From an uncultured Actinomycetota bacterium (GTDB taxonomy: Bacteria; Actinomycetota; Actinomycetes; Mycobacteriales; Micromonosporaceae), in contig CAWIMS010000005.1 in assembly GCA_963837285.1 (NCBI GenBank), forward strand, positions 1,844,437-1,908,436: a stretch of DNA of 64,000 bases, written 5' to 3'. A program made the position numbers and the translations under genes. Positions 1 through 64,000 of this stretch are shown here, piece after piece; positions within the stretch are counted from its first letter, which is position 1; each line of letters opens with the position of its first letter. Under the pieces are notes generated by a model. That model searched no databases. It worked only from the letters and a program-made list of their open reading frames with translations, and was not told where the DNA came from.

Positions 1-1054
1 CGACCGCCGGTACACGTCCAACCGCAAGGCCGACACGTCCCTGCGCAGTCGCATGTTCTTTCGCCTCGCCAAGTTCAGCAAGGTCGACGAGAAGGCGCTC
101 GACGACACGTTGACCAACGTGCCCGACGATATGCACGAGCAAATGCGAAAGGCGATCAGCTACGACTTCGGCAAGCGGCGGATCACCGAGCTTCTGCCCC
201 GGATCGAGTTCTGGGTGGACAAGCTGCTCGATGACGCCGCCGCCCGCGGCCGCATCGACCTGATCGCTGACTTCTCCGCCAAACTGCCGGTCCTGGTCGT
301 CGCTGAACTGCTCGGGTTCCCGCCGCAGGACGCGCGCCAACTCCAGGACTGGTCAGACAGCTATCTGGTGCTTGTCGACCCCATGATCAAAGACGCCGGC
401 ATCGCGCGGATGAACGGCGCCTTCCGCCAGTTCGACCCTTACATCGCCGATACGTTGCGCCGAAAGCGGGCCGAGCCCGGGGACGACCTGATCACCCGGC
501 TGTTGGAGCGACACGACAACGGCGAGTTCGACGACGGCCAGCTGCGGGTCCTCATCATGATGCTCGTCATCGCCGGGCACGAGGTCATCACCAACCTCCT
601 GGGTAACGCGGTGGCCAGCCTTCTTCGATTCCCCGATCAACGCAAGCGGCTGCGCGAAGAGCCGGAGTTGATGCCGATGGCGATCGAGGAGTTCATCCGG
701 TTCGAGTCGCCGATCCAGGCGGCATGGCGCATCGCGAAAGAGGACATCGAGATCGGGGGCGTCAGGGTTCCGGCGCGACGGGCGATCACCGTGCTGATCG
801 GCGGGGCGAACAACGATCCCGATCAGTTCACGGACCCGCGTCGACTCGACGTCGGCCGCGCCGACAACCGGCACCTGGGATTCGCCCTGGGCTCGCACTA
901 CTGCGCCGGCCCCTGGCTCGCGCGGATCGAAGGGGCGGCCGCGCTGTCGCGCTTCCTGGAGCGCTTCCCGGACTTCCGCGGTGATGTGGACACCTTGAAA
1001 TGGAAGCCCGCCGCCGGTCTGCGTGGGCTCTACGAGCTGCCGCTGGCCCTGTGA
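1..1054 (+). CDS. Cytochrome P450, 5'-truncated by window edge
   Basis: The frame of ORF 53..1054 stays open back to nt 2. It has an EXXR motif (EEFIRFES) and a heme-thiolate loop FALGSHYCAG (FxxGxHxCxG) near the C-terminus. Stop TGA at 1052-1054. Confidence 0.85.
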   Translation, partial: DRRYTSNRKADTSLRSRMFFRLAKFSKVDEKALDDTLTNVPDDMHEQMRKAISYDFGKRRITELLPRIEFWVDKLLDDAAARGRIDLIADFSAKLPVLVVAELLGFPPQDARQLQDWSDSYLVLVDPMIKDAGIARMNGAFRQFDPYIADTLRRKRAEPGDDLITRLLERHDNGEFDDGQLRVLIMMLVIAGHEVITNLLGNAVASLLRFPDQRKRLREEPELMPMAIEEFIRFESPIQAAWRIAKEDIEIGGVRVPARRAITVLIGGANNDPDQFTDPRRLDVGRADNRHLGFALGSHYCAGPWLARIEGAAALSRFLERFPDFRGDVDTLKWKPAAGLRGLYELPLAL

Positions 1055-2103
1055 AAGCACTGCGTTCGGTCGCGGAGATCACGTCCGAATGGTGCTCCGC
1101 CGCCCTCGCCCGATGGATCGGTCCCGCCCGGGTGGCCGACGTGAGGGCCACTCCACTCGGCACGGGGCAGATGGCCGACACGTACCGGCTGCGCCTGAGC
1201 TACCAGCCCGCGAACGCCGGGCCGCCCACCTGCGTGGTGAAGCTCACGGCGGCTTCGTCGGCAAGCCGCACGGCCGCCAAGGTGACGCGTTCCTACGAGG
1301 TCGAGGCGCGGTTCTACCAACACCTCGCCTCGATGCTGCCGGTGCACAGCCCTCGCTGCTACGTCTCGTGCTACGACGAGCAGACCGGCGCGTTCACGTT
1401 GCTCCTCGAGGATGTCGGCGCCGGCCGCGTCGCCGACCAGATCGAGGGATGTGACCCCGGCGAGGTGGAACGTGCCGTCGATCAGCTCGCGGCGCTGCAC
1501 GGGCCGATGTGGGGAAACCCCGCACTGGCCTCGCATGCCTGGCTGCCGCGCCACGACGGCCCCGACGCCGCCTGGATGGCCTCACTGGTCCGAAGGGTCT
1601 ACCCCCGCTTCCTGCGCCGGTTCGGGGACCAGCTGAGGCCCCAGGTCGTCGACCTCCTCGATGTGTTCGTGCCGAAAGTCGAGCGGTACCTTCGTGACCG
1701 CCCCGGCCCGCGCACGGTGGTCCACGGTGACTTCCGCGCCGACAACCTTGTCGTCCACGAGGGCCACATCACCGTGCTGGACTGGCAGACCGCGGCACAC
1801 GAGCCCGCGGTCACCGATCTCTCGTACTTCCTCGGGGCCAGCGTCGACGTTCCACAGCGACGGGAGATCGAGCAGTCCGCGGTGCGGCACTACGTCAGGG
1901 CGCTGAGCAACTACGGTGTCACCCTGTCCGTCGACGACTGCTGGCGCGACTACCGCCGATACGCGTTCGGCGGCCTGTTCATGTGCATTGTCGGGTCGAC
2001 GTTGGTCGCCCAGACCGACCGTGGCGAGGACATGTTCGCAACCATGACGAACAGGCACGGCATGCACGCCATCGACCTCGACTCCAGCGCGCTTCTCCGC
2101 TGA
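1051..2103 (+). CDS. Phosphotransferase-family kinase (APH/EcKL-like)
   Basis: ORF 1000..2103. An in-frame GTG at 1051 forms a GTGA overlap with the P450 stop. The catalytic-loop-like VVHGDFRADNLVV followed by VLDWQ is typical of the aminoglycoside/ecdysteroid-kinase-like fold. Confidence 0.7.
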   Translation: MKALRSVAEITSEWCSAALARWIGPARVADVRATPLGTGQMADTYRLRLSYQPANAGPPTCVVKLTAASSASRTAAKVTRSYEVEARFYQHLASMLPVHSPRCYVSCYDEQTGAFTLLLEDVGAGRVADQIEGCDPGEVERAVDQLAALHGPMWGNPALASHAWLPRHDGPDAAWMASLVRRVYPRFLRRFGDQLRPQVVDLLDVFVPKVERYLRDRPGPRTVVHGDFRADNLVVHEGHITVLDWQTAAHEPAVTDLSYFLGASVDVPQRREIEQSAVRHYVRALSNYGVTLSVDDCWRDYRRYAFGGLFMCIVGSTLVAQTDRGEDMFATMTNRHGMHAIDLDSSALLR

Positions 2104-2112
2104 ACCTCGACG

Positions 2113-2406
2113 TCAGTCCCGACCGTCGCCCTTGCCAGCGCCCTGCCGCAACAGTTCGAGGACGAGGTCCTCGATCTCCTCGACCGTGGTGATGTGCTGT
2201 ACCTGCGCCTGGTCCAGCGGTGGGAGGTCGAACTCATCCTCCAGCGCGAAGCCCAACTCGAGCAGGGCGAGCGAGTGGTATTCGAGATGCTCGACCAGGT
2301 GGGTCGCGCTTGCCTGGACTCCGTCCGGGTTCGGCGCAACTTGCAAGATGATCGATCGGACCTTCGCCCGAACGTCCGCGTCGGCCGATTTGGCGTCAAT
2401 GCTCAT
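2113..2406 (-). CDS. Acyl carrier protein (stand-alone)
   Basis: ORF 2113..2478; the internal ATG at 2406 gives an acidic 97-aa protein. Carrier-protein helix II signature LEYHSLALLELGFALEDEF, with Ser as the putative phosphopantetheine site. Divergent from the FAAL gene. Confidence 0.65.
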   Translation of the reverse strand: MSIDAKSADADVRAKVRSIILQVAPNPDGVQASATHLVEHLEYHSLALLELGFALEDEFDLPPLDQAQVQHITTVEEIEDLVLELLRQGAGKGDGRD

Positions 2407-2584
2407 TGAGTCTTCGCCACCGTTCTCATCGTCGGTTGGATCCACTGTGCCTATCGCGACAGCTGTGTTAGTGCGCATGATGACTCAAGCGCAGCCGATC
2501 CGACATCCTGAACCTATCGCTACGAGCATCGCACCGAATCCAGGGCTACGGCCAGAAGTCACAAACGAAGGAGAAGTGTCCAAA

Positions 2585-4231
2585 GTGACTACCAACCCAC
2601 TGACCTCCTGGATCGATGTGCCGGCATCATACCGAGGCATACGGTTCTGGCGGAACGATGACTGGGAGTGGCAAACATACGAGCACCTGGCCGGGTTCGC
2701 CCGCCGGATCGCCGGAGGGATTGCCGCGTCAGGCATCCGACACGACGACCGGGTTCTTGTCATCGAGCGCTCGGGACCGGAGTTCGTCGCCACGCTGTTC
2801 GGCATCATGCTCGCCGGAGCGATCCCGTGCCCGGTCGCACCGCCACAGCTCTTCCAGAGCGAGCTGCTCTATGCGCGACACCTGCACGCGATCAGCGAAG
2901 CCGCACAGCCGTCGATGGTGATCACCGCGGCCGACCTCGTGGAGCGGCTGACGTTCGGCGGCCACGAAACGCAGGTCCGCACCGCGGCTGAGCTCGCGTC
3001 CGGTGGCGAATACACCGCCGGCCGTTCGGCGAGCGCCGCCCTGCTGCAGTTCACCTCGGGATCGAGCGGACGGGTCAAGGGTGTGCGGGTGCCGGTCTCC
3101 GCCCTCGCCACCAACGTGACCGCCATCAGCACCTGGCTGGAGATGGCCGAAGGTGACGCGACCGCGTCGTGGCTGCCGGTACACCACGACATGGGGTTGA
3201 TCGGATGCCTGGTGACGCCCGTCGTCCAGCAGCGCGACCTGTGGCTGCTGGAGCCGGCCGACTTCGTCCGCGACCCGGCACGCTACCTGGCCTGCTTCAG
3301 CGCGCCCGGTGCCGTGATGACCGCGATGCCGCCGTTCGGCCTTGATTACATCGCTCGCCGGGTATCACCTGAGTCGCTTGCCGGGTCGGACTTCTCCGAC
3401 TGGCGCGCCCTCATCGTCGGCGCGGAGCGCATCGACGTCGGTGTACTGGACCGGTTCATGGCGCTGATGGGCCCGTTCGGATTCGACCGGCGCGCGCTGC
3501 TACCGGCGTACGGGCTGGCGGAGGCCAGCCTTGCCGTCACCGGACTGGCGCTCCGTGAGGAGTTCGCGACGGTTCCGGTCGCGCCGCAGCTCGTGTCGCT
3601 CGGCAAGCCGGTGACGGCGACGGGAACAGACGTCCAGCAGGTGGTCGGTTGTGGGCGTGCGTTGGACGGCGTCGCCGTTTCGGTCGTCGACGAAGCGGGT
3701 GCGCCGCTGCCGGACCGTCACGTCGGGCAGATCGTGGTGCGCGGTGACTCGGTCGCGGAGGGATACGTCCGTGCCGAAGGCGCAACGGGCCTCACCGAAT
3801 GGCGCGACGGCGCGCTCTGGACCGGCGATGCGGGCTTCATGGACGACGGACAGCTGTTCGTCATCGGGCGCCTCGGCGACGCCATGAAGGTCCGTGGACG
3901 GACGGTCTTCGCGGAGGACATCGAGAGCGCGCTGGTTGAGGCTGGTGTGCCGCGCCTCCGCGCAGCCGTCCTCCTCGGCTCGTCTGCGCGGGGCGCGACA
4001 GGTGTGGTCCTCCTCGAACGGCCTGAGGACGGTTGGATCGCGGCAGCGGCGGCCACTCTGCAACGCATCACGGAAGGCGCGTCGGTCGCGATCTTCGACG
4101 TCCCACGGCGGTCCATCTCCCGTACGACCAGCGGCAAGCCGAAGCGCCGGGAGATGTGGGCCGCCTACGTAGCCGGAACGATCGAGGGAACCGAGATCAC
4201 CGGCGTGCCGGTCACCAGCGTGGGCAACTGA
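2585..4231 (+). CDS. Fatty acyl-AMP ligase (FAAL, FadD32-like adenylating enzyme)
   Basis: ORF 2132..4231; the first ~150 aa are a Ser/Arg-rich shadow of the opposite-strand ACP gene. GTG 2585 (alt. 2576) follows GAAGGAG at 2567-2573. Adenylate-forming motifs LLQFTSGSSGRVKGVRV and WTGDAGFMDDGQLFVIGRLGDAMKVRGRTVFAEDIE. Confidence 0.8.
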   Translation: MTTNPLTSWIDVPASYRGIRFWRNDDWEWQTYEHLAGFARRIAGGIAASGIRHDDRVLVIERSGPEFVATLFGIMLAGAIPCPVAPPQLFQSELLYARHLHAISEAAQPSMVITAADLVERLTFGGHETQVRTAAELASGGEYTAGRSASAALLQFTSGSSGRVKGVRVPVSALATNVTAISTWLEMAEGDATASWLPVHHDMGLIGCLVTPVVQQRDLWLLEPADFVRDPARYLACFSAPGAVMTAMPPFGLDYIARRVSPESLAGSDFSDWRALIVGAERIDVGVLDRFMALMGPFGFDRRALLPAYGLAEASLAVTGLALREEFATVPVAPQLVSLGKPVTATGTDVQQVVGCGRALDGVAVSVVDEAGAPLPDRHVGQIVVRGDSVAEGYVRAEGATGLTEWRDGALWTGDAGFMDDGQLFVIGRLGDAMKVRGRTVFAEDIESALVEAGVPRLRAAVLLGSSARGATGVVLLERPEDGWIAAAAATLQRITEGASVAIFDVPRRSISRTTSGKPKRREMWAAYVAGTIEGTEITGVPVTSVGN

Positions 4232-4240
4232 GGGTCCTGC

Positions 4241-6634
4241 TCACTCGCCCCCACCGGCCTGGTTGTGACCATCCACGAACACCAGGCGCATTTCAGCGGT
4301 GTAGGCGTTCCCGGCGGTGTCGGCCAGCCATGACTGCTCGGGTGCGGGCAGCATCTCGCTGAATGTCACCGACGCGCCTTCGGTCTCGGCACCGGTCCGC
4401 AGGAGCTGCGCCAGGACGCCCACCTGTACCTCGCTGCGGAAGTCCACGAACACCGGCTTCGTCTCGGAACTGATCGAGGCGAACACGGTCTCCGGTATCC
4501 CCCGGTTCCGCAGCCAGCGACGGGCTGCCACGAAATGCTCGGGATCGCTGCGCGCGGACACCCAGTCCAGCTCGGCGATGGGGAACGACCAGGTCTCCCG
4601 GAACACGACCAGGTTGTCCACGACCACCCGAGGTGTGTGGTCGTGCCCGCGGACCACCTCCTTGAGCACGTCCATGATGTCGAACATCATCCTGGCGCCG
4701 TGGATGTCGGCCACGTCGAACTGCTCGGCCGCGCCGGGCAGTCCAACGACCAGCTTGTCCCCGTCACGGCGGGCTTCCAACCCGGACAGGGGGAGCTGCC
4801 GGTCGAAGCCGCGCGGCGGGTACGGGGACACGCACAGCCGCCAGTCGCGGGCGTCGTTGAGCCACGGGTAGGTCCGCGCGACCACCCTGGGGTAGCTCTT
4901 GACCGGGCTGAGCATCACCCGGCCGTCGGGGATGGCCGTGGTCAGCATGGCCCGTAGTTCCTCGGTGTCGGGATGGGCCCAGCCGAAGACCGGGGTCTCG
5001 AACGGGCAGTAGGCGACGTGGATCTCGCCGATCACCGGCTGGAACTCGCCACGCGCGAACTCCTGGGCGCCCCGCGCCGCGATGAGCATGTCGATACTGT
5101 GGATCCGGGCGTACGCCCAGCTCGGGTACGCGCCCGCGAACCTCTCCTCGACCTGCCCACGCAGCGTGTGGCTGGTGTGCGTCGTCACATGGGCGTCGGT
5201 GTCCATGCCGAGAATCGCCCGCCAGTGCGCGGCGAACTCCTTGATCAGGTGATCCAGCGGGCGGTTGCCGGGGACGAAGATCCGGTCTGCACAGGAGAGC
5301 ACGAGTTCGTTGAAACCCACCGCCTCGGTACCCATCGCGTCGAAGGCCTCCGAAAGCACGGCCCGCAGCCGCTGCGCCGCCTCATGGGCGAACCAGCGTG
5401 CGCTCGTCAGCAGCAGCGACAGCGGATCGGCGCACGACTCCAGCACCTGCGGCCCGAACGACAGGGCAAGGTCGCGGGCACATTCCACATATGTCAGGCG
5501 CCGGCCGCCATAGACCTGGCCGGGCCGCCGTGCCGGGTCGACTCCGGTCAGCTCGGTGAACTCATGCTCCAGCTGCGCGTTGAGCCTTCGGAGGTCTTCC
5601 GCGTCCTGGTAACCGGCCAGCGCGTCGCGTGCCGCTTCCAGCCGGTCGAGCACACCGGTCGCCCGGTTTCTGACTCCGGCGTCACCGATCACCGCGAGCC
5701 GCTTGCGCAGCTCCCGTTCGGCGTGCTGCACCATCGGCGGTTCCAGGTCCCACAGCAGGAGCCCCTTGGCCGCCAGCCGGTCCAGTTCCTCGTACACCGT
5801 GGCCGGCTCAGAGCCGTACTCGGCCGCTATCACCCGCGCACTACGGCGACCGTCCACGAGTGCCAACAGCCGGACCTCGTCGGCGTCGAGTTCGACGGGC
5901 CCGGCCTGAGTCCGGGCGCGGGCGCCGGAGAGGTAGACGGTGGGGTGGCGGCGAGGTGCGATCCAGGGGCGCACCTCGGGGTCGCTGGACAGGCTCGCCG
6001 CCAGCGCGTCGACGGCCCACGGCTCCAGGAAGAGCTCGCCCCGGCTGACCAGGGCCGGGCCTGGCTTCATCCGCAGCGGCTCGCCGTCGGAGCGGAAATC
6101 GAACCAGCTCACCGGGCCGAAGAACCCGATCGTCTCGTTCTTCGCGCAGTACCGGGCCCAGTACTTGGCCACGATCCGCTGCCGCTTGCGCAGCCGCTGG
6201 TTGTTCGGAGCGTCCGGGCCCATCTGCCCGAGCCCGACGATCATGGGTTCGACAAGGTCGGGGTTCTGCCAGGTCACGGCCTCCAGGAAGTCGGCGCGCC
6301 GGGCGATCCGGCTGAGCAGCTCGGCCTGCCGCGCCGCGCCACGGGCGACCGCGGCGTCCAGTGCCTGGCGGGTGCTGTCACCGGGGTCGTCCAGCCAGCG
6401 GTCCACGGCCGCGGCGTAGCTGGCGTCACCGAGTTCGAGAAGGCCGCCGATGGGGAACCCGGCGCTTCGGAGCGCGCCCTGCGACCAGAGGTGGAAGCCG
6501 CCGGGGAGCGGGATGAAGGTACCGGGCGCGAGGGCGGCACTCGCGGGCGCGGAGGACCGCAGGCGGGCGGCTGGTCCTTGGGCTGTACTTGTGGGGTCTG
6601 CTGTTGCATCGACGATTAATTCGGCGTCGGTCAC
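4241..6634 (-). CDS. Small LanB-like protein (lantibiotic dehydratase N-terminal family, no elimination domain); possible PEARL-type enzyme
   Basis: ORF 4241..7030. GTG 6634 is preceded by GGAG (cttGGAGtccagGTG); the upstream part of the ORF overlaps the P450 gene and is not protein-like. LanB-N-like blocks FLEAVTWQNPDL and YCAKNETIGFFGPVSWFDF. It lacks the RYxxGGPHxRxR block that defines LanB C-terminal domains. Confidence 0.75.
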   Translation of the reverse strand: MTDAELIVDATADPTSTAQGPAARLRSSAPASAALAPGTFIPLPGGFHLWSQGALRSAGFPIGGLLELGDASYAAAVDRWLDDPGDSTRQALDAAVARGAARQAELLSRIARRADFLEAVTWQNPDLVEPMIVGLGQMGPDAPNNQRLRKRQRIVAKYWARYCAKNETIGFFGPVSWFDFRSDGEPLRMKPGPALVSRGELFLEPWAVDALAASLSSDPEVRPWIAPRRHPTVYLSGARARTQAGPVELDADEVRLLALVDGRRSARVIAAEYGSEPATVYEELDRLAAKGLLLWDLEPPMVQHAERELRKRLAVIGDAGVRNRATGVLDRLEAARDALAGYQDAEDLRRLNAQLEHEFTELTGVDPARRPGQVYGGRRLTYVECARDLALSFGPQVLESCADPLSLLLTSARWFAHEAAQRLRAVLSEAFDAMGTEAVGFNELVLSCADRIFVPGNRPLDHLIKEFAAHWRAILGMDTDAHVTTHTSHTLRGQVEERFAGAYPSWAYARIHSIDMLIAARGAQEFARGEFQPVIGEIHVAYCPFETPVFGWAHPDTEELRAMLTTAIPDGRVMLSPVKSYPRVVARTYPWLNDARDWRLCVSPYPPRGFDRQLPLSGLEARRDGDKLVVGLPGAAEQFDVADIHGARMMFDIMDVLKEVVRGHDHTPRVVVDNLVVFRETWSFPIAELDWVSARSDPEHFVAARRWLRNRGIPETVFASISSETKPVFVDFRSEVQVGVLAQLLRTGAETEGASVTFSEMLPAPEQSWLADTAGNAYTAEMRLVFVDGHNQAGGGE

Positions 6635-6813
6635 CTGGACTCCAAGTTCGCGTGGTCTGGAAAGGCCCAGGCAGCCGAACCGGAGGCTTGTGGTGCATGC
6701 GCAGCCCACGCTGACGCCGAGTGCCCGGGCAAGCACGTTCTTGGGGCGGAGTCGGTGGAATAGGACAGTGCCACCAGCAGGTAGGGCGCCGGCCGCGTTA
6801 GTGCGAGTTTCAC
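6631..6813 (-). CDS. Candidate 60-codon ORF (possible scaffold/precursor peptide); very uncertain
   Basis: Track ORF 6631..6813 with a GTG start. Its TGA overlaps the predicted small-LanB GTG start (GTGA). No clear RBS, and third-position GC is lower than in neighbouring genes. Confidence 0.2.
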   Translation of the reverse strand: MKLALTRPAPYLLVALSYSTDSAPRTCLPGHSASAWAAHAPQASGSAAWAFPDHANLESR

Positions 6814-6870
6814 ACGTAGGCAGGGAGTTGGGTAGCCGGACGACTGCCCGATCGCGCACTTGTAACCCAG

Positions 6871-8064
6871 CTACGCCGGGGTCACCCGGATCGGTACGCT
6901 GGAGTATGTACGGAAACTCGGGCTGTGCCGGCGCACGGCCGGCCCGTCGGGTTCCATGCGTGCGAAATGGCGGGCTACGAACCGCAGTACCGATGCCGTC
7001 TCGGCCCGGGCCAGCGCCGCGCCGAGACACACGTGGATCCCCCCGCCCCCGAAACTGAGGTGCGGATTCGGGTGTCGGGTCAGATCCAGCTCACTCGGTC
7101 GCTCGAAGCGATCTTCATCGTGGTTTGCCGAGCCCAGGTGCAGGATGAGCACCCGTCCGGGCCGGATCGCGCGATCGCCGATCTTGACCGGCTGATGCAC
7201 CAGCCTGCTCTTCACCTGCACGGGAGCGTCGAACCTCAGCAACTCTTCGACCGCTCTGGGGGCCAGCTCAGGATCGGCGCGCAGGATCGCCACCTGGTCC
7301 GGGCGGGCCGCGAGCGCCGCAAAGCCGTTTCCGAGCAGGTCGGTCGTTGTCGAGAAACCAGCAAATAGCAGGAATACGACATTGTCGATAAGAGCCTGTC
7401 GACCGGCTGTCGTCTCCTCGACACCACACAAGCGAGAAACGACATCGTCGCCGGGGCTGCGCTGCTTCGCTTCGAAGAGGGTGGTGACCTTGTTCTGCAT
7501 CCACTCCAGCGCCGCGGTGGTCTCCGCTCGCTCGTCTTCCGGGAGATAGGTCGCGAAGGCCTGCGACAGAACTCTCGCCCGGGGGCGTACCTCGTCAAGG
7601 TTCTCCCGGTCCATCCCCACGAAGTCCGCCAGCACCCGGATCGGTAGCTTGTCCGCCAGGTCGGTCACCGCGTCGAACCGACCTTCGTCGACGGCCGGGG
7701 CGAGCAGCTCGTCGACCATCGAATCGACGCGCCGCTGCCGCTCCCGCACCGCGCGCGGGGTGAACTCACTCATGAAGAGACGGCGCAACACCGTGTGCGC
7801 CGGAGGGTCACGGTTCAACATGACGTGTCCGAAGAAATCCGACAGGGGTCCGTCGCCCATGGCGATCCGGTGGTACTCCTCGTCGAACTCGGCGCCGAGG
7901 CGGGCATCGTTGTTCATCGCGGCCACGTCGGCGTATCTCATCACGACCCACTGCGCCGGGCCGCCTCGGCAGAGCGGTCCGGCTTCGCGGAATTTCTGGT
8001 AGATGGGATAGGGGTCTTCGACCGAAGCGAGATCCAACGCGTCGTACTTCGGCGGCAAACTCAC
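6871..8064 (-). CDS. Cytochrome P450
   Basis: ORF 6871..8130. GTG 8064 is preceded by GAAGGAGGAGG. Heme loop FGGGGIHVCLGAALAR and EXXR motif (EELLRFDA). Confidence 0.85.
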   Translation of the reverse strand: MSLPPKYDALDLASVEDPYPIYQKFREAGPLCRGGPAQWVVMRYADVAAMNNDARLGAEFDEEYHRIAMGDGPLSDFFGHVMLNRDPPAHTVLRRLFMSEFTPRAVRERQRRVDSMVDELLAPAVDEGRFDAVTDLADKLPIRVLADFVGMDRENLDEVRPRARVLSQAFATYLPEDERAETTAALEWMQNKVTTLFEAKQRSPGDDVVSRLCGVEETTAGRQALIDNVVFLLFAGFSTTTDLLGNGFAALAARPDQVAILRADPELAPRAVEELLRFDAPVQVKSRLVHQPVKIGDRAIRPGRVLILHLGSANHDEDRFERPSELDLTRHPNPHLSFGGGGIHVCLGAALARAETASVLRFVARHFARMEPDGPAVRRHSPSFRTYSSVPIRVTPA

Positions 8065-8107
8065 GACCCGCCTCCTCCTTCGTAGGCCCTCGACTCCGAA
8101 CTGACGC

Positions 8108-8893
8108 TCACGCGGGCAGCTCACCGTCATCGCCCAGGTGCGCCGCCGCGGCCTGGAGGACCGCGTCGCGCTGCGCGATGAGGTAGAAGTGCCCTCCCGG
8201 AAAGATGTGGAGCGTCATGGGTCCGGCGGTCACGTCGGTCCACGGCTGCATATCGTCCGGCTTCACGTCGGGGTCGTCGTCGCCGACCAACGCCACGACG
8301 GGGGTGGTCAACCGTCCTGGCGACGGCCGGTAGCGGGCGACCGCGCGGTAGTCGCTGCGAAGCCCGGCGAGTACGACGTCGCGTACCTCTGGCCTGTCGA
8401 TCAGGGCCGCCGGCGTGGCGCCCAGCCGCCGCAGCTCGCCGATGAGCGCCTGGTCGGTGAACTCCCTCAGGCCGTTCCGGAGTGGACGGCTCGGTGCAGG
8501 ATGGCTCGACAGGAACGTGGCGACCGGTCGGATACCCAGCGCCTCCAGCCGTAGTGCGGTCTCGAACGCCACGACCGCACCCATGCTGTGACCCAGCAGT
8601 GCGACCCGGCGGGCGGGCGCCGACCATTCCTGGGCACGCAGGGCCTTGACGACACCGTCGGCGAGCCGGTGCACGTCGTCGACGCAGGGCTCGCGTAGCC
8701 GGTCGAGCCGCCCAGGGTACTGCACGGCGGTCAGCTCGACCGTGGTCGGCAGCAGCCGGCCCCACGAGCGAAAGAACGAGGCCGAGCCACCGGCGTGTGG
8801 AAACGCCAGCAGGGCTGTGCGCGCGCGTGGACGAGGATGGGCGCAATGCAGCCAGGCGCCGCTCGCGTAGCGCTGGCTGTTGCGCGGACTCAT
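8108..8893 (-). CDS. Type II thioesterase (alpha/beta hydrolase)
   Basis: ORF 8108..9022. ATG 8893 forms an ATGA overlap with the upstream stop. LLAFPHAGGSASFF and the nucleophile elbow GHSMG are typical of NRPS/PKS editing thioesterases. Confidence 0.85.
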   Translation of the reverse strand: MSPRNSQRYASGAWLHCAHPRPRARTALLAFPHAGGSASFFRSWGRLLPTTVELTAVQYPGRLDRLREPCVDDVHRLADGVVKALRAQEWSAPARRVALLGHSMGAVVAFETALRLEALGIRPVATFLSSHPAPSRPLRNGLREFTDQALIGELRRLGATPAALIDRPEVRDVVLAGLRSDYRAVARYRPSPGRLTTPVVALVGDDDPDVKPDDMQPWTDVTAGPMTLHIFPGGHFYLIAQRDAVLQAAAAHLGDDGELPA

Positions 8894-9960
8894 AGCGCGC
8901 CTTCCTCCATGTCCGCCTCCGCGAGCCCCTGCGCACCCGCCGGCACGCGGGACACCGGTCGGGCATCGAACAACCGGAACCCGGTCACGGCGTCGGCGGT
9001 CAGCAGCTTCTCCTTGGCCCACGCGGGATCGAGCACATCGGCGGCGAAATGCACGCCCGGCGGGACCGCGCCCTCGATCACGGCCAGCCCGGTCATCGCC
9101 GCGGTCGCTCCGGTCAGCTCGCTGGAGCCCTTGCCCAACAGGACCATCGTCGGCATCGTCGGCTCACCGTGTGCCTGGAACACCAGCCGCTGGTACCGCG
9201 TACGCCCGAAGAGGTCGAGCTCGCTGGCCCTGACCACCGCCTCCGCGTCCACCGAATCGGTATGGGTCGCGGCCAACGTCTGGCGCAGCCGAGCGCCGGG
9301 GAAGACGGTGTAGTAAACCAGTTCTGCCAGATCGAGGTGACGTGCCAGCCGTTCCATCTCGGGGCTCAGGTAGGGCACGCCACTCGCTGGCTCGGTGAAG
9401 TACGGGACCTCCCCGTCGATGGCGGGCACGCCGGCCCGCTCCACCCGGGAGCCGTTGCGCCACACGGCGAAGGTCCGGCCGGCCGAGCCGTCCACCGCGG
9501 CCAGATAGTCGGCCGCCGCGCCGAGCGAGAACCGATCCTGCCCGCCGACGTAGCAGACCAGGCGACTGCCCCGCTCCCCCACGAGTTGTCGTGGCAGCAA
9601 GCCGGTCAGGCCGGGCAACATGCCGGCCGAGAGCACGACCGGCTTCGCACGGGCGCGGCCCGACAACAGATCGTGGACCGGCTCGTCTCCGCCCGGGTCG
9701 ACGTAGGCCACGCCGTTGGCTGTCGCCGCGTCCGCCACCATTGCCCGGATCGCCGGCGACGACGCGGTGCAGTTGATGACCAGCCGTAGCGACGCGTAGA
9801 ACCGCTCGAACGTGGCCGGTTCGTTGATGTCGACCACGACGTCCGCCTTCGCCGGGTCCCGGCCGGCGACCACGATCGGTCCCAGTCCCCAGGCCCGTAG
9901 CTGCGCGACCGTCTCGCGGCCAACGGATCCGTATCCACCGATGACGCCGATCGCGGTCAT
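8890..9960 (-). CDS. Saccharopine-dehydrogenase-like NAD(P)-binding oxidoreductase
   Basis: N-terminal Rossmann motif IGVIGGYGSVGRETV. ATGA overlaps with the NRPS stop (9957-9960) and with the TE start (8890-8893). The family assignment rests on overall pattern only. Confidence 0.6.
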   Translation of the reverse strand: MTAIGVIGGYGSVGRETVAQLRAWGLGPIVVAGRDPAKADVVVDINEPATFERFYASLRLVINCTASSPAIRAMVADAATANGVAYVDPGGDEPVHDLLSGRARAKPVVLSAGMLPGLTGLLPRQLVGERGSRLVCYVGGQDRFSLGAAADYLAAVDGSAGRTFAVWRNGSRVERAGVPAIDGEVPYFTEPASGVPYLSPEMERLARHLDLAELVYYTVFPGARLRQTLAATHTDSVDAEAVVRASELDLFGRTRYQRLVFQAHGEPTMPTMVLLGKGSSELTGATAAMTGLAVIEGAVPPGVHFAADVLDPAWAKEKLLTADAVTGFRLFDARPVSRVPAGAQGLAEADMEEGAL

Positions 9961-12900
9961 GGGCCGTCTCGTAGTTGCGCGGCGAGAGCCATGATGGATG
10001 GACCCTCCAGGAGCACTCGGAGCAGGGTGTTGAAGGTCAGCGGCGCCGCCTCGGGGACCTGCTCGATCAATTGACCGGCCAGCTGGGACGCGAGCAGAGA
10101 GTCTCCACCGAGCTCGTAGAACCCCTGGGAGCGTCCCACCGCCGGCAGGTTGAGAACCTCCCGGTACAGGACCGCTATCCGCCGCTCGAGATCGTCGAGC
10201 GGCTCGTCGGCCGCCGGCTCCGCGACTCTGGCCGACCGAGGGATCAGATTACTCAGCCTGTCCCGGTCGACCTTGCCGTTGGCGGTCAGCGGAAGGTGAT
10301 CCACGATCTGCACCACGCTGGGCACCATCACGGCCGGCAACCGCTTTGCGGCGGCGTCGATGATCTGCTGCGGCCGTAGCGACACGCGATCGGTCTTGAC
10401 CTGGCTGCCGTACACATAGAGCCCGATCTTGGTGAAGACGTCGTGCTCCCCGGGAAGTGCCAACACCAACTCGTCGCCGAGCAGCGTGACCCAGTCCTGG
10501 TGCGACACGAACGTCTGGTCCCGGCCGTGTCTCATGTCGGCGAAGTCCTCGGCGCGGCCGTCGGTGAGCAACAGTTCCATCGAGGTCATGATCTGGTAGT
10601 GGTCGCGCGTCATCTCCGCGAACAACAGCCATCCGCCCGGAGCCAGCAGCTCGCGCAGCGCCGCGACGGTGCGACCGACGTGCTTCGTCGCGTGGAAGAC
10701 GTCGCCCAGGACGATGGCATCGAACGAGTTGGGCGAGAATCCCTGCGCGCGGAAGTCGGTGTCGATGTCGAGGGTCGCATAGTGCACCCAGGGGAATTCC
10801 CCGAACGCCTCCTTGGCCCGGTTGAGGAAGAACTGGGAAAGGTCCGTGAACACGTACTCCACGTCGAGGTCGGCCAGCGCCGGGATGACGTCCATGCTGG
10901 TCCCGCCGACGCCGGCGCCGACCTCGAGAACGCGGAACGGCTTCGAACTATTCTTGGCAATGGTGCCGATCGACGCCGCGAGGATCGTGTTGGCCCAGCG
11001 GTTGAAGAGGGTCACGTTGTACAGCGACTCGCCGATGTCCACCCGCCCTTCGGGGAACAGCAGCTGCACCGCGTCGGCCCCTTCGCTTCGGAGCACCTCC
11101 AGCAGACTCCCGGTGCACGCCTTGAAGTAGTCGTGGACCTTCGCCGAACCGGGATCCAGGCGCATGACCAGGTCGTCGACCTCGCGCCAGGCCGCCGCGA
11201 CCGCGGACTGCTCGACCTGGAGCTCCGCGCGGTAGCGGTTGGTGTCCTCCTGGACCAGCAGGCTGTGATCGGTCAGCGCTCGAACCCAGCGGCGTACCAC
11301 GCGGTGGTGCCGTGACGGAGCCTGGGTCTGCGCGATTATCTGTTCCAGCGAATGCGTGTCTCGCGGGTGCTGGAACAGACCGCTGCGCTGGAACGCCTGC
11401 AACATGCTCAGCAACGCGATGTCGTCGAGCCGCCGGAGGTAGCCGACGTACTGTTCACGATCGACGCCCGCGGTGCTCTGGTCGGCGACCGCGTTGGCAG
11501 CCTCGGTCACAACGGCCGCGAGCTCGGTGACGCCATGGTCGGCCTGGGCGCCCGGCTCGATGAACGCCACCAGCCGTCGATCCGATCGCGAGGAATCGTC
11601 GACGATCACGGCCGCGTTGGCGACCTGCGAATCGGCGACCAGTGCCGCCTCGACCTCGGCCAGCTCGATCCGATGGCCCCGAATCTTGACCTGATTGTCC
11701 TCCCGGCCAAGGAACTCGATGTTCCCGTCCGGCAGGTAGCGGCCGAGATCGCCGGTGCGGTAGAGCCGCTCGCCGGTGCGGGGATGCTGGACGAACCGCT
11801 CCGCCGTGCGTACCGGATCGCCCAGGTAGCCTTTGGCGACGCCCGCGCCCCCGATGTAGATCTCACCCGTGACACCGTCGGGGCATTCCTGCCATCGCTG
11901 GTCGAGCACGTACATCTGCTGGTTCGACAACGGCTTGCCGTACGGAATGCTGCGCCACTGCTCGTCGACCGCGTCGATCGGGTAGAAGATCGACCAGATC
12001 GACCCTTCGGTCGCGCCGCCCAGGCTGACCAACTCGATGTCAGGAACGAAGCGACGGATCCGCTCCGGCAGGTTCACCGGGATCCAGTCGCCGGACAGCA
12101 GCGCGAGACGCAATGACGAAACGTCGGCGGTCGGCGCCGTCGACAGGAAGTCGACCATCATCTGCAGGTGAGCCGGCACCGAGTTCCACAGTGTCACCCG
12201 ATGCGCAGCGATCAGCTCGGCCCAGTGTGACGGCATGCCCCGCTGGTCGTGGTCGGGCACGACCAGACAGCCGCCGACGGCGAGTGGCCCGAACATGTCG
12301 TAGACCGACAGGTCGAAACCGAGGTTGGTCAACCCGAGGATCCTGTCCTCCGCGTCGACGCCGAACCGCCGGTTCACGTCCTCCACCGTGTTCAGCGCAC
12401 CGCGGTGGCTGATCTGGACGCCCTTCGGCGAGCCGGTGGAACCGGACGTGTAGATGACGTATGCCATGTCCGGGGTGGGCCGCGCCAGCGCATCCCGGCA
12501 GAACGACGCGAGGTCCACGTCCGTCTCGCGTCCGACCGACTCCTCGATGGTGACCACGTGCACTGCTTCTGGCCAGGACATCCCGTCGCGGAGGTGCTTT
12601 TGGGTCACCACGGTCGTGACGCCGGCGTCGGCGAGCATACCGTCGCGCCGCACGGTTGGCTGATTGGTATCGATGGGCAGATAGGGTGCGCCGGCGAGCA
12701 GGACGCCGAGCACGCCGATGAGCTGGTCGGGGCCGCGATCGGCGATCACCGCGATCGGTGCGGTGGGATGAACTCCCCGGTCCGCCAACTCGATGGCGAG
12801 ACTCGCCGCCCGGCGCAGCAGCACATCGTAGGTCAGTGTCCCCCAGGAGCCGGCCATGGCAGGAAGTTGAGGTGTCCGCAGGGCCTGCTGGACAACGGGC

Positions 12901-14510
12901 TCATGGAGCAGCCGGTGCCCGGGCAGGTCGCGGCTGACAGTCGCATTCGCGTCGCGGCGACGCTCCGCTTGCGTGGCCGGCAGCGCCACGAGCGCCGGCT
13001 GATCCCAGCAGTCGCTTTCATCCGCCAGGCGGTGAAGCAACTGTTCGAAGGCCGCGAACATGTCTTCGACCAGCCCGTCGGGGAAGATTCCCTCCCGGAC
13101 ATCCCAGTTGACGAGCAATGCCTCGTTGGCTACCAGCGCCTGACAGTCGATCCACACCTGTGGGGTCTGGGTCAGCCCGTGTACCAGAGTGGCGTCCCGC
13201 CAGAACTCCGGCTCGCGGTTGTCGAGCGCGATGGCGCTGGTGTACACGATCGGCATCAGCGCGTCGGCCCGGCCTCGGCGCGACCCGAGTTCACGCAACA
13301 CCTCGACACCGGAGCAGGCCATGTTGTCCATGTCCGCCCACAACTGCTCCTGCAGCGCGCGGGCGCCCTCGGTGAAGGTGGCCTCCGCACGCGGCCGCAC
13401 CTCGAGCAGGTCGACCGAGGTGAAGTCCCCGACGAGCAGATCAACCCTTTCGTGTACCGGCAGCCGGCTGAGCATGGTGACGCCGAGCGTGAAGCCGTCC
13501 TGCGACGTCCAGCGGTTGACCGTCTCCGCGTAGGCGGCGAGCACGGCACCCGACGGCGTCAGTCCATGGCGCGCGGTCAGGTCCTGCAGCCGCCGCCACT
13601 GCGCCGGGGCCAGTCGTGTTTCCCACCGGCGGAAGGCGGCGTGACCGCGCTTCTGCGGGTCGGTCCGCACCGGCAGCTTCGGCGCCGTCGGCAGGTCGTC
13701 GATCCGCCGCCACCAGTAGTCGCGCGCCCGGCGGTACCCGCGTCGATCCTTCAGCCGCTGCTGGGCCGCCAGGTAGTCGCGGAACGTGACGTCCAGCGCC
13801 GGCAACGGTTGGTCGGGAGCGTGGCAGAGCTGATGCAACTCGTCCAGCAGCAGTTGGACGCTCATGAAGTCGGCGACCAGCAGGTCGAACGAGAGGTGAA
13901 GCACCGATCGCTCGGGCGTCAACGACAACCTCACGTCGAACATCGGCCAACTGCCGGGCTGGTACGTGCGACGACACATCTGGTCACGAACCGCCGCCAC
14001 CTCGTCCGCCGCCCGGGCGGTGGGCTCGGGGCGAAGGTCCAGGACGGGCATCTCAAACTCGGGAGTGCTGTCCAGGACCTGCTGGAACCCGCGCTCGTCG
14101 ACCACCGCGCGCAGCATCGGGTGCCGTCCGATCAGCTTCTGCCAGGCCGCCGACAGCCGCTGCGGTTCCGCATCGGTGAGGTCGGCTTCCAGATAGACCT
14201 GGCACCCCACGCCTCCGTAGTCCAGACCATCGCTTCGTCCCAGCAGATAAGCGGTCTGCACGTCGGTGAGCGGGAACGGATCGGTGGCGTGGTCCGGCTC
14301 GGCCACGAGCAGGTTCGAGTCGACCTCGTCCTGCAGGTACTCGAGCAACGCCGACCGCTGCCGTCGCAACTCCTCCCGGTCCTCGTCGCCCAGCGCGCCG
14401 CGAGGCGCGCGGAACCGCAACTGACCGTCAGCCGCCCACAGCTGCACGCCGGCCGCCTCCAGCCGGTCGACCAGTTCGGCGGGGTGCGTATCTGCCATCT
14501 GCTCTGTCAC
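9957..14510 (-). CDS. NRPS, single module: TubC-type N-terminal docking domain - Cy - A (Cys code, embedded SAM methyltransferase) - PCP
   Basis: 1517 aa. Docking-like LEAAGVQLWAADGQLRFRAP (aa ~15-40). Cy motifs FPLTDVQTAYLLGR and DLLVAD (DxxxxD, aa 209-214). A motifs YVIYTSGSTGSPKGV, GEIYIGGAGVAKGYLGD, YRTGDLGRY, GREDNQVKIRGHRIELAEVE. The code read by eye, DLYNLSLIWK, indicates Cys. MT motif I VLEVGAGVGG (aa 1194-1203) lies between A8 and A9/A10 (LPAVMVP, NGKVDR). PCP motif FYELGGDSL (Ser1471). Confidence 0.95.
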   Translation of the reverse strand: MTEQMADTHPAELVDRLEAAGVQLWAADGQLRFRAPRGALGDEDREELRRQRSALLEYLQDEVDSNLLVAEPDHATDPFPLTDVQTAYLLGRSDGLDYGGVGCQVYLEADLTDAEPQRLSAAWQKLIGRHPMLRAVVDERGFQQVLDSTPEFEMPVLDLRPEPTARAADEVAAVRDQMCRRTYQPGSWPMFDVRLSLTPERSVLHLSFDLLVADFMSVQLLLDELHQLCHAPDQPLPALDVTFRDYLAAQQRLKDRRGYRRARDYWWRRIDDLPTAPKLPVRTDPQKRGHAAFRRWETRLAPAQWRRLQDLTARHGLTPSGAVLAAYAETVNRWTSQDGFTLGVTMLSRLPVHERVDLLVGDFTSVDLLEVRPRAEATFTEGARALQEQLWADMDNMACSGVEVLRELGSRRGRADALMPIVYTSAIALDNREPEFWRDATLVHGLTQTPQVWIDCQALVANEALLVNWDVREGIFPDGLVEDMFAAFEQLLHRLADESDCWDQPALVALPATQAERRRDANATVSRDLPGHRLLHEPVVQQALRTPQLPAMAGSWGTLTYDVLLRRAASLAIELADRGVHPTAPIAVIADRGPDQLIGVLGVLLAGAPYLPIDTNQPTVRRDGMLADAGVTTVVTQKHLRDGMSWPEAVHVVTIEESVGRETDVDLASFCRDALARPTPDMAYVIYTSGSTGSPKGVQISHRGALNTVEDVNRRFGVDAEDRILGLTNLGFDLSVYDMFGPLAVGGCLVVPDHDQRGMPSHWAELIAAHRVTLWNSVPAHLQMMVDFLSTAPTADVSSLRLALLSGDWIPVNLPERIRRFVPDIELVSLGGATEGSIWSIFYPIDAVDEQWRSIPYGKPLSNQQMYVLDQRWQECPDGVTGEIYIGGAGVAKGYLGDPVRTAERFVQHPRTGERLYRTGDLGRYLPDGNIEFLGREDNQVKIRGHRIELAEVEAALVADSQVANAAVIVDDSSRSDRRLVAFIEPGAQADHGVTELAAVVTEAANAVADQSTAGVDREQYVGYLRRLDDIALLSMLQAFQRSGLFQHPRDTHSLEQIIAQTQAPSRHHRVVRRWVRALTDHSLLVQEDTNRYRAELQVEQSAVAAAWREVDDLVMRLDPGSAKVHDYFKACTGSLLEVLRSEGADAVQLLFPEGRVDIGESLYNVTLFNRWANTILAASIGTIAKNSSKPFRVLEVGAGVGGTSMDVIPALADLDVEYVFTDLSQFFLNRAKEAFGEFPWVHYATLDIDTDFRAQGFSPNSFDAIVLGDVFHATKHVGRTVAALRELLAPGGWLLFAEMTRDHYQIMTSMELLLTDGRAEDFADMRHGRDQTFVSHQDWVTLLGDELVLALPGEHDVFTKIGLYVYGSQVKTDRVSLRPQQIIDAAAKRLPAVMVPSVVQIVDHLPLTANGKVDRDRLSNLIPRSARVAEPAADEPLDDLERRIAVLYREVLNLPAVGRSQGFYELGGDSLLASQLAGQLIEQVPEAAPLTFNTLLRVLLEGPSIMALAAQLRDGP

Positions 14511-14845
14511 ACCCCTCCCTCCTCGACGAGATCACTGTCAGGCAGCGGCTCTCGAACGTTGTCCACGGTCACGAGGAGCTTGGCGACAGTAGGCGTCTCG
14601 AGCAACTGGTACATAGGGATCTCCACCCCCAAGGTTCTCCGTGCCTCCCGGGCGAATCTGGTCGCCGGCAGGCTGTCACCACCGAGAGCAAAGAAGCTCC
14701 GTGTCCGCAAGGTCAGCAGTTTGTCGTGCTCGTTGTTGTGCTCGTTTCTGCGGGCTGAGGCAGTACACTCATCGGTTCGCTTCTCGTGGTGCCCACCAGC
14801 GACAAGGTCGTTGCCACGATGGCGTGAGCAGACACGCGGCCGCAA
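14507..14845 (-). CDS. Small PCP-like carrier protein, atypical/degenerate N-terminus
   Basis: The FFALGGDSLPATRF carrier motif is intact. The stop overlaps the NRPS GTG start (GTGA at 14507-14510). The region before the motif (NEHNNEHDKLLTLRT) is short and A/T-ending codons are unusually frequent. Acidic C-terminal tail PLPDSDLVEEGGV. Confidence 0.5.
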   Translation of the reverse strand: MRPRVCSRHRGNDLVAGGHHEKRTDECTASARRNEHNNEHDKLLTLRTRSFFALGGDSLPATRFAREARRTLGVEIPMYQLLETPTVAKLLVTVDNVREPLPDSDLVEEGGV

Positions 14846-15082
14846 GCGGTCGCGTTGGCCTACCGAGGGTTTCGCCGGTTGTCGCTCGGGAACCGCAGGC
14901 AGGACACGACTCGCACCCTCGCCCCGGAGCCGAGGCCTAAAGTAGCGTCCTGACGGAGAGCACTCCAGAGGACGAGCGCCGGTGTCCGAGTGAGGAAGTC
15001 GCGCAGTTGGTCGGCAGCCTCTGGGCGTCCCGGCCTAGATCCCGTATGCCAGGGTTCCGACGACAGATGGGGACGGACACCG

Positions 15083-15913
15083 GTGGGTGATCTGGAGGAA
15101 GACACTGCGGTCGAGCGTGTCGGCGATGGCCGCTACCGGGCCACCATCTCCTCCGATTGGGCACTGTGGGGGCCGGTCGGTGGATACCTCGCCAGTATCG
15201 CGCTGCGCGCTGCCGGCGCGCATTCGGCTCTGCCGCTGCCGGCGAGCCTGAGTTGCCAGTACCTCTCGCGGGCACGCTTCGACGTCGTCGACATCGAGGT
15301 GGATCGCCAACGCACGTCGCGCAGCGCGGAGTCGCTGACCGTGCTGATGAGGCAGCGCGGCACTCCCGTGATGAGCGCGCAGATCTGGGCGATCGCTGAC
15401 GACATCAAGGGTCCTGAACGGCGGCTTTCGTGCCCGCCGGTTGTGCCGGCGCCGGAGCAGCTCGCCGAGATCGTGCTCGACCCGGATCTCGCCGCGACCA
15501 GGACCGCGACCGCGGCCACGGCCACCGGAACGTTCTGGAAGAACCTCGAGCTGAGGTGGGTGGAGGACCAGAGCCGGTCCGAGGAGCTTCAGATCCACAG
15601 CTGGGTGAAGTTTCGGCCACGGGCGTACTTCAACGACCCGTGGGTGGACGCGTGCCGGGAGCTGATCAGTATCGACACAGCGATCCTGCCGGCGGCCGCG
15701 TGGGCGTTGGCCGGCGACAGGTTCGTCGCCCCCAGCATCGATCTCTATGTCGCGTTCCATTCGCCGCCGCCCCCCGAGGACTACCTGCTCGTGACGGCCC
15801 GAGGCACCGCCGCGGGGGCCGGGTTGGTCAGCGGCACAGCACAGACGCGATCCGTCGACGGCACCCTCACGGCGAGCGGTGGATCCCAGCTCCTCTGCCG
15901 GATGCTGGCGTGA
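15083..15913 (+). CDS. Acyl-CoA thioesterase II-like (double hot-dog, TesB-like) protein
   Basis: ORF 14990..15913. The pattern YRATISSDWALWGPVGGYLASIALRAA ... SLSCQYLSRARFDVVDIEV resembles the TesB/4HBT_3 family. The start is uncertain (14990 ATG or GTG 15083). Confidence 0.55.
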   Translation: MGDLEEDTAVERVGDGRYRATISSDWALWGPVGGYLASIALRAAGAHSALPLPASLSCQYLSRARFDVVDIEVDRQRTSRSAESLTVLMRQRGTPVMSAQIWAIADDIKGPERRLSCPPVVPAPEQLAEIVLDPDLAATRTATAATATGTFWKNLELRWVEDQSRSEELQIHSWVKFRPRAYFNDPWVDACRELISIDTAILPAAAWALAGDRFVAPSIDLYVAFHSPPPPEDYLLVTARGTAAGAGLVSGTAQTRSVDGTLTASGGSQLLCRMLA

Positions 15914-16288
15914 CTAACCCTGGGCAGTCGCGATCTGCCAGGTATTGCCCCAGCCGTCCCGCACCGTTGCCCACCGATCGCCCCACGGCATGTCGGAAGG
16001 GTCTCCGAGCGAGGTCGCGCCGGACTTGATGGCGCGCTGGTAAGCCGTATCGGTGTCCTCGACGTACACGATGAGGAAGGCGGGCGCCATCTCCCACTGG
16101 CCGCCGCCGTCACTGATCATCACCACAGAATCACCCAGCCGCAGCTCGACCGGTCGTCCTGACTGAAGCTCCCCTTCGGCGCCGAACACCTCGCGGAGGA
16201 AGTCGACGAGTCCTTGCGGGTCGTCGGTGATGATCCTCGGTGTGACCGTGTGTCGCCCGGCCCGCTGCCACGATTCCGATGCACCCAT
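15914..16288 (-). CDS. VOC/glyoxalase-bleomycin-resistance family protein
   Basis: ORF 15914..16435; the internal ATG at 16288 gives 124 aa. The C-terminal DMPWGDRWATVRDGWGNTWQIA is typical of small VOC proteins. Confidence 0.75.
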   Translation of the reverse strand: MGASESWQRAGRHTVTPRIITDDPQGLVDFLREVFGAEGELQSGRPVELRLGDSVVMISDGGGQWEMAPAFLIVYVEDTDTAYQRAIKSGATSLGDPSDMPWGDRWATVRDGWGNTWQIATAQG

Positions 16289-16713
16289 AGCTCTGCTTTC
16301 ACTCGTTGCCGCTCGGTGACGAATATTCGCGCGCCCGAGCCACCACCATCGAGACGGCACCGACGGTGCCGGGAGGCTCAAGAACACGAACGGCAACACC
16401 CTAGCGCAGCCGTGAACGCCCGGCAGCCGGGGCAAGTGATGACGGCGGCCGTTGTCCGCATGCTGAGGTGCCGTTGTCGGCCCAGCTCTGTTTGACGAAC
16501 CTCACGGAGTCGCCCGGGGTGCGCAGCCCATGCCGGACGCGCCGTCCGCGCATGGACGGCAAGCCGGACCAAGGTTTCCCCGTTTAACCCGATCACTAGC
16601 TGTGCGGATCATAGTCGACTATTCGGACCGCACGCAAACCGCACTGTTTGTTCCGATGGCATCTGGCTTGTGGAATGTGACGGCCGAAAGGTGAGTGCGG
16701 CGTGCCGGTCGGG

Positions 16714-17340
16714 CTAGGTGTCGGAAGCTCGGACCGTGCGGAGCAGGAAGCCGGGCAGGAAGAACTCCTCGCCGTCCATCGCCGCGGCCACGTCGACCTC
16801 CTCGACCTCGGTGTCGACCCACTCCGGCTCGGGGAAGCCCGCCCGCAGGGACTCCTCGGTCATGCCCCAGCCGTCGACCTCCTCCGGCGACACCGCGAGC
16901 ACGAAGACGGTCGCGCCCGGCGCGGCGAGGCCCGGCAGGAGCGCGAGGTAGTCGTCCACCTCGTCGGCCCCGCCCAGGCTGTGCAGCAGACCGGAGTCGA
17001 ACACCGAATCGAACGGCGCCGACGGCAACGACAGGTCGGCGGCATCCTGGACCTCGAACCGCACCGCGAGGCCCTCGGCGATGGCCTTTGCCCGGGCCCG
17101 GTCAACCGCCACGCGCGAGATGTCGATCGCCGTCACCTCGTAGCCGCGCCGGGCCAGGGCGATTGCCAGATCACCTGTGCCGCAGCCGACGTCGAGCACC
17201 TTCGGGCCCTTCACCCCGTCGTCGAGCACCCTCGCGAGTGCCGGCTGGGGACCACCGATGTCCCAGGGCGGCCCGCCCGGCCCGGCGTCGCGGTAGATCC
17301 CGTCGTACTCGTTGTCATTGAACTCGTCGCGTGCGGTCAC
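16714..17340 (-). CDS. Class I SAM-dependent methyltransferase
   Basis: Motif I VLDVGCGTGDLAIALARRG. GTG 17340 is preceded by GGGGGA. The alternative ATG 17427 lies inside a palindrome, so the shorter form is preferred. Confidence 0.75.
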   Translation of the reverse strand: MTARDEFNDNEYDGIYRDAGPGGPPWDIGGPQPALARVLDDGVKGPKVLDVGCGTGDLAIALARRGYEVTAIDISRVAVDRARAKAIAEGLAVRFEVQDAADLSLPSAPFDSVFDSGLLHSLGGADEVDDYLALLPGLAAPGATVFVLAVSPEEVDGWGMTEESLRAGFPEPEWVDTEVEEVDVAAAMDGEEFFLPGFLLRTVRASDT

Positions 17341-17422
17341 CGCATCCCCCGGGACAACTGGCTCGCCGACCTGAATCGACTCTACGCGTGCAGGGGGCGA
17401 TGCTACGTCGCGGAGGGCGATT

Positions 17423-17451
17423 GTCAAGACCTGTCGATGAGAGGTCTTGAC
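17423..17451. promoter_or_regulatory. Perfect 10-bp inverted repeat GTCAAGACCT-N9-AGGTCTTGAC (candidate operator or hairpin)
   Basis: Read directly from the sequence. It sits at the edge of a ~630-nt lower-GC non-coding spacer between a methyltransferase (-) and a P450 (+). Confidence 0.3.
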
Positions 17452-18063
17452 TTTGCCGCAGCAGCTCCCGGTGCCAGGGCTGCCGCAGAAGGAAGGAACG
17501 CCTCGCCGTGCTCATTCGCAGGACTGGAGTATTGCGCCACCGCGGTTCGCGAAACAACATGCCGCCTTGGCCCCAGTCCCACCGGCGGTGTCGAAACTGT
17601 CGTAACCGGCTGACACGCGCCTACACCACAAAACCGATCGCAGTCGAAACGCGCACACAAACGGTGTCGCAGTCCACAGACAGAACCTTCCGGGCGCCGC
17701 AGGGCGTTACGGCTCCCAGGGGCATACCCGAAAGGACATAGTCGGCTGCCCGCATGGGCAACGCGAACCGCGACCGACGATTGACCCACGTCACAGCAGA
17801 GCCCATCCAGGAGCCGTTCGGCGTGCGGGTTCCTTCCGTTCCGGCTTGCATGCGGCATTGTCGATGCTCTCCATCGCGCTCTCGACGGAAGCGGATGGCG
17901 CCAGTACCGTCCCGGATTGGCTGGGACCCAAGGAGATCGACGGCCCTCGCAGTCGGGTGAGGAAGTCGCTCTGCTGCATGACGGGTGCGCGCGACCCAAC
18001 ACCCGGCCGTCGACCCTGACCGGCGGACCCGCACCGCCGCCGACCGTCGAAAGGCAGCCGACC

Positions 18064-19233
18064 ATGACTTCCGCTCCCGAAATCGACCCGTCCAGCCCGG
18101 CAATGTTGGGGAATCCCTACCCCGTCTACGCGGAGCTCCAGGACAAACATCCCGTCTTCTGGCACGAAAAGGTCGGCGCCTGGATCGTCACCCGCTACGA
18201 GGACTGCCGCGACGTCCTCATCGACTCCGAGCGGTTCATCCGTGACCCCCGCCGGGTCAGCCAGCCCTCCTCCGAGGAGAGCGCGAGCGTCGCGACCCTC
18301 GGCGCGGAACGGCAAAACGACCTGAGGCGGCTCCTCATCGGCTCGATGCACTCCCAGGACACCGAGCAGCTCGGCCGCAACGTTCGGGCGAAAATCGACC
18401 AGATCCTCGCGACCGTCGCGTCCCGGCCGTCGTTCGACTGGATACCCGAGGTCGCCGCGCCACTCGCCGGCTCGATCACGGCGGAGTTGCTCGGCGTCCG
18501 GGAACCCGACCCCCGGATCTTCCAGGCGATCGCCGAGGGCATGGCCCTCAAGTTCGACGAGGACCTTGGTGAATACGACGCCGCGGCGGAACGCCGGATC
18601 CAGGAGGCCGTCGCGGCCTTTGGAGCCGTCATCGAAGAGTGGCTCGGCGCGGACGACACCCACGGCACGATCCTGACCCTCAAAAACCGGGCCGACGAGT
18701 TGAGCGTCCCTCTGCCGGTTATCAAGAACAGCATCGGCCTCCTTTTCAGCGGGAGCTACACCACGATCTTCGGCAGCTCCGGAAACCTCGCCTACACGGT
18801 CATGGAACGGCCCGACATCCTCGATCAGCTCCGCGACCCGGCCCTGCTGGGCACCGGGATCGACGAGTTCCTGCGGTTCCACGGACCGACGTGGGCCACC
18901 GGCCGGGTCGCGAAGCACGCGACGGAGATCCGGGGTGTCACCATCAAGCAGGGCGATCCGATCTTGGTTGTTGTCGCCGCCGCGAACCGCGATCCGGCCC
19001 AGTTCCCGCGGCCGCAGGACATCGTGCTCGACCGCACCCCCAACAAGCACCTCGCCTTCGGATGGGGCCCCCGCTCGTGCGTCGGGTCGCTGTTCGGTCA
19101 GCTCGCCCTCCGGCAGCTGATCGGCGCCCTGCACGACACACCGGCACCGCTGCGGTTGATCGGCACCCCGGTCCCGCTCCCCACGATCACGGTACGAAGC
19201 TTCGGCTCGCTCCCGGTCACGTTCCAGGCGTAA
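18064..19233 (+). CDS. Cytochrome P450
   Basis: ORF 17917..19233; ATG 18064 (MTSAPEIDP) follows GAAAGG. Heme loop FGWGPRSCVGS and EXXR motif (DEFLRFHG). Confidence 0.9.
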   Translation: MTSAPEIDPSSPAMLGNPYPVYAELQDKHPVFWHEKVGAWIVTRYEDCRDVLIDSERFIRDPRRVSQPSSEESASVATLGAERQNDLRRLLIGSMHSQDTEQLGRNVRAKIDQILATVASRPSFDWIPEVAAPLAGSITAELLGVREPDPRIFQAIAEGMALKFDEDLGEYDAAAERRIQEAVAAFGAVIEEWLGADDTHGTILTLKNRADELSVPLPVIKNSIGLLFSGSYTTIFGSSGNLAYTVMERPDILDQLRDPALLGTGIDEFLRFHGPTWATGRVAKHATEIRGVTIKQGDPILVVVAAANRDPAQFPRPQDIVLDRTPNKHLAFGWGPRSCVGSLFGQLALRQLIGALHDTPAPLRLIGTPVPLPTITVRSFGSLPVTFQA

Positions 19234-19242
19234 GGACAGTAG

Positions 19243-19282
19243 CCGTTCGGGCCCAGGCCGTCCCCGGCCTGGGCCCGAACGG
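19243..19282 (+). terminator. Intrinsic-terminator-like hairpin (18-bp perfect stem, 4-nt loop)
   Basis: CCGTTCGGGCCCAGGCCG-TCCC-CGGCCTGGGCCCGAACGG begins 10 nt after the P450 TAA. There is no U-tract, as is common in actinobacteria. Confidence 0.6.
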
Positions 19283-19587
19283 GCTGCCTGCCTAGAAGTG
19301 CGGCGGATGCGGTGCCGAGACCCGCCACGACTCCACAGTGGTGGGAATGTTGCGGGTCACCGGGCCGGTGGTGCGACGACCTCCGTCGGACGTCTTCAGC
19401 GGGCATCATCCCCCGTGATGTGACCACTCTCAGCCTCCCCGTGTGACTTTGACCAGCGCCATTCGCCGATCAAGAATCCCAGGCCGGCCGTAGTCGGGCA
19501 ATCGCCCCGACAGTTGTCAATACCCCTTGAGGGAACGCAGAGAAAACCCAGCCACCACAACGCTCCGGGCCGGATGTCAATCGGAAT

Positions 19588-20577
19588 CTACAGCCAACCG
19601 CACCGGACGGCGCGCACGCCCGCCTCGAACCGGCTGTGCGCGTCCAACCGGTCCATCAGGGTCGCCATCATGCGCCGCACCGACCGCAACGACAGACCCA
19701 GCCGCCGCCCGGCCGACTCGTCGGTGAGCCCGGTGGCCAGCAGGCGCAGCAGCTCGCGTTGCTGGTTCGTGAGCGCCTTGTCCGAGCGCGCCGGCAGTGG
19801 CGTGCCGAACGGTGCCGCCTGCGCCCACACCGCCTCGAACAGACAGACCAGCGCCAGCATGACGCCCGGGCCGCCGACCTGGACCGCACCCAGCCGGGTG
19901 TTGTCCGGATCGATCGGTAGCAGTCCGGTCGTCTGGTCGAACAACACCATACGTATCGGAAGCATCGCGGTCGTCCGCACTTGGCCACCAAGCTCGGTGA
20001 GCCATCGGGCGTACCGCACGGTCGCCTGGTCGTTGCGCATGCTGTCCAGGTACACCGTGCGTACCGTGAGGCCGCGGTCGAGCAGATGCCGGTCGAGCGG
20101 CCCGCTGGCCGCCAGGCTGGCGGTCGACTGCGCGCCTCCGGGCATGAACGACAGGCAACTGCTCGACGCCTCCTGCGCCAACTGCTCCAGCCGCCGGTGT
20201 ACCGCGTCCGTGCCGCGCAGGTTCTCGACCTCGTCGCCACGGCCGCCGAACCGATGCCGGGCGTACTCGGCGGCGAGCTGCGCCATCGACGCCCGGCTCT
20301 CCGCGAGCGCCTGCTGCCGGCGGGCGACGTCGGCCTCCTGCCGGGCGATCAGCGCGCCGAGCGCGACCGCCGGACTGACCGGGCGGAGCGCCTCGGAATC
20401 GCCGTCGGCAGACCGGCAAAGCAGCGCGAGTTCGGCGAGTTGGTCGAGTGCGGCGCGCACGTCAGACTCGGGCAGTGCCAGGTGGTCGGCGAGCTGCGCC
20501 ACGCCCCAGCTGTCGTTGGCCAGCATCGCCCGGTACACGGATTCGCAGGTCTGGTCGAGCCCGATTACTTCCAGCAT
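19588..20577 (-). CDS. LuxR-family transcriptional regulator
   Basis: ORF 19588..20619; ATG 20577 is preceded by GGGGGTACGAGG. C-terminal LuxR HTH LTNQQRELLRLLATGLTDESAGRRLGLSLRSVRRMM, plus an N-terminal winged-helix-like region. Confidence 0.85.
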   Translation of the reverse strand: MLEVIGLDQTCESVYRAMLANDSWGVAQLADHLALPESDVRAALDQLAELALLCRSADGDSEALRPVSPAVALGALIARQEADVARRQQALAESRASMAQLAAEYARHRFGGRGDEVENLRGTDAVHRRLEQLAQEASSSCLSFMPGGAQSTASLAASGPLDRHLLDRGLTVRTVYLDSMRNDQATVRYARWLTELGGQVRTTAMLPIRMVLFDQTTGLLPIDPDNTRLGAVQVGGPGVMLALVCLFEAVWAQAAPFGTPLPARSDKALTNQQRELLRLLATGLTDESAGRRLGLSLRSVRRMMATLMDRLDAHSRFEAGVRAVRCGWL

Positions 20578-20841
20578 CCTCGTACCCCCGTACGCCGTGG
20601 ATCCCAGGCAAATGATCATAGGTCACCGTCACTGCCGGCCGACTGATGCTGGCAGGGAGATGCCGGGCAGGTTGGTGCCAGCCGGCGGGCCTGCTGGCGG
20701 AGCGGTACGCGGCGCAGACTTCAGACAGCGACGCACGTCTCACGGAGGTACTCCATGAACGCGCTGAACCACCGCCGCCCGTACACCCTGACGCGGCGTC
20801 CCGGCGCCGGTTGGGACTGACCGCATGAGGGCGCCCAGTCG

Positions 20842-21120
20842 ATGCTGATGACCCTCGCAGCCCTCGACGCACCGGCCCGGGGCCCGCGCTCACGGGTCGA
20901 GGCGCAGATCGCGGCCGACATCCTGTGGGCCGCCACACGCCCCGAGGACCTCATCGAACACATCTATGTCCGGGCCGTCCGGCACGGCTTGTATCTCGTT
21001 TTCTACCAGCGCGCACCGGATCCGGAAATCGCGGCCAGGACCGTGGTGCGGCTGTGCCAGCGGGCCGGTCACGCCTCACCACTCCTGCGCGGCTGGGCGG
21101 TTCACATTCTCGAACCGTGA
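20842..21120 (+). CDS. Hypothetical small protein upstream of SARP gene
   Basis: 92-aa ORF with mostly G/C-ending codons and no recognisable motif. Confidence 0.35.
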   Translation: MLMTLAALDAPARGPRSRVEAQIAADILWAATRPEDLIEHIYVRAVRHGLYLVFYQRAPDPEIAARTVVRLCQRAGHASPLLRGWAVHILEP

Positions 21121-21163
21121 GCCGGCCGCCGCTGTCCATGACCTGCCGTGGGAAGGACTCACA

Positions 21164-22042
21164 GTGTCTTTTGGGGTACTCGGCCCGCTGTGCGTGGGCC
21201 GCGACGGAGTTCGGCACGTGCCGACCGCGCCGAAGCAACGGCAGCTTCTCGCTCTCCTGCTGATGAACGCCAATCAGGTCACCTCGGTGTCCGAGTGCAT
21301 CGAGGAGCTGTGGGGGGACCGTCCACCGAACACGGTCATCCCGACCCTCTACACCTACGTGATGCAGCTGCGGAAGGCGTTCGGCGGGCAGGAGCCACGG
21401 AATGGACGGACCTGTGCCCGTCTGGTCACCAGGAATCGCGGTTACACGTTCGCGGTCAATCCCGGCGACGTCGACCTGCACGTGTTCGAGGAACGGGTGG
21501 AGCAGGCCCGCCGGGCGCTCGAAGACGACAATGACGAGCTGGCCGCCGAACTGTTCCACGACGCGCTGGCTGTCTGGCGCGGGCCGGCCCTCGTCGACGT
21601 ACATCTCGGGCCGCTGCTGCGGTGCCGCGTCGCGGGCCTGGAAGAGTCCCGGATCAGCGTCCTGGAGCAGCGCATCGAGGCGGATCTGCGCCTCGGCCGG
21701 CATCAGGAGCTGCTCGGCGAGCTCTCGATGCTGGTGGAAAAGCACCCGCTGCATGAGAACCTGCACGCCCAGCTCATGCTGGCCCTCTACCGGTCCGGCC
21801 GGCACGCGCATGCCCTGGACGTGTACCAGCGGCTGCGGCGGCTGCTCGCCGATGAGCTGGGCATGGAGCCCCTGCCCCGGATCCGGCGGCTACACGGCGC
21901 GATCCTCCGCTCTGATCCGGCGCTGGACACCCGGGCGGACGTGCGGTCCAGGTTGTCACTGGACATCATGGACCGGCCGGCTCAGCCGGCGGAGCACCCG
22001 CACCGTGCCCGCCGGCCGAGACGGCCACCGCCGCAGCGCTGA
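21164..22042 (+). CDS. SARP-family regulator (OmpR-type winged helix + BTAD)
   Basis: ORF 20966..22042; GTG 21164 follows GGAAGGA. FGVLGPLCVGRDG...KQRQLLALLLMNANQVTSVSECIEELWG and the BTAD-like ...LHAQLMLALYRSGRHAHALDVYQRLRRLLADELGMEP. Confidence 0.85.
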   Translation: MSFGVLGPLCVGRDGVRHVPTAPKQRQLLALLLMNANQVTSVSECIEELWGDRPPNTVIPTLYTYVMQLRKAFGGQEPRNGRTCARLVTRNRGYTFAVNPGDVDLHVFEERVEQARRALEDDNDELAAELFHDALAVWRGPALVDVHLGPLLRCRVAGLEESRISVLEQRIEADLRLGRHQELLGELSMLVEKHPLHENLHAQLMLALYRSGRHAHALDVYQRLRRLLADELGMEPLPRIRRLHGAILRSDPALDTRADVRSRLSLDIMDRPAQPAEHPHRARRPRRPPPQR

Positions 22043-22059
22043 CTGACCGATCGGACCGG

Positions 22060-22359
22060 TCAGACCTCCTGCGGCGAGCCGGTCATCCTGACGTCGGTCA
22101 GGTGTGGGTCGCCCTTGATGAAGGGCTTCAATTCGGCGTACCGGCTCCGGAACTCGACCTGCTGTGTCGCCTGGTCGAACGACTCGGCGTCCGTCCACTC
22201 GGCGACCATGAAGTAGACGTTGGCGTCTTTCTGGGAGCGGGCCAGCACGAATCGCACGATCCCCGGCTGCGTCAGCATGAAACTGGCGACCGGCTCGAAG
22301 TGGCGTTCAAACTGCTCGGCCGGACCGAGCAGCGTGAGCTTGTTGAGGAAGATGACCAC
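22060..22359 (-). CDS. Antibiotic biosynthesis monooxygenase (ABM, ActVA-Orf6-like)
   Basis: 99 aa with an ABM-like pattern (VRFVLARSQKDANVYFMVAEWTDAESFDQA). The type II PKS context supports the call. Confidence 0.75.
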   Translation of the reverse strand: MVIFLNKLTLLGPAEQFERHFEPVASFMLTQPGIVRFVLARSQKDANVYFMVAEWTDAESFDQATQQVEFRSRYAELKPFIKGDPHLTDVRMTGSPQEV

Positions 22360-22372
22360 GACGCCTCCGTTC

Positions 22373-23440
22373 TCAGCTGATCTGCCCGGCGAACCGCGGC
22401 AGGACGTGCTCGGCGAACAGCCGCATGGTCCGTTCCGACTCCTGGAGCGGTGGGTTTCCGGAGATGACCTGGAGGCTCACCGTGACGTCGCCGTACCAGT
22501 CCGCAATCGTCCGGACCCGGTCGAGCACCTCGGCCGGGGATCCGACCAGCACCTTGCCGTCCCGTAGCTGGCTGTCGAAGTCGCTACCGCGGATCCGCTC
22601 GACGATCTGCTCGTACCCGCGGTAGGCGTCGCTGCGCGTGTGGCTCCACGCGGCCACCGCTTCGAGCAACGTCTCGTTGGTACGCGCCGAGTAGACCCGG
22701 CCCCACCGGTACGCCTCGGCGGGGTCCTCGGCGAGATAGCAGTTGTAGCTGAGATGGATCGGGCCGGTGTCCGGGTCGAACCCGGCGTCGGCGCGTGCTT
22801 TCCGGTACAGCGCAAGCATTTCCTGAAGCTTGTCGCGCTTGTTGATGGCCGGCACGACCATCAGCCCGTACCCGGACCTGCCGGCCGCCTCGCAACTGTC
22901 CGGTGTCACCGCCGATGCGACGAGGATCGGCGGGTGTGGCCGCTGGTACGGTCGAGGCAGCAGCGTAACGGGCCCGAACCGGTGGAACCGGCCGGTCCAG
23001 ACGACGTTCTCCTCCGCCCACAGCCGGCGGCACGCCTCGACCCCTTCGTCGAAACGCAGCCGACTCTCGTCCATGGGTACCTCGAAGGCCTGGAACTCGT
23101 CGGGCAGGAAGGCGCGGCCGAACCCGACGTCGAGGCGACCCTGCGAGATGTTGTCCAGCATCGCCAGCTTGCCGGCGAGCTTGACCGGGTGCGAGAAGGC
23201 CGGGATGACCGCGCCGGTGACCAGCCGGACCCGCCGGGTACGGGCGGCCACGGCGGCCAGGAACGTCACCGGGTCGGGGCTGTAGCCGCCGTATGCGTGG
23301 AAGTAGTGCTCGACGGTCTTGACGTGGTCGTAGCCCAGTTCATCGGCGAGTTCGGCCAGGCTCAAGGACTCCGCGAAGTACCGGGCGGCATTCTTGTCCG
23401 CGGACCCGACGGTGGGAAACAGGTTGATCCCGAACTTCAT
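22373..23440 (-). CDS. Luciferase-like (LLM class) flavin-dependent oxidoreductase
   Basis: MKFGINLFPT...LGYDHVKTVEHYFHAYGGYSPDP is the typical LLM N-terminus. 355 aa. Confidence 0.85.
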   Translation of the reverse strand: MKFGINLFPTVGSADKNAARYFAESLSLAELADELGYDHVKTVEHYFHAYGGYSPDPVTFLAAVAARTRRVRLVTGAVIPAFSHPVKLAGKLAMLDNISQGRLDVGFGRAFLPDEFQAFEVPMDESRLRFDEGVEACRRLWAEENVVWTGRFHRFGPVTLLPRPYQRPHPPILVASAVTPDSCEAAGRSGYGLMVVPAINKRDKLQEMLALYRKARADAGFDPDTGPIHLSYNCYLAEDPAEAYRWGRVYSARTNETLLEAVAAWSHTRSDAYRGYEQIVERIRGSDFDSQLRDGKVLVGSPAEVLDRVRTIADWYGDVTVSLQVISGNPPLQESERTMRLFAEHVLPRFAGQIS

Positions 23441-23462
23441 GAAGACAGGCTGTCATCGGCGG

Positions 23463-24539
23463 CTAGCGGCGAGGTAAAAGCCCGATAGTGCGGGCCAGCA
23501 GCCGGGTCGCGTTGCGGTGTAACGGGAAATCCGCGCCGTGCGGAAGGACGCCGCTGTCGGTGGCCAACCGGACCAGCCGCGCGGTGATGAGACAGAAGCG
23601 GAAGCCGGCGAACACTTCGTAGTAGTCCAGCTGCCGCACCTGCCGGCCGGTCAGTTCCTCGTACCGCGCGACGGTCTCGGCACGGTCGGGCAGTCCGGGC
23701 AGCCGTGTGGCGCCGATTCCCGCGCTGAGATGCCGGTCGAGGTACAGGTACCAGGCGAGGTCGATCTCAGGTGGACCCAGCCCGGCCATCTCCCAGTCGA
23801 GCACGGCGGCCGGGCGGACGCCGGCAAAGATGATGTTTCCGAGCCGGGCGTCCCCCCAGAGCAGGCTCGACGGTCCGCGTTCCGGTGGCGGGTGGCCGCG
23901 CAGCCACTCCAGTGCCGCGAGCGGCACGGGCGCGTCCGCGCAGCCGAAGAAGTCCAGGTGGTCGGCGTAGGAGTTGAGCTGCTGGACGAGCGGGGTCGGC
24001 CCGGATGCCGGCTGGTCGAGCCCGTCGATACCCAGCGCCACCGGGTCGAGTCGGTGGATGCGGCACAGGATGTCGATACCCGCGTACCACAGCCGGGCAC
24101 GGTCGGCGGGCGTCAACTCGGTGACCCATCCGGCCGCGTGGTAGGACGGCAGGTCGGCCGGCACCCGACCGGCCACGAAGTCCATGACGGCGAACGGCGC
24201 GCCGAGCACGTCCGGGGTCGGTTCGAATCCCCGCGGCGCGGGCACCGGCACGTCGGTGTGTTCGTGCAGCGCGCTCATGACCCGGTACTGCTCGGCGAAG
24301 CGCGACCACGGGTACAGCCGGTGCCCGCTCGGGGCGACACGCACCACGAGTACCTCCCGCAGGGTGCCGGCCGGCCCGGTGCGGCCGACGTCCACCAGCA
24401 GGGTCTCGGTGGAGAACCCCTGGCGAGGCACCTCGACGCCGTGCACGACCACATCGGTGCCGGCCGGGGCGCGCTCGCGCAGCCAGGCGCCCAGCTGGGC
24501 CCGCGTCAGTTCGGGGTCACGTTGCTGCGGTACTGGCAT
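23463..24539 (-). CDS. Phosphotransferase-family protein (APH-like)
   Basis: Catalytic region LLWGDARLGNIIFAGVRPAAVLDWEMAGLGPPEIDLAWYL. Confidence 0.8.
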   Translation of the reverse strand: MPVPQQRDPELTRAQLGAWLRERAPAGTDVVVHGVEVPRQGFSTETLLVDVGRTGPAGTLREVLVVRVAPSGHRLYPWSRFAEQYRVMSALHEHTDVPVPAPRGFEPTPDVLGAPFAVMDFVAGRVPADLPSYHAAGWVTELTPADRARLWYAGIDILCRIHRLDPVALGIDGLDQPASGPTPLVQQLNSYADHLDFFGCADAPVPLAALEWLRGHPPPERGPSSLLWGDARLGNIIFAGVRPAAVLDWEMAGLGPPEIDLAWYLYLDRHLSAGIGATRLPGLPDRAETVARYEELTGRQVRQLDYYEVFAGFRFCLITARLVRLATDSGVLPHGADFPLHRNATRLLARTIGLLPRR

Positions 24540-24641
24540 GTCTTTTCACCGCGGCCCACGGTACGGGCGGCACGAAAGCCTTGCAATCGCACGCTATCCG
24601 CCCTCCAGCCGGCCTTCAGATCCGCTCGTCAGGCTGATGGA

Positions 24642-25547
24642 ATGGCGGGACGCATGGAGGAGGTGTCGGATTCGGTCTTCGCGTACGTGCAACCCGACGG
24701 AGGCTGGTGTGTCAGCAATGCGGGGCTGGTGGTCGGGCGGACCACGGCCGCCGTCATCGACACCGCCGCCACCGAGCAGCGGGCCCGTCGGCTGCGCGAG
24801 GAGGTGACACGGATTGCGCCCGCACCGCCCCGGATGCTGGTCAACACCCACCACCACGGCGATCACACCTTCGGAAACTGGTTGTTCGGACCGGATGTCA
24901 CGGTGGTGGCTCACGAGCTGGCCCGCGCCGAGATGGCGCGCGGCGGGTTGGCGCTGCGCGCCGTATGGCCGGACGTCGAGTGGGGCGAGATCCACCTCGC
25001 CCTGCCGTCGGTCACCTTCACCGACCGGCTCACCCTCCACCTCGACGAGGTCGAACTCCAACTGATCCACGTCGGCCCGGCGCACACGACCAACGACGTG
25101 GTCGTGTGGCTGGCTGACCGCGGTGTCCTGTTCGCCGGTGACGTGGTGCTGTCGGGCTGCACCCCGTTCGTCCTCATGGGATCGTTGGAGGGCTCCCTGC
25201 GGGCCATCGCCGAGCTGCGCGCGCTGCGGCCGCGCACCGTCGTGTGTGGACACGGGCCGGTGTGCGGACCCGGGGTGCTCGACACCACCGAGCGGTACCT
25301 GCGGTGGGTGCGCGACCTCGCCCGGGCGGGCAGCGCGGCGGGCCTGAGCCCGCTGGAGACCGCGCTGGAAGCCGATCTCGGCGAATTCGGGGCGCTGCTC
25401 GACGCCGAGCGCCTCGTCGCGAACCTCACCCGGGCGTACCGGGAACTGCGCGGCACGGAGGCGCTCGGCGCGCACCTGCCGTCCGCTCCGGTCTTTCGGG
25501 ACATGGCGGCCTGGAACGGCGGGCGGATGCCGTCCTGCCTGGCGTGA
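24642..25547 (+). CDS. MBL-fold metallo-hydrolase (possibly ActIV-like cyclase/thioesterase)
   Basis: ORF 23538..25547 is mostly antisense shadow. ATG 24642 (alt. 24654). HxHxDH motif NTHHHGDHTFGN. The ActIV-like role is inferred from PKS context only. Confidence 0.8.
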   Translation: MAGRMEEVSDSVFAYVQPDGGWCVSNAGLVVGRTTAAVIDTAATEQRARRLREEVTRIAPAPPRMLVNTHHHGDHTFGNWLFGPDVTVVAHELARAEMARGGLALRAVWPDVEWGEIHLALPSVTFTDRLTLHLDEVELQLIHVGPAHTTNDVVVWLADRGVLFAGDVVLSGCTPFVLMGSLEGSLRAIAELRALRPRTVVCGHGPVCGPGVLDTTERYLRWVRDLARAGSAAGLSPLETALEADLGEFGALLDAERLVANLTRAYRELRGTEALGAHLPSAPVFRDMAAWNGGRMPSCLA

Positions 25548-25563
25548 CGGGCGCGGTCCCGCG

Positions 25564-26499
25564 TCAAACCTGGGTGACCGTGGCCGCGTACTCCTTGGCG
25601 TGCTGCATCGTGGTGGTGCTGTTCTGGCCCAGGGCCGTGCGAACCATGGCGCGCGCGTCGTCGACGGTCGCGTCCTCGCCGAGGATCGCGGGGATCGCCG
25701 ACGGTTTGATGACGACGGTGTGGATCGAGGTGATCTCGACTCCGTCCGCGTCTTCGGCGATGAGCCACCGCCCGGTGTGCGCGGTCATCAGGGCCGGCGT
25801 CCGGAGTTGCTTGTACACGATCTCGCGCGACGGGAGGCAGACCCGCACCGACGTGGTGGTGTGCGTCGAACCGTCGCTGGTCCGGGTGTCCATCTCGAGG
25901 AGTTGGACGCCGGGGGTGTCCTCGCGCAGGTCGACCCGCGAGACGTGGGGCAGCCGCTCCGGCCACGCCTGCGCCCGGTAGATGAAGTCGTAGACGTCCT
26001 CGGCCGCGCCGTCGCCGCGGACGACGTCGGCGAATGACAGCAGCAGCGCGCGGTGCCGGTCCTGCTGCTCCGCCCAGGTCTTGAGCGCGTCGAGTTCCGC
26101 GTGGCTGTTGCGGTCGACGGCGCGCGTGATCCATTCCAGGCTGGCCGGGTCGTCGTCGACCGGCCGGAAGTCGTGGGTGAGCCGGACCAGGCTTTCCCCT
26201 TCCGACAGCGGTTCGACGATCCACGCACCGCCCATGGCGGCTACCGGCGGTGCGGACACCTCCTGGCGGAACGCGATCCGCAGCCGCGTGCGGTCTAGGT
26301 GCCGACGCGACGTCCAGGTCTTGACCGCACCGTTGGCGGTGGCCCAGATCCGGAGCCGCTCATCGGTGTCGCCGCGTTCGAGGTACTCCACGTGGACGGT
26401 CGGCGGGAAGATGATGGGCCAGCTCGTCACGTCGGCGAGCAGTTCGAAGACGAGTGCCGCCGGAGCCAGCAGTGTGATCCGGTGTTCGGTCTCGTACAT
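25564..26499 (-). CDS. Didomain polyketide aromatase/cyclase (SRPBCC, TcmN/ActVII-like)
   Basis: 311 aa with two SRPBCC halves. The N-terminus MYETEHRITLLAPAALVFELLADVTSWPIIFPPTVHVEYLE is typical of ARO/CYC. RBS GAGAGGA. Confidence 0.85.
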   Translation of the reverse strand: MYETEHRITLLAPAALVFELLADVTSWPIIFPPTVHVEYLERGDTDERLRIWATANGAVKTWTSRRHLDRTRLRIAFRQEVSAPPVAAMGGAWIVEPLSEGESLVRLTHDFRPVDDDPASLEWITRAVDRNSHAELDALKTWAEQQDRHRALLLSFADVVRGDGAAEDVYDFIYRAQAWPERLPHVSRVDLREDTPGVQLLEMDTRTSDGSTHTTTSVRVCLPSREIVYKQLRTPALMTAHTGRWLIAEDADGVEITSIHTVVIKPSAIPAILGEDATVDDARAMVRTALGQNSTTTMQHAKEYAATVTQV

Positions 26500-26512
26500 G
26501 CTGCTCGTCCTC

Positions 26513-27298
26513 TCAGTAGTTGCCCAGCCCGCCGCAGACGTTGATCGCCTGCGCGGTGACCGGCGCGGCCGCGTCGGAGACCAGATAGCAGACCATGCCG
26601 GCGACCTCCTCCGGCGTCGTGTACCGGCCCAGCGGGATCTTCGCTTCGAACCGCTCCAGCACGGCCGCCTCGTCGGTACTCCACATCTGGGCGTATCCCT
26701 GGCGGACCCGCTGGGCCATCGGCGTCTCGACGTAACCGGGGCAGACCGCGTTCACCGTGACTCCGGTCTTGGCCAGCTCCAACCCGAGCGCCTTGGTGAA
26801 GCCGACGACACCGTGCTTGGACGCAGAGTACGGCGCGCCGAACACGACGCCCTGCTTGCCGCCGGTGGACGCGATGTTGACGACCCGGCCGTACCCTCGG
26901 GCCAGCATGCCGCCCGCCGTCAGGACCTCACGGGTCACCCAGAAGACGCTGTTGAGGTTGGTGTTGATGACGTCGAGCCACAGGTCGTCGGCGATCTCGG
27001 CGGTAACCCCGCCGCCGCTGCGGCCGGCGTTGTTGACGAGCACGTCCACCGGCCCGGCCTGCTCCACCGCGGCCCGTACGAACCCGCGTACGTCCGCCAC
27101 CACGCGGACGTCGCAGGAGCGGCCGTCCACGTCGTACCCCTCCGCGCGCAGGCGCTTGGCGGTCAGCGCGACGGCGTCGACGTCGCGGGCACAGATGAAC
27201 ACCCGAAACCGGCGTTCGGCGAGCGCCCTCGCCACGGCAAGGCCGATCCCGCTGGTCGCCCCGGTGACGATCGCCACCCGTCGTCCCTCGTCCGGCAT
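26513..27298 (-). CDS. Polyketide ketoreductase (SDR, ActIII-like)
   Basis: VAIVTGATSGIGLAVARALA and YSASKHGVVGFTKALGLELAKTGVTVNAVCPGYVETPMA. RBS GGAGGAG. Confidence 0.9.
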   Translation of the reverse strand: MPDEGRRVAIVTGATSGIGLAVARALAERRFRVFICARDVDAVALTAKRLRAEGYDVDGRSCDVRVVADVRGFVRAAVEQAGPVDVLVNNAGRSGGGVTAEIADDLWLDVINTNLNSVFWVTREVLTAGGMLARGYGRVVNIASTGGKQGVVFGAPYSASKHGVVGFTKALGLELAKTGVTVNAVCPGYVETPMAQRVRQGYAQMWSTDEAAVLERFEAKIPLGRYTTPEEVAGMVCYLVSDAAAPVTAQAINVCGGLGNY

Positions 27299-27308
27299 GT
27301 CTCCTCCT

Positions 27309-27563
27309 CTAGCGGATGTGCGCGTTGACGAGGTCGAGGAACGCCCGCAGGCTGGTGGCCTCGGAAACCACCTCGTCGCTGAGTTTCACGCCGTAGTCGC
27401 GCTCCACCCGGCTGGACACCTCCAGTACCGCGAGCGAGTCGTATCCGAGGTCGGTGAAGTCGGCGTCCAGGTTGTCGCCGCCGAGGTCCACCGACTCGCC
27501 CTCACCGGCGCACTCGCGCATGATCCGCTTCAGCTCGTCGATCGACAGTTCCTGCATGGGCAT
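27309..27563 (-). CDS. Type II PKS acyl carrier protein
   Basis: 84 aa with LGYDSLAVLE (DSL serine). RBS GGGGAG. Confidence 0.9.
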   Translation of the reverse strand: MPMQELSIDELKRIMRECAGEGESVDLGGDNLDADFTDLGYDSLAVLEVSSRVERDYGVKLSDEVVSEATSLRAFLDLVNAHIR

Positions 27564-27604
27564 GTCGGACTCCCCTCACACTGTTCTTCCCGGCGGTTCG
27601 GCAC

Positions 27605-28813
27605 TCAATTGACGGCCCGCACGACCATCGCCGAGTTGAACCCGCCGTGGCCCCGCGCGAGCACCAGGGCCACGCGCAGCGGGCCGGGCCGCGCCTCGGT
27701 CACCAGATCGATGCCATATTCGGGTACCGGCCGCGTGGTGTGTACGGTCGGCGGGATGACGCCGTCGCGGATCGACAGCAACGCGGCGACGACGTCCAGC
27801 GGCGCGCCACCGGAGTAGAGACGGCCGGTCATCGTCTTCGGCGCGGTCACCGGCACACCGCCCCGGCCGAACAGCTTCGCGATCGCCTCGGCCTCGCTCC
27901 GGTCCAGATCGGGGACACCGGCGGCGTCGGCGAAGACGACGTCGACCTCACCGCTGGTCAGTCCGGCTTCGACAAGCGCCAGCTCGGCCGCGCGGCGCAG
28001 CCCGGGCTCCCGACCCGTTCCCGGCTTCGGGTCGAACGTCGCGCCGTATCCGGCGATCTCGCCGTACGGTGTAGCGTTGCCTGACCGCTCGCCGTCTTCC
28101 AGGACGACGATCGCTCCGCCTTCGCCGGCGACGTGGCCGCACGCCTCCACGTCGAACGGCAGGTACGCCCGGCACGGGTCGGCGCGGGTACTGAGCCCGC
28201 CACTGGACAGCAGCGCGACCCAGCCCCACGGGCACAGCGAGCTGTCAACACCGCCGGACACCACCAGGCGGGTACCCCGGCGGACGTGCCGCCTGGCATG
28301 GGCGATCGCGTCGAGCCCGCCCGCCTGGTCGCTGACGAGCACGCCGCCGGGTCCCCGCATGCCGTGCCGGATCGAGATCTGGCCGGTGTTGACCGCGTAG
28401 AACCAGGCGAACGACTGGTACGCGCTGACGTGCTCGGGACCCTTGCTCCACAGCTTCTCCAGTTCCCGCTGGCCGAACTCGAAGCCGCCCGAGGAACTGG
28501 CGGTGACGACGCCGATGTCGTACCCGGAAACGTCCGCCGGATCGACCCCGGCGTCGGCGAGTGCCCAGTCCGTGGCGACCAGGGCCATCCGTGTCATGTG
28601 GTCGGTCTGCGGAAGCAACCGGCTCGGCAGATGGTCACCCGGCTGGAACCCGGGCACCTGCCCGGCCAACCGTGCCGGATACCCGCTGGCATCGAACCTG
28701 GTGACCGGCGCGATTCCGCTCTGCCCGGCCAGGGTCGCGCGCCAGTAGTCGGCCATCCCGAGACCGTTCGGCGCGACCACTCCGATGCCGGTCACCACCG
28801 CTCGCGGGGTCAT
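27605..28813 (-). CDS. Chain-length factor (KS-beta)
   Basis: ORF 27605..28927; ATG 28813 forms an ATGA overlap with the KS-alpha stop. It is KS-like, but the active-site Cys is replaced by Gln ([12 protein letters not shown]), the CLF hallmark. Confidence 0.9.
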
Positions 28814-30066
28814 GCCGCCCGCGCCAGCAGCATCGCACTCTGGAAGCCGCCGAACCCGCTGCCAACGCTCAGTACCCGATCGACGCGCCGCTCCCGAGCG
28901 GTGAGCGGCACGTAGTCCAGATCGCACTCCGGATCGGGCTCGTGCAGGTTGGCCGTCGGTGGTATCACGCCGTGCTCGATGGCCAGCGCGCAGGCGGCGA
29001 TCTCGATCGAGCCGATGGCGCCGAGCGAATGCCCCACCATCGACTTGATCGAGCTGACCGGCGTCCGGTACGCGTGTGCGCCGAGGCTGAGCTTGAACGC
29101 GGCGGTCTCGTGCCGGTCATTCTGTTTGGTACCCGAGCCGTGGGCGTTGATGTAGTCGACGTCCCCGGCCCCGGCGCCGGCCTGCGCCATCGCGGCACGG
29201 ATCGCCTCGGCCATCTCACGCCCGTCCGGACGCAGCCCGGTCATGTGGTATGCGTTGCATCGCGACGCGAAGCCGGCTATCTCGGCGTAGACGTGCGCTC
29301 CCCGTCGACGGGCGCTGTCGAGTTCCTCGAGAACCAACATCGCCGCCCCCTCGCCGAGCACGAACCCGTTACGGGTGCGGTCGAACGGACGGGAGGCGTG
29401 CTCGGGATCGTCGTTGCGCGGCGACGTCGCCTTGATCGCGTCGAAGCAGGCGAGCGTGATGGGCGAGATCGGCGCATCGGTGGCACCGGCGACCATCACC
29501 TCGGCGGAGCCCTCGTGGATCAGCTCGCAGGCGTACCCGACCGAGTCCAGACCGGACGTGCATCCGGTCGATACGAGGGTGACCGGGCCCTCGGCGCCGA
29601 CGGTCCAGGCGACCTCGGCCGCGAGCGAGCTGGGCACGAAGTGCCGGTACAGGTGTGGCACCGCGTACGCGTGGTCCACCAGCCAGGACCTGCCGCCGTC
29701 GCTCACCACGACGTACTCCTCTTCGAGCCCCATCGTGGCGCCGACGGCGCTGCCCAGGCTCACCCCGGTCCGCGTCGGATCCAGCTCGCCGAACTCCAGG
29801 CCGCTGTCGGCCACCGCCTCCCGGGCGGATACGACCGCGAGCTGCGCGGCGCGGTCCATCCGCCGTACCTCCTGGGGGCTCAGGCCGTGCTGTACCGGGT
29901 CGAAGTCACACTCGGCCGCGATCCGTGAACGAAACGGCGAGGCGTCGAACGTGGAGATGATCCGGGTCGCGGTGCGCCCCGCGGTCAGCGTTTCCCAGAA
30001 CCTCTCGACGCCGGCGCCACCCGGCGCGAAGACGCCGATTCCGGTGATGCCAACACGACGGCTCAT
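28810..30066 (-). CDS. Type II PKS ketosynthase alpha
   Basis: ORF 28810..30162; ATG 30066 follows GGGAGG. Active-site [15 protein letters not shown], plus the two His regions ([16 protein letters not shown]). Confidence 0.95.
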
Positions 30067-30220
30067 GACCTCGGTACCTCCCACAGGTGGTCGCGGTGCC
30101 TCTCGGGTCGCCGTCGGCTCCGCATCCGAGTCGAGACTGGCAACGGGTGATAGAGGCGGCATAGAAGCGACCTAAGCGGCGTCCGGCCGACGAGGCCCTG
30201 CCACTAGCGGCGCTCTATCG

Positions 30221-30253
30221 GTCGTGAAGGTGCGCGCTGTCATGCTTCACGAC
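30221..30253. promoter_or_regulatory. 9-bp perfect inverted repeat GTCGTGAAG-N15-CTTCACGAC in the KS-alpha/SDR divergent region
   Basis: Read directly from the sequence. It lies 27-59 nt upstream of the SDR ATG (30280). Confidence 0.3.
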
Positions 30254-30279
30254 GCGACGACCCGGCGGAGAGGGACGCT

Positions 30280-31023
30280 ATGCGGCTGAAGGGAAGGACC
30301 GCCGTCGTAACCGGCGGGACCAGTGGACTCGGCAGGTGCATAGCCCGGGCTTTCGTGGCCGAGGGGGCCACCGTGGTGTGCGCCGCCCGCCGGGTGCCGC
30401 CCGCGCGGGAAGCGGACCGGTTCGACGGGTACCCCGACCGCGTCGCGTTCCACCAGGTCGACGTGCGCGATCCGGAGGCGGTGGAGGACCTGATGCGGGC
30501 GGCCGCGGACCGGTTCGGCCTGCTGGACGTGGTGGTTGCGGGCGCTGGCGTCAGCCGGCCCGGCCCGGCGGCCACCCTGTCCACCGAGGGTTGGCACGAG
30601 GTGATCGACACCAACCTCACCGGCGTGTTCCACTGCGTGCGGGCCGCGGTACCGCATCTCGAACGCTCCGGCGGCGGTCGCATCATCACCGTCTCGTCCG
30701 CGCTGGCTGTACGGGTGGCACCCGGAGCCTCCGCGTACTGCGCGTCGAAGGCCGCCGTGGAGATGTTCACGAAGGTCTGCGCGATCGAACTGGCCCCGAA
30801 AGGGATCACCGTCAACTGCCTGTCGCCGGGATTCCTCGACGAGGGAATCGGCAAGGCGCTCGCGGGCAACGCGACGGTCTGGGCGCGCTACCGCCCCAAG
30901 CTCGCCATGGGTCGCCTTGGTACCGGAGACGAGGCGGCATCGGCCGCTGTGTTCCTGGCCGGAGACGACAGCTCCTACGTCAACGGGCATGTGCTGGAGG
31001 TGAACGGTGGACTCGACTGGTAA
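30280..31023 (+). CDS. SDR-family oxidoreductase (FabG-like)
   Basis: TAVVTGGTSGLGRCIARAF, YCASKAAVEMFTK. RBS GGAGAGGGA. Confidence 0.85.
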   Translation: MRLKGRTAVVTGGTSGLGRCIARAFVAEGATVVCAARRVPPAREADRFDGYPDRVAFHQVDVRDPEAVEDLMRAAADRFGLLDVVVAGAGVSRPGPAATLSTEGWHEVIDTNLTGVFHCVRAAVPHLERSGGGRIITVSSALAVRVAPGASAYCASKAAVEMFTKVCAIELAPKGITVNCLSPGFLDEGIGKALAGNATVWARYRPKLAMGRLGTGDEAASAAVFLAGDDSSYVNGHVLEVNGGLDW

Positions 31024-31444
31024 CACGCTTGCCGTCAGGACGGCGTACCCCGAAATCCTGCAGTTCTACGCGAAGCACATGCGGCTGCTCGACGAGGGAG
31101 CCGCGGAGGAATGGGCGGACGACTTCACCGGGGACGCCGTATTCACCCAGAACGTCAAGCCCGTCCCGTGGCGGGGCCGGGGCGAGATCGCCGCGTTGAT
31201 GCGGCGTGGCGCCGACCGGCTGGCAGCGAGCGGTATCGTCCGGCGCCACTGGCTCAGCATGGTGTCGATCGACCGGGAGGACGACGACACCGTCCACACG
31301 CGCTACTACGCGGTGATCTTCGAAACCCCCAAGGGCGGAAAGCCGTCGGTGCACCTGTGCACGACCGGCGAGGACGAACTCGTCCGGCACGGTGATCGCT
31401 GGTTGGTGAGGTACCGCAGCATCGCCCACGACGGAGTGGCATGA
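31007..31444 (+). CDS. NTF2/SnoaL-like protein
   Basis: 145 aa. The pattern (FYAKHMRLLDEG...WADDFTGDAVF...RRHWLSMVSI...) is consistent with the SnoaL_4/NTF2 fold. GTG start overlaps the SDR 3' end. Confidence 0.6.
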   Translation: MDSTGNTLAVRTAYPEILQFYAKHMRLLDEGAAEEWADDFTGDAVFTQNVKPVPWRGRGEIAALMRRGADRLAASGIVRRHWLSMVSIDREDDDTVHTRYYAVIFETPKGGKPSVHLCTTGEDELVRHGDRWLVRYRSIAHDGVA

Positions 31445-31463
31445 GCCCGAAGGGAAGATCTTC

Positions 31464-33119
31464 ATGACGAGCAGCGAACACCAGTGCGACGTCTTCATCC
31501 TCGGCTCGGGCCTGGCCGGCTCGATCACCGCGTCGATCCTCGCGCGCCAGGGCGCCTCGGTGGTGCTCGCCGACGCGGCCTCGCATCCCCGCTTCGCGGT
31601 CGGCGAGTCGATGACCCCGCAGATGGTCGAGTGGTTGCACATCCTGGCCCTCCGCTACGACGTACCGGAAATCAAGAACCTCCTGGACTTCGACACGGTC
31701 ATCGATCGGATCGGACCGTCCCACGGCCGGAAGGAGAGCTTCGGGTTCGTCAAGCACGACCCGGGCCAGGAGCCAGATCCGCACGAGACCACGATGTTCC
31801 TGATCCCGCAGATGCTCACCAAGGCCTGCCACCTGTTCCGGCAGGACTCGGACGCCTACTACTTCCACGTGGCGGCCCGGTACGGCTGCGTGACGAGGCA
31901 GAACTGGCGGGCCGCCGATCTGGACTTCGACGATGACGGGGTCACCGTCAGCGGGCAGAACGGCGAGGTGTTCCGGGCCCGGTACCTGATCGACGCCAGC
32001 GGCTTCCGGTCCCCGCTGGCCGAGAAGTTCGATCTGCGCGACAAGCCGTGCCGGTTCAAGCACCACGCCCGCTCGCTGTTCACCCACTACATCGGGATCA
32101 AGCCGTTCGACGACGTGAGCCGGCACCCGGAAAGCCTGCGCCCGCCGGGCCGCTGGCACGCGGGTACGCTGCATCACCTGATCGAGCGGGGCTGGTTCTG
32201 GATCATCCCGTTCGACAATCACAAGGACGCCAAGAATCCACTGTGCAGTGTCGGGCTCACGTTCGACGAACGGCTGTATCCCAAGCCCACGGACATGACG
32301 CCGGACGAGGAGTTCGACCACTACCTCGACATGTACCCGGCCATCAAGCGACAGTTCGACGGGGCGCAGCGGGTCCGCGAATGGGTCTCCACCGACCGGA
32401 TCCAGTACTCCTCGAAGCGATCCGTCGGATACCGCTGGTGCCTGATGTCGCACGCCGCCGGGTTCATCGACCCGCTGTTCTCGCGCGGCCTGTCCAACAC
32501 GTTCGAGGTGGTCGATGCCCTCGCCGGCCGGATCCTCGCCGCGTTGGGGGACGACGACTTCTCGGTCGAGCGCTTCGAGTACGTGGACCGGCTGGAGCGC
32601 GGCCTGCTGGACTACAACGACGAACTGGTGAACAGCTCGTACATCTCCTTCTCGCACTTCCCCCTCTGGAACGCGGTGTTCCGAGTCTGGGGGGCCACGC
32701 AGACCCCCGGTGCGTTCCGGCTGACCCACGCTCGGCTGGCGTACACCCGTGACGGCGACGACCGGCACTTCCAGGAACTGGAGAACAGCAGGTACCCGGG
32801 ACTGTGGTGGCCGGAGGACGACCTGGTGAAGAACCTGCTCGAACTCACGGCGGAGACCTGCGAGAAGTACGAGGTCGGCGAGCTGGACGGGGACACCGCC
32901 GCGGCGACGATCCTCGCGCGGGTCCAGGAGTGCGAGCTGGTCAACTCCACCTTCGGGTGGAAGGACCCGGAGCACCACTTCGCCGCGCCGAGCACCCGGG
33001 ACATGCTCCGCTACCTGTACTGGGCGAGCACCAGGGCGCCGGCCGGACTGCGCCGGCACGGACGCGCGATGGCGAACGGAATCCTCTGGTCCGCCCTGCA
33101 CGGCAAGCGGGTCCACTGA
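31464..33119 (+). CDS. Flavin-dependent halogenase
   Basis: FAD motif ILGSGLAGS, halogenase signature GWFWIIP (WxWxIP), and FIDPLFSRG (FxxPxxSxG). Confidence 0.85.
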   Translation: MTSSEHQCDVFILGSGLAGSITASILARQGASVVLADAASHPRFAVGESMTPQMVEWLHILALRYDVPEIKNLLDFDTVIDRIGPSHGRKESFGFVKHDPGQEPDPHETTMFLIPQMLTKACHLFRQDSDAYYFHVAARYGCVTRQNWRAADLDFDDDGVTVSGQNGEVFRARYLIDASGFRSPLAEKFDLRDKPCRFKHHARSLFTHYIGIKPFDDVSRHPESLRPPGRWHAGTLHHLIERGWFWIIPFDNHKDAKNPLCSVGLTFDERLYPKPTDMTPDEEFDHYLDMYPAIKRQFDGAQRVREWVSTDRIQYSSKRSVGYRWCLMSHAAGFIDPLFSRGLSNTFEVVDALAGRILAALGDDDFSVERFEYVDRLERGLLDYNDELVNSSYISFSHFPLWNAVFRVWGATQTPGAFRLTHARLAYTRDGDDRHFQELENSRYPGLWWPEDDLVKNLLELTAETCEKYEVGELDGDTAAATILARVQECELVNSTFGWKDPEHHFAAPSTRDMLRYLYWASTRAPAGLRRHGRAMANGILWSALHGKRVH

Positions 33120-33148
33120 CACCACCCCGCGCCCGCAAGGAGTACACG

Positions 33149-33679
33149 ATGACAACGGAGCGATCCGCCGGTGTCACCGGGCGGCTGTTGCGCGAGGTGT
33201 GCGGGCTCTTCGTCACCGGCGTCACCGTGGTGACCAGCGTGGCGGACGGCCGGCCGATCGGTACGACCGTCAACTCGTTCACCTCCGTCTCGCTGGAGCC
33301 CCCGCTCGTACTTTTCTGTCTGCACCGGCAGTCCCGGCTGCGACGTGGGTTGGCCGAGTCCCGCCGGTTCGCGGTCAACTTCCTGACCGGCAGGCAGGAA
33401 CAGCTCGCCTGGAGCTTCGCCACAAAGCACACCGGGATCGTCCCGCCGGACGCGTACGGCGACTGTGCCGTGGGGATGCCGGTGCTCAACGAGTCGCTGG
33501 CATTCATCGCCTGCACGATCACCGAGGAGTTCGAGGGCGGTGACCACACCATCGTGGTCGGTGAGGTCGTCGAGCTCGGCTCGCCGCGACGCGGCCACGA
33601 ACCGTTGATCTTCCACCGGGGAACGCTCAGCGCGCTCGAGGACCGGCTCTGGTCCGCCCAACCCATCTGGGACGGGTGA
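33149..33679 (+). CDS. Flavin reductase (HpaC-like)
   Basis: ATG 33149 follows AAGGAG. GLFVTGVTVVTS...GTTVNSFTSVSLEPPLVLFCL is the typical flavin reductase domain. Confidence 0.85.
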   Translation: MTTERSAGVTGRLLREVCGLFVTGVTVVTSVADGRPIGTTVNSFTSVSLEPPLVLFCLHRQSRLRRGLAESRRFAVNFLTGRQEQLAWSFATKHTGIVPPDAYGDCAVGMPVLNESLAFIACTITEEFEGGDHTIVVGEVVELGSPRRGHEPLIFHRGTLSALEDRLWSAQPIWDG

Positions 33680-33872
33680 GGCGACGACCACCCGCAACGA
33701 CCGGAAAGGCCGAACATGCGCAGCATGGGCAGCATGGGCAGCGCCCAGGACATGAAGTACGCGACGGTGCTCGCCGGTATCGCGGCGCCCGAGGTCGCGC
33801 CCGAGGTCGCCGAGCCAGTGGCCGCCCCGGCCGGCCGCTGACCCACAACGGAACTCCAGGAGAAGAGGTGCC

Positions 33873-34841
33873 ATGCGCGCGGTTCGTTACCACAGATACG
33901 GTGACCCCGAGGTTCTGCGGGTGGAGGAGGCACCGTCCCCGTCGCCGGGGCCGAACCAGGTTCTGATCCGCACCGAGGCGATCGGGGTCAACTTCATCGA
34001 GACCCAGCGGCGCCGCGGCACCGGTCCGTTCCCACCGCCGCTGCCGGCGAGCCCGAACGGTGACGTGGTCGGTGTGGTGGAGGCTCTCGGCGATGGCGTG
34101 GACACTGTCTCCGTCGGCGACCGGGTCGCGGCCGCTGTGATGTCGGACGCCTACGCCGAGCAGGTGGTGGCGGATGCCACGTTCCTGACGCCACTTCCGT
34201 CCGAACTGGACGCCGCGCACGCCAGTGTCCTCGCCTCGCCGGCTCAGGTGGCCCTCTGTCTGCTGCGCGCCGGGCGGGTCTCCACGGGGGACACCGTGCT
34301 GGTGCACGCCGCCGCCGGCACCATCGGACACCTCGCCACTCAGCTGGCCAAGCTGTTGGGCGCAGGCCGCGTGATCGGCACCGCCGGCTCACCCGGGAAG
34401 CTCGCCTTCGCGCGGGAGTACGGTGCGGACGACGCCATCAACTACCGCGATGACAACTGGGTGGCACAGGCGCGGGAGGCCGCCGGCGGGCACGGCGTCG
34501 ACGTCATCCTCGACGGCGTCGGTGGCGACATCCTACTCAAGGGCATTGACGCGTTGGCGCCGTTCGGCCGGCTGGTGTTTTTCGGCGCGGCGCAGGGAGC
34601 GCCGAGCGTTCCGGTGATGCGTCTGCTCGAGATGAAGTACATCGTGGGCAGCGCATTCAACGCCTGGTGGAAGCACGAACCCGAGGCCCTGAAGAAGGGC
34701 CTAGCGGAGCTGGTCGACTACGTCTGCACCGGGCGGCTACGGGTGGGCCTGCACGCCACCCTGCCGCTCGAACGGGCCGCTGACGCCCACCGGATGATCG
34801 AGGAGCGGGCGCACCTCGGCCGGTTGTTGCTTGTGCCCTAG
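33873..34841 (+). CDS. Zinc-type alcohol dehydrogenase/quinone oxidoreductase (MDR family)
   Basis: [19 protein letters not shown]...NFIE and the nucleotide motif [28 protein letters not shown]. Confidence 0.85.
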
Positions 34842-34876
34842 CACCGGGCGCAAAATGGCACCCCGGCCATCCCGCG

Positions 34877-35308
34877 GCCGAGCAGTGCGAAGGCTGCACG
34901 TGGGTCACCACCCAGGTCATGGACCTGTCCTATCTGCATTCCCGCGACATCACGTACGCGGTCTTCTGTCAGGGTCCCTACGACGAAAGCACCCACTACC
35001 GCGACTTCATGGGTTGGGACATGCCCTGGTACTCGGCACAGCCCTCCCTCGACACGCTCCTCATCGGGCGCCGGAGCGGCGTGGAGGCAATGGACTACAG
35101 CTACGCGCTCATGGACCTCACCGTGTATGGGCGCCAGGAATCGTGGGAGGACTCCCCCACCGGCTGGCCACAAGAGTGCACCATCACGCGTACCAGCGGC
35201 GGTGCACCCGATTGGCCACCGGTGCCAGCGTGGCCGGACGGACGCCCGATCGCCCAGTGGCCGCGACTCGAAGCCGGACGCTCCGACGACCTCGCCGTTG
35301 GGCGCTGA
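34877..35308 (+). pseudogene. 5'-truncated DUF899 (thioredoxin-like) gene remnant
   Basis: The frame of ORF 34919..35308 reads ...[29 protein letters not shown]...[13 protein letters not shown]...[15 protein letters not shown]. This matches only the C-terminal ~60% of DUF899 proteins as I recall them. The N-terminal ~100 aa has no room because the upstream oxidoreductase gene ends at 34841. Confidence 0.5.
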
Positions 35309-35385
35309 ATTCGAGGGTGGATCCGGTCCACGGGCCGGGTCCACCCTCGGCACACGGACGTCGGTCGCGCCGGCCAGGCACCGGT

Positions 35386-36102
35386 TCAGGCCGTGCGGCT
35401 GCGCACGACCTCTTCGATGATCTGCCGGAGGGCATCGCGGGCGGGGTCGAGAGTGACCCCGGCCATGGCGAGCGCCGCGCCCGCGTCGCTGTCCGGGTCG
35501 TGGAGGATGCCGAGGAGCAGGTGCTCGGTACCGACGTAGTTGTGTCCCAGGCCGACCGCCTCGCTCAACGCCTTGGCCAGGGCCGCCCGGGTCGCCGGCT
35601 CGACCGGGATGACGGTTGGCGCGCCGTCGCCGGTCTCCCGCAGCCCGGAGCGGATTGTCTCGGGATCGCCGCCGAGCCGGGTCACCACCTGCACGGCAAG
35701 CGCCTGCGGATCGGCGAGCAGGCCGAGCAACAGGTCGGCCGGGCGGACCGCCGGATGCTCCAGCCGTCGGGCGTGCTCGGCGGCGTCGGTCAGCGCGTTA
35801 CGCGCACGCGGCGCGAGCCCCTTGAACGCGCCGCCGCGCACGACGTCGTCCATGGTCAGCGCGGATTGCCGCGGCGTGTACCGCTGTTGTGCGGCTTGCC
35901 GGCTCATCCCCAGATGGGTACCGATGTCCGACCACGAATAGCCCTCGGCCCGGGCCTGCTCGACGAAGTAGCCGATGAGGCGGTCACCGAGGCGGCCCAG
36001 TTCGGCGCTCAGCTCCTCCGCCGTCGTGATTTTGGTCAGCGGGTCGGTCCCATCGCGGTCGACCCGTTCGATCAGCGTGTACAACTCCACCGGGCTCGTC
36101 AT
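35386..36102 (-). CDS. Clp N-terminal (Clp_N repeat) domain protein with N-terminal HTH-like segment
   Basis: GYSWSDIGTHLGMSRQAAQQRY (HTH-like), followed by two Clp_N-type repeats (...HPAVRPADLLLGLL..., ...HNYVGTEHLLLGIL...). Confidence 0.75.
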   Translation of the reverse strand: MTSPVELYTLIERVDRDGTDPLTKITTAEELSAELGRLGDRLIGYFVEQARAEGYSWSDIGTHLGMSRQAAQQRYTPRQSALTMDDVVRGGAFKGLAPRARNALTDAAEHARRLEHPAVRPADLLLGLLADPQALAVQVVTRLGGDPETIRSGLRETGDGAPTVIPVEPATRAALAKALSEAVGLGHNYVGTEHLLLGILHDPDSDAGAALAMAGVTLDPARDALRQIIEEVVRSRTA

Positions 36103-36162
36103 GTCAACAGAATGGTTGACGCTTGCCCGGCTGTCAACCTTGACGTTGACAGGGATCGGACG

Positions 36163-37011
36163 CTATCCAGGGCGGCGGTGCGCCGTGACGAGATAGCTCT
36201 GCGGCCACCGGTTGTCGCCGCGCGGCACCGGCGGCCAGGTCCACCGGCCGAAGTGGGCACCGTCGTCGCCGTACCGGGTGACCTGCGCGTCCCAGCCGTG
36301 CCCCGCCAGCAGTGCCTCCGGGTCGTCCGTGCCGAACCGCATGGGCATTCCCGCGTCGGTGAACTTGCGCAGCCACGGCGCGAACGGCGGGAAGGTCAGC
36401 AACGAGCGCCCGACGAAATCGGTCAGCAGCGCGTCGCCGGCATGGGCCAGCCCGCCGATGGCGCCCAGGAGCTGGTCGATCTGCCCGGCGTCGAGGTACA
36501 TCAGCAGTCCCTCGACCAGCCAGACCGTCGTGCTGTCGCGCAGGCCGGCCGCCACCAGCGCGGCGGCCCAGCCGCCGGCCAGGTCAGCGCGGACCGGGGT
36601 CCGGTCGACCTTGGCCTGTGCGCCGAGGCCCGCGAGCCGGTCTTCCTTGACGGCCAGCACCTCGGGCCGGTCGAGCTCGAAGAACCGCACCCCGGCCGGC
36701 AGTGGCAGCCGGAACGCGCGAGCGTCCATGCCGGCGGCCAGCATGACGACCTGGCGGGCATGCCCGTCGGCGAGCAACCGCAGCAGCGCGTCGTCGAAGA
36801 AGCGGGTACGGATCGGAACCGTCATGCCGGTGCCGTCGCCGGGTGCCGACATGCTGGTGAGCAGGCGTTCCCCTTCCGGCCCCGCCAGCGCGGCGGCGTA
36901 CGGGTCCTGGAACAGCGCGTCCGGCCGGGCCGTCTCACGGGCCCGCTCGGCGGCCATCCACTGCGCGGTGAGCGACACCGGATGGGCGGGGGGAACGTCT
37001 ACATCGGACAC
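36163..37011 (-). CDS. SAM-dependent O-methyltransferase, leucine-carboxyl-methyltransferase (LCM/TIGR00027-like) family
   Basis: ORF 36163..37074. GTG 37011 lies 7 nt after the YcaO stop, with GAGG upstream. SLTAQWMAAERARE...DPYA...IRTRFFDD...VVMLAAGMDARAFRL. Confidence 0.75.
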   Translation of the reverse strand: MSDVDVPPAHPVSLTAQWMAAERARETARPDALFQDPYAAALAGPEGERLLTSMSAPGDGTGMTVPIRTRFFDDALLRLLADGHARQVVMLAAGMDARAFRLPLPAGVRFFELDRPEVLAVKEDRLAGLGAQAKVDRTPVRADLAGGWAAALVAAGLRDSTTVWLVEGLLMYLDAGQIDQLLGAIGGLAHAGDALLTDFVGRSLLTFPPFAPWLRKFTDAGMPMRFGTDDPEALLAGHGWDAQVTRYGDDGAHFGRWTWPPVPRGDNRWPQSYLVTAHRRPG

Positions 37012-37018
37012 AATCGCC

Positions 37019-38926
37019 TCACGGGAACGGATGCGGGTGCGGGTTGATGTCGGCCACGGTGAGCGTACGGTCACGGTACCCGAGCCGGTGTGGCACCTCG
37101 AACAGGCGGGGTAGGCCGTCCACCCTCCGGGCGCGGTGCCCGAACGTCATCGGCAGGGTGCCGGGGACGATCGCCTTCACGCAGGCGAAGCCTCCGGCGC
37201 GGTGTTCGGGTGTGGTCTGGTCCACCACGACGACGTCGAGGCCGTCACCGAGATAGCGGCCGAGCAGTTCGTCCAGGTCGGCGCGCAGGTCGTCGTGGTG
37301 GGGCCAGTGCCAGGTGCCGGCGAAGTCGCCGAACGGGCGGGGCTCGGCGTCGAGCAGGAAGTCGAAGCGCCCGAAGGCCTCCGGGTGGTTGTAGAGCAGC
37401 GCATGGTCGTCCATGACGCGTACCAGGTCGGGATCGCGCACCATGGCGGCGGCCCGGTCCCGGTCACGCGGGTAGGTCAGCAGCCGGTACTCGATCATCA
37501 TCGCCAGTTCCTGCAACGCGTTGACCACGCCGCGTTCCGGCGTGAGCGCGGAACCGCCGGCGCACATGGCCTTCGGGCGGTCCGGGTCGCCGGACCCGTC
37601 GACGGCCATCACCCAGAAGGACGGGATGCGCTGTTCAAGGGTGTCCGTGAAGACGAGGACCTGATAGCCGGTGTGATGGCGGATCCGTTCGACGATCAGG
37701 CCGATCCGCGGGCCGGCGGCGCTGGCCGGGTCGAGTCGCGGCACCGGCATCCGGGCGTACCAGGTCATCAGGAACGCGTCGCGTTCGGCGATCTCGACCA
37801 GGCCGTGGATGACGGCCTCCTCCAGGCAGCTGCCGAGGGCGCAGCCGTTGGAGATCTCGTAGACGAACGGCCGGTGCTCGGGCGGCCCACCGCCGTGCCG
37901 CCGGTGCAGGCCGTAGTACACATAGGACTCCGGTACCAGTACCGGCCGGCCGCTACCGAAGGAATAGCCCCACACCCAGTTCATGACCAGCTCGTCGTGG
38001 TAGGGCTGGAAGGGGAAGTCCGCGGTCGCGTACCGGTCCGGCGGGTACAGGCCGAGGGCTACCGGGTCGAGCGCCTCGCCGACCAGCTCCCGATGGCAGC
38101 CCCGCACGACGGTACGCCGGCCACCGGGCCGGACGCCGCCCATCCGTTCGAGCGCCTCGGCGATCGCGGTGAGCCGGGAGCTGCCGAAGTCGAGGGTACG
38201 CCCGTAGCCTTCCTCGCTGGCCGCGCCGCCCGCCCGGTGTGCCGTCACCATCGGCAGCAGGTAGTCGCCGCTGGGCCGCAGTGGATTGAGCAGCCCGGTC
38301 TCGGCGTCGACGTAGGAGGCGAGCAGCTCCGGTTCGACCGCGGCGAGATCCCGGATCCGTACCGTCGACGGCGACACCTTCGGCAGCGACCGTGGCACCA
38401 CCACCGCGGCGGCGGGGGTGTCGGCGGGCAGGCCGCCGCAGGCCGGGCAATCGGGGTCGGGCAGGAACCGGTGTACCCGTACCCCCAGCGTGGCGAGGTC
38501 GAGCATGACCGCCGCGCCGTCGACGCGGCTGGTCCGCCCGGCGGACCATGCGGCGACCTCACGTGCCACGATCGCGGCGGCGGCGTCGACAGCCAGCGGG
38601 CCGAGCAGCGGAGACACTGTCCGGGGCAGGGCGTCCTCGTGCGCTGACGGCAGGTCGCCGAACCCACGGGCGGCGGCGCGGCGGCGGCGCAGGCACGCCC
38701 TGCACCCGGCGACCCCGGGCCGGACCAGCGGCCCGATCACGATCCGGTCCAGCTCGCCCTGGACCGGCAGCCACGGCGTGCGGTCAGCGGTCGCCCACAC
38801 CGCTTCGGTACCCGCGACCGTGTCGCCCGCCACGATGGTAAGTGGGCGCTCTGTCCACTCCGGACGGAGAACGGGCACGAGTGCGTCGTAGAGGTCTCCC
38901 GAGCCGACGACGGTCACTGTGGTCAT
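37019..38926 (-). CDS. Fused E1-like/YcaO cyclodehydratase (PatD/TruD-type)
   Basis: 635 aa. The N-terminal half has Cys pairs (GCRACLRRR, DPDCPACGG). YcaO motifs SSRLTAIAEALERMGG and GLVEIAERDAFLMTWY. ATGA overlap with the upstream gene at 38923-38926. Confidence 0.9.
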   Translation of the reverse strand: MTTVTVVGSGDLYDALVPVLRPEWTERPLTIVAGDTVAGTEAVWATADRTPWLPVQGELDRIVIGPLVRPGVAGCRACLRRRRAAARGFGDLPSAHEDALPRTVSPLLGPLAVDAAAAIVAREVAAWSAGRTSRVDGAAVMLDLATLGVRVHRFLPDPDCPACGGLPADTPAAAVVVPRSLPKVSPSTVRIRDLAAVEPELLASYVDAETGLLNPLRPSGDYLLPMVTAHRAGGAASEEGYGRTLDFGSSRLTAIAEALERMGGVRPGGRRTVVRGCHRELVGEALDPVALGLYPPDRYATADFPFQPYHDELVMNWVWGYSFGSGRPVLVPESYVYYGLHRRHGGGPPEHRPFVYEISNGCALGSCLEEAVIHGLVEIAERDAFLMTWYARMPVPRLDPASAAGPRIGLIVERIRHHTGYQVLVFTDTLEQRIPSFWVMAVDGSGDPDRPKAMCAGGSALTPERGVVNALQELAMMIEYRLLTYPRDRDRAAAMVRDPDLVRVMDDHALLYNHPEAFGRFDFLLDAEPRPFGDFAGTWHWPHHDDLRADLDELLGRYLGDGLDVVVVDQTTPEHRAGGFACVKAIVPGTLPMTFGHRARRVDGLPRLFEVPHRLGYRDRTLTVADINPHPHPFP

Positions 38927-39924
38927 GCCGGTCCCTCCTCATCGCACAGGTCCGCGGCGGCGAGGGCGGCCAGGCCACGCAGGAACCGTTCCTCCGCAAG
39001 CCCGATGCCGAGCCGGTTGCACAGCAGGTGGGCGCAGTTGTCGATGGCGAACGCGGTGGCCGGCAACGGCATCCCGGTGGACGCTGCCAGGCCGGTCGGC
39101 GTGAACCGGTCAGACGCCTCCAGGCCCGCGAGGGTGCGCCACAGGTCGTCGACCGACCGGCACCACCCGTCCAGAAACGTGTCGCCGGTCGTCCCGGGAC
39201 CGCGTACCCGGCGGGCCACGGCCGCGAGAGTGGCGCGGCGCTTCTGGTACACCGCCGCGTCCCGGGCGGTGTCGTCGGCCGTGGACACGGCCTGTGCCCA
39301 GATCCGGCGGGTCCGGTCGAGCCGCCGCGCGAGGTGGGCCGGGTCGGACTCGCCAGCCAGCAGCGCCCCGAAGGCGAGCACCCGGCGGCGCTCGGCGGGC
39401 ACCTTCCGGCCGACCAGGTCCAGCGCGAGGTCGCTGGAGCGCTCGAAGTGCCGTTCGACGGCCGCGAGCGGGGCGCCGGTGCCGTACTTGTGGTGCTCGG
39501 GTCGGTACTCGAAAACCCGCAGAGAGTTGTTGGACTGCAAGGGAAGGTCGGGCTCGCCCGGCTCGGCGCGGTCAAGCACGCGAGCCTGCCGCGCGTATTC
39601 CTCGGGTGACAGCGTGTCGGCCGACGGGTGCACAGCGAAGAACCGGTGGCTGTGCCGACGAGCAGCGGTGCGAACATCGGTCGCACCGCTGCCGTCGTGC
39701 GGCAGCAGGCGCAGTCGAATGTGCGGACCGCCCCGCCAGTACCGCAGGAAGAAATACCGGGCGAGCAGGTTACCCTCCCGCAACTCGGCTACCAGCGGAA
39801 GCACCAGCTCGCGAAGCAACAGATCCGACGAACCCTGGTAGAACAGATGAACGCTCAGCCAGCCACGCCGGGATGGTGCGTCGGCTGGATCCGGCCGCAC
39901 CGCCGTCGGGATGTCTGGTCGCAC
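38923..39924 (-). CDS. LanB C-terminal-like protein (thiopeptide-type bacteriocin biosynthesis domain): glutamate-elimination enzyme or [4+2] pyridine synthase
   Basis: WLSVHLFYQGSSDLLLRELVLPLVAELREGNLLARYFFLRYWRGGPHIRLRL is the signature N-terminal block of the Lant_dehydr_C family. GTG start lies 34 nt after the precursor stop. Confidence 0.8.
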   Translation of the reverse strand: MRPDIPTAVRPDPADAPSRRGWLSVHLFYQGSSDLLLRELVLPLVAELREGNLLARYFFLRYWRGGPHIRLRLLPHDGSGATDVRTAARRHSHRFFAVHPSADTLSPEEYARQARVLDRAEPGEPDLPLQSNNSLRVFEYRPEHHKYGTGAPLAAVERHFERSSDLALDLVGRKVPAERRRVLAFGALLAGESDPAHLARRLDRTRRIWAQAVSTADDTARDAAVYQKRRATLAAVARRVRGPGTTGDTFLDGWCRSVDDLWRTLAGLEASDRFTPTGLAASTGMPLPATAFAIDNCAHLLCNRLGIGLAEERFLRGLAALAAADLCDEEGPA

Positions 39925-39958
39925 GTTTCTATCCGGGTTCCGGTGCCGTTCGGATCAA

Positions 39959-40129
39959 TCAGCAGCAGTAGCAGCTGCAACACAACAGGGGCGGCAGCAC
40001 GAAGGAGGCACCCACCTCGGGCATGCTGTAGCCAGCGGTCAGAGAGTCTTCCCAGGAATCACCTTCGACGCCGAGTGGTTCCAGCGTGAGGTCTTCCAGG
40101 GCGTCGGCGAACGCCTTGTCAACGGGCAT
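39959..40129 (-). CDS. Thiopeptide-type RiPP precursor peptide (56 aa): MPVDKAFADALEDLTLEPLGVEGDSWEDSLTAGYSMPEVGA / SFVLPPLLCCSCYCC
   Basis: This is the internal ATG 40129 of track ORF 39959..40309, preceded by GAGGAGGG with a 7-nt spacer. Acidic leader and a Cys-rich C-terminus (6 Cys, 2 Ser in the last 15 aa). It is first in the minus-strand RiPP operon. Confidence 0.85.
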   Translation of the reverse strand: MPVDKAFADALEDLTLEPLGVEGDSWEDSLTAGYSMPEVGASFVLPPLLCCSCYCC

Positions 40130-40203
40130 GGTTGCACCCTCCTCAATCAGAGGCGGCGGCCGCGGAGTGCGGCCGATGACAATTGCCGGAGGGTACTGAC
40201 GCA

Positions 40204-40220
40204 ATTGACGAGGGGTCAAT
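40204..40220. promoter_or_regulatory. Palindrome ATTGAC-N5-GTCAAT in the divergent RiPP promoter region
   Basis: Read directly from the sequence. It lies in the 332-nt lower-GC intergenic region between the precursor (-) and the ThiF-like gene (+). Confidence 0.25.
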
Positions 40221-40461
40221 GGAATCACTTGACCGACGACTCTTGGTGGCGAATGAACACATGCCGCTCCGGACGTGCGGTTATGTTCAACAAATGGCAT
40301 GGTCCACAAAGGACTCTGCCCATAAGGTCTGCCCGATAGGGAAAGACGGTCGCAACCATTCGAACAAGCTTCGAGCCAGGGACAACACGGCAGGGTTGAC
40401 GTCAGCGGATCTGGTAGCCCATATTCGGCCGTGCTGGCGATTCGGCATTCCTGGAGTTCCC

Positions 40462-41424
40462 GTGAAACCGAGACTGGCCGACGACGTCCATTTCCTGCCC
40501 CGCCCCGATGGAGTATTCGTTCTGCTCACCTCGCAGCCGGATCGCGGTTTCGGGATCAGCGGCCGGCATGCGTACGAGTGGCTGACCCGCATCGCCCCGT
40601 TCCTCACCGGTGAACATGACCTGGACGCGCTCCTGGGTGGCGTCGGCGAGCAGCGGCGGGAGCGCGTCCGGGCGCTGATCGCGAGACTCCATAGTGGAGG
40701 CGCCCTTCGCGACGCGTCCGGTGACCTCCCGCACAGCCTGCCCGGGGAGGTCCGCGACCGGTACGCCCCGGTGATCGGCTTCATCGGCCGCGGTGCCGAC
40801 TCGCCGGAGCACCGGTTCCAGCGCTACCGGGAGTGCCACCCGGTCGTCGTCGGCTCCGGGCTGCTGGTCGCGCCGTTGGTGCAGGCGCTGCTGACGACCG
40901 GGGTGACACAGGTACAGGTGATCCGGACCGCCGACCAGCCAATCGACCTGGACCGGATGCGCGACTGCCTGGCGCTGGTGGGGCCCGACGCGTGGGAGCG
41001 GGTACGGGTCGGGACCGGGGACCCGACCGGCGCGCTGGCCGCCGCCGGCGGCGTCCTCCACGTCAGCGACGTCCCCGACCCGGACCGCAGGGACCGGCTG
41101 GTCGCGTCGGGTGCCGCACGCGGACGGATCTTCGGCTCGGCCACCGTCGACGGTGACGTGGCGCTGATCGGCCCGGTGGGCGACGCCGCACGCCTGAGCC
41201 CCGGCGCCGCGTGCCCGAGCCCCGGCCCGGAAACGGCCGCGTCCCCCACCGGGTCCGTCAGCGACCTCCTCGCGGGTCCGGTGCCCGCGCTCGTCGCCAA
41301 CCACCTCTGCGCGGCGTTCCTCAAGCAGGTCACCGGGCTGCCGAACGACGCGGCGGAGCGGATCGTCGAGCTCGACCTGGAGACGTTGCGCACCCGCGTA
41401 CGACCGGTGGTCACGACGCCATGA
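40462..41424 (+). CDS. Ocin-ThiF-like/E1-like protein (short form; probable leader-binding partner)
   Basis: ORF 40183..41424 with GTG 40462. HRFQRYRECHPVVVGSGLLVAPLVQALLTTGVTQVQVI is paralogous to the N-terminal half of the 47324..49333 product (RFQRYRNSPVLVVGAGAALVTLL). Confidence 0.65.
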   Translation: MKPRLADDVHFLPRPDGVFVLLTSQPDRGFGISGRHAYEWLTRIAPFLTGEHDLDALLGGVGEQRRERVRALIARLHSGGALRDASGDLPHSLPGEVRDRYAPVIGFIGRGADSPEHRFQRYRECHPVVVGSGLLVAPLVQALLTTGVTQVQVIRTADQPIDLDRMRDCLALVGPDAWERVRVGTGDPTGALAAAGGVLHVSDVPDPDRRDRLVASGAARGRIFGSATVDGDVALIGPVGDAARLSPGAACPSPGPETAASPTGSVSDLLAGPVPALVANHLCAAFLKQVTGLPNDAAERIVELDLETLRTRVRPVVTTP

Positions 41425-43001
41425 CCAGCACGGTGGACGGCACGGTGGACGGCACGGCGACCGGGTACTGGCACGACGCGATCTACGACCCACTCGGCAC
41501 GCTGCTCGACGGCGTCGAGGACCGCAACGTCAAAGAAGGCGATCCCGGCGAGCCGCTGCGGCACAAGACGTACCCTGGCCTGCCCCGCCGGGCGCTGCCA
41601 CCACCCGCGCTGACCTTGTGCACACCGCCGGCCGGGGCGTGGCTCGGCACCTTCCTCTACTACTCCTACGGCGTCCATCGCCACGACCCGGAGCCGGGCA
41701 GTTGGCCGTACCACCGGCTGGTGCCGTCCGCCCGTTGCTTCTTCCCGACCGAGTTCTACCTCGCGCTGGCGCCCGGCCGCGACGACGGTGACGAGGGAGT
41801 GCACTACTACGACCCGATGCACCACACGCTCGTCCGGCTCCGCGACGGCGACCACCGCGGCGTCCTTGCCGACGCCACCGGCGCGGACCTGAGCGGCGCC
41901 GCCGCCGTGGTGGTGCTGTCCGCGCTGTTCTGGAAGACCGCTTTCCGGTACCGCGACTACGCCTACCGGCTGTGCGCCCAGGAGGCGGGCCTGGTCGCCG
42001 GCAACGTCCTGCTGGTGGCCGAGGCGCTGGGGATGTCGGCGCACGTCCACTTCCTCTTCCGGGACCGGTCGGTGCACCGGCTGCTGGGCCTGCGGGAACC
42101 GGCCGAGAACGCCTTCGCCGTCGTCGCCCTGTACCCGTGTGACGCGAGCGGGCGCGGCCGGCCGCTGCGGCCCGCGCCGGCAGGTGCCGGCGACGCCGCC
42201 GAGGCCCTGCCGGACCTGCGCACCGTCCACGGTGAACCGTCCGGGTACGACGCCGATGCGGTGCCGGTGTTGACCCGCGTCAGCCGGGCCGCCCTCATGC
42301 CGACGGCCGCCTCGCCGGTCGGCGGCGTGGGGATCCGGCCCGCGCGACCGCCCGCGACGACCCCGGTCCTGACGGCACCGGTCGACCCGCCCGCCGGCAC
42401 GGACGCCGACCTGGCTGGCGCGCTGCGGGCCCGCGACTCCGGCCCCGGCTACCTGGCCTTCCGGCCGGCCGACGTGCCGGCGGAAGCCGTGTGGCGCATC
42501 GTCCGCGACGTGACCCGCCCGTACCCGTGCGATGTCGCCGCACCCTCCGGCGAGCCCGTGACCGACTGCCACCTGGTGGTCCGGTCGGCCACCGGCATCG
42601 CGGCGGGCGTCTACCGGGTGACGTCCGGGGTTGCCCTGGAGGCCCACCGCATCGGGCCGGTCGACGAGGTACTGCACGACATCGCCCTGGCCGACTTCAC
42701 GATGTCCACGGTGGACTTCGCCGGTGCCCCGCTGACCGCGTTCGTGTCCGTACCTCGCCGTGCCGCGGACGTTCTCGGAGCGCGTGGCTTCCGGATCCTC
42801 AGCCAGGCCGCCGGCATCGCCGCTCAGCGGATCTGTGTGGCGAGCGCGTACAGCGGGCTGGTGGCGCGGGTCCACAACGGATACTCCGCGGTGGCGGCGG
42901 AGCGGTGGCTCGGGCTGGCAGACGGCGACACGGTGCTGTTCCAGATCGCGATCGGCGCCGCGCGTCCCGCTCCGGCGCTCAAGCTCCCGGTGGTGTTCTG
43001 A
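41421..43001 (+). CDS. SagB-type FMN dehydrogenase (two nitroreductase-like halves), copy 1
   Basis: ATG 41421 forms an ATGA overlap with the upstream stop. HRLVPSARCFFPTEFYLAL...GVHYYDP and FRYRDYAYRLCAQEAGLVAGNVLLVAEALGM. Confidence 0.8.
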   Translation: MTSTVDGTVDGTATGYWHDAIYDPLGTLLDGVEDRNVKEGDPGEPLRHKTYPGLPRRALPPPALTLCTPPAGAWLGTFLYYSYGVHRHDPEPGSWPYHRLVPSARCFFPTEFYLALAPGRDDGDEGVHYYDPMHHTLVRLRDGDHRGVLADATGADLSGAAAVVVLSALFWKTAFRYRDYAYRLCAQEAGLVAGNVLLVAEALGMSAHVHFLFRDRSVHRLLGLREPAENAFAVVALYPCDASGRGRPLRPAPAGAGDAAEALPDLRTVHGEPSGYDADAVPVLTRVSRAALMPTAASPVGGVGIRPARPPATTPVLTAPVDPPAGTDADLAGALRARDSGPGYLAFRPADVPAEAVWRIVRDVTRPYPCDVAAPSGEPVTDCHLVVRSATGIAAGVYRVTSGVALEAHRIGPVDEVLHDIALADFTMSTVDFAGAPLTAFVSVPRRAADVLGARGFRILSQAAGIAAQRICVASAYSGLVARVHNGYSAVAAERWLGLADGDTVLFQIAIGAARPAPALKLPVVF

Positions 43002-43002
43002 G

Positions 43003-45642
43003 ATGGCCGGGGCCGGCGAGATCGGGGTGCGGATCGCCGGCCTGCCCGCCGCCGCGGTCGAGGGGCTGCGGTGCCCGGACGCGGCCGGCTGCGTCGGGGA
43101 GATCCTCGCCCTGGAGGACCGGCTCGACGCCGAGGCGCGGGCCATCTGTGCGGCCCTGTACGAACTGATCGGCGACGATCGGGGGCCCGGCGGCAAGCCC
43201 CGGCTCGTCGGCCTCCGGCGGGCGATCCACGCCGGCCGGCGTCCCACGGCGCACCTGGTCCACGAGGACGTGCAGCGGGCTCTCGCGCCGGAACTCGCGG
43301 ACCTGATCCGGTGCTGGGCGGGCCGGCTGGACCGGCGCGACGCGCTGTACCGGCAGTTGCCCGACCTGCTGCGCGCCGACGTCGACGCGGCCGCGGCCGC
43401 GCTCCGCGCGACGGTGGCGGGCCCGACCATGCAACTGGGGCTGGTGTACTCGCACCCCGCCATGTTCCGCGACGCCCGCCACTGGGTCGCGCGGTCCGGC
43501 GGTCGCCCGGCCGACAAGGTGGCCGTCCGGCTGGCCCGGTACGTGTCCCGCGCAGCCGCCAAGACCAGTCCCCTGACCACGTTCACTGCCAGCGGCCTCG
43601 GCGAGTGGCGGGACGGCGGTCCCCCGCTCGCGCTGTGCGACCGGTCCCCGCGCAGCGCCGTCGAACTCGATCTCACCGCCCTGCACCGGATGATTGTCGG
43701 GCTGGCCACCCGGCCCGCCACCGCCGGGCAGATGCTGGTCCGGGTCAACCCGACCGCGACCGTCGACGGCGACCAGGTGCGGTTCGTCGCGCCCGGTGGT
43801 TCGGGCACCGCACGCGCGGTGCGGCTCACGCCGGCCGTCGACGCGCTGTTGCTCCGCGTGCCGCCCGGGACGACCCGTGCGCAACTGCGCGACCGGCTCG
43901 CCACGGCCGTCGCCGACCCGGCGCACGCCGCCCGCGCCGACGAGTTCGTCGACCGGCTGCTGCGCGCCGGACTGCTCGAACTGCATCTGCCCATCGCCGA
44001 CCAGGCGCTGCATCCCCGAGCGGTCCTGGCCTGGTTGGACGGGCCGGCCCGGGACCTGTCCGGGGATCCGGAGGTCGCCCGGTTGCGCACCGTCCTGGGC
44101 CAGATCGCCGACCTGCTCGACGCGTACGCGGCGTCGGCCGACGCCACGCGGCGGCTCGCGTACCGGGAACGGATCGACGGCGCCGCCCGGGATCTCGCGG
44201 GGCGGGATGACCCGCCCGCCTTCTACGAGAACGCCGTGCTGCCCGGTACCTGCCTGACCGCCGACACCGGCCGGTGGGCGACCACAATGGACGACCTGGC
44301 CGCCGTGACGGAGTTCGGCCGGCTGTACGACCCCGGTCTGCCGGCGCGGCTGATGCTGCCCACGTACGTCGCCGAACGGTACGGCCCCGGCGCCGCGATC
44401 CCGTTCCTGTGCTTCTACGCCGCCTGGGAGGCGGAACTGCGCGACCGACCGCGCCCGGCGGACCGGCTGGTGGCGGCGGCCGACCTCGATCCGGCGCAGT
44501 TGTGGACCCGGTCCGGCCAGGCCGGCACGGTGGCACAGGATCTGACGACAAGCTCGATTCCCGACCTCGCCCGGTTGGGCCGGCTACGGCAGGCGGCCTC
44601 GGCACTCCTGGGCCGGGCACCGGTCGGCGCTGACGCGGCCGTCACGATCGCGCCCGGCGAACTGCGGCGAGCGGCCGCCGGCTGTCCCGGCGGCCCATCC
44701 CAGGCGGGGCAGCCGCTGTCGTGTTACGTGCAGCCCTACATCGCCGGTGGCCACACCCGGCTCGTCTTCAATTCGGCCCGGTTCGGCCTCGGCACCGGCC
44801 GTACCCGCATCCGGCACCTGGTCCGCACGGCGCACGGACCCGATGCGGTAGCGGACCCGTCCCAGCCACTGCCGGCACCCCACGACGGGCCGCTGTACGT
44901 GGAGGTCGAGTCGGCGTTCGGCTCCTCGCTCAACCAACGTGACCCGGCTGTCGACCTCGTCCTCGCGTACCCGGGCACGGTCAGCGCCCGGCCCGAGCGG
45001 TGCCGGGTGCCGCTCGGCGAGCTGCGGGTCGTCCACGATCCGTCGGCGGGACGGGTCCGTCTGGAGTGGACCCGTGCCGGCCGGGAGGTGCAGCCGGTCC
45101 ACCTCGGACTGCTGGCCGTGCCGATGCTGCCACCGGCGGTGCGTTTCCTGGTCGGCGCGTTCAGTGCGGCGTCGTACCTGTTCACACCGTCGCTGCTGGC
45201 GTGGAGCGAGGTCGCCGGAGCCACCCCGTTGGACATCCGTTCCTGGCCGCGCCTGCAGGCCGGCGGCGTGACCCTGCGCCGAGCCGGCTGGTGGGTGCCC
45301 TCGGCGCTGGTACCCCGGCGCGCTGCCGGCCAGTCGGACGCGGCCTACCTGCTGGACCTCGCACGCTGGCGGCGCCGGGTGGGGCTGCCGGAACGGTGCT
45401 TCGTCCGCGCCGCGGCGAGCGGCTGGCGAGCCGACGCCGCTCTGCTGGGCAAGGAGCGCAAGCCGATGTACGTCGACTTCGGCAGCTGGCACCTCGTCCG
45501 GGTGTTCGAACGGATGGCCGGCCCCGCCGACGTCGATATCACCGTCGAGGAGGCCCTGCCGGACCTCGCCGACCTGCCCCGCACCGAGTCGGGAGAGCGG
45601 CGCGTGGTGGAACTCGTCGTCGAGCTGCCCGGGTATCCATAG
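43003..45642 (+). CDS. Split LanB, N-terminal glutamylation-type lantibiotic dehydratase
   Basis: ATG 43003 lies 1 nt after the upstream stop. 879 aa. VSRAAAKTSPLTTFTASGLG matches the LanB (R..TPFG.FA)-type block. There is no GPHxRxR elimination block. Confidence 0.85.
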   Translation: MAGAGEIGVRIAGLPAAAVEGLRCPDAAGCVGEILALEDRLDAEARAICAALYELIGDDRGPGGKPRLVGLRRAIHAGRRPTAHLVHEDVQRALAPELADLIRCWAGRLDRRDALYRQLPDLLRADVDAAAAALRATVAGPTMQLGLVYSHPAMFRDARHWVARSGGRPADKVAVRLARYVSRAAAKTSPLTTFTASGLGEWRDGGPPLALCDRSPRSAVELDLTALHRMIVGLATRPATAGQMLVRVNPTATVDGDQVRFVAPGGSGTARAVRLTPAVDALLLRVPPGTTRAQLRDRLATAVADPAHAARADEFVDRLLRAGLLELHLPIADQALHPRAVLAWLDGPARDLSGDPEVARLRTVLGQIADLLDAYAASADATRRLAYRERIDGAARDLAGRDDPPAFYENAVLPGTCLTADTGRWATTMDDLAAVTEFGRLYDPGLPARLMLPTYVAERYGPGAAIPFLCFYAAWEAELRDRPRPADRLVAAADLDPAQLWTRSGQAGTVAQDLTTSSIPDLARLGRLRQAASALLGRAPVGADAAVTIAPGELRRAAAGCPGGPSQAGQPLSCYVQPYIAGGHTRLVFNSARFGLGTGRTRIRHLVRTAHGPDAVADPSQPLPAPHDGPLYVEVESAFGSSLNQRDPAVDLVLAYPGTVSARPERCRVPLGELRVVHDPSAGRVRLEWTRAGREVQPVHLGLLAVPMLPPAVRFLVGAFSAASYLFTPSLLAWSEVAGATPLDIRSWPRLQAGGVTLRRAGWWVPSALVPRRAAGQSDAAYLLDLARWRRRVGLPERCFVRAAASGWRADAALLGKERKPMYVDFGSWHLVRVFERMAGPADVDITVEEALPDLADLPRTESGERRVVELVVELPGYP

Positions 45643-47327
45643 TGGACGGCTTGAGCGCGGCCCGCCGGTACCTGCGCGACTGCGGCCACGCCGAAGTCAG
45701 CGGCGCCGTCGACGAGGCGACCGTGCCGCCGCCGTTCCCGACGCTGCGCGGGGCGCCGCGGATACCGTTGCCGTACCCGATCGGCCAGGGCATCGCCGTC
45801 GACGCGGCGGGCAGCCCGGTATCGTTGTCCCGCGCGGTCCTGGGCGACCTCGCCGGGTACCTTCTCGGGCTGACCCGCATCCACTGGCTGCCCGACGCCG
45901 AGCTGGAGACGCTGAGCCGCACGGGCCTGCTGTCCGCGGACGCGGACAGCTCGGTGGTGCCCGGGCGGCCGACCCCGTCCGGGGGCCGCCGCTACCCGTC
46001 CGAGCTCTACCTGGCCAGCCGGGTGCTGCCGGGCCTGCCCGCCGGGCTGTACCGCTACGCGCCGGCCCGGCACGCGCTGGAACGGTTGCGGGCCACCGAC
46101 ACCCGTGCCGACGTGCTCGGGTCGCTGTCCACGCCGCCGCACGGCACACCGGACGTGATCCTGTTCCTCACCAGCGTGTTCTGGCGCACCGCGGTCAGGT
46201 ACGGCGAGTACGCCTACCGCCTGCAGGCCCTCGACGCCGGTGCGCTGGCCGGGCATGCCCTCGCCCTCGGAGACGCCGCCGGACTGCACGCGACGATCCA
46301 CCTCGACTTCGCCGACGGGCCGGTCCACGGTCTCCTCCGGGTCGATGCGGCGCGGGAGAACTGCCAGGTGATCGTCACGATGACGGCCGAAGCGGGACCG
46401 GCGGACGGTCCGCCGCCAGCGGGCACCAGCCCGGAGCCTGCGCCTCCGATCGCGCTTCCCGGCCCGGCGCGGGACGTGCTGCCGCTGTCCGCCGCGCTGC
46501 ACGCCGCTTCCGCGCGCGATGCCTCTCTGCGCGATGCCTCTCTGCGCGATGCCTCTCTGCGCACCGCCTCCCCGCACGCCGCCTCCCCGCACGCCGCCTC
46601 CCCGCACGCCGCCTCCGTGCGCGACGCGCCTACGGGCGCCGGCAACGGCGTTGAGGCGTGTGCCGGGCAGAACGCGTCAGGCGGAGTCCGGCTCGCCGGC
46701 CGGCCGGTGCGCGCCGCCGCCGGGATACCGCACCGCTATTCGGCGACGCCGGGATTCCGCCCGGACCCGATCCGTGCCGACGACCTCGCCGCCATCCTCG
46801 CCACCGCGTGCGCCGGTTACGCCGGTGACCTCCCGGACACCACCGGGTACGCCACCCAGGTCCCGCTGTACGTCATCGCCAACCGCGTGACGGGCCTGAC
46901 CGCCGGTGCGTACCGGTACGACCCGGTGTCCGGGCGGCTCGCGGCGGTGCGGACCGGCGATCTGCTCCCCGTACTCGCGCCCGGCCTGACCGTGTCGTAC
47001 CCGGCCGTGTCCGAGGCCGGTGCCGTCGTCGTCGCGGTCGGCGACTACGAGCGCGGCTTCCCGCGGCGCGGGGACCGCTGGTACCGGATGCACACCATCG
47101 GGTGCGGCCTGGTCGCCGAACGCGTCTGCCTGGCGGCGGCGGCCCTGCGGCTCGGATCGCACCTGCGGTGCGACTTCGATCCGGCGGTCGTCGGTCACGT
47201 GCTCGGACTCGACCCGCGGGCGCAGACACCGGTCGCGATGGTCCTTGCCGGGCCGCCACGGCTGCCGCTGCCGCTGCACGTCCCGTTGACGCTGGGTGCC
47301 GTATCCACAAGGGAGGCAGGACGATGA
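45642..47327 (+). CDS. SagB-type FMN dehydrogenase (two nitroreductase-like halves), copy 2, with repeat linker
   Basis: GTG 45642 shares one nt with the upstream TAG (TAGTG). GGRRYPSELYLASRVLPGLPAGLYRYAPARHAL and VRYGEYAYRLQALDAGALAGHALALGDAAGL. The second half contains GAYRYDPVSGRL. Confidence 0.8.
   Translation: MDGLSAARRYLRDCGHAEVSGAVDEATVPPPFPTLRGAPRIPLPYPIGQGIAVDAAGSPVSLSRAVLGDLAGYLLGLTRIHWLPDAELETLSRTGLLSADADSSVVPGRPTPSGGRRYPSELYLASRVLPGLPAGLYRYAPARHALERLRATDTRADVLGSLSTPPHGTPDVILFLTSVFWRTAVRYGEYAYRLQALDAGALAGHALALGDAAGLHATIHLDFADGPVHGLLRVDAARENCQVIVTMTAEAGPADGPPPAGTSPEPAPPIALPGPARDVLPLSAALHAASARDASLRDASLRDASLRTASPHAASPHAASPHAASVRDAPTGAGNGVEACAGQNASGGVRLAGRPVRAAAGIPHRYSATPGFRPDPIRADDLAAILATACAGYAGDLPDTTGYATQVPLYVIANRVTGLTAGAYRYDPVSGRLAAVRTGDLLPVLAPGLTVSYPAVSEAGAVVVAVGDYERGFPRRGDRWYRMHTIGCGLVAERVCLAAAALRLGSHLRCDFDPAVVGHVLGLDPRAQTPVAMVLAGPPRLPLPLHVPLTLGAVSTREAGR
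46515..46619 (+). repeat. Seven in-frame 15-nt tandem units (RDASL x3, RTASP, HAASP x2, HAASV)
   Basis: CGCGATGCCTCTCTG x3, then CGCACCGCCTCCCCG, CACGCCGCCTCCCCG x2 and CACGCCGCCTCCGTG. The array sits between the two halves of dehydrogenase copy 2. Confidence 0.9.
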
Positions 47328-49333
47328 GCGACGCGGCAACCGGGCTCGCCGGGATGCGACCGCACCTGCGCGACGGCGTTCACTGGGTACCGACCGGATC
47401 CGGTGGCGTCCACGCCGTCACCAGCCGCGGACGGTTCACCCTGCCCGGTGGCGACGGCCATCGGTGGGTCACCCGGCTGACGCCCTTCCTCGACGGTACC
47501 CACACCGTCGCCCAACTGACCGCGAGCGTTCCGCCGGAACGCCGGGCGAAGGTCGAGGAGGTCCTGCGCTGGCTGCACCGCCACGGCCTCGTGCGGGACC
47601 TGTCGCGGGAACGCCCGCACACCCTGACCGACGCCGACCAGCGCAGGTACGCCGGCACGCTGCGCTACCTGGCCGAGCACACCGAGGCGGCCGGCCACCG
47701 GTTCCAGCGGTACCGGAACAGCCCGGTACTCGTCGTCGGCGCCGGTGCCGCGCTGGTCACCCTGCTGCGGGCCACCCTCCGCGCCGGTAGCCGGCAGGTG
47801 ACCGTGGTCGACACCGGTGCCGCCGACCGGGACCGGCTCGTCGACGTCGTGTCCGCCGCGGTACGCGTGGACCCGGACCAGATGTGCACGCTGCTCGACG
47901 GCGAGGCCACGCCCGAGCTGGTCGGCGCCGTCGACCTGGTCATGCACGTGGCCGGCCCCGATACGCTGCCGCGCGCCGAGAAGCTGGACGCGCTCTGCGC
48001 CGACCGGGGCGCGGCGCTCTGCCAGGCGGTGATCGCGGACGGCGAGGCGTGGCTCGGCCCGGTCAGCGATCCGGACGATCCGGCTACACAGTGGACGGCG
48101 GCCTGGCGGCGGCTCGGCACCTGGCCTGCCGCCGCACCGTCCCTGGTGGACGATGGAGTCCTTGACCTGCTGGCCGCCCAGCTCGTTCTGCGATGCCTGC
48201 GCCGCCTCACCGGCATCGATGACGCCGCCGGACACACCGTGGTCCGGCTCGACACCGGCACGCTGGGCACCTCGATACACCCGTTCACGCCGCATCCGCT
48301 GGCGGTGCCGGCGACCGCGCAGACTGCCGGCGACTTCTCGCGGCGGATCGCCGAACTTCGCGCCGCGCCTGAGGCGGGCGATGCCGACTTCTCCCGAGCG
48401 GCTTCGTCCCTTGTGGACGAACATACCGGGGTCCTGACGTATCTCGGCGAACGGTCCTTCCAGCAGCTCCCGTTGTGGGTGACGGAGGCAACCGTCACCG
48501 ACCCGCGCGGAGTCGCGGCGACGGTCCACGGCGCCGCCACCGGCTTCACCACCGCCCGGCACCGGGCCGCCCGCCGGGCGCTGGAACTGTACGCCTCGGC
48601 CATGTTCGACCGGCGACGGCTCCTCGCCGCGGACGGCACGGTACCCGATGTGCCGCCCCCGCCCGGTGACGGCTGGCTCCGCGGATGGCGCCTCGACGAC
48701 CGCGGCGAACGGCTCGTTCCGGCGTCCGCCGTCTTCACCACCGCGCCCGGCGGGCCGCACCTGCCGGCCGGCGTGGCATCCGGACCGACCTGGGCGGCCG
48801 CGGTCGAAACCGGCCTCCTGCGCTTGTGCCGGGAACTCACCGTGGCCGACGCGCTCACCGCCGCCGGCCCCTTCCCGGCTGTCGAACTGGACCGGGCCGG
48901 GCTGGACGGGACCGCGCTCGATGAGGCCGGGCAGCGCATGCTCGGCATCCTGCGGCTGTTCCGGGCACCGGTCACGGCGTACGACATCACGGGTGCGCTC
49001 GGCGTGCCCACGTACGCCGTGTACCTGGACGGCCGGCCGGTCGCCTATGCTGCCGGGTGGTCGCCGGCCGACGCGTTACGCGACGGCCTGGAGCAGGCGG
49101 TTCTCGCCTGCCAGTCCGACCTGGCCGGCGAGCCCGACTACCGTCCACCGCCCGTACCCGGTCTGCTCAACCGCGCCCGAGAGGGCCGCCCGTCTCCACC
49201 ACCGGCCGGGTACGCGCGGGTCGTCGACGTCCTGGCGGCGCGGGTCGGCCCGCCGGTCGCCGTCCCGCTCGACCACGATCCCGCGCTGGCCACCGCACTC
49301 CCGTTCGCCGTCCGGGTCGTCGCCGGCCCGTGA
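47324..49333 (+). CDS. Ocin-ThiF-like protein, long form (E1-like N-terminal half, YcaO-like but motif-degenerate C-terminal half)
   Basis: ATG 47324 forms an ATGA overlap. 669 aa. Rossmann-like VLVVGAGAALVTLL. The C-terminal half follows the YcaO pattern (GAATGFTTARHRAARRALELYAS, GPTWAAAVETGLLRLCRE, ITGALGVPTYAVYL) but lacks the E..ER / ERD acidic motifs. Confidence 0.65.
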   Translation: MSDAATGLAGMRPHLRDGVHWVPTGSGGVHAVTSRGRFTLPGGDGHRWVTRLTPFLDGTHTVAQLTASVPPERRAKVEEVLRWLHRHGLVRDLSRERPHTLTDADQRRYAGTLRYLAEHTEAAGHRFQRYRNSPVLVVGAGAALVTLLRATLRAGSRQVTVVDTGAADRDRLVDVVSAAVRVDPDQMCTLLDGEATPELVGAVDLVMHVAGPDTLPRAEKLDALCADRGAALCQAVIADGEAWLGPVSDPDDPATQWTAAWRRLGTWPAAAPSLVDDGVLDLLAAQLVLRCLRRLTGIDDAAGHTVVRLDTGTLGTSIHPFTPHPLAVPATAQTAGDFSRRIAELRAAPEAGDADFSRAASSLVDEHTGVLTYLGERSFQQLPLWVTEATVTDPRGVAATVHGAATGFTTARHRAARRALELYASAMFDRRRLLAADGTVPDVPPPPGDGWLRGWRLDDRGERLVPASAVFTTAPGGPHLPAGVASGPTWAAAVETGLLRLCRELTVADALTAAGPFPAVELDRAGLDGTALDEAGQRMLGILRLFRAPVTAYDITGALGVPTYAVYLDGRPVAYAAGWSPADALRDGLEQAVLACQSDLAGEPDYRPPPVPGLLNRAREGRPSPPPAGYARVVDVLAARVGPPVAVPLDHDPALATALPFAVRVVAGP

Positions 49334-49353
49334 CCACACCGGAGGACCGACCC

Positions 49354-50454
49354 ATGCAGACACCGACCTGGCGAGCAGTCCACGTGTACTACTACGACGA
49401 GAACAAGGACGACCTGATCCTCGACGCGGTCCGGCCGGTGCTGCGCCGCGTCGCCGAGGACGTGCGGTGCGCGTACTTCGTGCGACACTGGCGGCGCGGG
49501 CCGCACGTGCGGATTCCGGTGCTCGCGACGCCCTCGGCCTTCACGTCGGTGGTCGAGCCCGCCGTCGCCGACATCGTCCGCGGCTACCTCGCGCGGCGAC
49601 CGTCCACGACCGCCCTGCCACCGGAGGCGGTCCTGCTGCCGATGCACGAACGCCTCGCGGAACTGGAGATGGAGACCGGACCGCTGCGCCCGCTCGTGCC
49701 CGACAACAGCGTTCTGTTCACGGAGCACGACCGGCGCCTCGACATGCTCGACGGCGAGGTGGGTTCGGACCTGCTCGCCGAGTTCTACGCCACGACCAAC
49801 GACCTCGCGTTCGCCATGCTGGAGGAGATCCGGTCCGGCCGTACCCGAGAGTTCGTGGGCCTGTCGCTCATGCTCGCGGTCGCCCACGCGTTCGGTGGCG
49901 AACCGGCCATCGAGCGCGGGTTCGTCTCGTTCCGGTCGCATGCCGAGGCGTTCCTGTACGGATCCTCCGACCAGGTGGGGATCCGCGCCCGCTTCGACCG
50001 GGAGTACCTGGCCAACGCCCGGGCGCTGACCGGGCTGGTACGCGCCGTAATGGACACCGTGGACGGCCGGTCCACCGCCGTGCCGTTCGTCACCGAGTGG
50101 GTGGCCGCGTTACGTCCACTCTGGACGGTGTCCGAGTCGCTCGTCGCCTCCGGCCGCCTGCGGCTCACCGCCGGGGTACCGGAAGGCGACAGCGACGCCG
50201 CGGCGGGAAAGCTCGCCGACAGCCCGATACACCGGCTCATGCTCGGCAGTGACACGTTCCGGCGACTCGTCTTCGACGATCCGCAGTTCACGCGGTACCG
50301 CCTGGTGCTCAACTACACGTATCTGCACCTGGCCCGGCTCGGGATCATGGGGTACGGCCGGTACCGCCTGTGCCACCTGGCCGCGAACGCGGTCGAAAAG
50401 GCGCTTGGCGTCGATGCCATACGGATCGTCGAGGAAGCGGCAGGCCGGCGGTAG
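49354..50454 (+). CDS. LanB C-terminal-like protein, second copy (elimination enzyme or [4+2] pyridine synthase)
   Basis: ATG 49354 follows GGAGGA. WRAVHVYYYDENKDDLILDAVRPVLRRVAEDVRCAYFVRHWRRGPHVRIPV. Confidence 0.8.
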   Translation: MQTPTWRAVHVYYYDENKDDLILDAVRPVLRRVAEDVRCAYFVRHWRRGPHVRIPVLATPSAFTSVVEPAVADIVRGYLARRPSTTALPPEAVLLPMHERLAELEMETGPLRPLVPDNSVLFTEHDRRLDMLDGEVGSDLLAEFYATTNDLAFAMLEEIRSGRTREFVGLSLMLAVAHAFGGEPAIERGFVSFRSHAEAFLYGSSDQVGIRARFDREYLANARALTGLVRAVMDTVDGRSTAVPFVTEWVAALRPLWTVSESLVASGRLRLTAGVPEGDSDAAAGKLADSPIHRLMLGSDTFRRLVFDDPQFTRYRLVLNYTYLHLARLGIMGYGRYRLCHLAANAVEKALGVDAIRIVEEAAGRR

Positions 50455-50570
50455 GCCGGTCCTTTCTCGCCATGAGTGGTTGTTCGGTGCCTCGAGTGGC
50501 GTACGCCGTACGAGACCGGATCGTCACAGCGGCCGCCGACTCGGACGTGGCCAGGAAGGGCGACCCGCAG

Positions 50571-51182
50571 ATGGACAACAGCTGCGCCAACCGCATCGCC
50601 CTGACCTTCGACGACGGAACCTCGTCCTATCGGCCCAAGCTGCTGCAGGTGCTGCGGGACAAGCAGGTGCACGCCACGTTCTTCGACAACGGGGTACGGG
50701 TGCAGGCCAACCCGCAGATCGCCCGGTTCCAGGTGGCCGAGGGTCACGTCGAGCTCAACCACACTGTCCTACATGTACACATGGACGAGATGACCCTGGC
50801 GGCCAACCGGGACGAGGTGCTGCGTAACGCGGCAACCCTGGCCGCCGCCGGTGCGCCGTTGACGTTCCACGGCATCCGCCCGCCGTTCGGTGGTTCCGAC
50901 CCCGACGTGCAGCGGCTGCTGATCGAGATGGGGTACACGTACTTCCTGAACCGCATCGACGCCGAGGACTGGCGGCCGGACAAGAGCGCCGCCGCGATTC
51001 GCGACGACATCATCGCGCAGCTCACTCCTGGCGTGATCATCGGACTGCACGACGGCCCGATCGACACCCCGGCCGGCGCGGCCACCGTCGAGGCCGTCGG
51101 CCAGATCATCGACCGGGCCCGCGAACTCGGGTACTGCTTCGGCGTCGTCGACCGCAGCGGACACGTCGTGGCGGACCGGTAG
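50571..51182 (+). CDS. NodB-homology polysaccharide-deacetylase-family hydrolase
   Basis: RIALTFDDG, FFDNG, ELNHTVLHVH. ATG 50571 follows AGGAAGGG. The alternative ATG 50472 would add ~33 codons that are poor in G/C-ending codons. Confidence 0.7.
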   Translation: MDNSCANRIALTFDDGTSSYRPKLLQVLRDKQVHATFFDNGVRVQANPQIARFQVAEGHVELNHTVLHVHMDEMTLAANRDEVLRNAATLAAAGAPLTFHGIRPPFGGSDPDVQRLLIEMGYTYFLNRIDAEDWRPDKSAAAIRDDIIAQLTPGVIIGLHDGPIDTPAGAATVEAVGQIIDRARELGYCFGVVDRSGHVVADR

Positions 51183-51209
51183 GTCTCGTCCGGGCGACCG
51201 ATCCCGCAG

Positions 51210-51665
51210 GTGACCAACCCCGTGCCGTACCACCTGCCACTCGCCTTCGGTACGGTCGACCGGATCCCCGAGCCGTGGGTACGCATTCCGTCACCGATCG
51301 GGATCAGCACCGCGCACCAGCCGGCCACCTTCGTCCGTGGACAGGCCGCCATGCTGACGCTGACCGTGACCAACCACTCCAGCCGGCCCACCGACGGGAG
51401 CCCGGTGCTGGTGACCGACGAGATCCCGGCCGGCCTGACCGTGACGTCAGCCGCCGGACCCGGCTGGTCCTGCGACCTGGACGGCCCGCTGACCTGTACC
51501 CGCACCGATGTACTGGCGCCGCACCGCTCGTACCCGCCGATCGTGGTCCGGGTCGACGTGGCTGCCGACGCACCGGCCGCGATCGTGCACCAGCCGACGC
51601 TGCTCGGTCACGGCGAATCATGGTCCGCCGAGACGACTGAGACCATCGCCGTACGGGCGTCGTGA
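51210..51665 (+). CDS. DUF11-like repeat-domain protein
   Basis: LTLTVTNHSSRPTDGSPVLVTDEIPAGLTVTSAAGPGWSC resembles the conserved-repeat (DUF11) domain. GTG start, no signal peptide seen. Confidence 0.4.
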   Translation: MTNPVPYHLPLAFGTVDRIPEPWVRIPSPIGISTAHQPATFVRGQAAMLTLTVTNHSSRPTDGSPVLVTDEIPAGLTVTSAAGPGWSCDLDGPLTCTRTDVLAPHRSYPPIVVRVDVAADAPAAIVHQPTLLGHGESWSAETTETIAVRAS

Positions 51666-52007
51666 ACCGGCATGTGTCCGGCCGACCACGGATGAAATCG
51701 GAGCGGGCGAGAACCGCGACGGGCATTCCGGCGTCTCGCCGATCCCCATCGCTGTCGACCGGGACGGCCACCTCGCGCGGAAGGACGCTGTCATACCCGC
51801 GATGCTGTACGCGGCAGGCGCCAACACACACGGCTGCGGTGACCCGCGTGGCGGCCGTGCGCCGCGCCGCCATGGCGTGCGCAGACCTCGACGGGCTGCT
51901 CACCCGGGGGGTACCCGATGAGGTGGCCCCGGGGTCGACAGCGGTACGGATCGTTGAGGACAATGCCATCTTCGCTCGCCTCAACAGGCGCTCGACAAGG
52001 AGAAGTC

Positions 52008-52784
52008 ATGGCAACCTTCAGCCGGTCCGACGATCTGCGGGGAGCCGAGTTCGCCGGCGCGGATCTGCGTGGCGCCCGGTTCGTCGGGGCTGACCTGTCC
52101 GGCGTCGTGATGCGCGCCGTCGATGTGCGTGAAGCAGACATCGACTCACCGTGGCTCTTCGATGGCGAGAGCTTCCTGCGCGTCAACGGCGTCGATGTGA
52201 TCCCGCTCGTCGAGGCCGAGCTCAACCGCCGCTTTCCCGGCCGCGCCGACCGGCGTGCCGGAGATCCGGATGGCCTGCGCGCGGCCTGGGCCAGGCTCGA
52301 GCGCACCTGGGCGGCCACGCTGGAGCGCGTCGCGGCGATGCCGGCTGGCACGGTCGACGTGTCGGTCGGCGGGGAGTGGTCGTTCGCGCAGACACTGCGG
52401 CACCTGGTCATGGCCACGGACACCTGGCTGGGCCGGGCGATTCTAGAGGCCGAACAGCCATACCACCCCATCGGTCAAGCGGACGCCGGCGCCGAGGCCG
52501 ATGGCCTGGACATGTCGATTTTCATGACGGTCACACCGTCGTACGCCGAGGTGCTCGAAGTCCGGGCGGGCCGCGTCGCGATGGTGCGCGACTTCCTCGC
52601 CACCGTCACACCCGACGATCTGGCCGCGCCGCGCACGAACCCGTGGGCCCCCGATTACCAGGAGACCACCCTGTCCTGCCTGCACGTGATCCTCGAGGAG
52701 GAGTGGGAGCACCACCGCTACGCCGTGCGCGACCTCGACGCGATCGATGCGGCTGAGCCTGGCCAGGGCCACACGCTGGGCTGA
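52008..52784 (+). CDS. Pentapeptide-repeat + DinB-like protein
   Basis: ATG 52008 follows AAGGAG. DLRGAEFAGADLRGARFVGADLSGVVM pentapeptide repeats. DinB-like WSFAQTLRHLVMATDTW ... EEEWEHHRYAVRDL. Confidence 0.7.
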   Translation: MATFSRSDDLRGAEFAGADLRGARFVGADLSGVVMRAVDVREADIDSPWLFDGESFLRVNGVDVIPLVEAELNRRFPGRADRRAGDPDGLRAAWARLERTWAATLERVAAMPAGTVDVSVGGEWSFAQTLRHLVMATDTWLGRAILEAEQPYHPIGQADAGAEADGLDMSIFMTVTPSYAEVLEVRAGRVAMVRDFLATVTPDDLAAPRTNPWAPDYQETTLSCLHVILEEEWEHHRYAVRDLDAIDAAEPGQGHTLG

Positions 52785-52879
52785 TGCGTTCTGAAAGCGA
52801 TTTGACATCGGCGACTGCTTGGTTGAATCCCTGGGCCGTACCCGGTCATCGGCATGGCATGCAGGGAGGACCAATCGGC

Positions 52880-53056
52880 ATGGTCGGTCTCATCGCCGTC
52901 GCCACGTTCGGTGTCGCCACGGCAGCCGATCCGGCGCAGGCCGCACCCACCACCCGAATCTCAGGTCCGGTGAGCGCGGCAATCCACCACAATCCTCCTG
53001 GGTGCACTGCCCCCGATGGGTGTACCCACGGGTACTTCTTCGACTACTGGTACTGA
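52880..53056 (+). CDS. Candidate small secreted peptide (58 aa)
   Basis: The internal ATG of ORF 52784..53056 is preceded by GGGAGGA with a 9-nt spacer. Hydrophobic N-terminus MVGLIAVATFGVATAADPAQA/AP, two Cys (CTAPDGC) and an aromatic C-terminus HGYFFDYWY. The n-region lacks a basic residue, so the call is weak. Confidence 0.3.
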   Translation: MVGLIAVATFGVATAADPAQAAPTTRISGPVSAAIHHNPPGCTAPDGCTHGYFFDYWY

Positions 53057-53107
53057 CAAGCCGGCGCATTCGGTCGCTGGCGTTGGCCGGGGGGGGTAGC
53101 GGGTGAC

Positions 53108-55939
53108 ATGGCCAGAAATGAGCGGGGTTGCATAGCCGCGTCGTTGACGATCTCGGTTCTCGGGCCGTTTCAGCTGACCATGAACGGACAGCCGCTGACC
53201 GTGACGAGCGGTCGCTTGCGTACATTGCTCACGGCGCTCGCCGTCTGCGCCGGGCAGCCAGTGTCCGTGGATCGGTTGGCTGCCGCGTTGTGGGGCGACC
53301 GCCTTCCCGGCAATCCACGGCGCGGTGTGCAGCTCTACCTCGTGCGGCTCCGCGATCTGATCGGCGAGGCGTCGGTCGCCACCACGCCCAACGGGTACGC
53401 CCTGCGACTCTCACCGGACAATGTGGACGCCCTCCGCTTCGAGCAGCTGCTGGACGCCGGCGAGGGCGAGGCAGCCGAAGCCGTACGCTATGCCCGCCTG
53501 CGCGAAGCGCTCCGGCTCTGGCGAGGCACACCGTTCGAAGACATCGACTCCCCAACGCTGGCAGAGTCGGAGGCGCCGCGCCTGACCGAACGGTACCTCG
53601 TGGCGGTGGAGCAGCGCGTCGACCTGGATCTGGCGGCCGGTCAGACGAAAGCCCTGGTGGCGGAGTTGGGCGAGCTGACAACCCGATTCCCGTTGCGCGA
53701 GTCGTTGTGGCGGCGGCTGCTGGTGGCGCTGGACCGGTGCGGCCGTCAGGCAGAGGCGCTCGACCGGTACGAGGCGGTCCGGTCGCAGCTTGCCGACGAG
53801 CTTGGCGTGGACCCGGGTCCGGATCTACAGCGGTTGTATACCAACCTACTGGCCGGCAGGAGTTTGCGGCCGTCACCCGAACCCGTGGTGACGCCTGGTG
53901 TGCAACGCCCGGTCCCGCGGCAGCTACCGGCCGATGTCGCCACCTTCGCCGGCCGCGAAGATGTGCTCAAATACCTGGACGAGATCGTGCCCAGGGACCC
54001 GACCCCGGACCCGGCGGTGGCGGTGGTGCACGGACCGGCCGGTGTGGGCAAGACCGCGCTGGCGGTGCACTGGGCGCACCAGGTGGCGGAGCGGTTCCCG
54101 GACGGCCAGCTGTACGTCAACCTGCGCGGCTTCGATCCATCCGGCCCAGCTTTGGCGGCCGCCGACACACTGCGCGGGTTTCTGGACGCACTGGGGACAC
54201 CGCCCGACCAGATCCCGGCCACCTTCTCCGCGCAGGTCGGTCTGTACCGGAGCATGCTCGCCGACCGGCGGGTACTCATCATGCTCGACAACGCCGCCGA
54301 CGTCGGCCAGGTACGACCGATGCTGCCCACCGGCGCCGGCTGCCTGGCCATCGTCACCAGTCGCAACCGGCTGCCGGGTCTGGTCGTCGCCGACGGCGCC
54401 CGCCCGGTCGAGCTGGACCCGCTCAGCCTGGACGAGGCGCGGCTACTGCTGGAACGCCGCCTCGGCCGCGAGCGAATAGCCGCGGAGCCTGCCGCGGTCG
54501 ACGACATCGTGCACCGGTGCGGCGGTCTGCCGCTCGCCCTCGCCATCGTGGCTGCCCGCGCGATGTCCCATCCGAAGTTCCCGCTCGCCGCATTGACCGT
54601 GGAGCCGTGCGCCGCGCCGGGCCGGCTCGACGCCCTCGCCGGGCTCGATGCCGAGACGGACGTGCGGGTCGTGTTCTCCTGGTCCTATCGACCCCTGCCC
54701 ACGTCCGCCGCCCGGCTGTTCCGCCTGCTCGGGGTCCACCCAGCCGACGAGGTTACCGCGCCGGCCGCGGCCAGCCTCGCCGCGGTCCCGGTCGGGCAGG
54801 CGCGGCTGCTCCTTGTCAGGCTCGCTCAGGCGAACCTCGTCACCGAGCACGCGCCCGGCCGGTACGCGCCACACGACCTGCTCCGTGCGTACGCCGCCGA
54901 GCTGGCCGCCAGGCATGACACCGATGTCGACCGGCGCGCCGCACTGCACCGCGTCCTCGATCACTACCTGCACACCGGCTGTGCCGCCTCACGCCTGATC
55001 GACCCGCACCGGCTCCCGATCACGCTGTCACCGCCGCAACCCGGCACGGCTCCGGAACCGTTGCACGACAACGAGCAGGCGATAGCGTGGTTCCACACCG
55101 AACGAACTGCGATCCTGTCGGCCATCGAGCGCGCCTCGATCGACGGATTCGACACCCACGTCTGGCAGCTCGCCTGGAGCGTCGCACAGTTCCTGGCGAT
55201 CGGGATGTACTGGCGGGACCAGTTGGCGGTCCTGGGCCTGGCGCTGGCGTCAGCGACCCGGCTGGGTCTGCGTTCCGAGCAGGCGCGCGTGCACCGTCAC
55301 CTGGGTCAGACCCTGAACGAGCTCGGCGACTACGACAAGGCCCACGAGCATCTTCGTAGCGCGCTGGAACTGTACGAGCACGTCGGGGACTGTCGTGGCC
55401 GGGCGGTCGTGCACAGTATCCGCTCTCAGTTGTTCGCGGACCGGCAGATGTTCGACGAGGCGCTCACCCATGCGCGAGAGGCCTACGAACTGTTCCGGGC
55501 GATGGGTGATCGCCGGGGTGAGGGCTACACCCTCGACGAGATCGGTTGCTACCACGCCTGGCGTGGCGACCTGGAGCAGGCGTTGGCCTACTGCGAACGG
55601 GCGATCGTCATTCAGCGTCAGATCGACGACAAGGTAGGTCTGGCGTCCACCTGGGACAGTCTCGGCTATATCAACCAACAGCTCGGCCGGTGCGAGGACG
55701 CGGTCAGCCGGTATCAACAGGCACTCGACCTGTACCGGCAGCTGGGGCACCATGTCCACGAAGCGGAGACGCTGGACAAGATCGGCGACACCCACCACGC
55801 GGCCGGCAACGGGTCGGCCGCGGCCGCCGCGTGGCGCCAGTCGGTGAACACCTTCGCGCAGCTCGGCAGTCCCGAGGCGGACGCGGTGCGAACCAAGCTT
55901 TCCCGAACTCACCCAGCTCCGGCTCCCCGTCGGGAGTAG
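53108..55939 (+). CDS. AfsR-like large SARP regulator (winged helix + BTAD + NB-ARC ATPase + TPR)
   Basis: 943 aa. ISVLGPFQLTMNGQPL...RLRTLLTALAV, BTAD region, P-loop GPAGVGKTALAVHWAH, and TPR-like C-terminal repeats. Confidence 0.9.
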   Translation: MARNERGCIAASLTISVLGPFQLTMNGQPLTVTSGRLRTLLTALAVCAGQPVSVDRLAAALWGDRLPGNPRRGVQLYLVRLRDLIGEASVATTPNGYALRLSPDNVDALRFEQLLDAGEGEAAEAVRYARLREALRLWRGTPFEDIDSPTLAESEAPRLTERYLVAVEQRVDLDLAAGQTKALVAELGELTTRFPLRESLWRRLLVALDRCGRQAEALDRYEAVRSQLADELGVDPGPDLQRLYTNLLAGRSLRPSPEPVVTPGVQRPVPRQLPADVATFAGREDVLKYLDEIVPRDPTPDPAVAVVHGPAGVGKTALAVHWAHQVAERFPDGQLYVNLRGFDPSGPALAAADTLRGFLDALGTPPDQIPATFSAQVGLYRSMLADRRVLIMLDNAADVGQVRPMLPTGAGCLAIVTSRNRLPGLVVADGARPVELDPLSLDEARLLLERRLGRERIAAEPAAVDDIVHRCGGLPLALAIVAARAMSHPKFPLAALTVEPCAAPGRLDALAGLDAETDVRVVFSWSYRPLPTSAARLFRLLGVHPADEVTAPAAASLAAVPVGQARLLLVRLAQANLVTEHAPGRYAPHDLLRAYAAELAARHDTDVDRRAALHRVLDHYLHTGCAASRLIDPHRLPITLSPPQPGTAPEPLHDNEQAIAWFHTERTAILSAIERASIDGFDTHVWQLAWSVAQFLAIGMYWRDQLAVLGLALASATRLGLRSEQARVHRHLGQTLNELGDYDKAHEHLRSALELYEHVGDCRGRAVVHSIRSQLFADRQMFDEALTHAREAYELFRAMGDRRGEGYTLDEIGCYHAWRGDLEQALAYCERAIVIQRQIDDKVGLASTWDSLGYINQQLGRCEDAVSRYQQALDLYRQLGHHVHEAETLDKIGDTHHAAGNGSAAAAAWRQSVNTFAQLGSPEADAVRTKLSRTHPAPAPRRE

Positions 55940-55954
55940 CCCACACCGTAGGCG

Positions 55955-56744
55955 GTGATCGGGAAGGCTCAAGCAGGGGGCAGCGTGGTCATGGCGGCAT
56001 CGCTAGCATTCCGCGTCATGACGACGAAGCCAAGTCGTCGGTCGGGTCGGGTTGTCCGGCAATACGGCCGAGGTATCTCTGATGGCCGTCGAGCCTTCAT
56101 TTGCCGGTCGTGTCCGGCGACATTCCCAAGTGGAGATCATGACGAAGCGCTGGTCTGGTACATCGGTGGCCGCGACGACCTGATCTTCAAGACCGCCCAG
56201 GACAACGACCTGCTCAAGCACGCGGTACCGACGTGGAGCACCGAGAAATCGCGGGCGGAACTGGTCGACTGGCGCGGCACCTACCAATGCGCTACCGGCA
56301 CAAAGGCGACACGACCTGGAACGAGCAGCCGGTGCAGGCCAACCGGTTCGACACCACCTGGACCGTCGACGGCGACCAGTGGGAGTACCAGGTCCGCACC
56401 GACAACGGTGACGACCTCAATCCGGCTGGTCACCGATCGTCGGCGCCACCGCGCACCCGCAGACCGCGCCACCGCCGGTTGGCATCATCGCCACGTCCAC
56501 CGGCACCGGTATCAATGTCGTCTGGGGCGCACCGACCGGCCAGTACACCGACACGATCGACCGGTGCGGGGTTCTCGTCTTCGACGCGGACACCCCTGGC
56601 GCGTTCGTCCAGACCATCGGGGTCAGGGGCCTGTCCGTACACGTTGACGGCCTGGTCCCCGGCCATCACTACGTGGTCGCGGTAACCACCTGGAATGCCG
56701 CCGGCGGAGGCCTTCCCGGTGTCGCCGGAACGGTCATCGTCTAA
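55955..56744 (+). pseudogene. Fibronectin-type-III-repeat gene interrupted by two frameshifts
   Basis: The coherent FN3-like sequence jumps frames near 56285-56289 (..VDWRGTYQ | MRYRHKGDTTWNE..) and near 56418-56421 (..YQVRTDNGDDLN | SGWSPIVGAT..). It ends ..VDGLVPGHHYVVAVTTWNAAGGGLPG.. with TAA at 56742-56744. Confidence 0.5.
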
Positions 56745-56847
56745 ACATCCCGTTGCCCTGGATACGGTCGGGAGCGCAATTCGGTGGTCCGTTCCGGGTG
56801 CGCGGGGCGACCATGGTCGGCATGGCGAGGGACCGGGCGTGTCAGGG

Positions 56848-57888
56848 ATGAGGTTGCCGCCCCAGGGCGGGCTGCCGCCGGTGGACGCGGTGGCCGGCGC
56901 CGTCGTGGAGATCGCCTGTGACGAGTCCGGGTTCTCCGGCACCAACCTGCTCGATCCGGCCACCCCGGTGATCACTCATGCGAGTGTCGACCTGTGCGCC
57001 GGCGAGGCGGTGGAGCTGATCGCGACGCTGCAGTCGGGGTTTCGGTACCCGCCGCACGAGTTCAAGTCCGGGCGGTTGCTTCGCGGCCCGAACACGGGTC
57101 AGGCGCTGGACTGGTTCCTGGCGGCGCTGCGCGGCCGGGCGCATGTGCACCTGGTCGACAAGGAGTACTTCCTGGTAACCCGGATCGTCGACCTGTTGCT
57201 GGCCGAGCCGTCCTACGCCGCCGGCACCCGGCTGACCCAGGACCAGCGTCCGGCCGCCCTCACTTTGTACCGGGCCGGACGCGCGGCCGGTGCCGACTGG
57301 GCTGCCTTCCTCGCGGCCTTTGTCGAGCTGGTCCGGACCAAGCGGCGGCACCGGCCGGGTCGCCAGGTCGTGGAACAGTTCTTCCAGGCGCGGGATGCGT
57401 TGATCCGAGACAGGCTCGGCACGCCGGCCGAGGCTGTCCTCGACCGGCTCAGCCGGACCCGGGTGTCGGCCGTCCTGACCAGGCTGGCCGACGACGACCG
57501 GTCAATCCCGCCACCGCTGGAGCCGATGCTGCCGGCGCTCGCCGAGACCGTACTGTTCTGGAGCGGCGGACTGCGGCAGGTGCTGGTCATCCACGACGAG
57601 CAGAGCGCCCTCACCGCCGGCCGGTTGAGCCGCCTCCAGCGGGTACTGGCCGACAGCGCCAGCCCGCCGGCCACGCTGCCGCCGGCCACGCTGTCACCGC
57701 TGGCCGGGCTGGTGACGGTCGACTCCCGCGACGATCCACGCGTCCAGGTCGCCGACCTCCTCGCCGGGGTGGCCCGCCGGTTACCGGCAACCGCCGACGA
57801 CGGCGCACTCGGGCCGTTCCTGTCCCCGACGTCACTGCGCGACCCCGAGCAGTCCCGAGCCATGACCCGCGGTCGATCCGAAGCCTAG
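56848..57888 (+). CDS. Hypothetical protein, DUF3800-like
   Basis: ORF 56695..57888 with ATG 56848. The N-terminal IACDESG and C-terminal DDPRVQVADLLAG resemble DUF3800 signature positions. Assignment is tentative. Confidence 0.45.
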   Translation: MRLPPQGGLPPVDAVAGAVVEIACDESGFSGTNLLDPATPVITHASVDLCAGEAVELIATLQSGFRYPPHEFKSGRLLRGPNTGQALDWFLAALRGRAHVHLVDKEYFLVTRIVDLLLAEPSYAAGTRLTQDQRPAALTLYRAGRAAGADWAAFLAAFVELVRTKRRHRPGRQVVEQFFQARDALIRDRLGTPAEAVLDRLSRTRVSAVLTRLADDDRSIPPPLEPMLPALAETVLFWSGGLRQVLVIHDEQSALTAGRLSRLQRVLADSASPPATLPPATLSPLAGLVTVDSRDDPRVQVADLLAGVARRLPATADDGALGPFLSPTSLRDPEQSRAMTRGRSEA

Positions 57889-57919
57889 GACCGGACCAAC
57901 CCGGCCGCTTCCGCTACAC

Positions 57920-58390
57920 CTAGGGAATGTCCATGCACAACTCGATTCGGGTACCTCTCGGGGAGGAGTCCAGCATCAGCCGGCTGCACAACATCTGGGC
58001 CAGCCACAGTCCGCGACCACCCTCGGCTGTCGGGTCGGGATACTGCGGACGGCCGTAACCTTCCGGCATGCCGGCACCGCGGTCATTGACCACACATCGG
58101 ACGTACCCGGCCTCCAAGCAGACCACGACCTCGCCGCTACCACCACCGTGGATGACAGCGTTGGCGAGGATCTCGCCGACCGCGACGACGAACTCATCCG
58201 AACGCGCGGCGTCCAGCCCGGCCGACGAGGAGCACCGACCTATCTCCCGACGGACCGCGCTCACCGTCGCGGCGACGAACGGAGCGCTGTACAGCACGCC
58301 AAAAGAAGGCCTGGCCAGTCGCCGGCGAGCGGTGTTGCCACGCGGTAGGCCGGTGCCGTCACCTGTGCTGACGGTTGTCGGGTCCGACAC
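57920..58390 (-). CDS. Anti-sigma-factor-type Ser kinase / HATPase_c protein (RsbW/SpoIIAB-like)
   Basis: EILANAVIHG (N-box-like), NDRGAGMP and GGRGLWLAQ (G-box-like). Confidence 0.7.
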   Translation of the reverse strand: MSDPTTVSTGDGTGLPRGNTARRRLARPSFGVLYSAPFVAATVSAVRREIGRCSSSAGLDAARSDEFVVAVGEILANAVIHGGGSGEVVVCLEAGYVRCVVNDRGAGMPEGYGRPQYPDPTAEGGRGLWLAQMLCSRLMLDSSPRGTRIELCMDIP

Positions 58391-58943
58391 GAGGTCCCCT
58401 GGGTGCCTGAAGGTGCGGCCACCGGGGTCTCGGGCGGCGTATGAACGACATAGATAATACGGAACAGCGCGGCTCCACCGTTACCCTACCCACGAAAACT
58501 CGTTTCATTCGCAAACGTCAGGTCAGATGGTCGGCCGTGAGCGGCGCGGCACGCCGCACCGGGCGACTCCATCGCCACGGCGGACCAGGTTGCAACGGGA
58601 GGTCCTACCGCCGGTTGGCGGGCGCGGCTCGCGGGCCAATGGGGTCAGAGGGGTTTCTGATCCGTCCACGACGGCGCGGGAAAGGTCCGACAGGCGGCCC
58701 ATTAGATCCGATTTTGAGTAAAGACGAAACCTCGCGTACCTTTACTTGATCACCGACGCGGACCACGGATGGCGCGGCGGCGAAGATCACCTACTATGGC
58801 ACCGGTCGAGCGGCAGCTTGATCGCCGAAGGTCGTGGTGACCAGGGTTACCTGGTCACCGGTCACCCTCCTGGGCGCGCCGGCGAGGCGCAGGTCCGCAG
58901 ATCGCGAGGGAGCCGACCACGGACGCCGGCCGGGGATGAGGAG

Positions 58944-59390
58944 TCACCGGCGCTGCTTGGCTGCCGCCGAGAGATGGCCGAGCCAGGCAATGAGCGCGGC
59001 GTCGAGCGCGGCCTGCATGTCGGCTACGGCCGCCTGCACCGGCTCGCCGCTCCATGACTCGTCGGTGTTGACGCGCACTCCGCCCGGCACGGGCGTGAAG
59101 GTCCAGCTATGAATGCCGGTAATGCCTTCCGCCGGTCCGCCCCAGAGCGTGTGGCGCTGTGGTTCGACCCGGTAGACCGTTGACTTGATCCCCAGGTCAT
59201 GGGTGCGCCAAGTGAAGTCGGCGCCGGGACCGAACGGCCCGTCGAGGTGGGCGTCGTCGATCTCCGGCTGCCAGGTGGGCCAGGCCTCGACATCGGTGTG
59301 CAACCGCCACACCAACCCCGGCGGCGCGGCGATGACAGCACTGTGACGGGCGATTACGGGCGCGGCGGTGTCGATGCCGTCCGGGTACAT
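58944..59390 (-). CDS. SRPBCC (polyketide cyclase/dehydrase-like) family protein
   Basis: The internal ATG 59390 of ORF 58944..59705 gives 148 aa. VWRLHTDVEAWPTWQPEI...WTF is the typical SRPBCC pattern. Confidence 0.75.
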   Translation of the reverse strand: MYPDGIDTAAPVIARHSAVIAAPPGLVWRLHTDVEAWPTWQPEIDDAHLDGPFGPGADFTWRTHDLGIKSTVYRVEPQRHTLWGGPAEGITGIHSWTFTPVPGGVRVNTDESWSGEPVQAAVADMQAALDAALIAWLGHLSAAAKQRR

Positions 59391-59523
59391 GATGGCCTCC
59401 GATGAAGTAGCAGCCGTCGCCCTGAGTTTGTGGGCGAAACCGTCTCGACGAAGGCGAGGCCGCCCACGTCGAGTCGGTATCAGCGGTGGTGGGCATGGTC
59501 GACTGTCTTGTTCCGCCCGGGGC

Positions 59524-59709
59524 CTACCCCCGCGATGGGGATGCGTCGATGGACGACAGCGTCGACGGATCGATATCGAGCATCCGGAGCAGCGCCCCGT
59601 TCCTACTCGTGTCGACGATCGCCGGAAGGTCCCGGTCCACCCAGTCCGCCCGGTCCAGCAGACCCCTTGATCGCAGTATCGCGATGATCTCGGCTCTGGC
59701 GACATGCAT
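59524..59709 (-). CDS. Small conserved hypothetical (61 aa), paralog of 60683..60859
   Basis: MHVARAEIIAILRSRGLLDRADWVDRDLPAIVDTSRNGALLRMLDIDPSTL aligns without gaps to the other copy. Confidence 0.5.
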   Translation of the reverse strand: MHVARAEIIAILRSRGLLDRADWVDRDLPAIVDTSRNGALLRMLDIDPSTLSSIDASPSRG

Positions 59710-59766
59710 TCTTGGGCTCCTTTGTCCTGCTGGGCAGATGGATGGGGTCCGAGGCCTGCTGCGGCG

Positions 59767-60132
59767 CTACGCCGCGCGTCGTGTAGCGGGCAGCGTCACC
59801 GTGATCTCCGCTTCGAGCCAACCGGTCAGCCGAATGGCCAGTACGTCACTGTTGATCGTGACCAGCGCGACCGTGCCCGTCTCCAGGACGGTCTCGATCA
59901 GGTCACGTTCATCGGTCGACATCGAGGTGAGCGAGATCGCCACGATCCGTTGACGCGGGAGAGCCTCGCGGAGCCGAGCCGTCAGACCGTCCGTAACCGC
60001 TCGCTGCTGACAGACCAGCACCAGCGCTTGCCCAGCCGCGGCCGCCCGCAGCGCCGCCAGTGAGGGTCGATGAACGAGGGTGTCCAAGGTTACTTCCATG
60101 ACCGTGACCATCGCCGACTCCCTCGGGCGCAC
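59767..60132 (-). CDS. Hypothetical protein
   Basis: 121-aa ORF upstream of, and co-oriented with, the small paralog. No motif recognised and the start is uncertain. Confidence 0.35.
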   Translation of the reverse strand: MRPRESAMVTVMEVTLDTLVHRPSLAALRAAAAGQALVLVCQQRAVTDGLTARLREALPRQRIVAISLTSMSTDERDLIETVLETGTVALVTINSDVLAIRLTGWLEAEITVTLPATRRAA

Positions 60133-60682
60133 TGTAAGGGTCGCAAGCGTCGGACTTCATGGCGGTCGCGGCGGACCGGCCTGGCACCAGTCGTGCACCG
60201 ACCCTACACCCCATCCATCAGTGCCCGCCGTGCCCCGGATGCTGCGGACACGGACCGCGACACCGTACGTTCCGGCCGGATCGAGCCGGTGAGGTCGGAC
60301 TCGCAAGCGTACTCGACCATGTCCACGTTGGACAGCGGACCGCGGCCGGTGCCCGGCCGAGTATTCCTGGCAGGGGTATCATGCACTGGTCACGGCCAGT
60401 CGTTGTGCCGTGCTCGTTGTTCATGCCGCCGCCCCAGACCCCGACGGTCGTCTGATCGACGTTCGACGATCCCTTGGGGACTGTGATGATCGCGCCCTCG
60501 GCGACACCGCCACCGACATCGGCTAGTGCCGCGCCGACTGTCCGCCGTGATCATATCGATCGCTTGATCTCCCGGATCGCGACCGGCGACCGGGCGGCTG
60601 GCCCCTGGTCGGCGTTGACTCGCCCGCGACGCTACGGCTCTCCATTACGCCATCGATGCGACCCGAGTTGAGAGGAACACCC

Positions 60683-60859
60683 ATGCAGATCGACAAAGCT
60701 GAGATCATCTCAGCTCTCCGGTCCAGAGGGCTGCACGCGAGGGCTGACTGGGTCGATCGGGAACTGCCCGACCTCGTCGACACGTACAAGAACGGCGCCC
60801 TACTCCAGATGCTCGGCGTCGACCCCGACGCCCTCTCACCCGCCAACCCGCAGGGCTGA
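60683..60859 (+). CDS. Small conserved hypothetical (58 aa), paralog of 59524..59709
   Basis: ATG 60683 follows GAGAGGAA. MQIDKAEIISALRSRGLHARADWVDRELPDLVDTYKNGALLQMLGVDPDAL. Confidence 0.5.
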   Translation: MQIDKAEIISALRSRGLHARADWVDRELPDLVDTYKNGALLQMLGVDPDALSPANPQG

Positions 60860-60996
60860 GCCGCCCGCCGCGACGCGCCGGACGGCGTTGCGGAAGTCCG
60901 GTACATCGCTGATGCGGTCCTTGAGTAGATAGCCGCCCCGCCGACGGAGTCGCGAGCAGCTTCATGGCCAGTCGGGGAGGCCAGGGCCTTGATCAA

Positions 60997-61043
60997 CTAT
61001 CCGTCAGGGACTCGAACCCCGAACCCGCGGACTAGGAGTCCGC
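60997..61043 (-). other. tRNA-Arg(CCT) 3' fragment (anticodon arm to acceptor 3' strand), putative att-site remnant
   Basis: The minus strand reads GCGGA-CTCCTAG-TCCGC GGGTT CGGGG-TTCGAGT-CCCTG ACGG.... That is a perfect anticodon stem, a loop with U33 and anticodon CCT, a 5-nt variable loop and a canonical T-arm. No D-arm or 5' acceptor strand lies upstream; the lsr2 stop is 9 nt away. Confidence 0.6.
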
Positions 61044-61052
61044 CGGGAAGGG

Positions 61053-61406
61053 TCAGCGGCCGGCCTCGGCGTGGTAGCGGTCGACGATGTCCTGCTTGAT
61101 GCGGCCCCGATCGGACACGGTGATGCCCTTGCTCTGGGCCCATTCGCGGATGGCCCGGCTCTGGTCCCGGTCCACTGCGGCCGGCGCTCGCCCGCGCCCT
61201 ACGGAGGCGGGTGCGGCGGTGGCACCGGCCCGACCCACCTTCGACCCGGCCTGGACGTAGCGGGCCAACTCGTATCGCATTTTCGTGGCGTTCTTCGCGG
61301 ACAGGTCGATCTCGTACTGGACTCCGTCGATAGCGAATCGGACGGTCTCTTCGGCTTCGCCGCCATCGATATCGTCAACGAGCATGTGGATGGTTCGCCT
61401 GGCCAT
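61053..61406 (-). CDS. lsr2: Lsr2-family nucleoid-associated protein
   Basis: ATG 61406 follows GGAAGGA. MARRTIHMLVDDIDGGEAEETVRFAIDGVQYEIDLSAKNA...AIREWAQSKGITVSDRGRI matches the Lsr2 dimerisation and DNA-binding domains. Confidence 0.9.
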   Translation of the reverse strand: MARRTIHMLVDDIDGGEAEETVRFAIDGVQYEIDLSAKNATKMRYELARYVQAGSKVGRAGATAAPASVGRGRAPAAVDRDQSRAIREWAQSKGITVSDRGRIKQDIVDRYHAEAGR

Positions 61407-61594
61407 CAGAGTTCCTTCCACAATAGCGATCCGATTTCGGGTTACTGTCGAACAGTAACTGACAGTCACTGGCACGCAAGTATCAGGGCAGTTCCGTGCC
61501 GTATCCATGCCATATCGGCGGGATCACTCGTTCGGTGCCCCAGTACAGCGTTGGTCCCCGCACCCTCAAGAGGATGCGGGGACCGAACACCGCC

Positions 61595-61630
61595 CCGGTG
61601 AGATCAGGTCGACCGCCCTGATCTCACCGG
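61595..61630 (-). terminator. Hairpin (14-bp perfect stem, 8-nt loop) downstream of the cold-shock gene; a second 10-bp hairpin lies at 61553-61584
   Basis: CCGGTGAGATCAGG-N8-CCTGATCTCACCGG, ~93 nt after the csp stop on the transcribed strand. Confidence 0.55.
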
Positions 61631-61722
61631 TCGTTCACGGCACACGGCCACCGTCGTCGTGACGGCGGAGTCCGGGCCGGAAACCTCCGGAAATTCTAGG
61701 AACCTGTAGATCACACGCCGGG

Positions 61723-61926
61723 TCAGACGACGCGGACGTTTTCGGCCTGTGGGCCCTTCTGCCCGCGGGTGATCTCAAACTCGACCCGCTGATTCTCCTC
61801 CAGCGACCGGTAACCGCCGGACTGGATGGCGGAGAAATGCACGAAGACGTCGTCGCCGCCCCCATCCTGGGCGATAAATCCGAAGCCCTTGTCCGCGTTG
61901 AACCACTTCACCGTGCCCTGTGCCAT
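61723..61926 (-). CDS. cspA: Cold-shock protein, CspA family
   Basis: 67 aa: [34 protein letters not shown] (RNP1/RNP2 motifs). RBS GGGGAG. Confidence 0.95.
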
Positions 61927-62409
61927 TTCCACTCCCCTGCCAGACGAACCCGAGCCGAAGTCGCTGCCCGAATCTGTCCCGATTACGTCCACGCCGGACG
62001 TGTACCAACCCGCTGACACTAACAGGGCCACCACGGGGGCCGGCAGCCGGCCGTGCCAACAGGCATGCCGACGCACCCGTCCTCCTCCCACCGGCGCCCG
62101 GTACAACCAGGTACCGGCCTTGTCCAGCGCCAACGGCGGCGCCCGCCCCGCGGTCGGCCGGCGCTGTGACTGCCAGCGACAGGTGGCGCGAAGGGGGGCC
62201 GTGAGTTCGTAGAACACCTGTGTGGCTGGGTTGGTCTCGAGGACCGAGAGGGACGTCGAGGAACCTATCGGAGTACACACCGCGCGAACCGGCGTCCATC
62301 GCATTACGACCCGACGGGTGACACCGGGATCACGGTCCGCCGTGGCCGGGGGCGGCTACCACGCCGTTGCGGGACAGCGCCGATCGCCGCCCGCGATTAG
62401 CCTCCGCCC

Positions 62410-63257
62410 GTGGACATCATCGAAGCCGCATCGGTACCGATGCCGGACGGTGACCTGGAGTGCTGGCAGTCGTGTCTCGCGGTGGCCACGCCAGCGGTGG
62501 CCTGGGTCACCGCGTCCGCCGGTGAGACGCTGACCTACCTGCTGCGTACCGACGACGCCGGGGCCACCTGGACCCCGCAGCTGGCCTGGCACGGCGACCC
62601 GTACCGGGTCACCGCGTTCGGGCCGGACCGGGCCGTGGTCCAGCTGGGTACCTGGGGCGAGGCGCTGGTGAACGGCCAGCCGGTGCCGCCCAGCGGGCGG
62701 CGGGCTGAACTGGCGCACGCCGCGGTCGGCCACACCGTGGACGGCGGCCGGACCTGGATGATGGCCGGGATATAAGCCGCCGGGTCCATCCGCTGCTGAG
62801 CCCGCCGCACTACGCCGACGACGGGAGCGCGGTGATGGTGCTGCGCGCCGACTTCGGGTCGGAGTCCGCACCGACCCCGCCCGCCGCCGGGCTGTACGCC
62901 TACCGGCTGGCCCCCGGCGCGGAGACCTGGTCGGCGCCGGTGAAGTTGCCGACCGTGCGGTCCGGGGAGGGGCCCGACCTGGCCAGCTACGGCCGGGACG
63001 GGCGCCTGTGGGCCGCCTCCGGCCACGACCTGTGGCGCAGCGACGATCCGGGAGGGCCCTGGACGCACACCGTCGTCCCGCTGTCCGCGGACATCTGCAT
63101 CGCGACGATCGGCACCTGCCGCGCGGGAACCGTGTGGCTGGCGACCCGGCCACGGCCGGCAGCAGTGCCACGTCCCCGGCGAGGAACCGGCAGCCGGCTC
63201 TACCACAGCGGCGACGGCGGCGCGTCCTGGCAGGAGATCGCCATCCGGTGCGGCTGA
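62410..63257 (+). pseudogene. BNR/Asp-box beta-propeller gene split by one frameshift
   Basis: ORFs 62410..62775 and 62832..63257 carry SxDxGxTW-type boxes (TDDAGATW, TVDGGRTW, SDDPGGPW, SGDGGASW). The second frame is open back to ~62740, so one indel near 62766-62772 joins them. Confidence 0.5.
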
Positions 63258-63433
63258 CTCCGGCAGGCGGGCAGGGCGACCTGCGAGGTGGCGATGGCCC
63301 TGTCAGCGTCGGCAATGCTGGCCTGCCGGAGATCGCCTTTGCGCCGGTACCGCGAGCGCGCCAGACTGAGCCTGTGGCCAGTGTCGACAGACCAGGGAAC
63401 GGAACAGTTCCCGGGCGTGCCGCGCGACGCTGG

Positions 63434-64000
63434 TTGTCCATCGGTACCGCTGCCGCGGAGCCGGACCCACAGCGGGCCGGTCGGCGCGCGGCCCTCCAGG
63501 CCATAACGGGTGCACAGGTACGACTGCTGATGGTGTTCTGCGCGGGACGCCACGACCCGGCGGCGGTACTGGCCGGCATCGGAGAGGTCGCGGCGGGGGT
63601 ACCGCTGATCGGTTGCTCCTCGCGTACGGTGATCGGCGCGGACGGTGCCAGCGATGACGCGGTGGTCGTGGTAGCGCTGGGCGGTCCCGGCTTCACCGCC
63701 CGCACCGCCGTCGGGTACAGCGCGACAGCTGCCCAGCGCCAGGCCGGTGCGCAGGCAGCCGCGTGCGCCAAGACCATCGGCGCCACCGGCGACAACCGCC
63801 ACCGCGTCCTGGTCTTGCTGACCGACGGTCTCGCGCCCCATCAGGAGGAGATCATCGCGGGCGTGTACGGGGTGGTAGGCGCCTCTGTGCCGCTGGTGGG
63901 TGGATCAGCGACCCCCGACCCGCTGTCCGGAGCAACGTTCCAGCTCTGCGACGACAAGGCGTACACCGACGCCGTCGTCGGCGCGGAGATCATCTCGGAC
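63434..64000 (+). CDS. FIST-domain sensory protein, 3'-truncated by window edge
   Basis: An open frame without a stop to the window end (not in the ORF track). It reads ..RLLMVFCAGRHDPAAVLAGIGEVAAGVPLIGCSSRTVIG...VVVVALGG...HRVLVLLTDGLAPHQEEIIAGVY...VPLVGGSA, a FIST_N-like pattern. Start uncertain (TTG 63434 or ATG 63530). Confidence 0.6.
   Translation, partial: MSIGTAAAEPDPQRAGRRAALQAITGAQVRLLMVFCAGRHDPAAVLAGIGEVAAGVPLIGCSSRTVIGADGASDDAVVVVALGGPGFTARTAVGYSATAAQRQAGAQAAACAKTIGATGDNRHRVLVLLTDGLAPHQEEIIAGVYGVVGASVPLVGGSATPDPLSGATFQLCDDKAYTDAVVGAEIISD

Follow-up and report, generated by a model that had tools for sequence, protein, structure and literature searches.

A Thiopeptide Cluster with One Intact YcaO and Two F-Type Proteins

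The window, the whole 64,000-nucleotide stretch of DNA analyzed here, contains a complete thiopeptide gene set: a pyridine synthase, a split LanB, a YcaO protein, a dehydrogenase, and a two-Ser precursor (Table 1). By gene content, the cluster is therefore assigned to a thiopeptide pathway, and its predicted product carries a pyridine macrocycle and thiazoles. The methyltransferase possibly forms a C-terminal methyl ester. The first-pass annotation of this DNA had described three E1 modules with a single intact YcaO, which is correct; the six Cys that it had counted in the core are five. A literature search for the core sequences returned no match. CC runs such as those in this core occur also in clusters with one F protein.

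Table 1. Features of the cluster, in order of position in the window
Feature	Position	Strand	Evidence or remark
LCM-family methyltransferase	36163..37074	-	PF04072 153 bits; present in related clusters too
F-dependent cyclodehydratase, 635 aa, RRE-less E1 + intact YcaO, PxP-type C-terminus	37019..38926	-	TIGR03604
Split LanB elimination domain (TbtC-like)	38923..39924	-	PF14028 127 bits
Precursor, 56 aa, predicted 15-aa core SFVLPPLLCCSCYCC, 2 Ser + 5 Cys	39959..40129	-	Related precursors in other loci
Short F protein, 320 aa (+ stop), RRE + E1, no YcaO-like half	40462..41424	+	Paralogy, RRE, predicted complex
Dehydrogenase 1, SagB/nitroreductase-type, SARC-motif subtype	41421..43001	+	Translationally coupled to short F
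Split LanB glutamylation domain (TbtB-like)	43003..45642	+	PF04738 101 bits
Dehydrogenase 2, canonical PSGG-motif subtype (TbtE-like)	45642..47327	+	TIGR03605 145 bits; coupled to long F
Long F protein, 669-aa ORF	47324..49333	+	RRE, E1-like domain, YcaO-fold domain
Pyridine synthase (TbtD-like), start 49330 or 49354	49330..50454	+	NF045556 446 bits, cut-off 325

The 669-aa Protein Is a Thiopeptide F Protein

The long F protein consists of an RRE (residues ~10–92), an E1-like domain (100–330), and a catalytically dead YcaO-fold domain (350–669). Its N-terminal RRE matches that of PbtF (E 3e-10; 2e-32 by profile), and its AlphaFold2 model (pLDDT 94) aligns with LynD over the whole length (Z 23.5, 555 residues aligned, rmsd 5.7). 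The C-terminal half belongs to the YcaO superfamily by score and by fold, as judged from Pfam PF02624 (38.7 bits; gathering score 25.7), a profile–profile comparison with the intact partners (E 1.3e-26), and superposition on Methanocaldococcus jannaschii YcaO (6peu; Z 22.6, rmsd 3.6, 286 residues). At the sequence level profiles were needed to see the relation, pairwise BLASTP of long F against the intact YcaO being too weak (E 0.018).

Comparison by hhalign with Bacillus members of TIGR03693 (ocin_ThiF_like; reference members scoring 1252 and 776) gave a probability of 100 over 607 columns, end to end. Long F itself scores 129.6 bits, below the curated cut-off of 561.9, as do all actinobacterial relatives tested; by this score it is no formal member of the family. 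The first-pass annotation had allowed that the C-terminal half might simply be the standard C-terminal region of TIGR03693 proteins, with no relation to YcaO; it is that standard region, yet it is YcaO-derived. With an RRE, an RRE-less E1–YcaO partner, and full-length ocin-ThiF-like homology all present, the protein is a thiopeptide F protein of the TbtF/PbtF/HcaF type, for which leader binding and cyclodehydratase activation are the predicted role.

The partner scores 339 bits against TIGR03604 (cut-off 219) and has all five glutamates, so the clear YcaO motifs first ascribed to it stand. Its assignment as a PatD-type fusion does not: the gene, which lies on the minus strand, encodes an E1–YcaO fusion lacking ~100 N-terminal residues, as expected of an F protein's partner. 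It begins at the equivalent of long-F residue 132, its open frame extends upstream by only 4 codons, and no RRE was found in it, which makes it an F-dependent fusion rather than a PatD-type protein. Modeled from its sequence alone, the YcaO gave no usable structure (pLDDT 34). None of 24 intact partners has an RRE, and an intact E1–YcaO lies directly downstream of long F in 21 of 23 long-F loci, as it does in a second cluster of the same genome. Tbt/Hca-type cyclodehydratases are RRE-less E1–YcaO fusions that require an F protein (PMC4603692), and further literature supports this reading (PMC12710340, PMC6395948). Long F and its partner are thus the textbook arrangement; the cluster has no stand-alone YcaO architecture, and the double architecture that had seemed unusual is the usual Tbt/Hca-type pair.

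The YcaO Half of the Long F Protein Has Lost Its Catalytic Residues

A YcaO alignment with mapping of the ATP/Mg positions, a check suggested at first pass, places R418, E421, R500, R503, and Q591 of long F at the five glutamate positions, so that one glutamate (E421) is kept and three ligand positions are Arg; the Ser and Asn of the SNG motif are also lost. The Pro-rich C-terminal tail is absent: the protein is ~39 residues short, and its model stops at LynD residue 736 of 775. The C-terminal half therefore lacks both hallmarks of an active YcaO, the ATP/Mg glutamates and the Pro-rich tail of azoline-forming YcaOs, and its earlier description as YcaO-like with degenerate motifs was accurate. 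The same holds across the family, the half being common to 380 clusters at 50% identity. At least three of the five glutamates are retained in 0/108 homologues, and a PxP end likewise in 0/108, whereas all 24 intact partners keep five acidic residues (17 with five Glu, 7 with four Glu and an Asp) and 22 of them end in HPFP. As judged from these residues, the YcaO half is catalytically disabled in the whole family.

These losses bear on the proposal that the C-terminal half is a second active YcaO with another chemistry, such as amidine or thioamide formation. The half does retain the YcaO fold and E421, but four of the five glutamates, the SNG Ser and Asn, and the C-terminal tail are gone, with Arg at three ligand positions, family-wide. 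Thioamide-forming YcaOs still rely on the ATP motifs (PMC8120280), and the TfuA of a YcaO–TfuA thioamide system was not found in the cluster; the only one in the genome (C5:46454) lies 1.8 Mb away beside another YcaO. We regard a second chemistry as highly improbable. The other option raised at first pass, a non-catalytic leader-binding scaffold, was the right one.

Conservation within the dead domain suggests a further alternative, in which it has been repurposed, without ATP, to bind the core or azoline intermediates or to regulate the active partner allosterically. The mean majority fraction of the dead half (0.49) resembles that of the RRE (0.50) and exceeds that of the E1 domain (0.41), and the Mg-ligand positions are often Arg rather than random. 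The domain also has invariant residues of its own (R412, Q597, P660, and PLDHD), which count against a purely passive role. On the other hand, it is eroded in Bacillus, shortened in loci L007 and P0012, and absent from TclI (242 aa) and from the F protein of locus L028, which argues that it is not needed for azole formation in general. Repurposing is, on balance, unlikely. A literature search for inactive, pseudo-, or degenerate YcaO proteins, whose coverage did not extend to the main F-protein papers, returned nothing, including no statement that F proteins are dead YcaOs.

The Short F Protein Is Probably Paired with Dehydrogenase 1

The unusual part of the cluster is not the degenerate YcaO half but the short F paralogue. 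Its paralogy with the N-terminal half of long F, already recognized at first pass, is confirmed by 32% identity over 328 columns (E 9e-35), and it falls in a distinct clade of 18 (support 100/100). Short F lies directly upstream of the dehydrogenase 1 subtype in all nine contexts seen, once as a lone two-gene cassette. The predicted complex of the two scores 0.90 (best control 0.01), with at least 93% of contacts common to the runs and a partner pLDDT of at least 85. Of 80 solved pairs 58 reached the mark for such scores, against 2 of 110 mismatched ones; these figures are rough as the alignment was our own. The score may mirror likeness to the solved McbB–McbC contacts, and proteins closely related to a true partner can also reach the mark; the predicted complex hence does not demonstrate specificity over long F.

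Conservation of the predicted interface is marginal (p 0.054). A GP motif at the start of the predicted docking helix is found in 17 of the 18 clade members (SP in one) and is missing from all five long F proteins known to accompany a short F, although GP was probably lost just once among these five and is lacking in many further long F proteins as well. A metagenome scan with the short-F alignment gave no confirmed match. SARC-type dehydrogenases occur also without short F, and a requirement of the SARC enzyme for short F was rejected on these grounds; a tie between short F and Pro-rich cores was weakened by locus L050, where a short F occurs without any Pro in the core. From the gene coupling and the modeled complex, short F is likely a dedicated scaffold for dehydrogenase 1.

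Alternatively, short F could be an additional or alternative partner of the cyclodehydratase, altering the access to individual Cys of the CC pairs. It carries an RRE and has the same E1 helix with which TclI contacts both enzymes. In loci L003 and L005 its gene immediately follows that of the YcaO, and in L028 the sole F beside a YcaO is one that was truncated independently. This role is nevertheless doubtful: short F is coupled to dehydrogenase 1 throughout and travels with this enzyme even where there is no YcaO, long F is also kept in every complete cluster, and CC runs occur in one-F clusters too. The division of labor put forward at first pass probably exists, but it would run between the two F proteins, each with its own enzyme, rather than between two cyclodehydratases: long F likely serves the cyclodehydratase, and short F a second dehydrogenase, which would separate two tasks that compete for one scaffold in micrococcin TclI.

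A Model for Divided Azole Formation

In a simple model, long F would act as the F component in the azole synthetase of this thiopeptide pathway. It is a whole-length homologue of the LynD/TruD-type RRE–E1–YcaO cyclodehydratases in which the RRE was preserved but catalysis was lost; in its partner, catalysis was preserved and the RRE lost. The long-F RRE would bind the leader, as is known for TbtF/PbtF; its E1 domain would dock onto the partner's truncated E1, and the partner would make thiazolines with ATP, as is known for HcaF/HcaD; and the YcaO half, given its observed residue loss, would be structural, without ATP chemistry. These three steps together are very likely correct. Short F, observed to be coupled to dehydrogenase 1, is predicted to bind the leader and to dock this enzyme via its E1 C-terminal helix. 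The thiazolines would be oxidized by the two dehydrogenases, probably different thiazolines by each. Finally, dehydration of Ser1 and Ser11 would fall to the split LanB, and a ring that their spacing suggests is 29-membered would be closed by the pyridine synthase. With function read from genes and models, the scheme as a whole is quite probably the best explanation of the locus.

Discussion

Long F resembles TbtF/PbtF (thiomuracin, GE2270) and HcaF (heterocycloanthracin) in its PbtF-matching RRE, its E1 domain, its length (~640–670 aa), and its RRE-less E1–YcaO partner. Unlike them, it falls below the TIGR03693 cut-off, is encoded on an operon separate and divergent from that of its YcaO partner, and is accompanied by a short F. 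The Bacillus members of TIGR03693 align with it at full length, but YcaO ancestry is detectable by Pfam in long F and not in the Bacillus proteins. The three-domain fold is that of LynD/TruD/PatD over the whole length; whereas LynD is self-sufficient, binding and catalysis would here be divided over two proteins, long F being without the ATP/Mg ligands and the tail. Short F is like the micrococcin scaffold TclI (with TclJ/TclN), a short RRE–Ocin-ThiF protein that binds the dehydrogenase via one C-domain helix. TclI, however, is the sole scaffold and binds both enzymes competitively, whereas this cluster has two scaffolds and two dehydrogenases. The sulfomycin cluster (SulBC/SulEFG/SulDEFG) also combines several E1/Ocin-ThiF modules with two dehydrogenases, but it has two active YcaOs and an RRE–E1–dehydrogenase fusion, in contrast to one active YcaO and unfused scaffolds here.

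A bolder reading would join these elements: in F proteins, the dead YcaO half would be a selected, repurposed module that binds the core or acts allosterically, and in this subfamily two dedicated scaffold–enzyme pairs would set how neighboring thiazolines are oxidized. The thiopeptide itself, with a ring made up largely of hydrophobic residues left unmodified, would stand between the classical thiopeptides and the pyritides. We consider this combination improbable.

More generally, the apparent anomaly of the locus is gone, as its "degenerate second YcaO" is the F protein normal for such a pathway; two Pfam YcaO hits in a thiopeptide cluster should not be taken as evidence of two cyclodehydratases. 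The data suggest a simple origin for F-dependent enzymes, in which a LynD-like homodimer was duplicated and one copy retained peptide binding, the other catalysis. The Pro-rich, azole-poor core offers an uncharacterized natural-product lead. Short F and the second dehydrogenase may show how nature gets around the scaffold competition of the micrococcin system, an idea that is open to test, and their pairing could matter in the engineering of azole oxidation.

The Long F Protein Ends in a Degenerate YcaO Domain

Translation of the open reading frames recovered all three proteins named in the first-pass annotation (see table). Residues 15–92 of the long F protein correspond to the RRE of PbtF, whose structure is solved (E 3e-10); in GE2270 and thiomuracin biosynthesis this domain binds the leader (PMC12710340). 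Residues 450–590 match Pfam YcaO above the gathering score. In an AlphaFold2 model built on 108 homologues (pLDDT 94), the entire protein matches LynD (Z 23.5, rmsd 5.7, 555 residues), and residues 350–669 match the stand-alone YcaO of M. jannaschii (Z 22.6, rmsd 3.6, 286 residues). Long F lacks the C-terminal tail, since the structural alignment ends at LynD residue 736 of 775.

Positions of the main genes in the window
Feature	Position	Strand	Description
Long F	47324-49333	+	669 aa, ORF translation
Short F	40462-41424	+	320 aa, ORF translation
E1–YcaO enzyme	37019-38926	-	635 aa, ORF translation
Precursor	40129-39959	-	predicted 15-aa core
Dehydrogenase 1	41421-43001	+	SARC subtype
Dehydrogenase 2	45642-47327	+	PSGG subtype

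The description of the C-terminal half as YcaO-like with degenerate motifs was borne out by a profile alignment of the long-F family with 24 intact partners (E 1.3e-26). Five acidic positions are conserved across these partners; we take them from the motifs of Dunbar 2014 to be ATP/Mg ligands, an assignment that also rests on alignments to LynD and the archaeal YcaO. In long F they correspond to R418, E421, R500, R503, and Q591, so that only E421 is kept; the Ser and Asn of the partners' SNG motif correspond to P481 and A482. McbD loses nearly all activity without one such Glu, and the C-terminal Pro matters as well (PMC6395948). Judged by these residues, the YcaO half of long F cannot carry out ATP chemistry. 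A second YcaO chemistry in this half, as previously proposed, is very unlikely, the only TfuA of the genome being 1.8 Mb away. Two further YcaO genes are present in the genome (G000:C5:41489-46813 and G000:C3:218531-219586), one of which, near that TfuA, probably belongs to a thioamide RiPP cluster.

Searches with the C-terminal half collected 380 clusters at 50% identity. The 108 full-length homologues retain at most two of the five Glu residues (none in 53, one in 39, two in 16), and no homologue ends in PxP. Of 23 named genome loci with a long F, 21 have an intact E1–YcaO gene directly behind it. A second such pair occurs elsewhere in the source genome, in a second complete thiopeptide-type cluster (L046, G000:C5:440000-450300) that has a single F, YcaO, and dehydrogenase and whose core is long.

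The C-terminal half could simply be the standard C-terminal region of TIGR03693 (ocin_ThiF_like) proteins, unrelated to YcaO. The first part holds and the second does not. Two Bacillales proteins scoring far above the cut-off align to the long-F family over 607 columns, and their C-terminal halves, which no longer match Pfam YcaO, match the family on their own (E 4e-20 and 8e-22); the region is therefore both the usual C-terminus of F proteins and a descendant of YcaO. Long F, like all actinobacterial relatives tested, scores below the TIGR03693 cut-off, and hence is filed as working like an F protein rather than as a formal member. Database annotation already displays the Pfam YcaO match of F proteins; no statement of their pseudoenzyme nature was found in the part of the literature that was searched. 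A selected binding role for the dead domain is unlikely: conservation equal to that of the RRE and invariant residues of its own speak for it, yet other working or complete systems have the domain in eroded form or lack it altogether.

Partner Enzyme, Cluster, and Precursor

The 635-aa enzyme had been regarded as a self-sufficient PatD-type fusion, a view contradicted by its start at a position matching F residue 132 in the profile alignment and by the absence of an RRE from it and from 23 other partners. Cox et al. described that fused cyclodehydratases lacking ~100 N-terminal residues need an F protein, present in 85% of thiopeptide clusters with such shortened fusions (PMC4603692). By that description one F protein plus one RRE-less fusion is the norm, and not, as first thought, an unusual pair of architectures for one core. 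The simplest history we infer is that a LynD-like enzyme was duplicated and the copies underwent complementary losses.

The thiopeptide cluster around long F is complete and arranged in two divergent operons. It encodes a split LanB, two SagB-type dehydrogenases, a pyridine synthase scoring above its own cut-off, a single YcaO above the TIGR03604 cut-off, and an LCM methyltransferase. Between its two domains, dehydrogenase 2 carries a brief stretch of 5-residue repeats. Of the ORFs scanned around 36163-50454, none was an obvious exporter or resistance gene. A type II polyketide cluster (25564-33119; KS-alpha, chain-length factor, ACP, ketoreductases, and aromatase-like and flavin halogenase-like ORFs) adjoins the thiopeptide cluster.

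The predicted core contains two Ser and five Cys, one Cys fewer than the six originally counted. Its Ser spacing and CCSC stretch at residues 9–12 presumably resemble thiomuracin, from which it differs in residues 2–8, all unmodifiable hydrophobics. The precursor belongs to a subfamily with thiomuracin-like leaders (also at L001, L003, L005, L006, L007, and L050), in which Pro is present in six of the seven cores, adjacent Cys near the C-terminal end in all, and predicted ring sizes vary; a literature search found no paper with this core or that of L007. Thiopeptide-like clusters of Actinosynnema/Saccharothrix (L009, L015, L020-L022, L024) have unusually acidic, Asp/Glu-rich cores.

A Short F Protein with a Probable Dehydrogenase Partner

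Short F is, as had been noted, a paralog of the N-terminal half of long F (32% identity, E 9e-35). Its full-length database homologues (18 homologues in all) are 47–84% identical, and every one lacks the YcaO half. In the RRE–E1 tree 18 short proteins form one group (support 100/100), and the long F proteins accompanying them form a separate one (98/99). With weak support (90/87), the short group neighbors long F proteins, among them the one at locus L054, which is followed by a dehydrogenase of the same subtype as dehydrogenase 1, with SARC where the canonical enzyme has PSGG. Short F lies directly upstream of dehydrogenase 1 in all nine contexts seen, which are related loci and not nine independent events; at L004 they form an isolated two-gene cassette. 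At L054 the sole dehydrogenase is of the SARC subtype, and the precursor core (L054:11823-12005) resembles, we presume, cyclothiazomycin B. Long F is split in two frames in a MAG locus (L006:15249-17427), possibly through a frameshift or assembly error, and no dehydrogenase 2 was seen there.

Complex prediction gave short F and dehydrogenase 1 a score of 0.90, the best control having 0.01. Of 80 solved complexes 58 reached the mark for this score, as did 2 of 110 mismatched pairs; with the user-built alignment these counts apply roughly. At least 93% of contacts recur between runs, and partner pLDDT is at least 85. The model supports binding of short F to dehydrogenase 1, and its score may stem from likeness to solved E1–dehydrogenase contacts, such as McbB–McbC. 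The predicted interface, marginally conserved (p 0.054), is centered on short-F helix 268–287. In micrococcin biosynthesis cyclodehydratase and dehydrogenase compete for a single helix of the TclI C-domain (bioRxiv 10.1101/2023.10.23.563616), and by analogy helix 268–287 would be the same helix. That short F also serves the cyclodehydratase seems improbable. A GP motif opening the helix occurs in 17 of the 18 short proteins and in most sole long F proteins of known context, and is absent from all five long F proteins known to accompany a short F.

In the model we propose, long F would bring the precursor to the single active YcaO, which would form up to five thiazolines, and short F would bring it to dehydrogenase 1; long F is probably also the partner of dehydrogenase 2. 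Dehydration of Ser1 and Ser11 would fall to LanB, and closure of a 29-membered ring to the pyridine synthase. The long F gene that first drew attention is ordinary; it is the short F protein and the second dehydrogenase that set this cluster apart from the known thiopeptide type.
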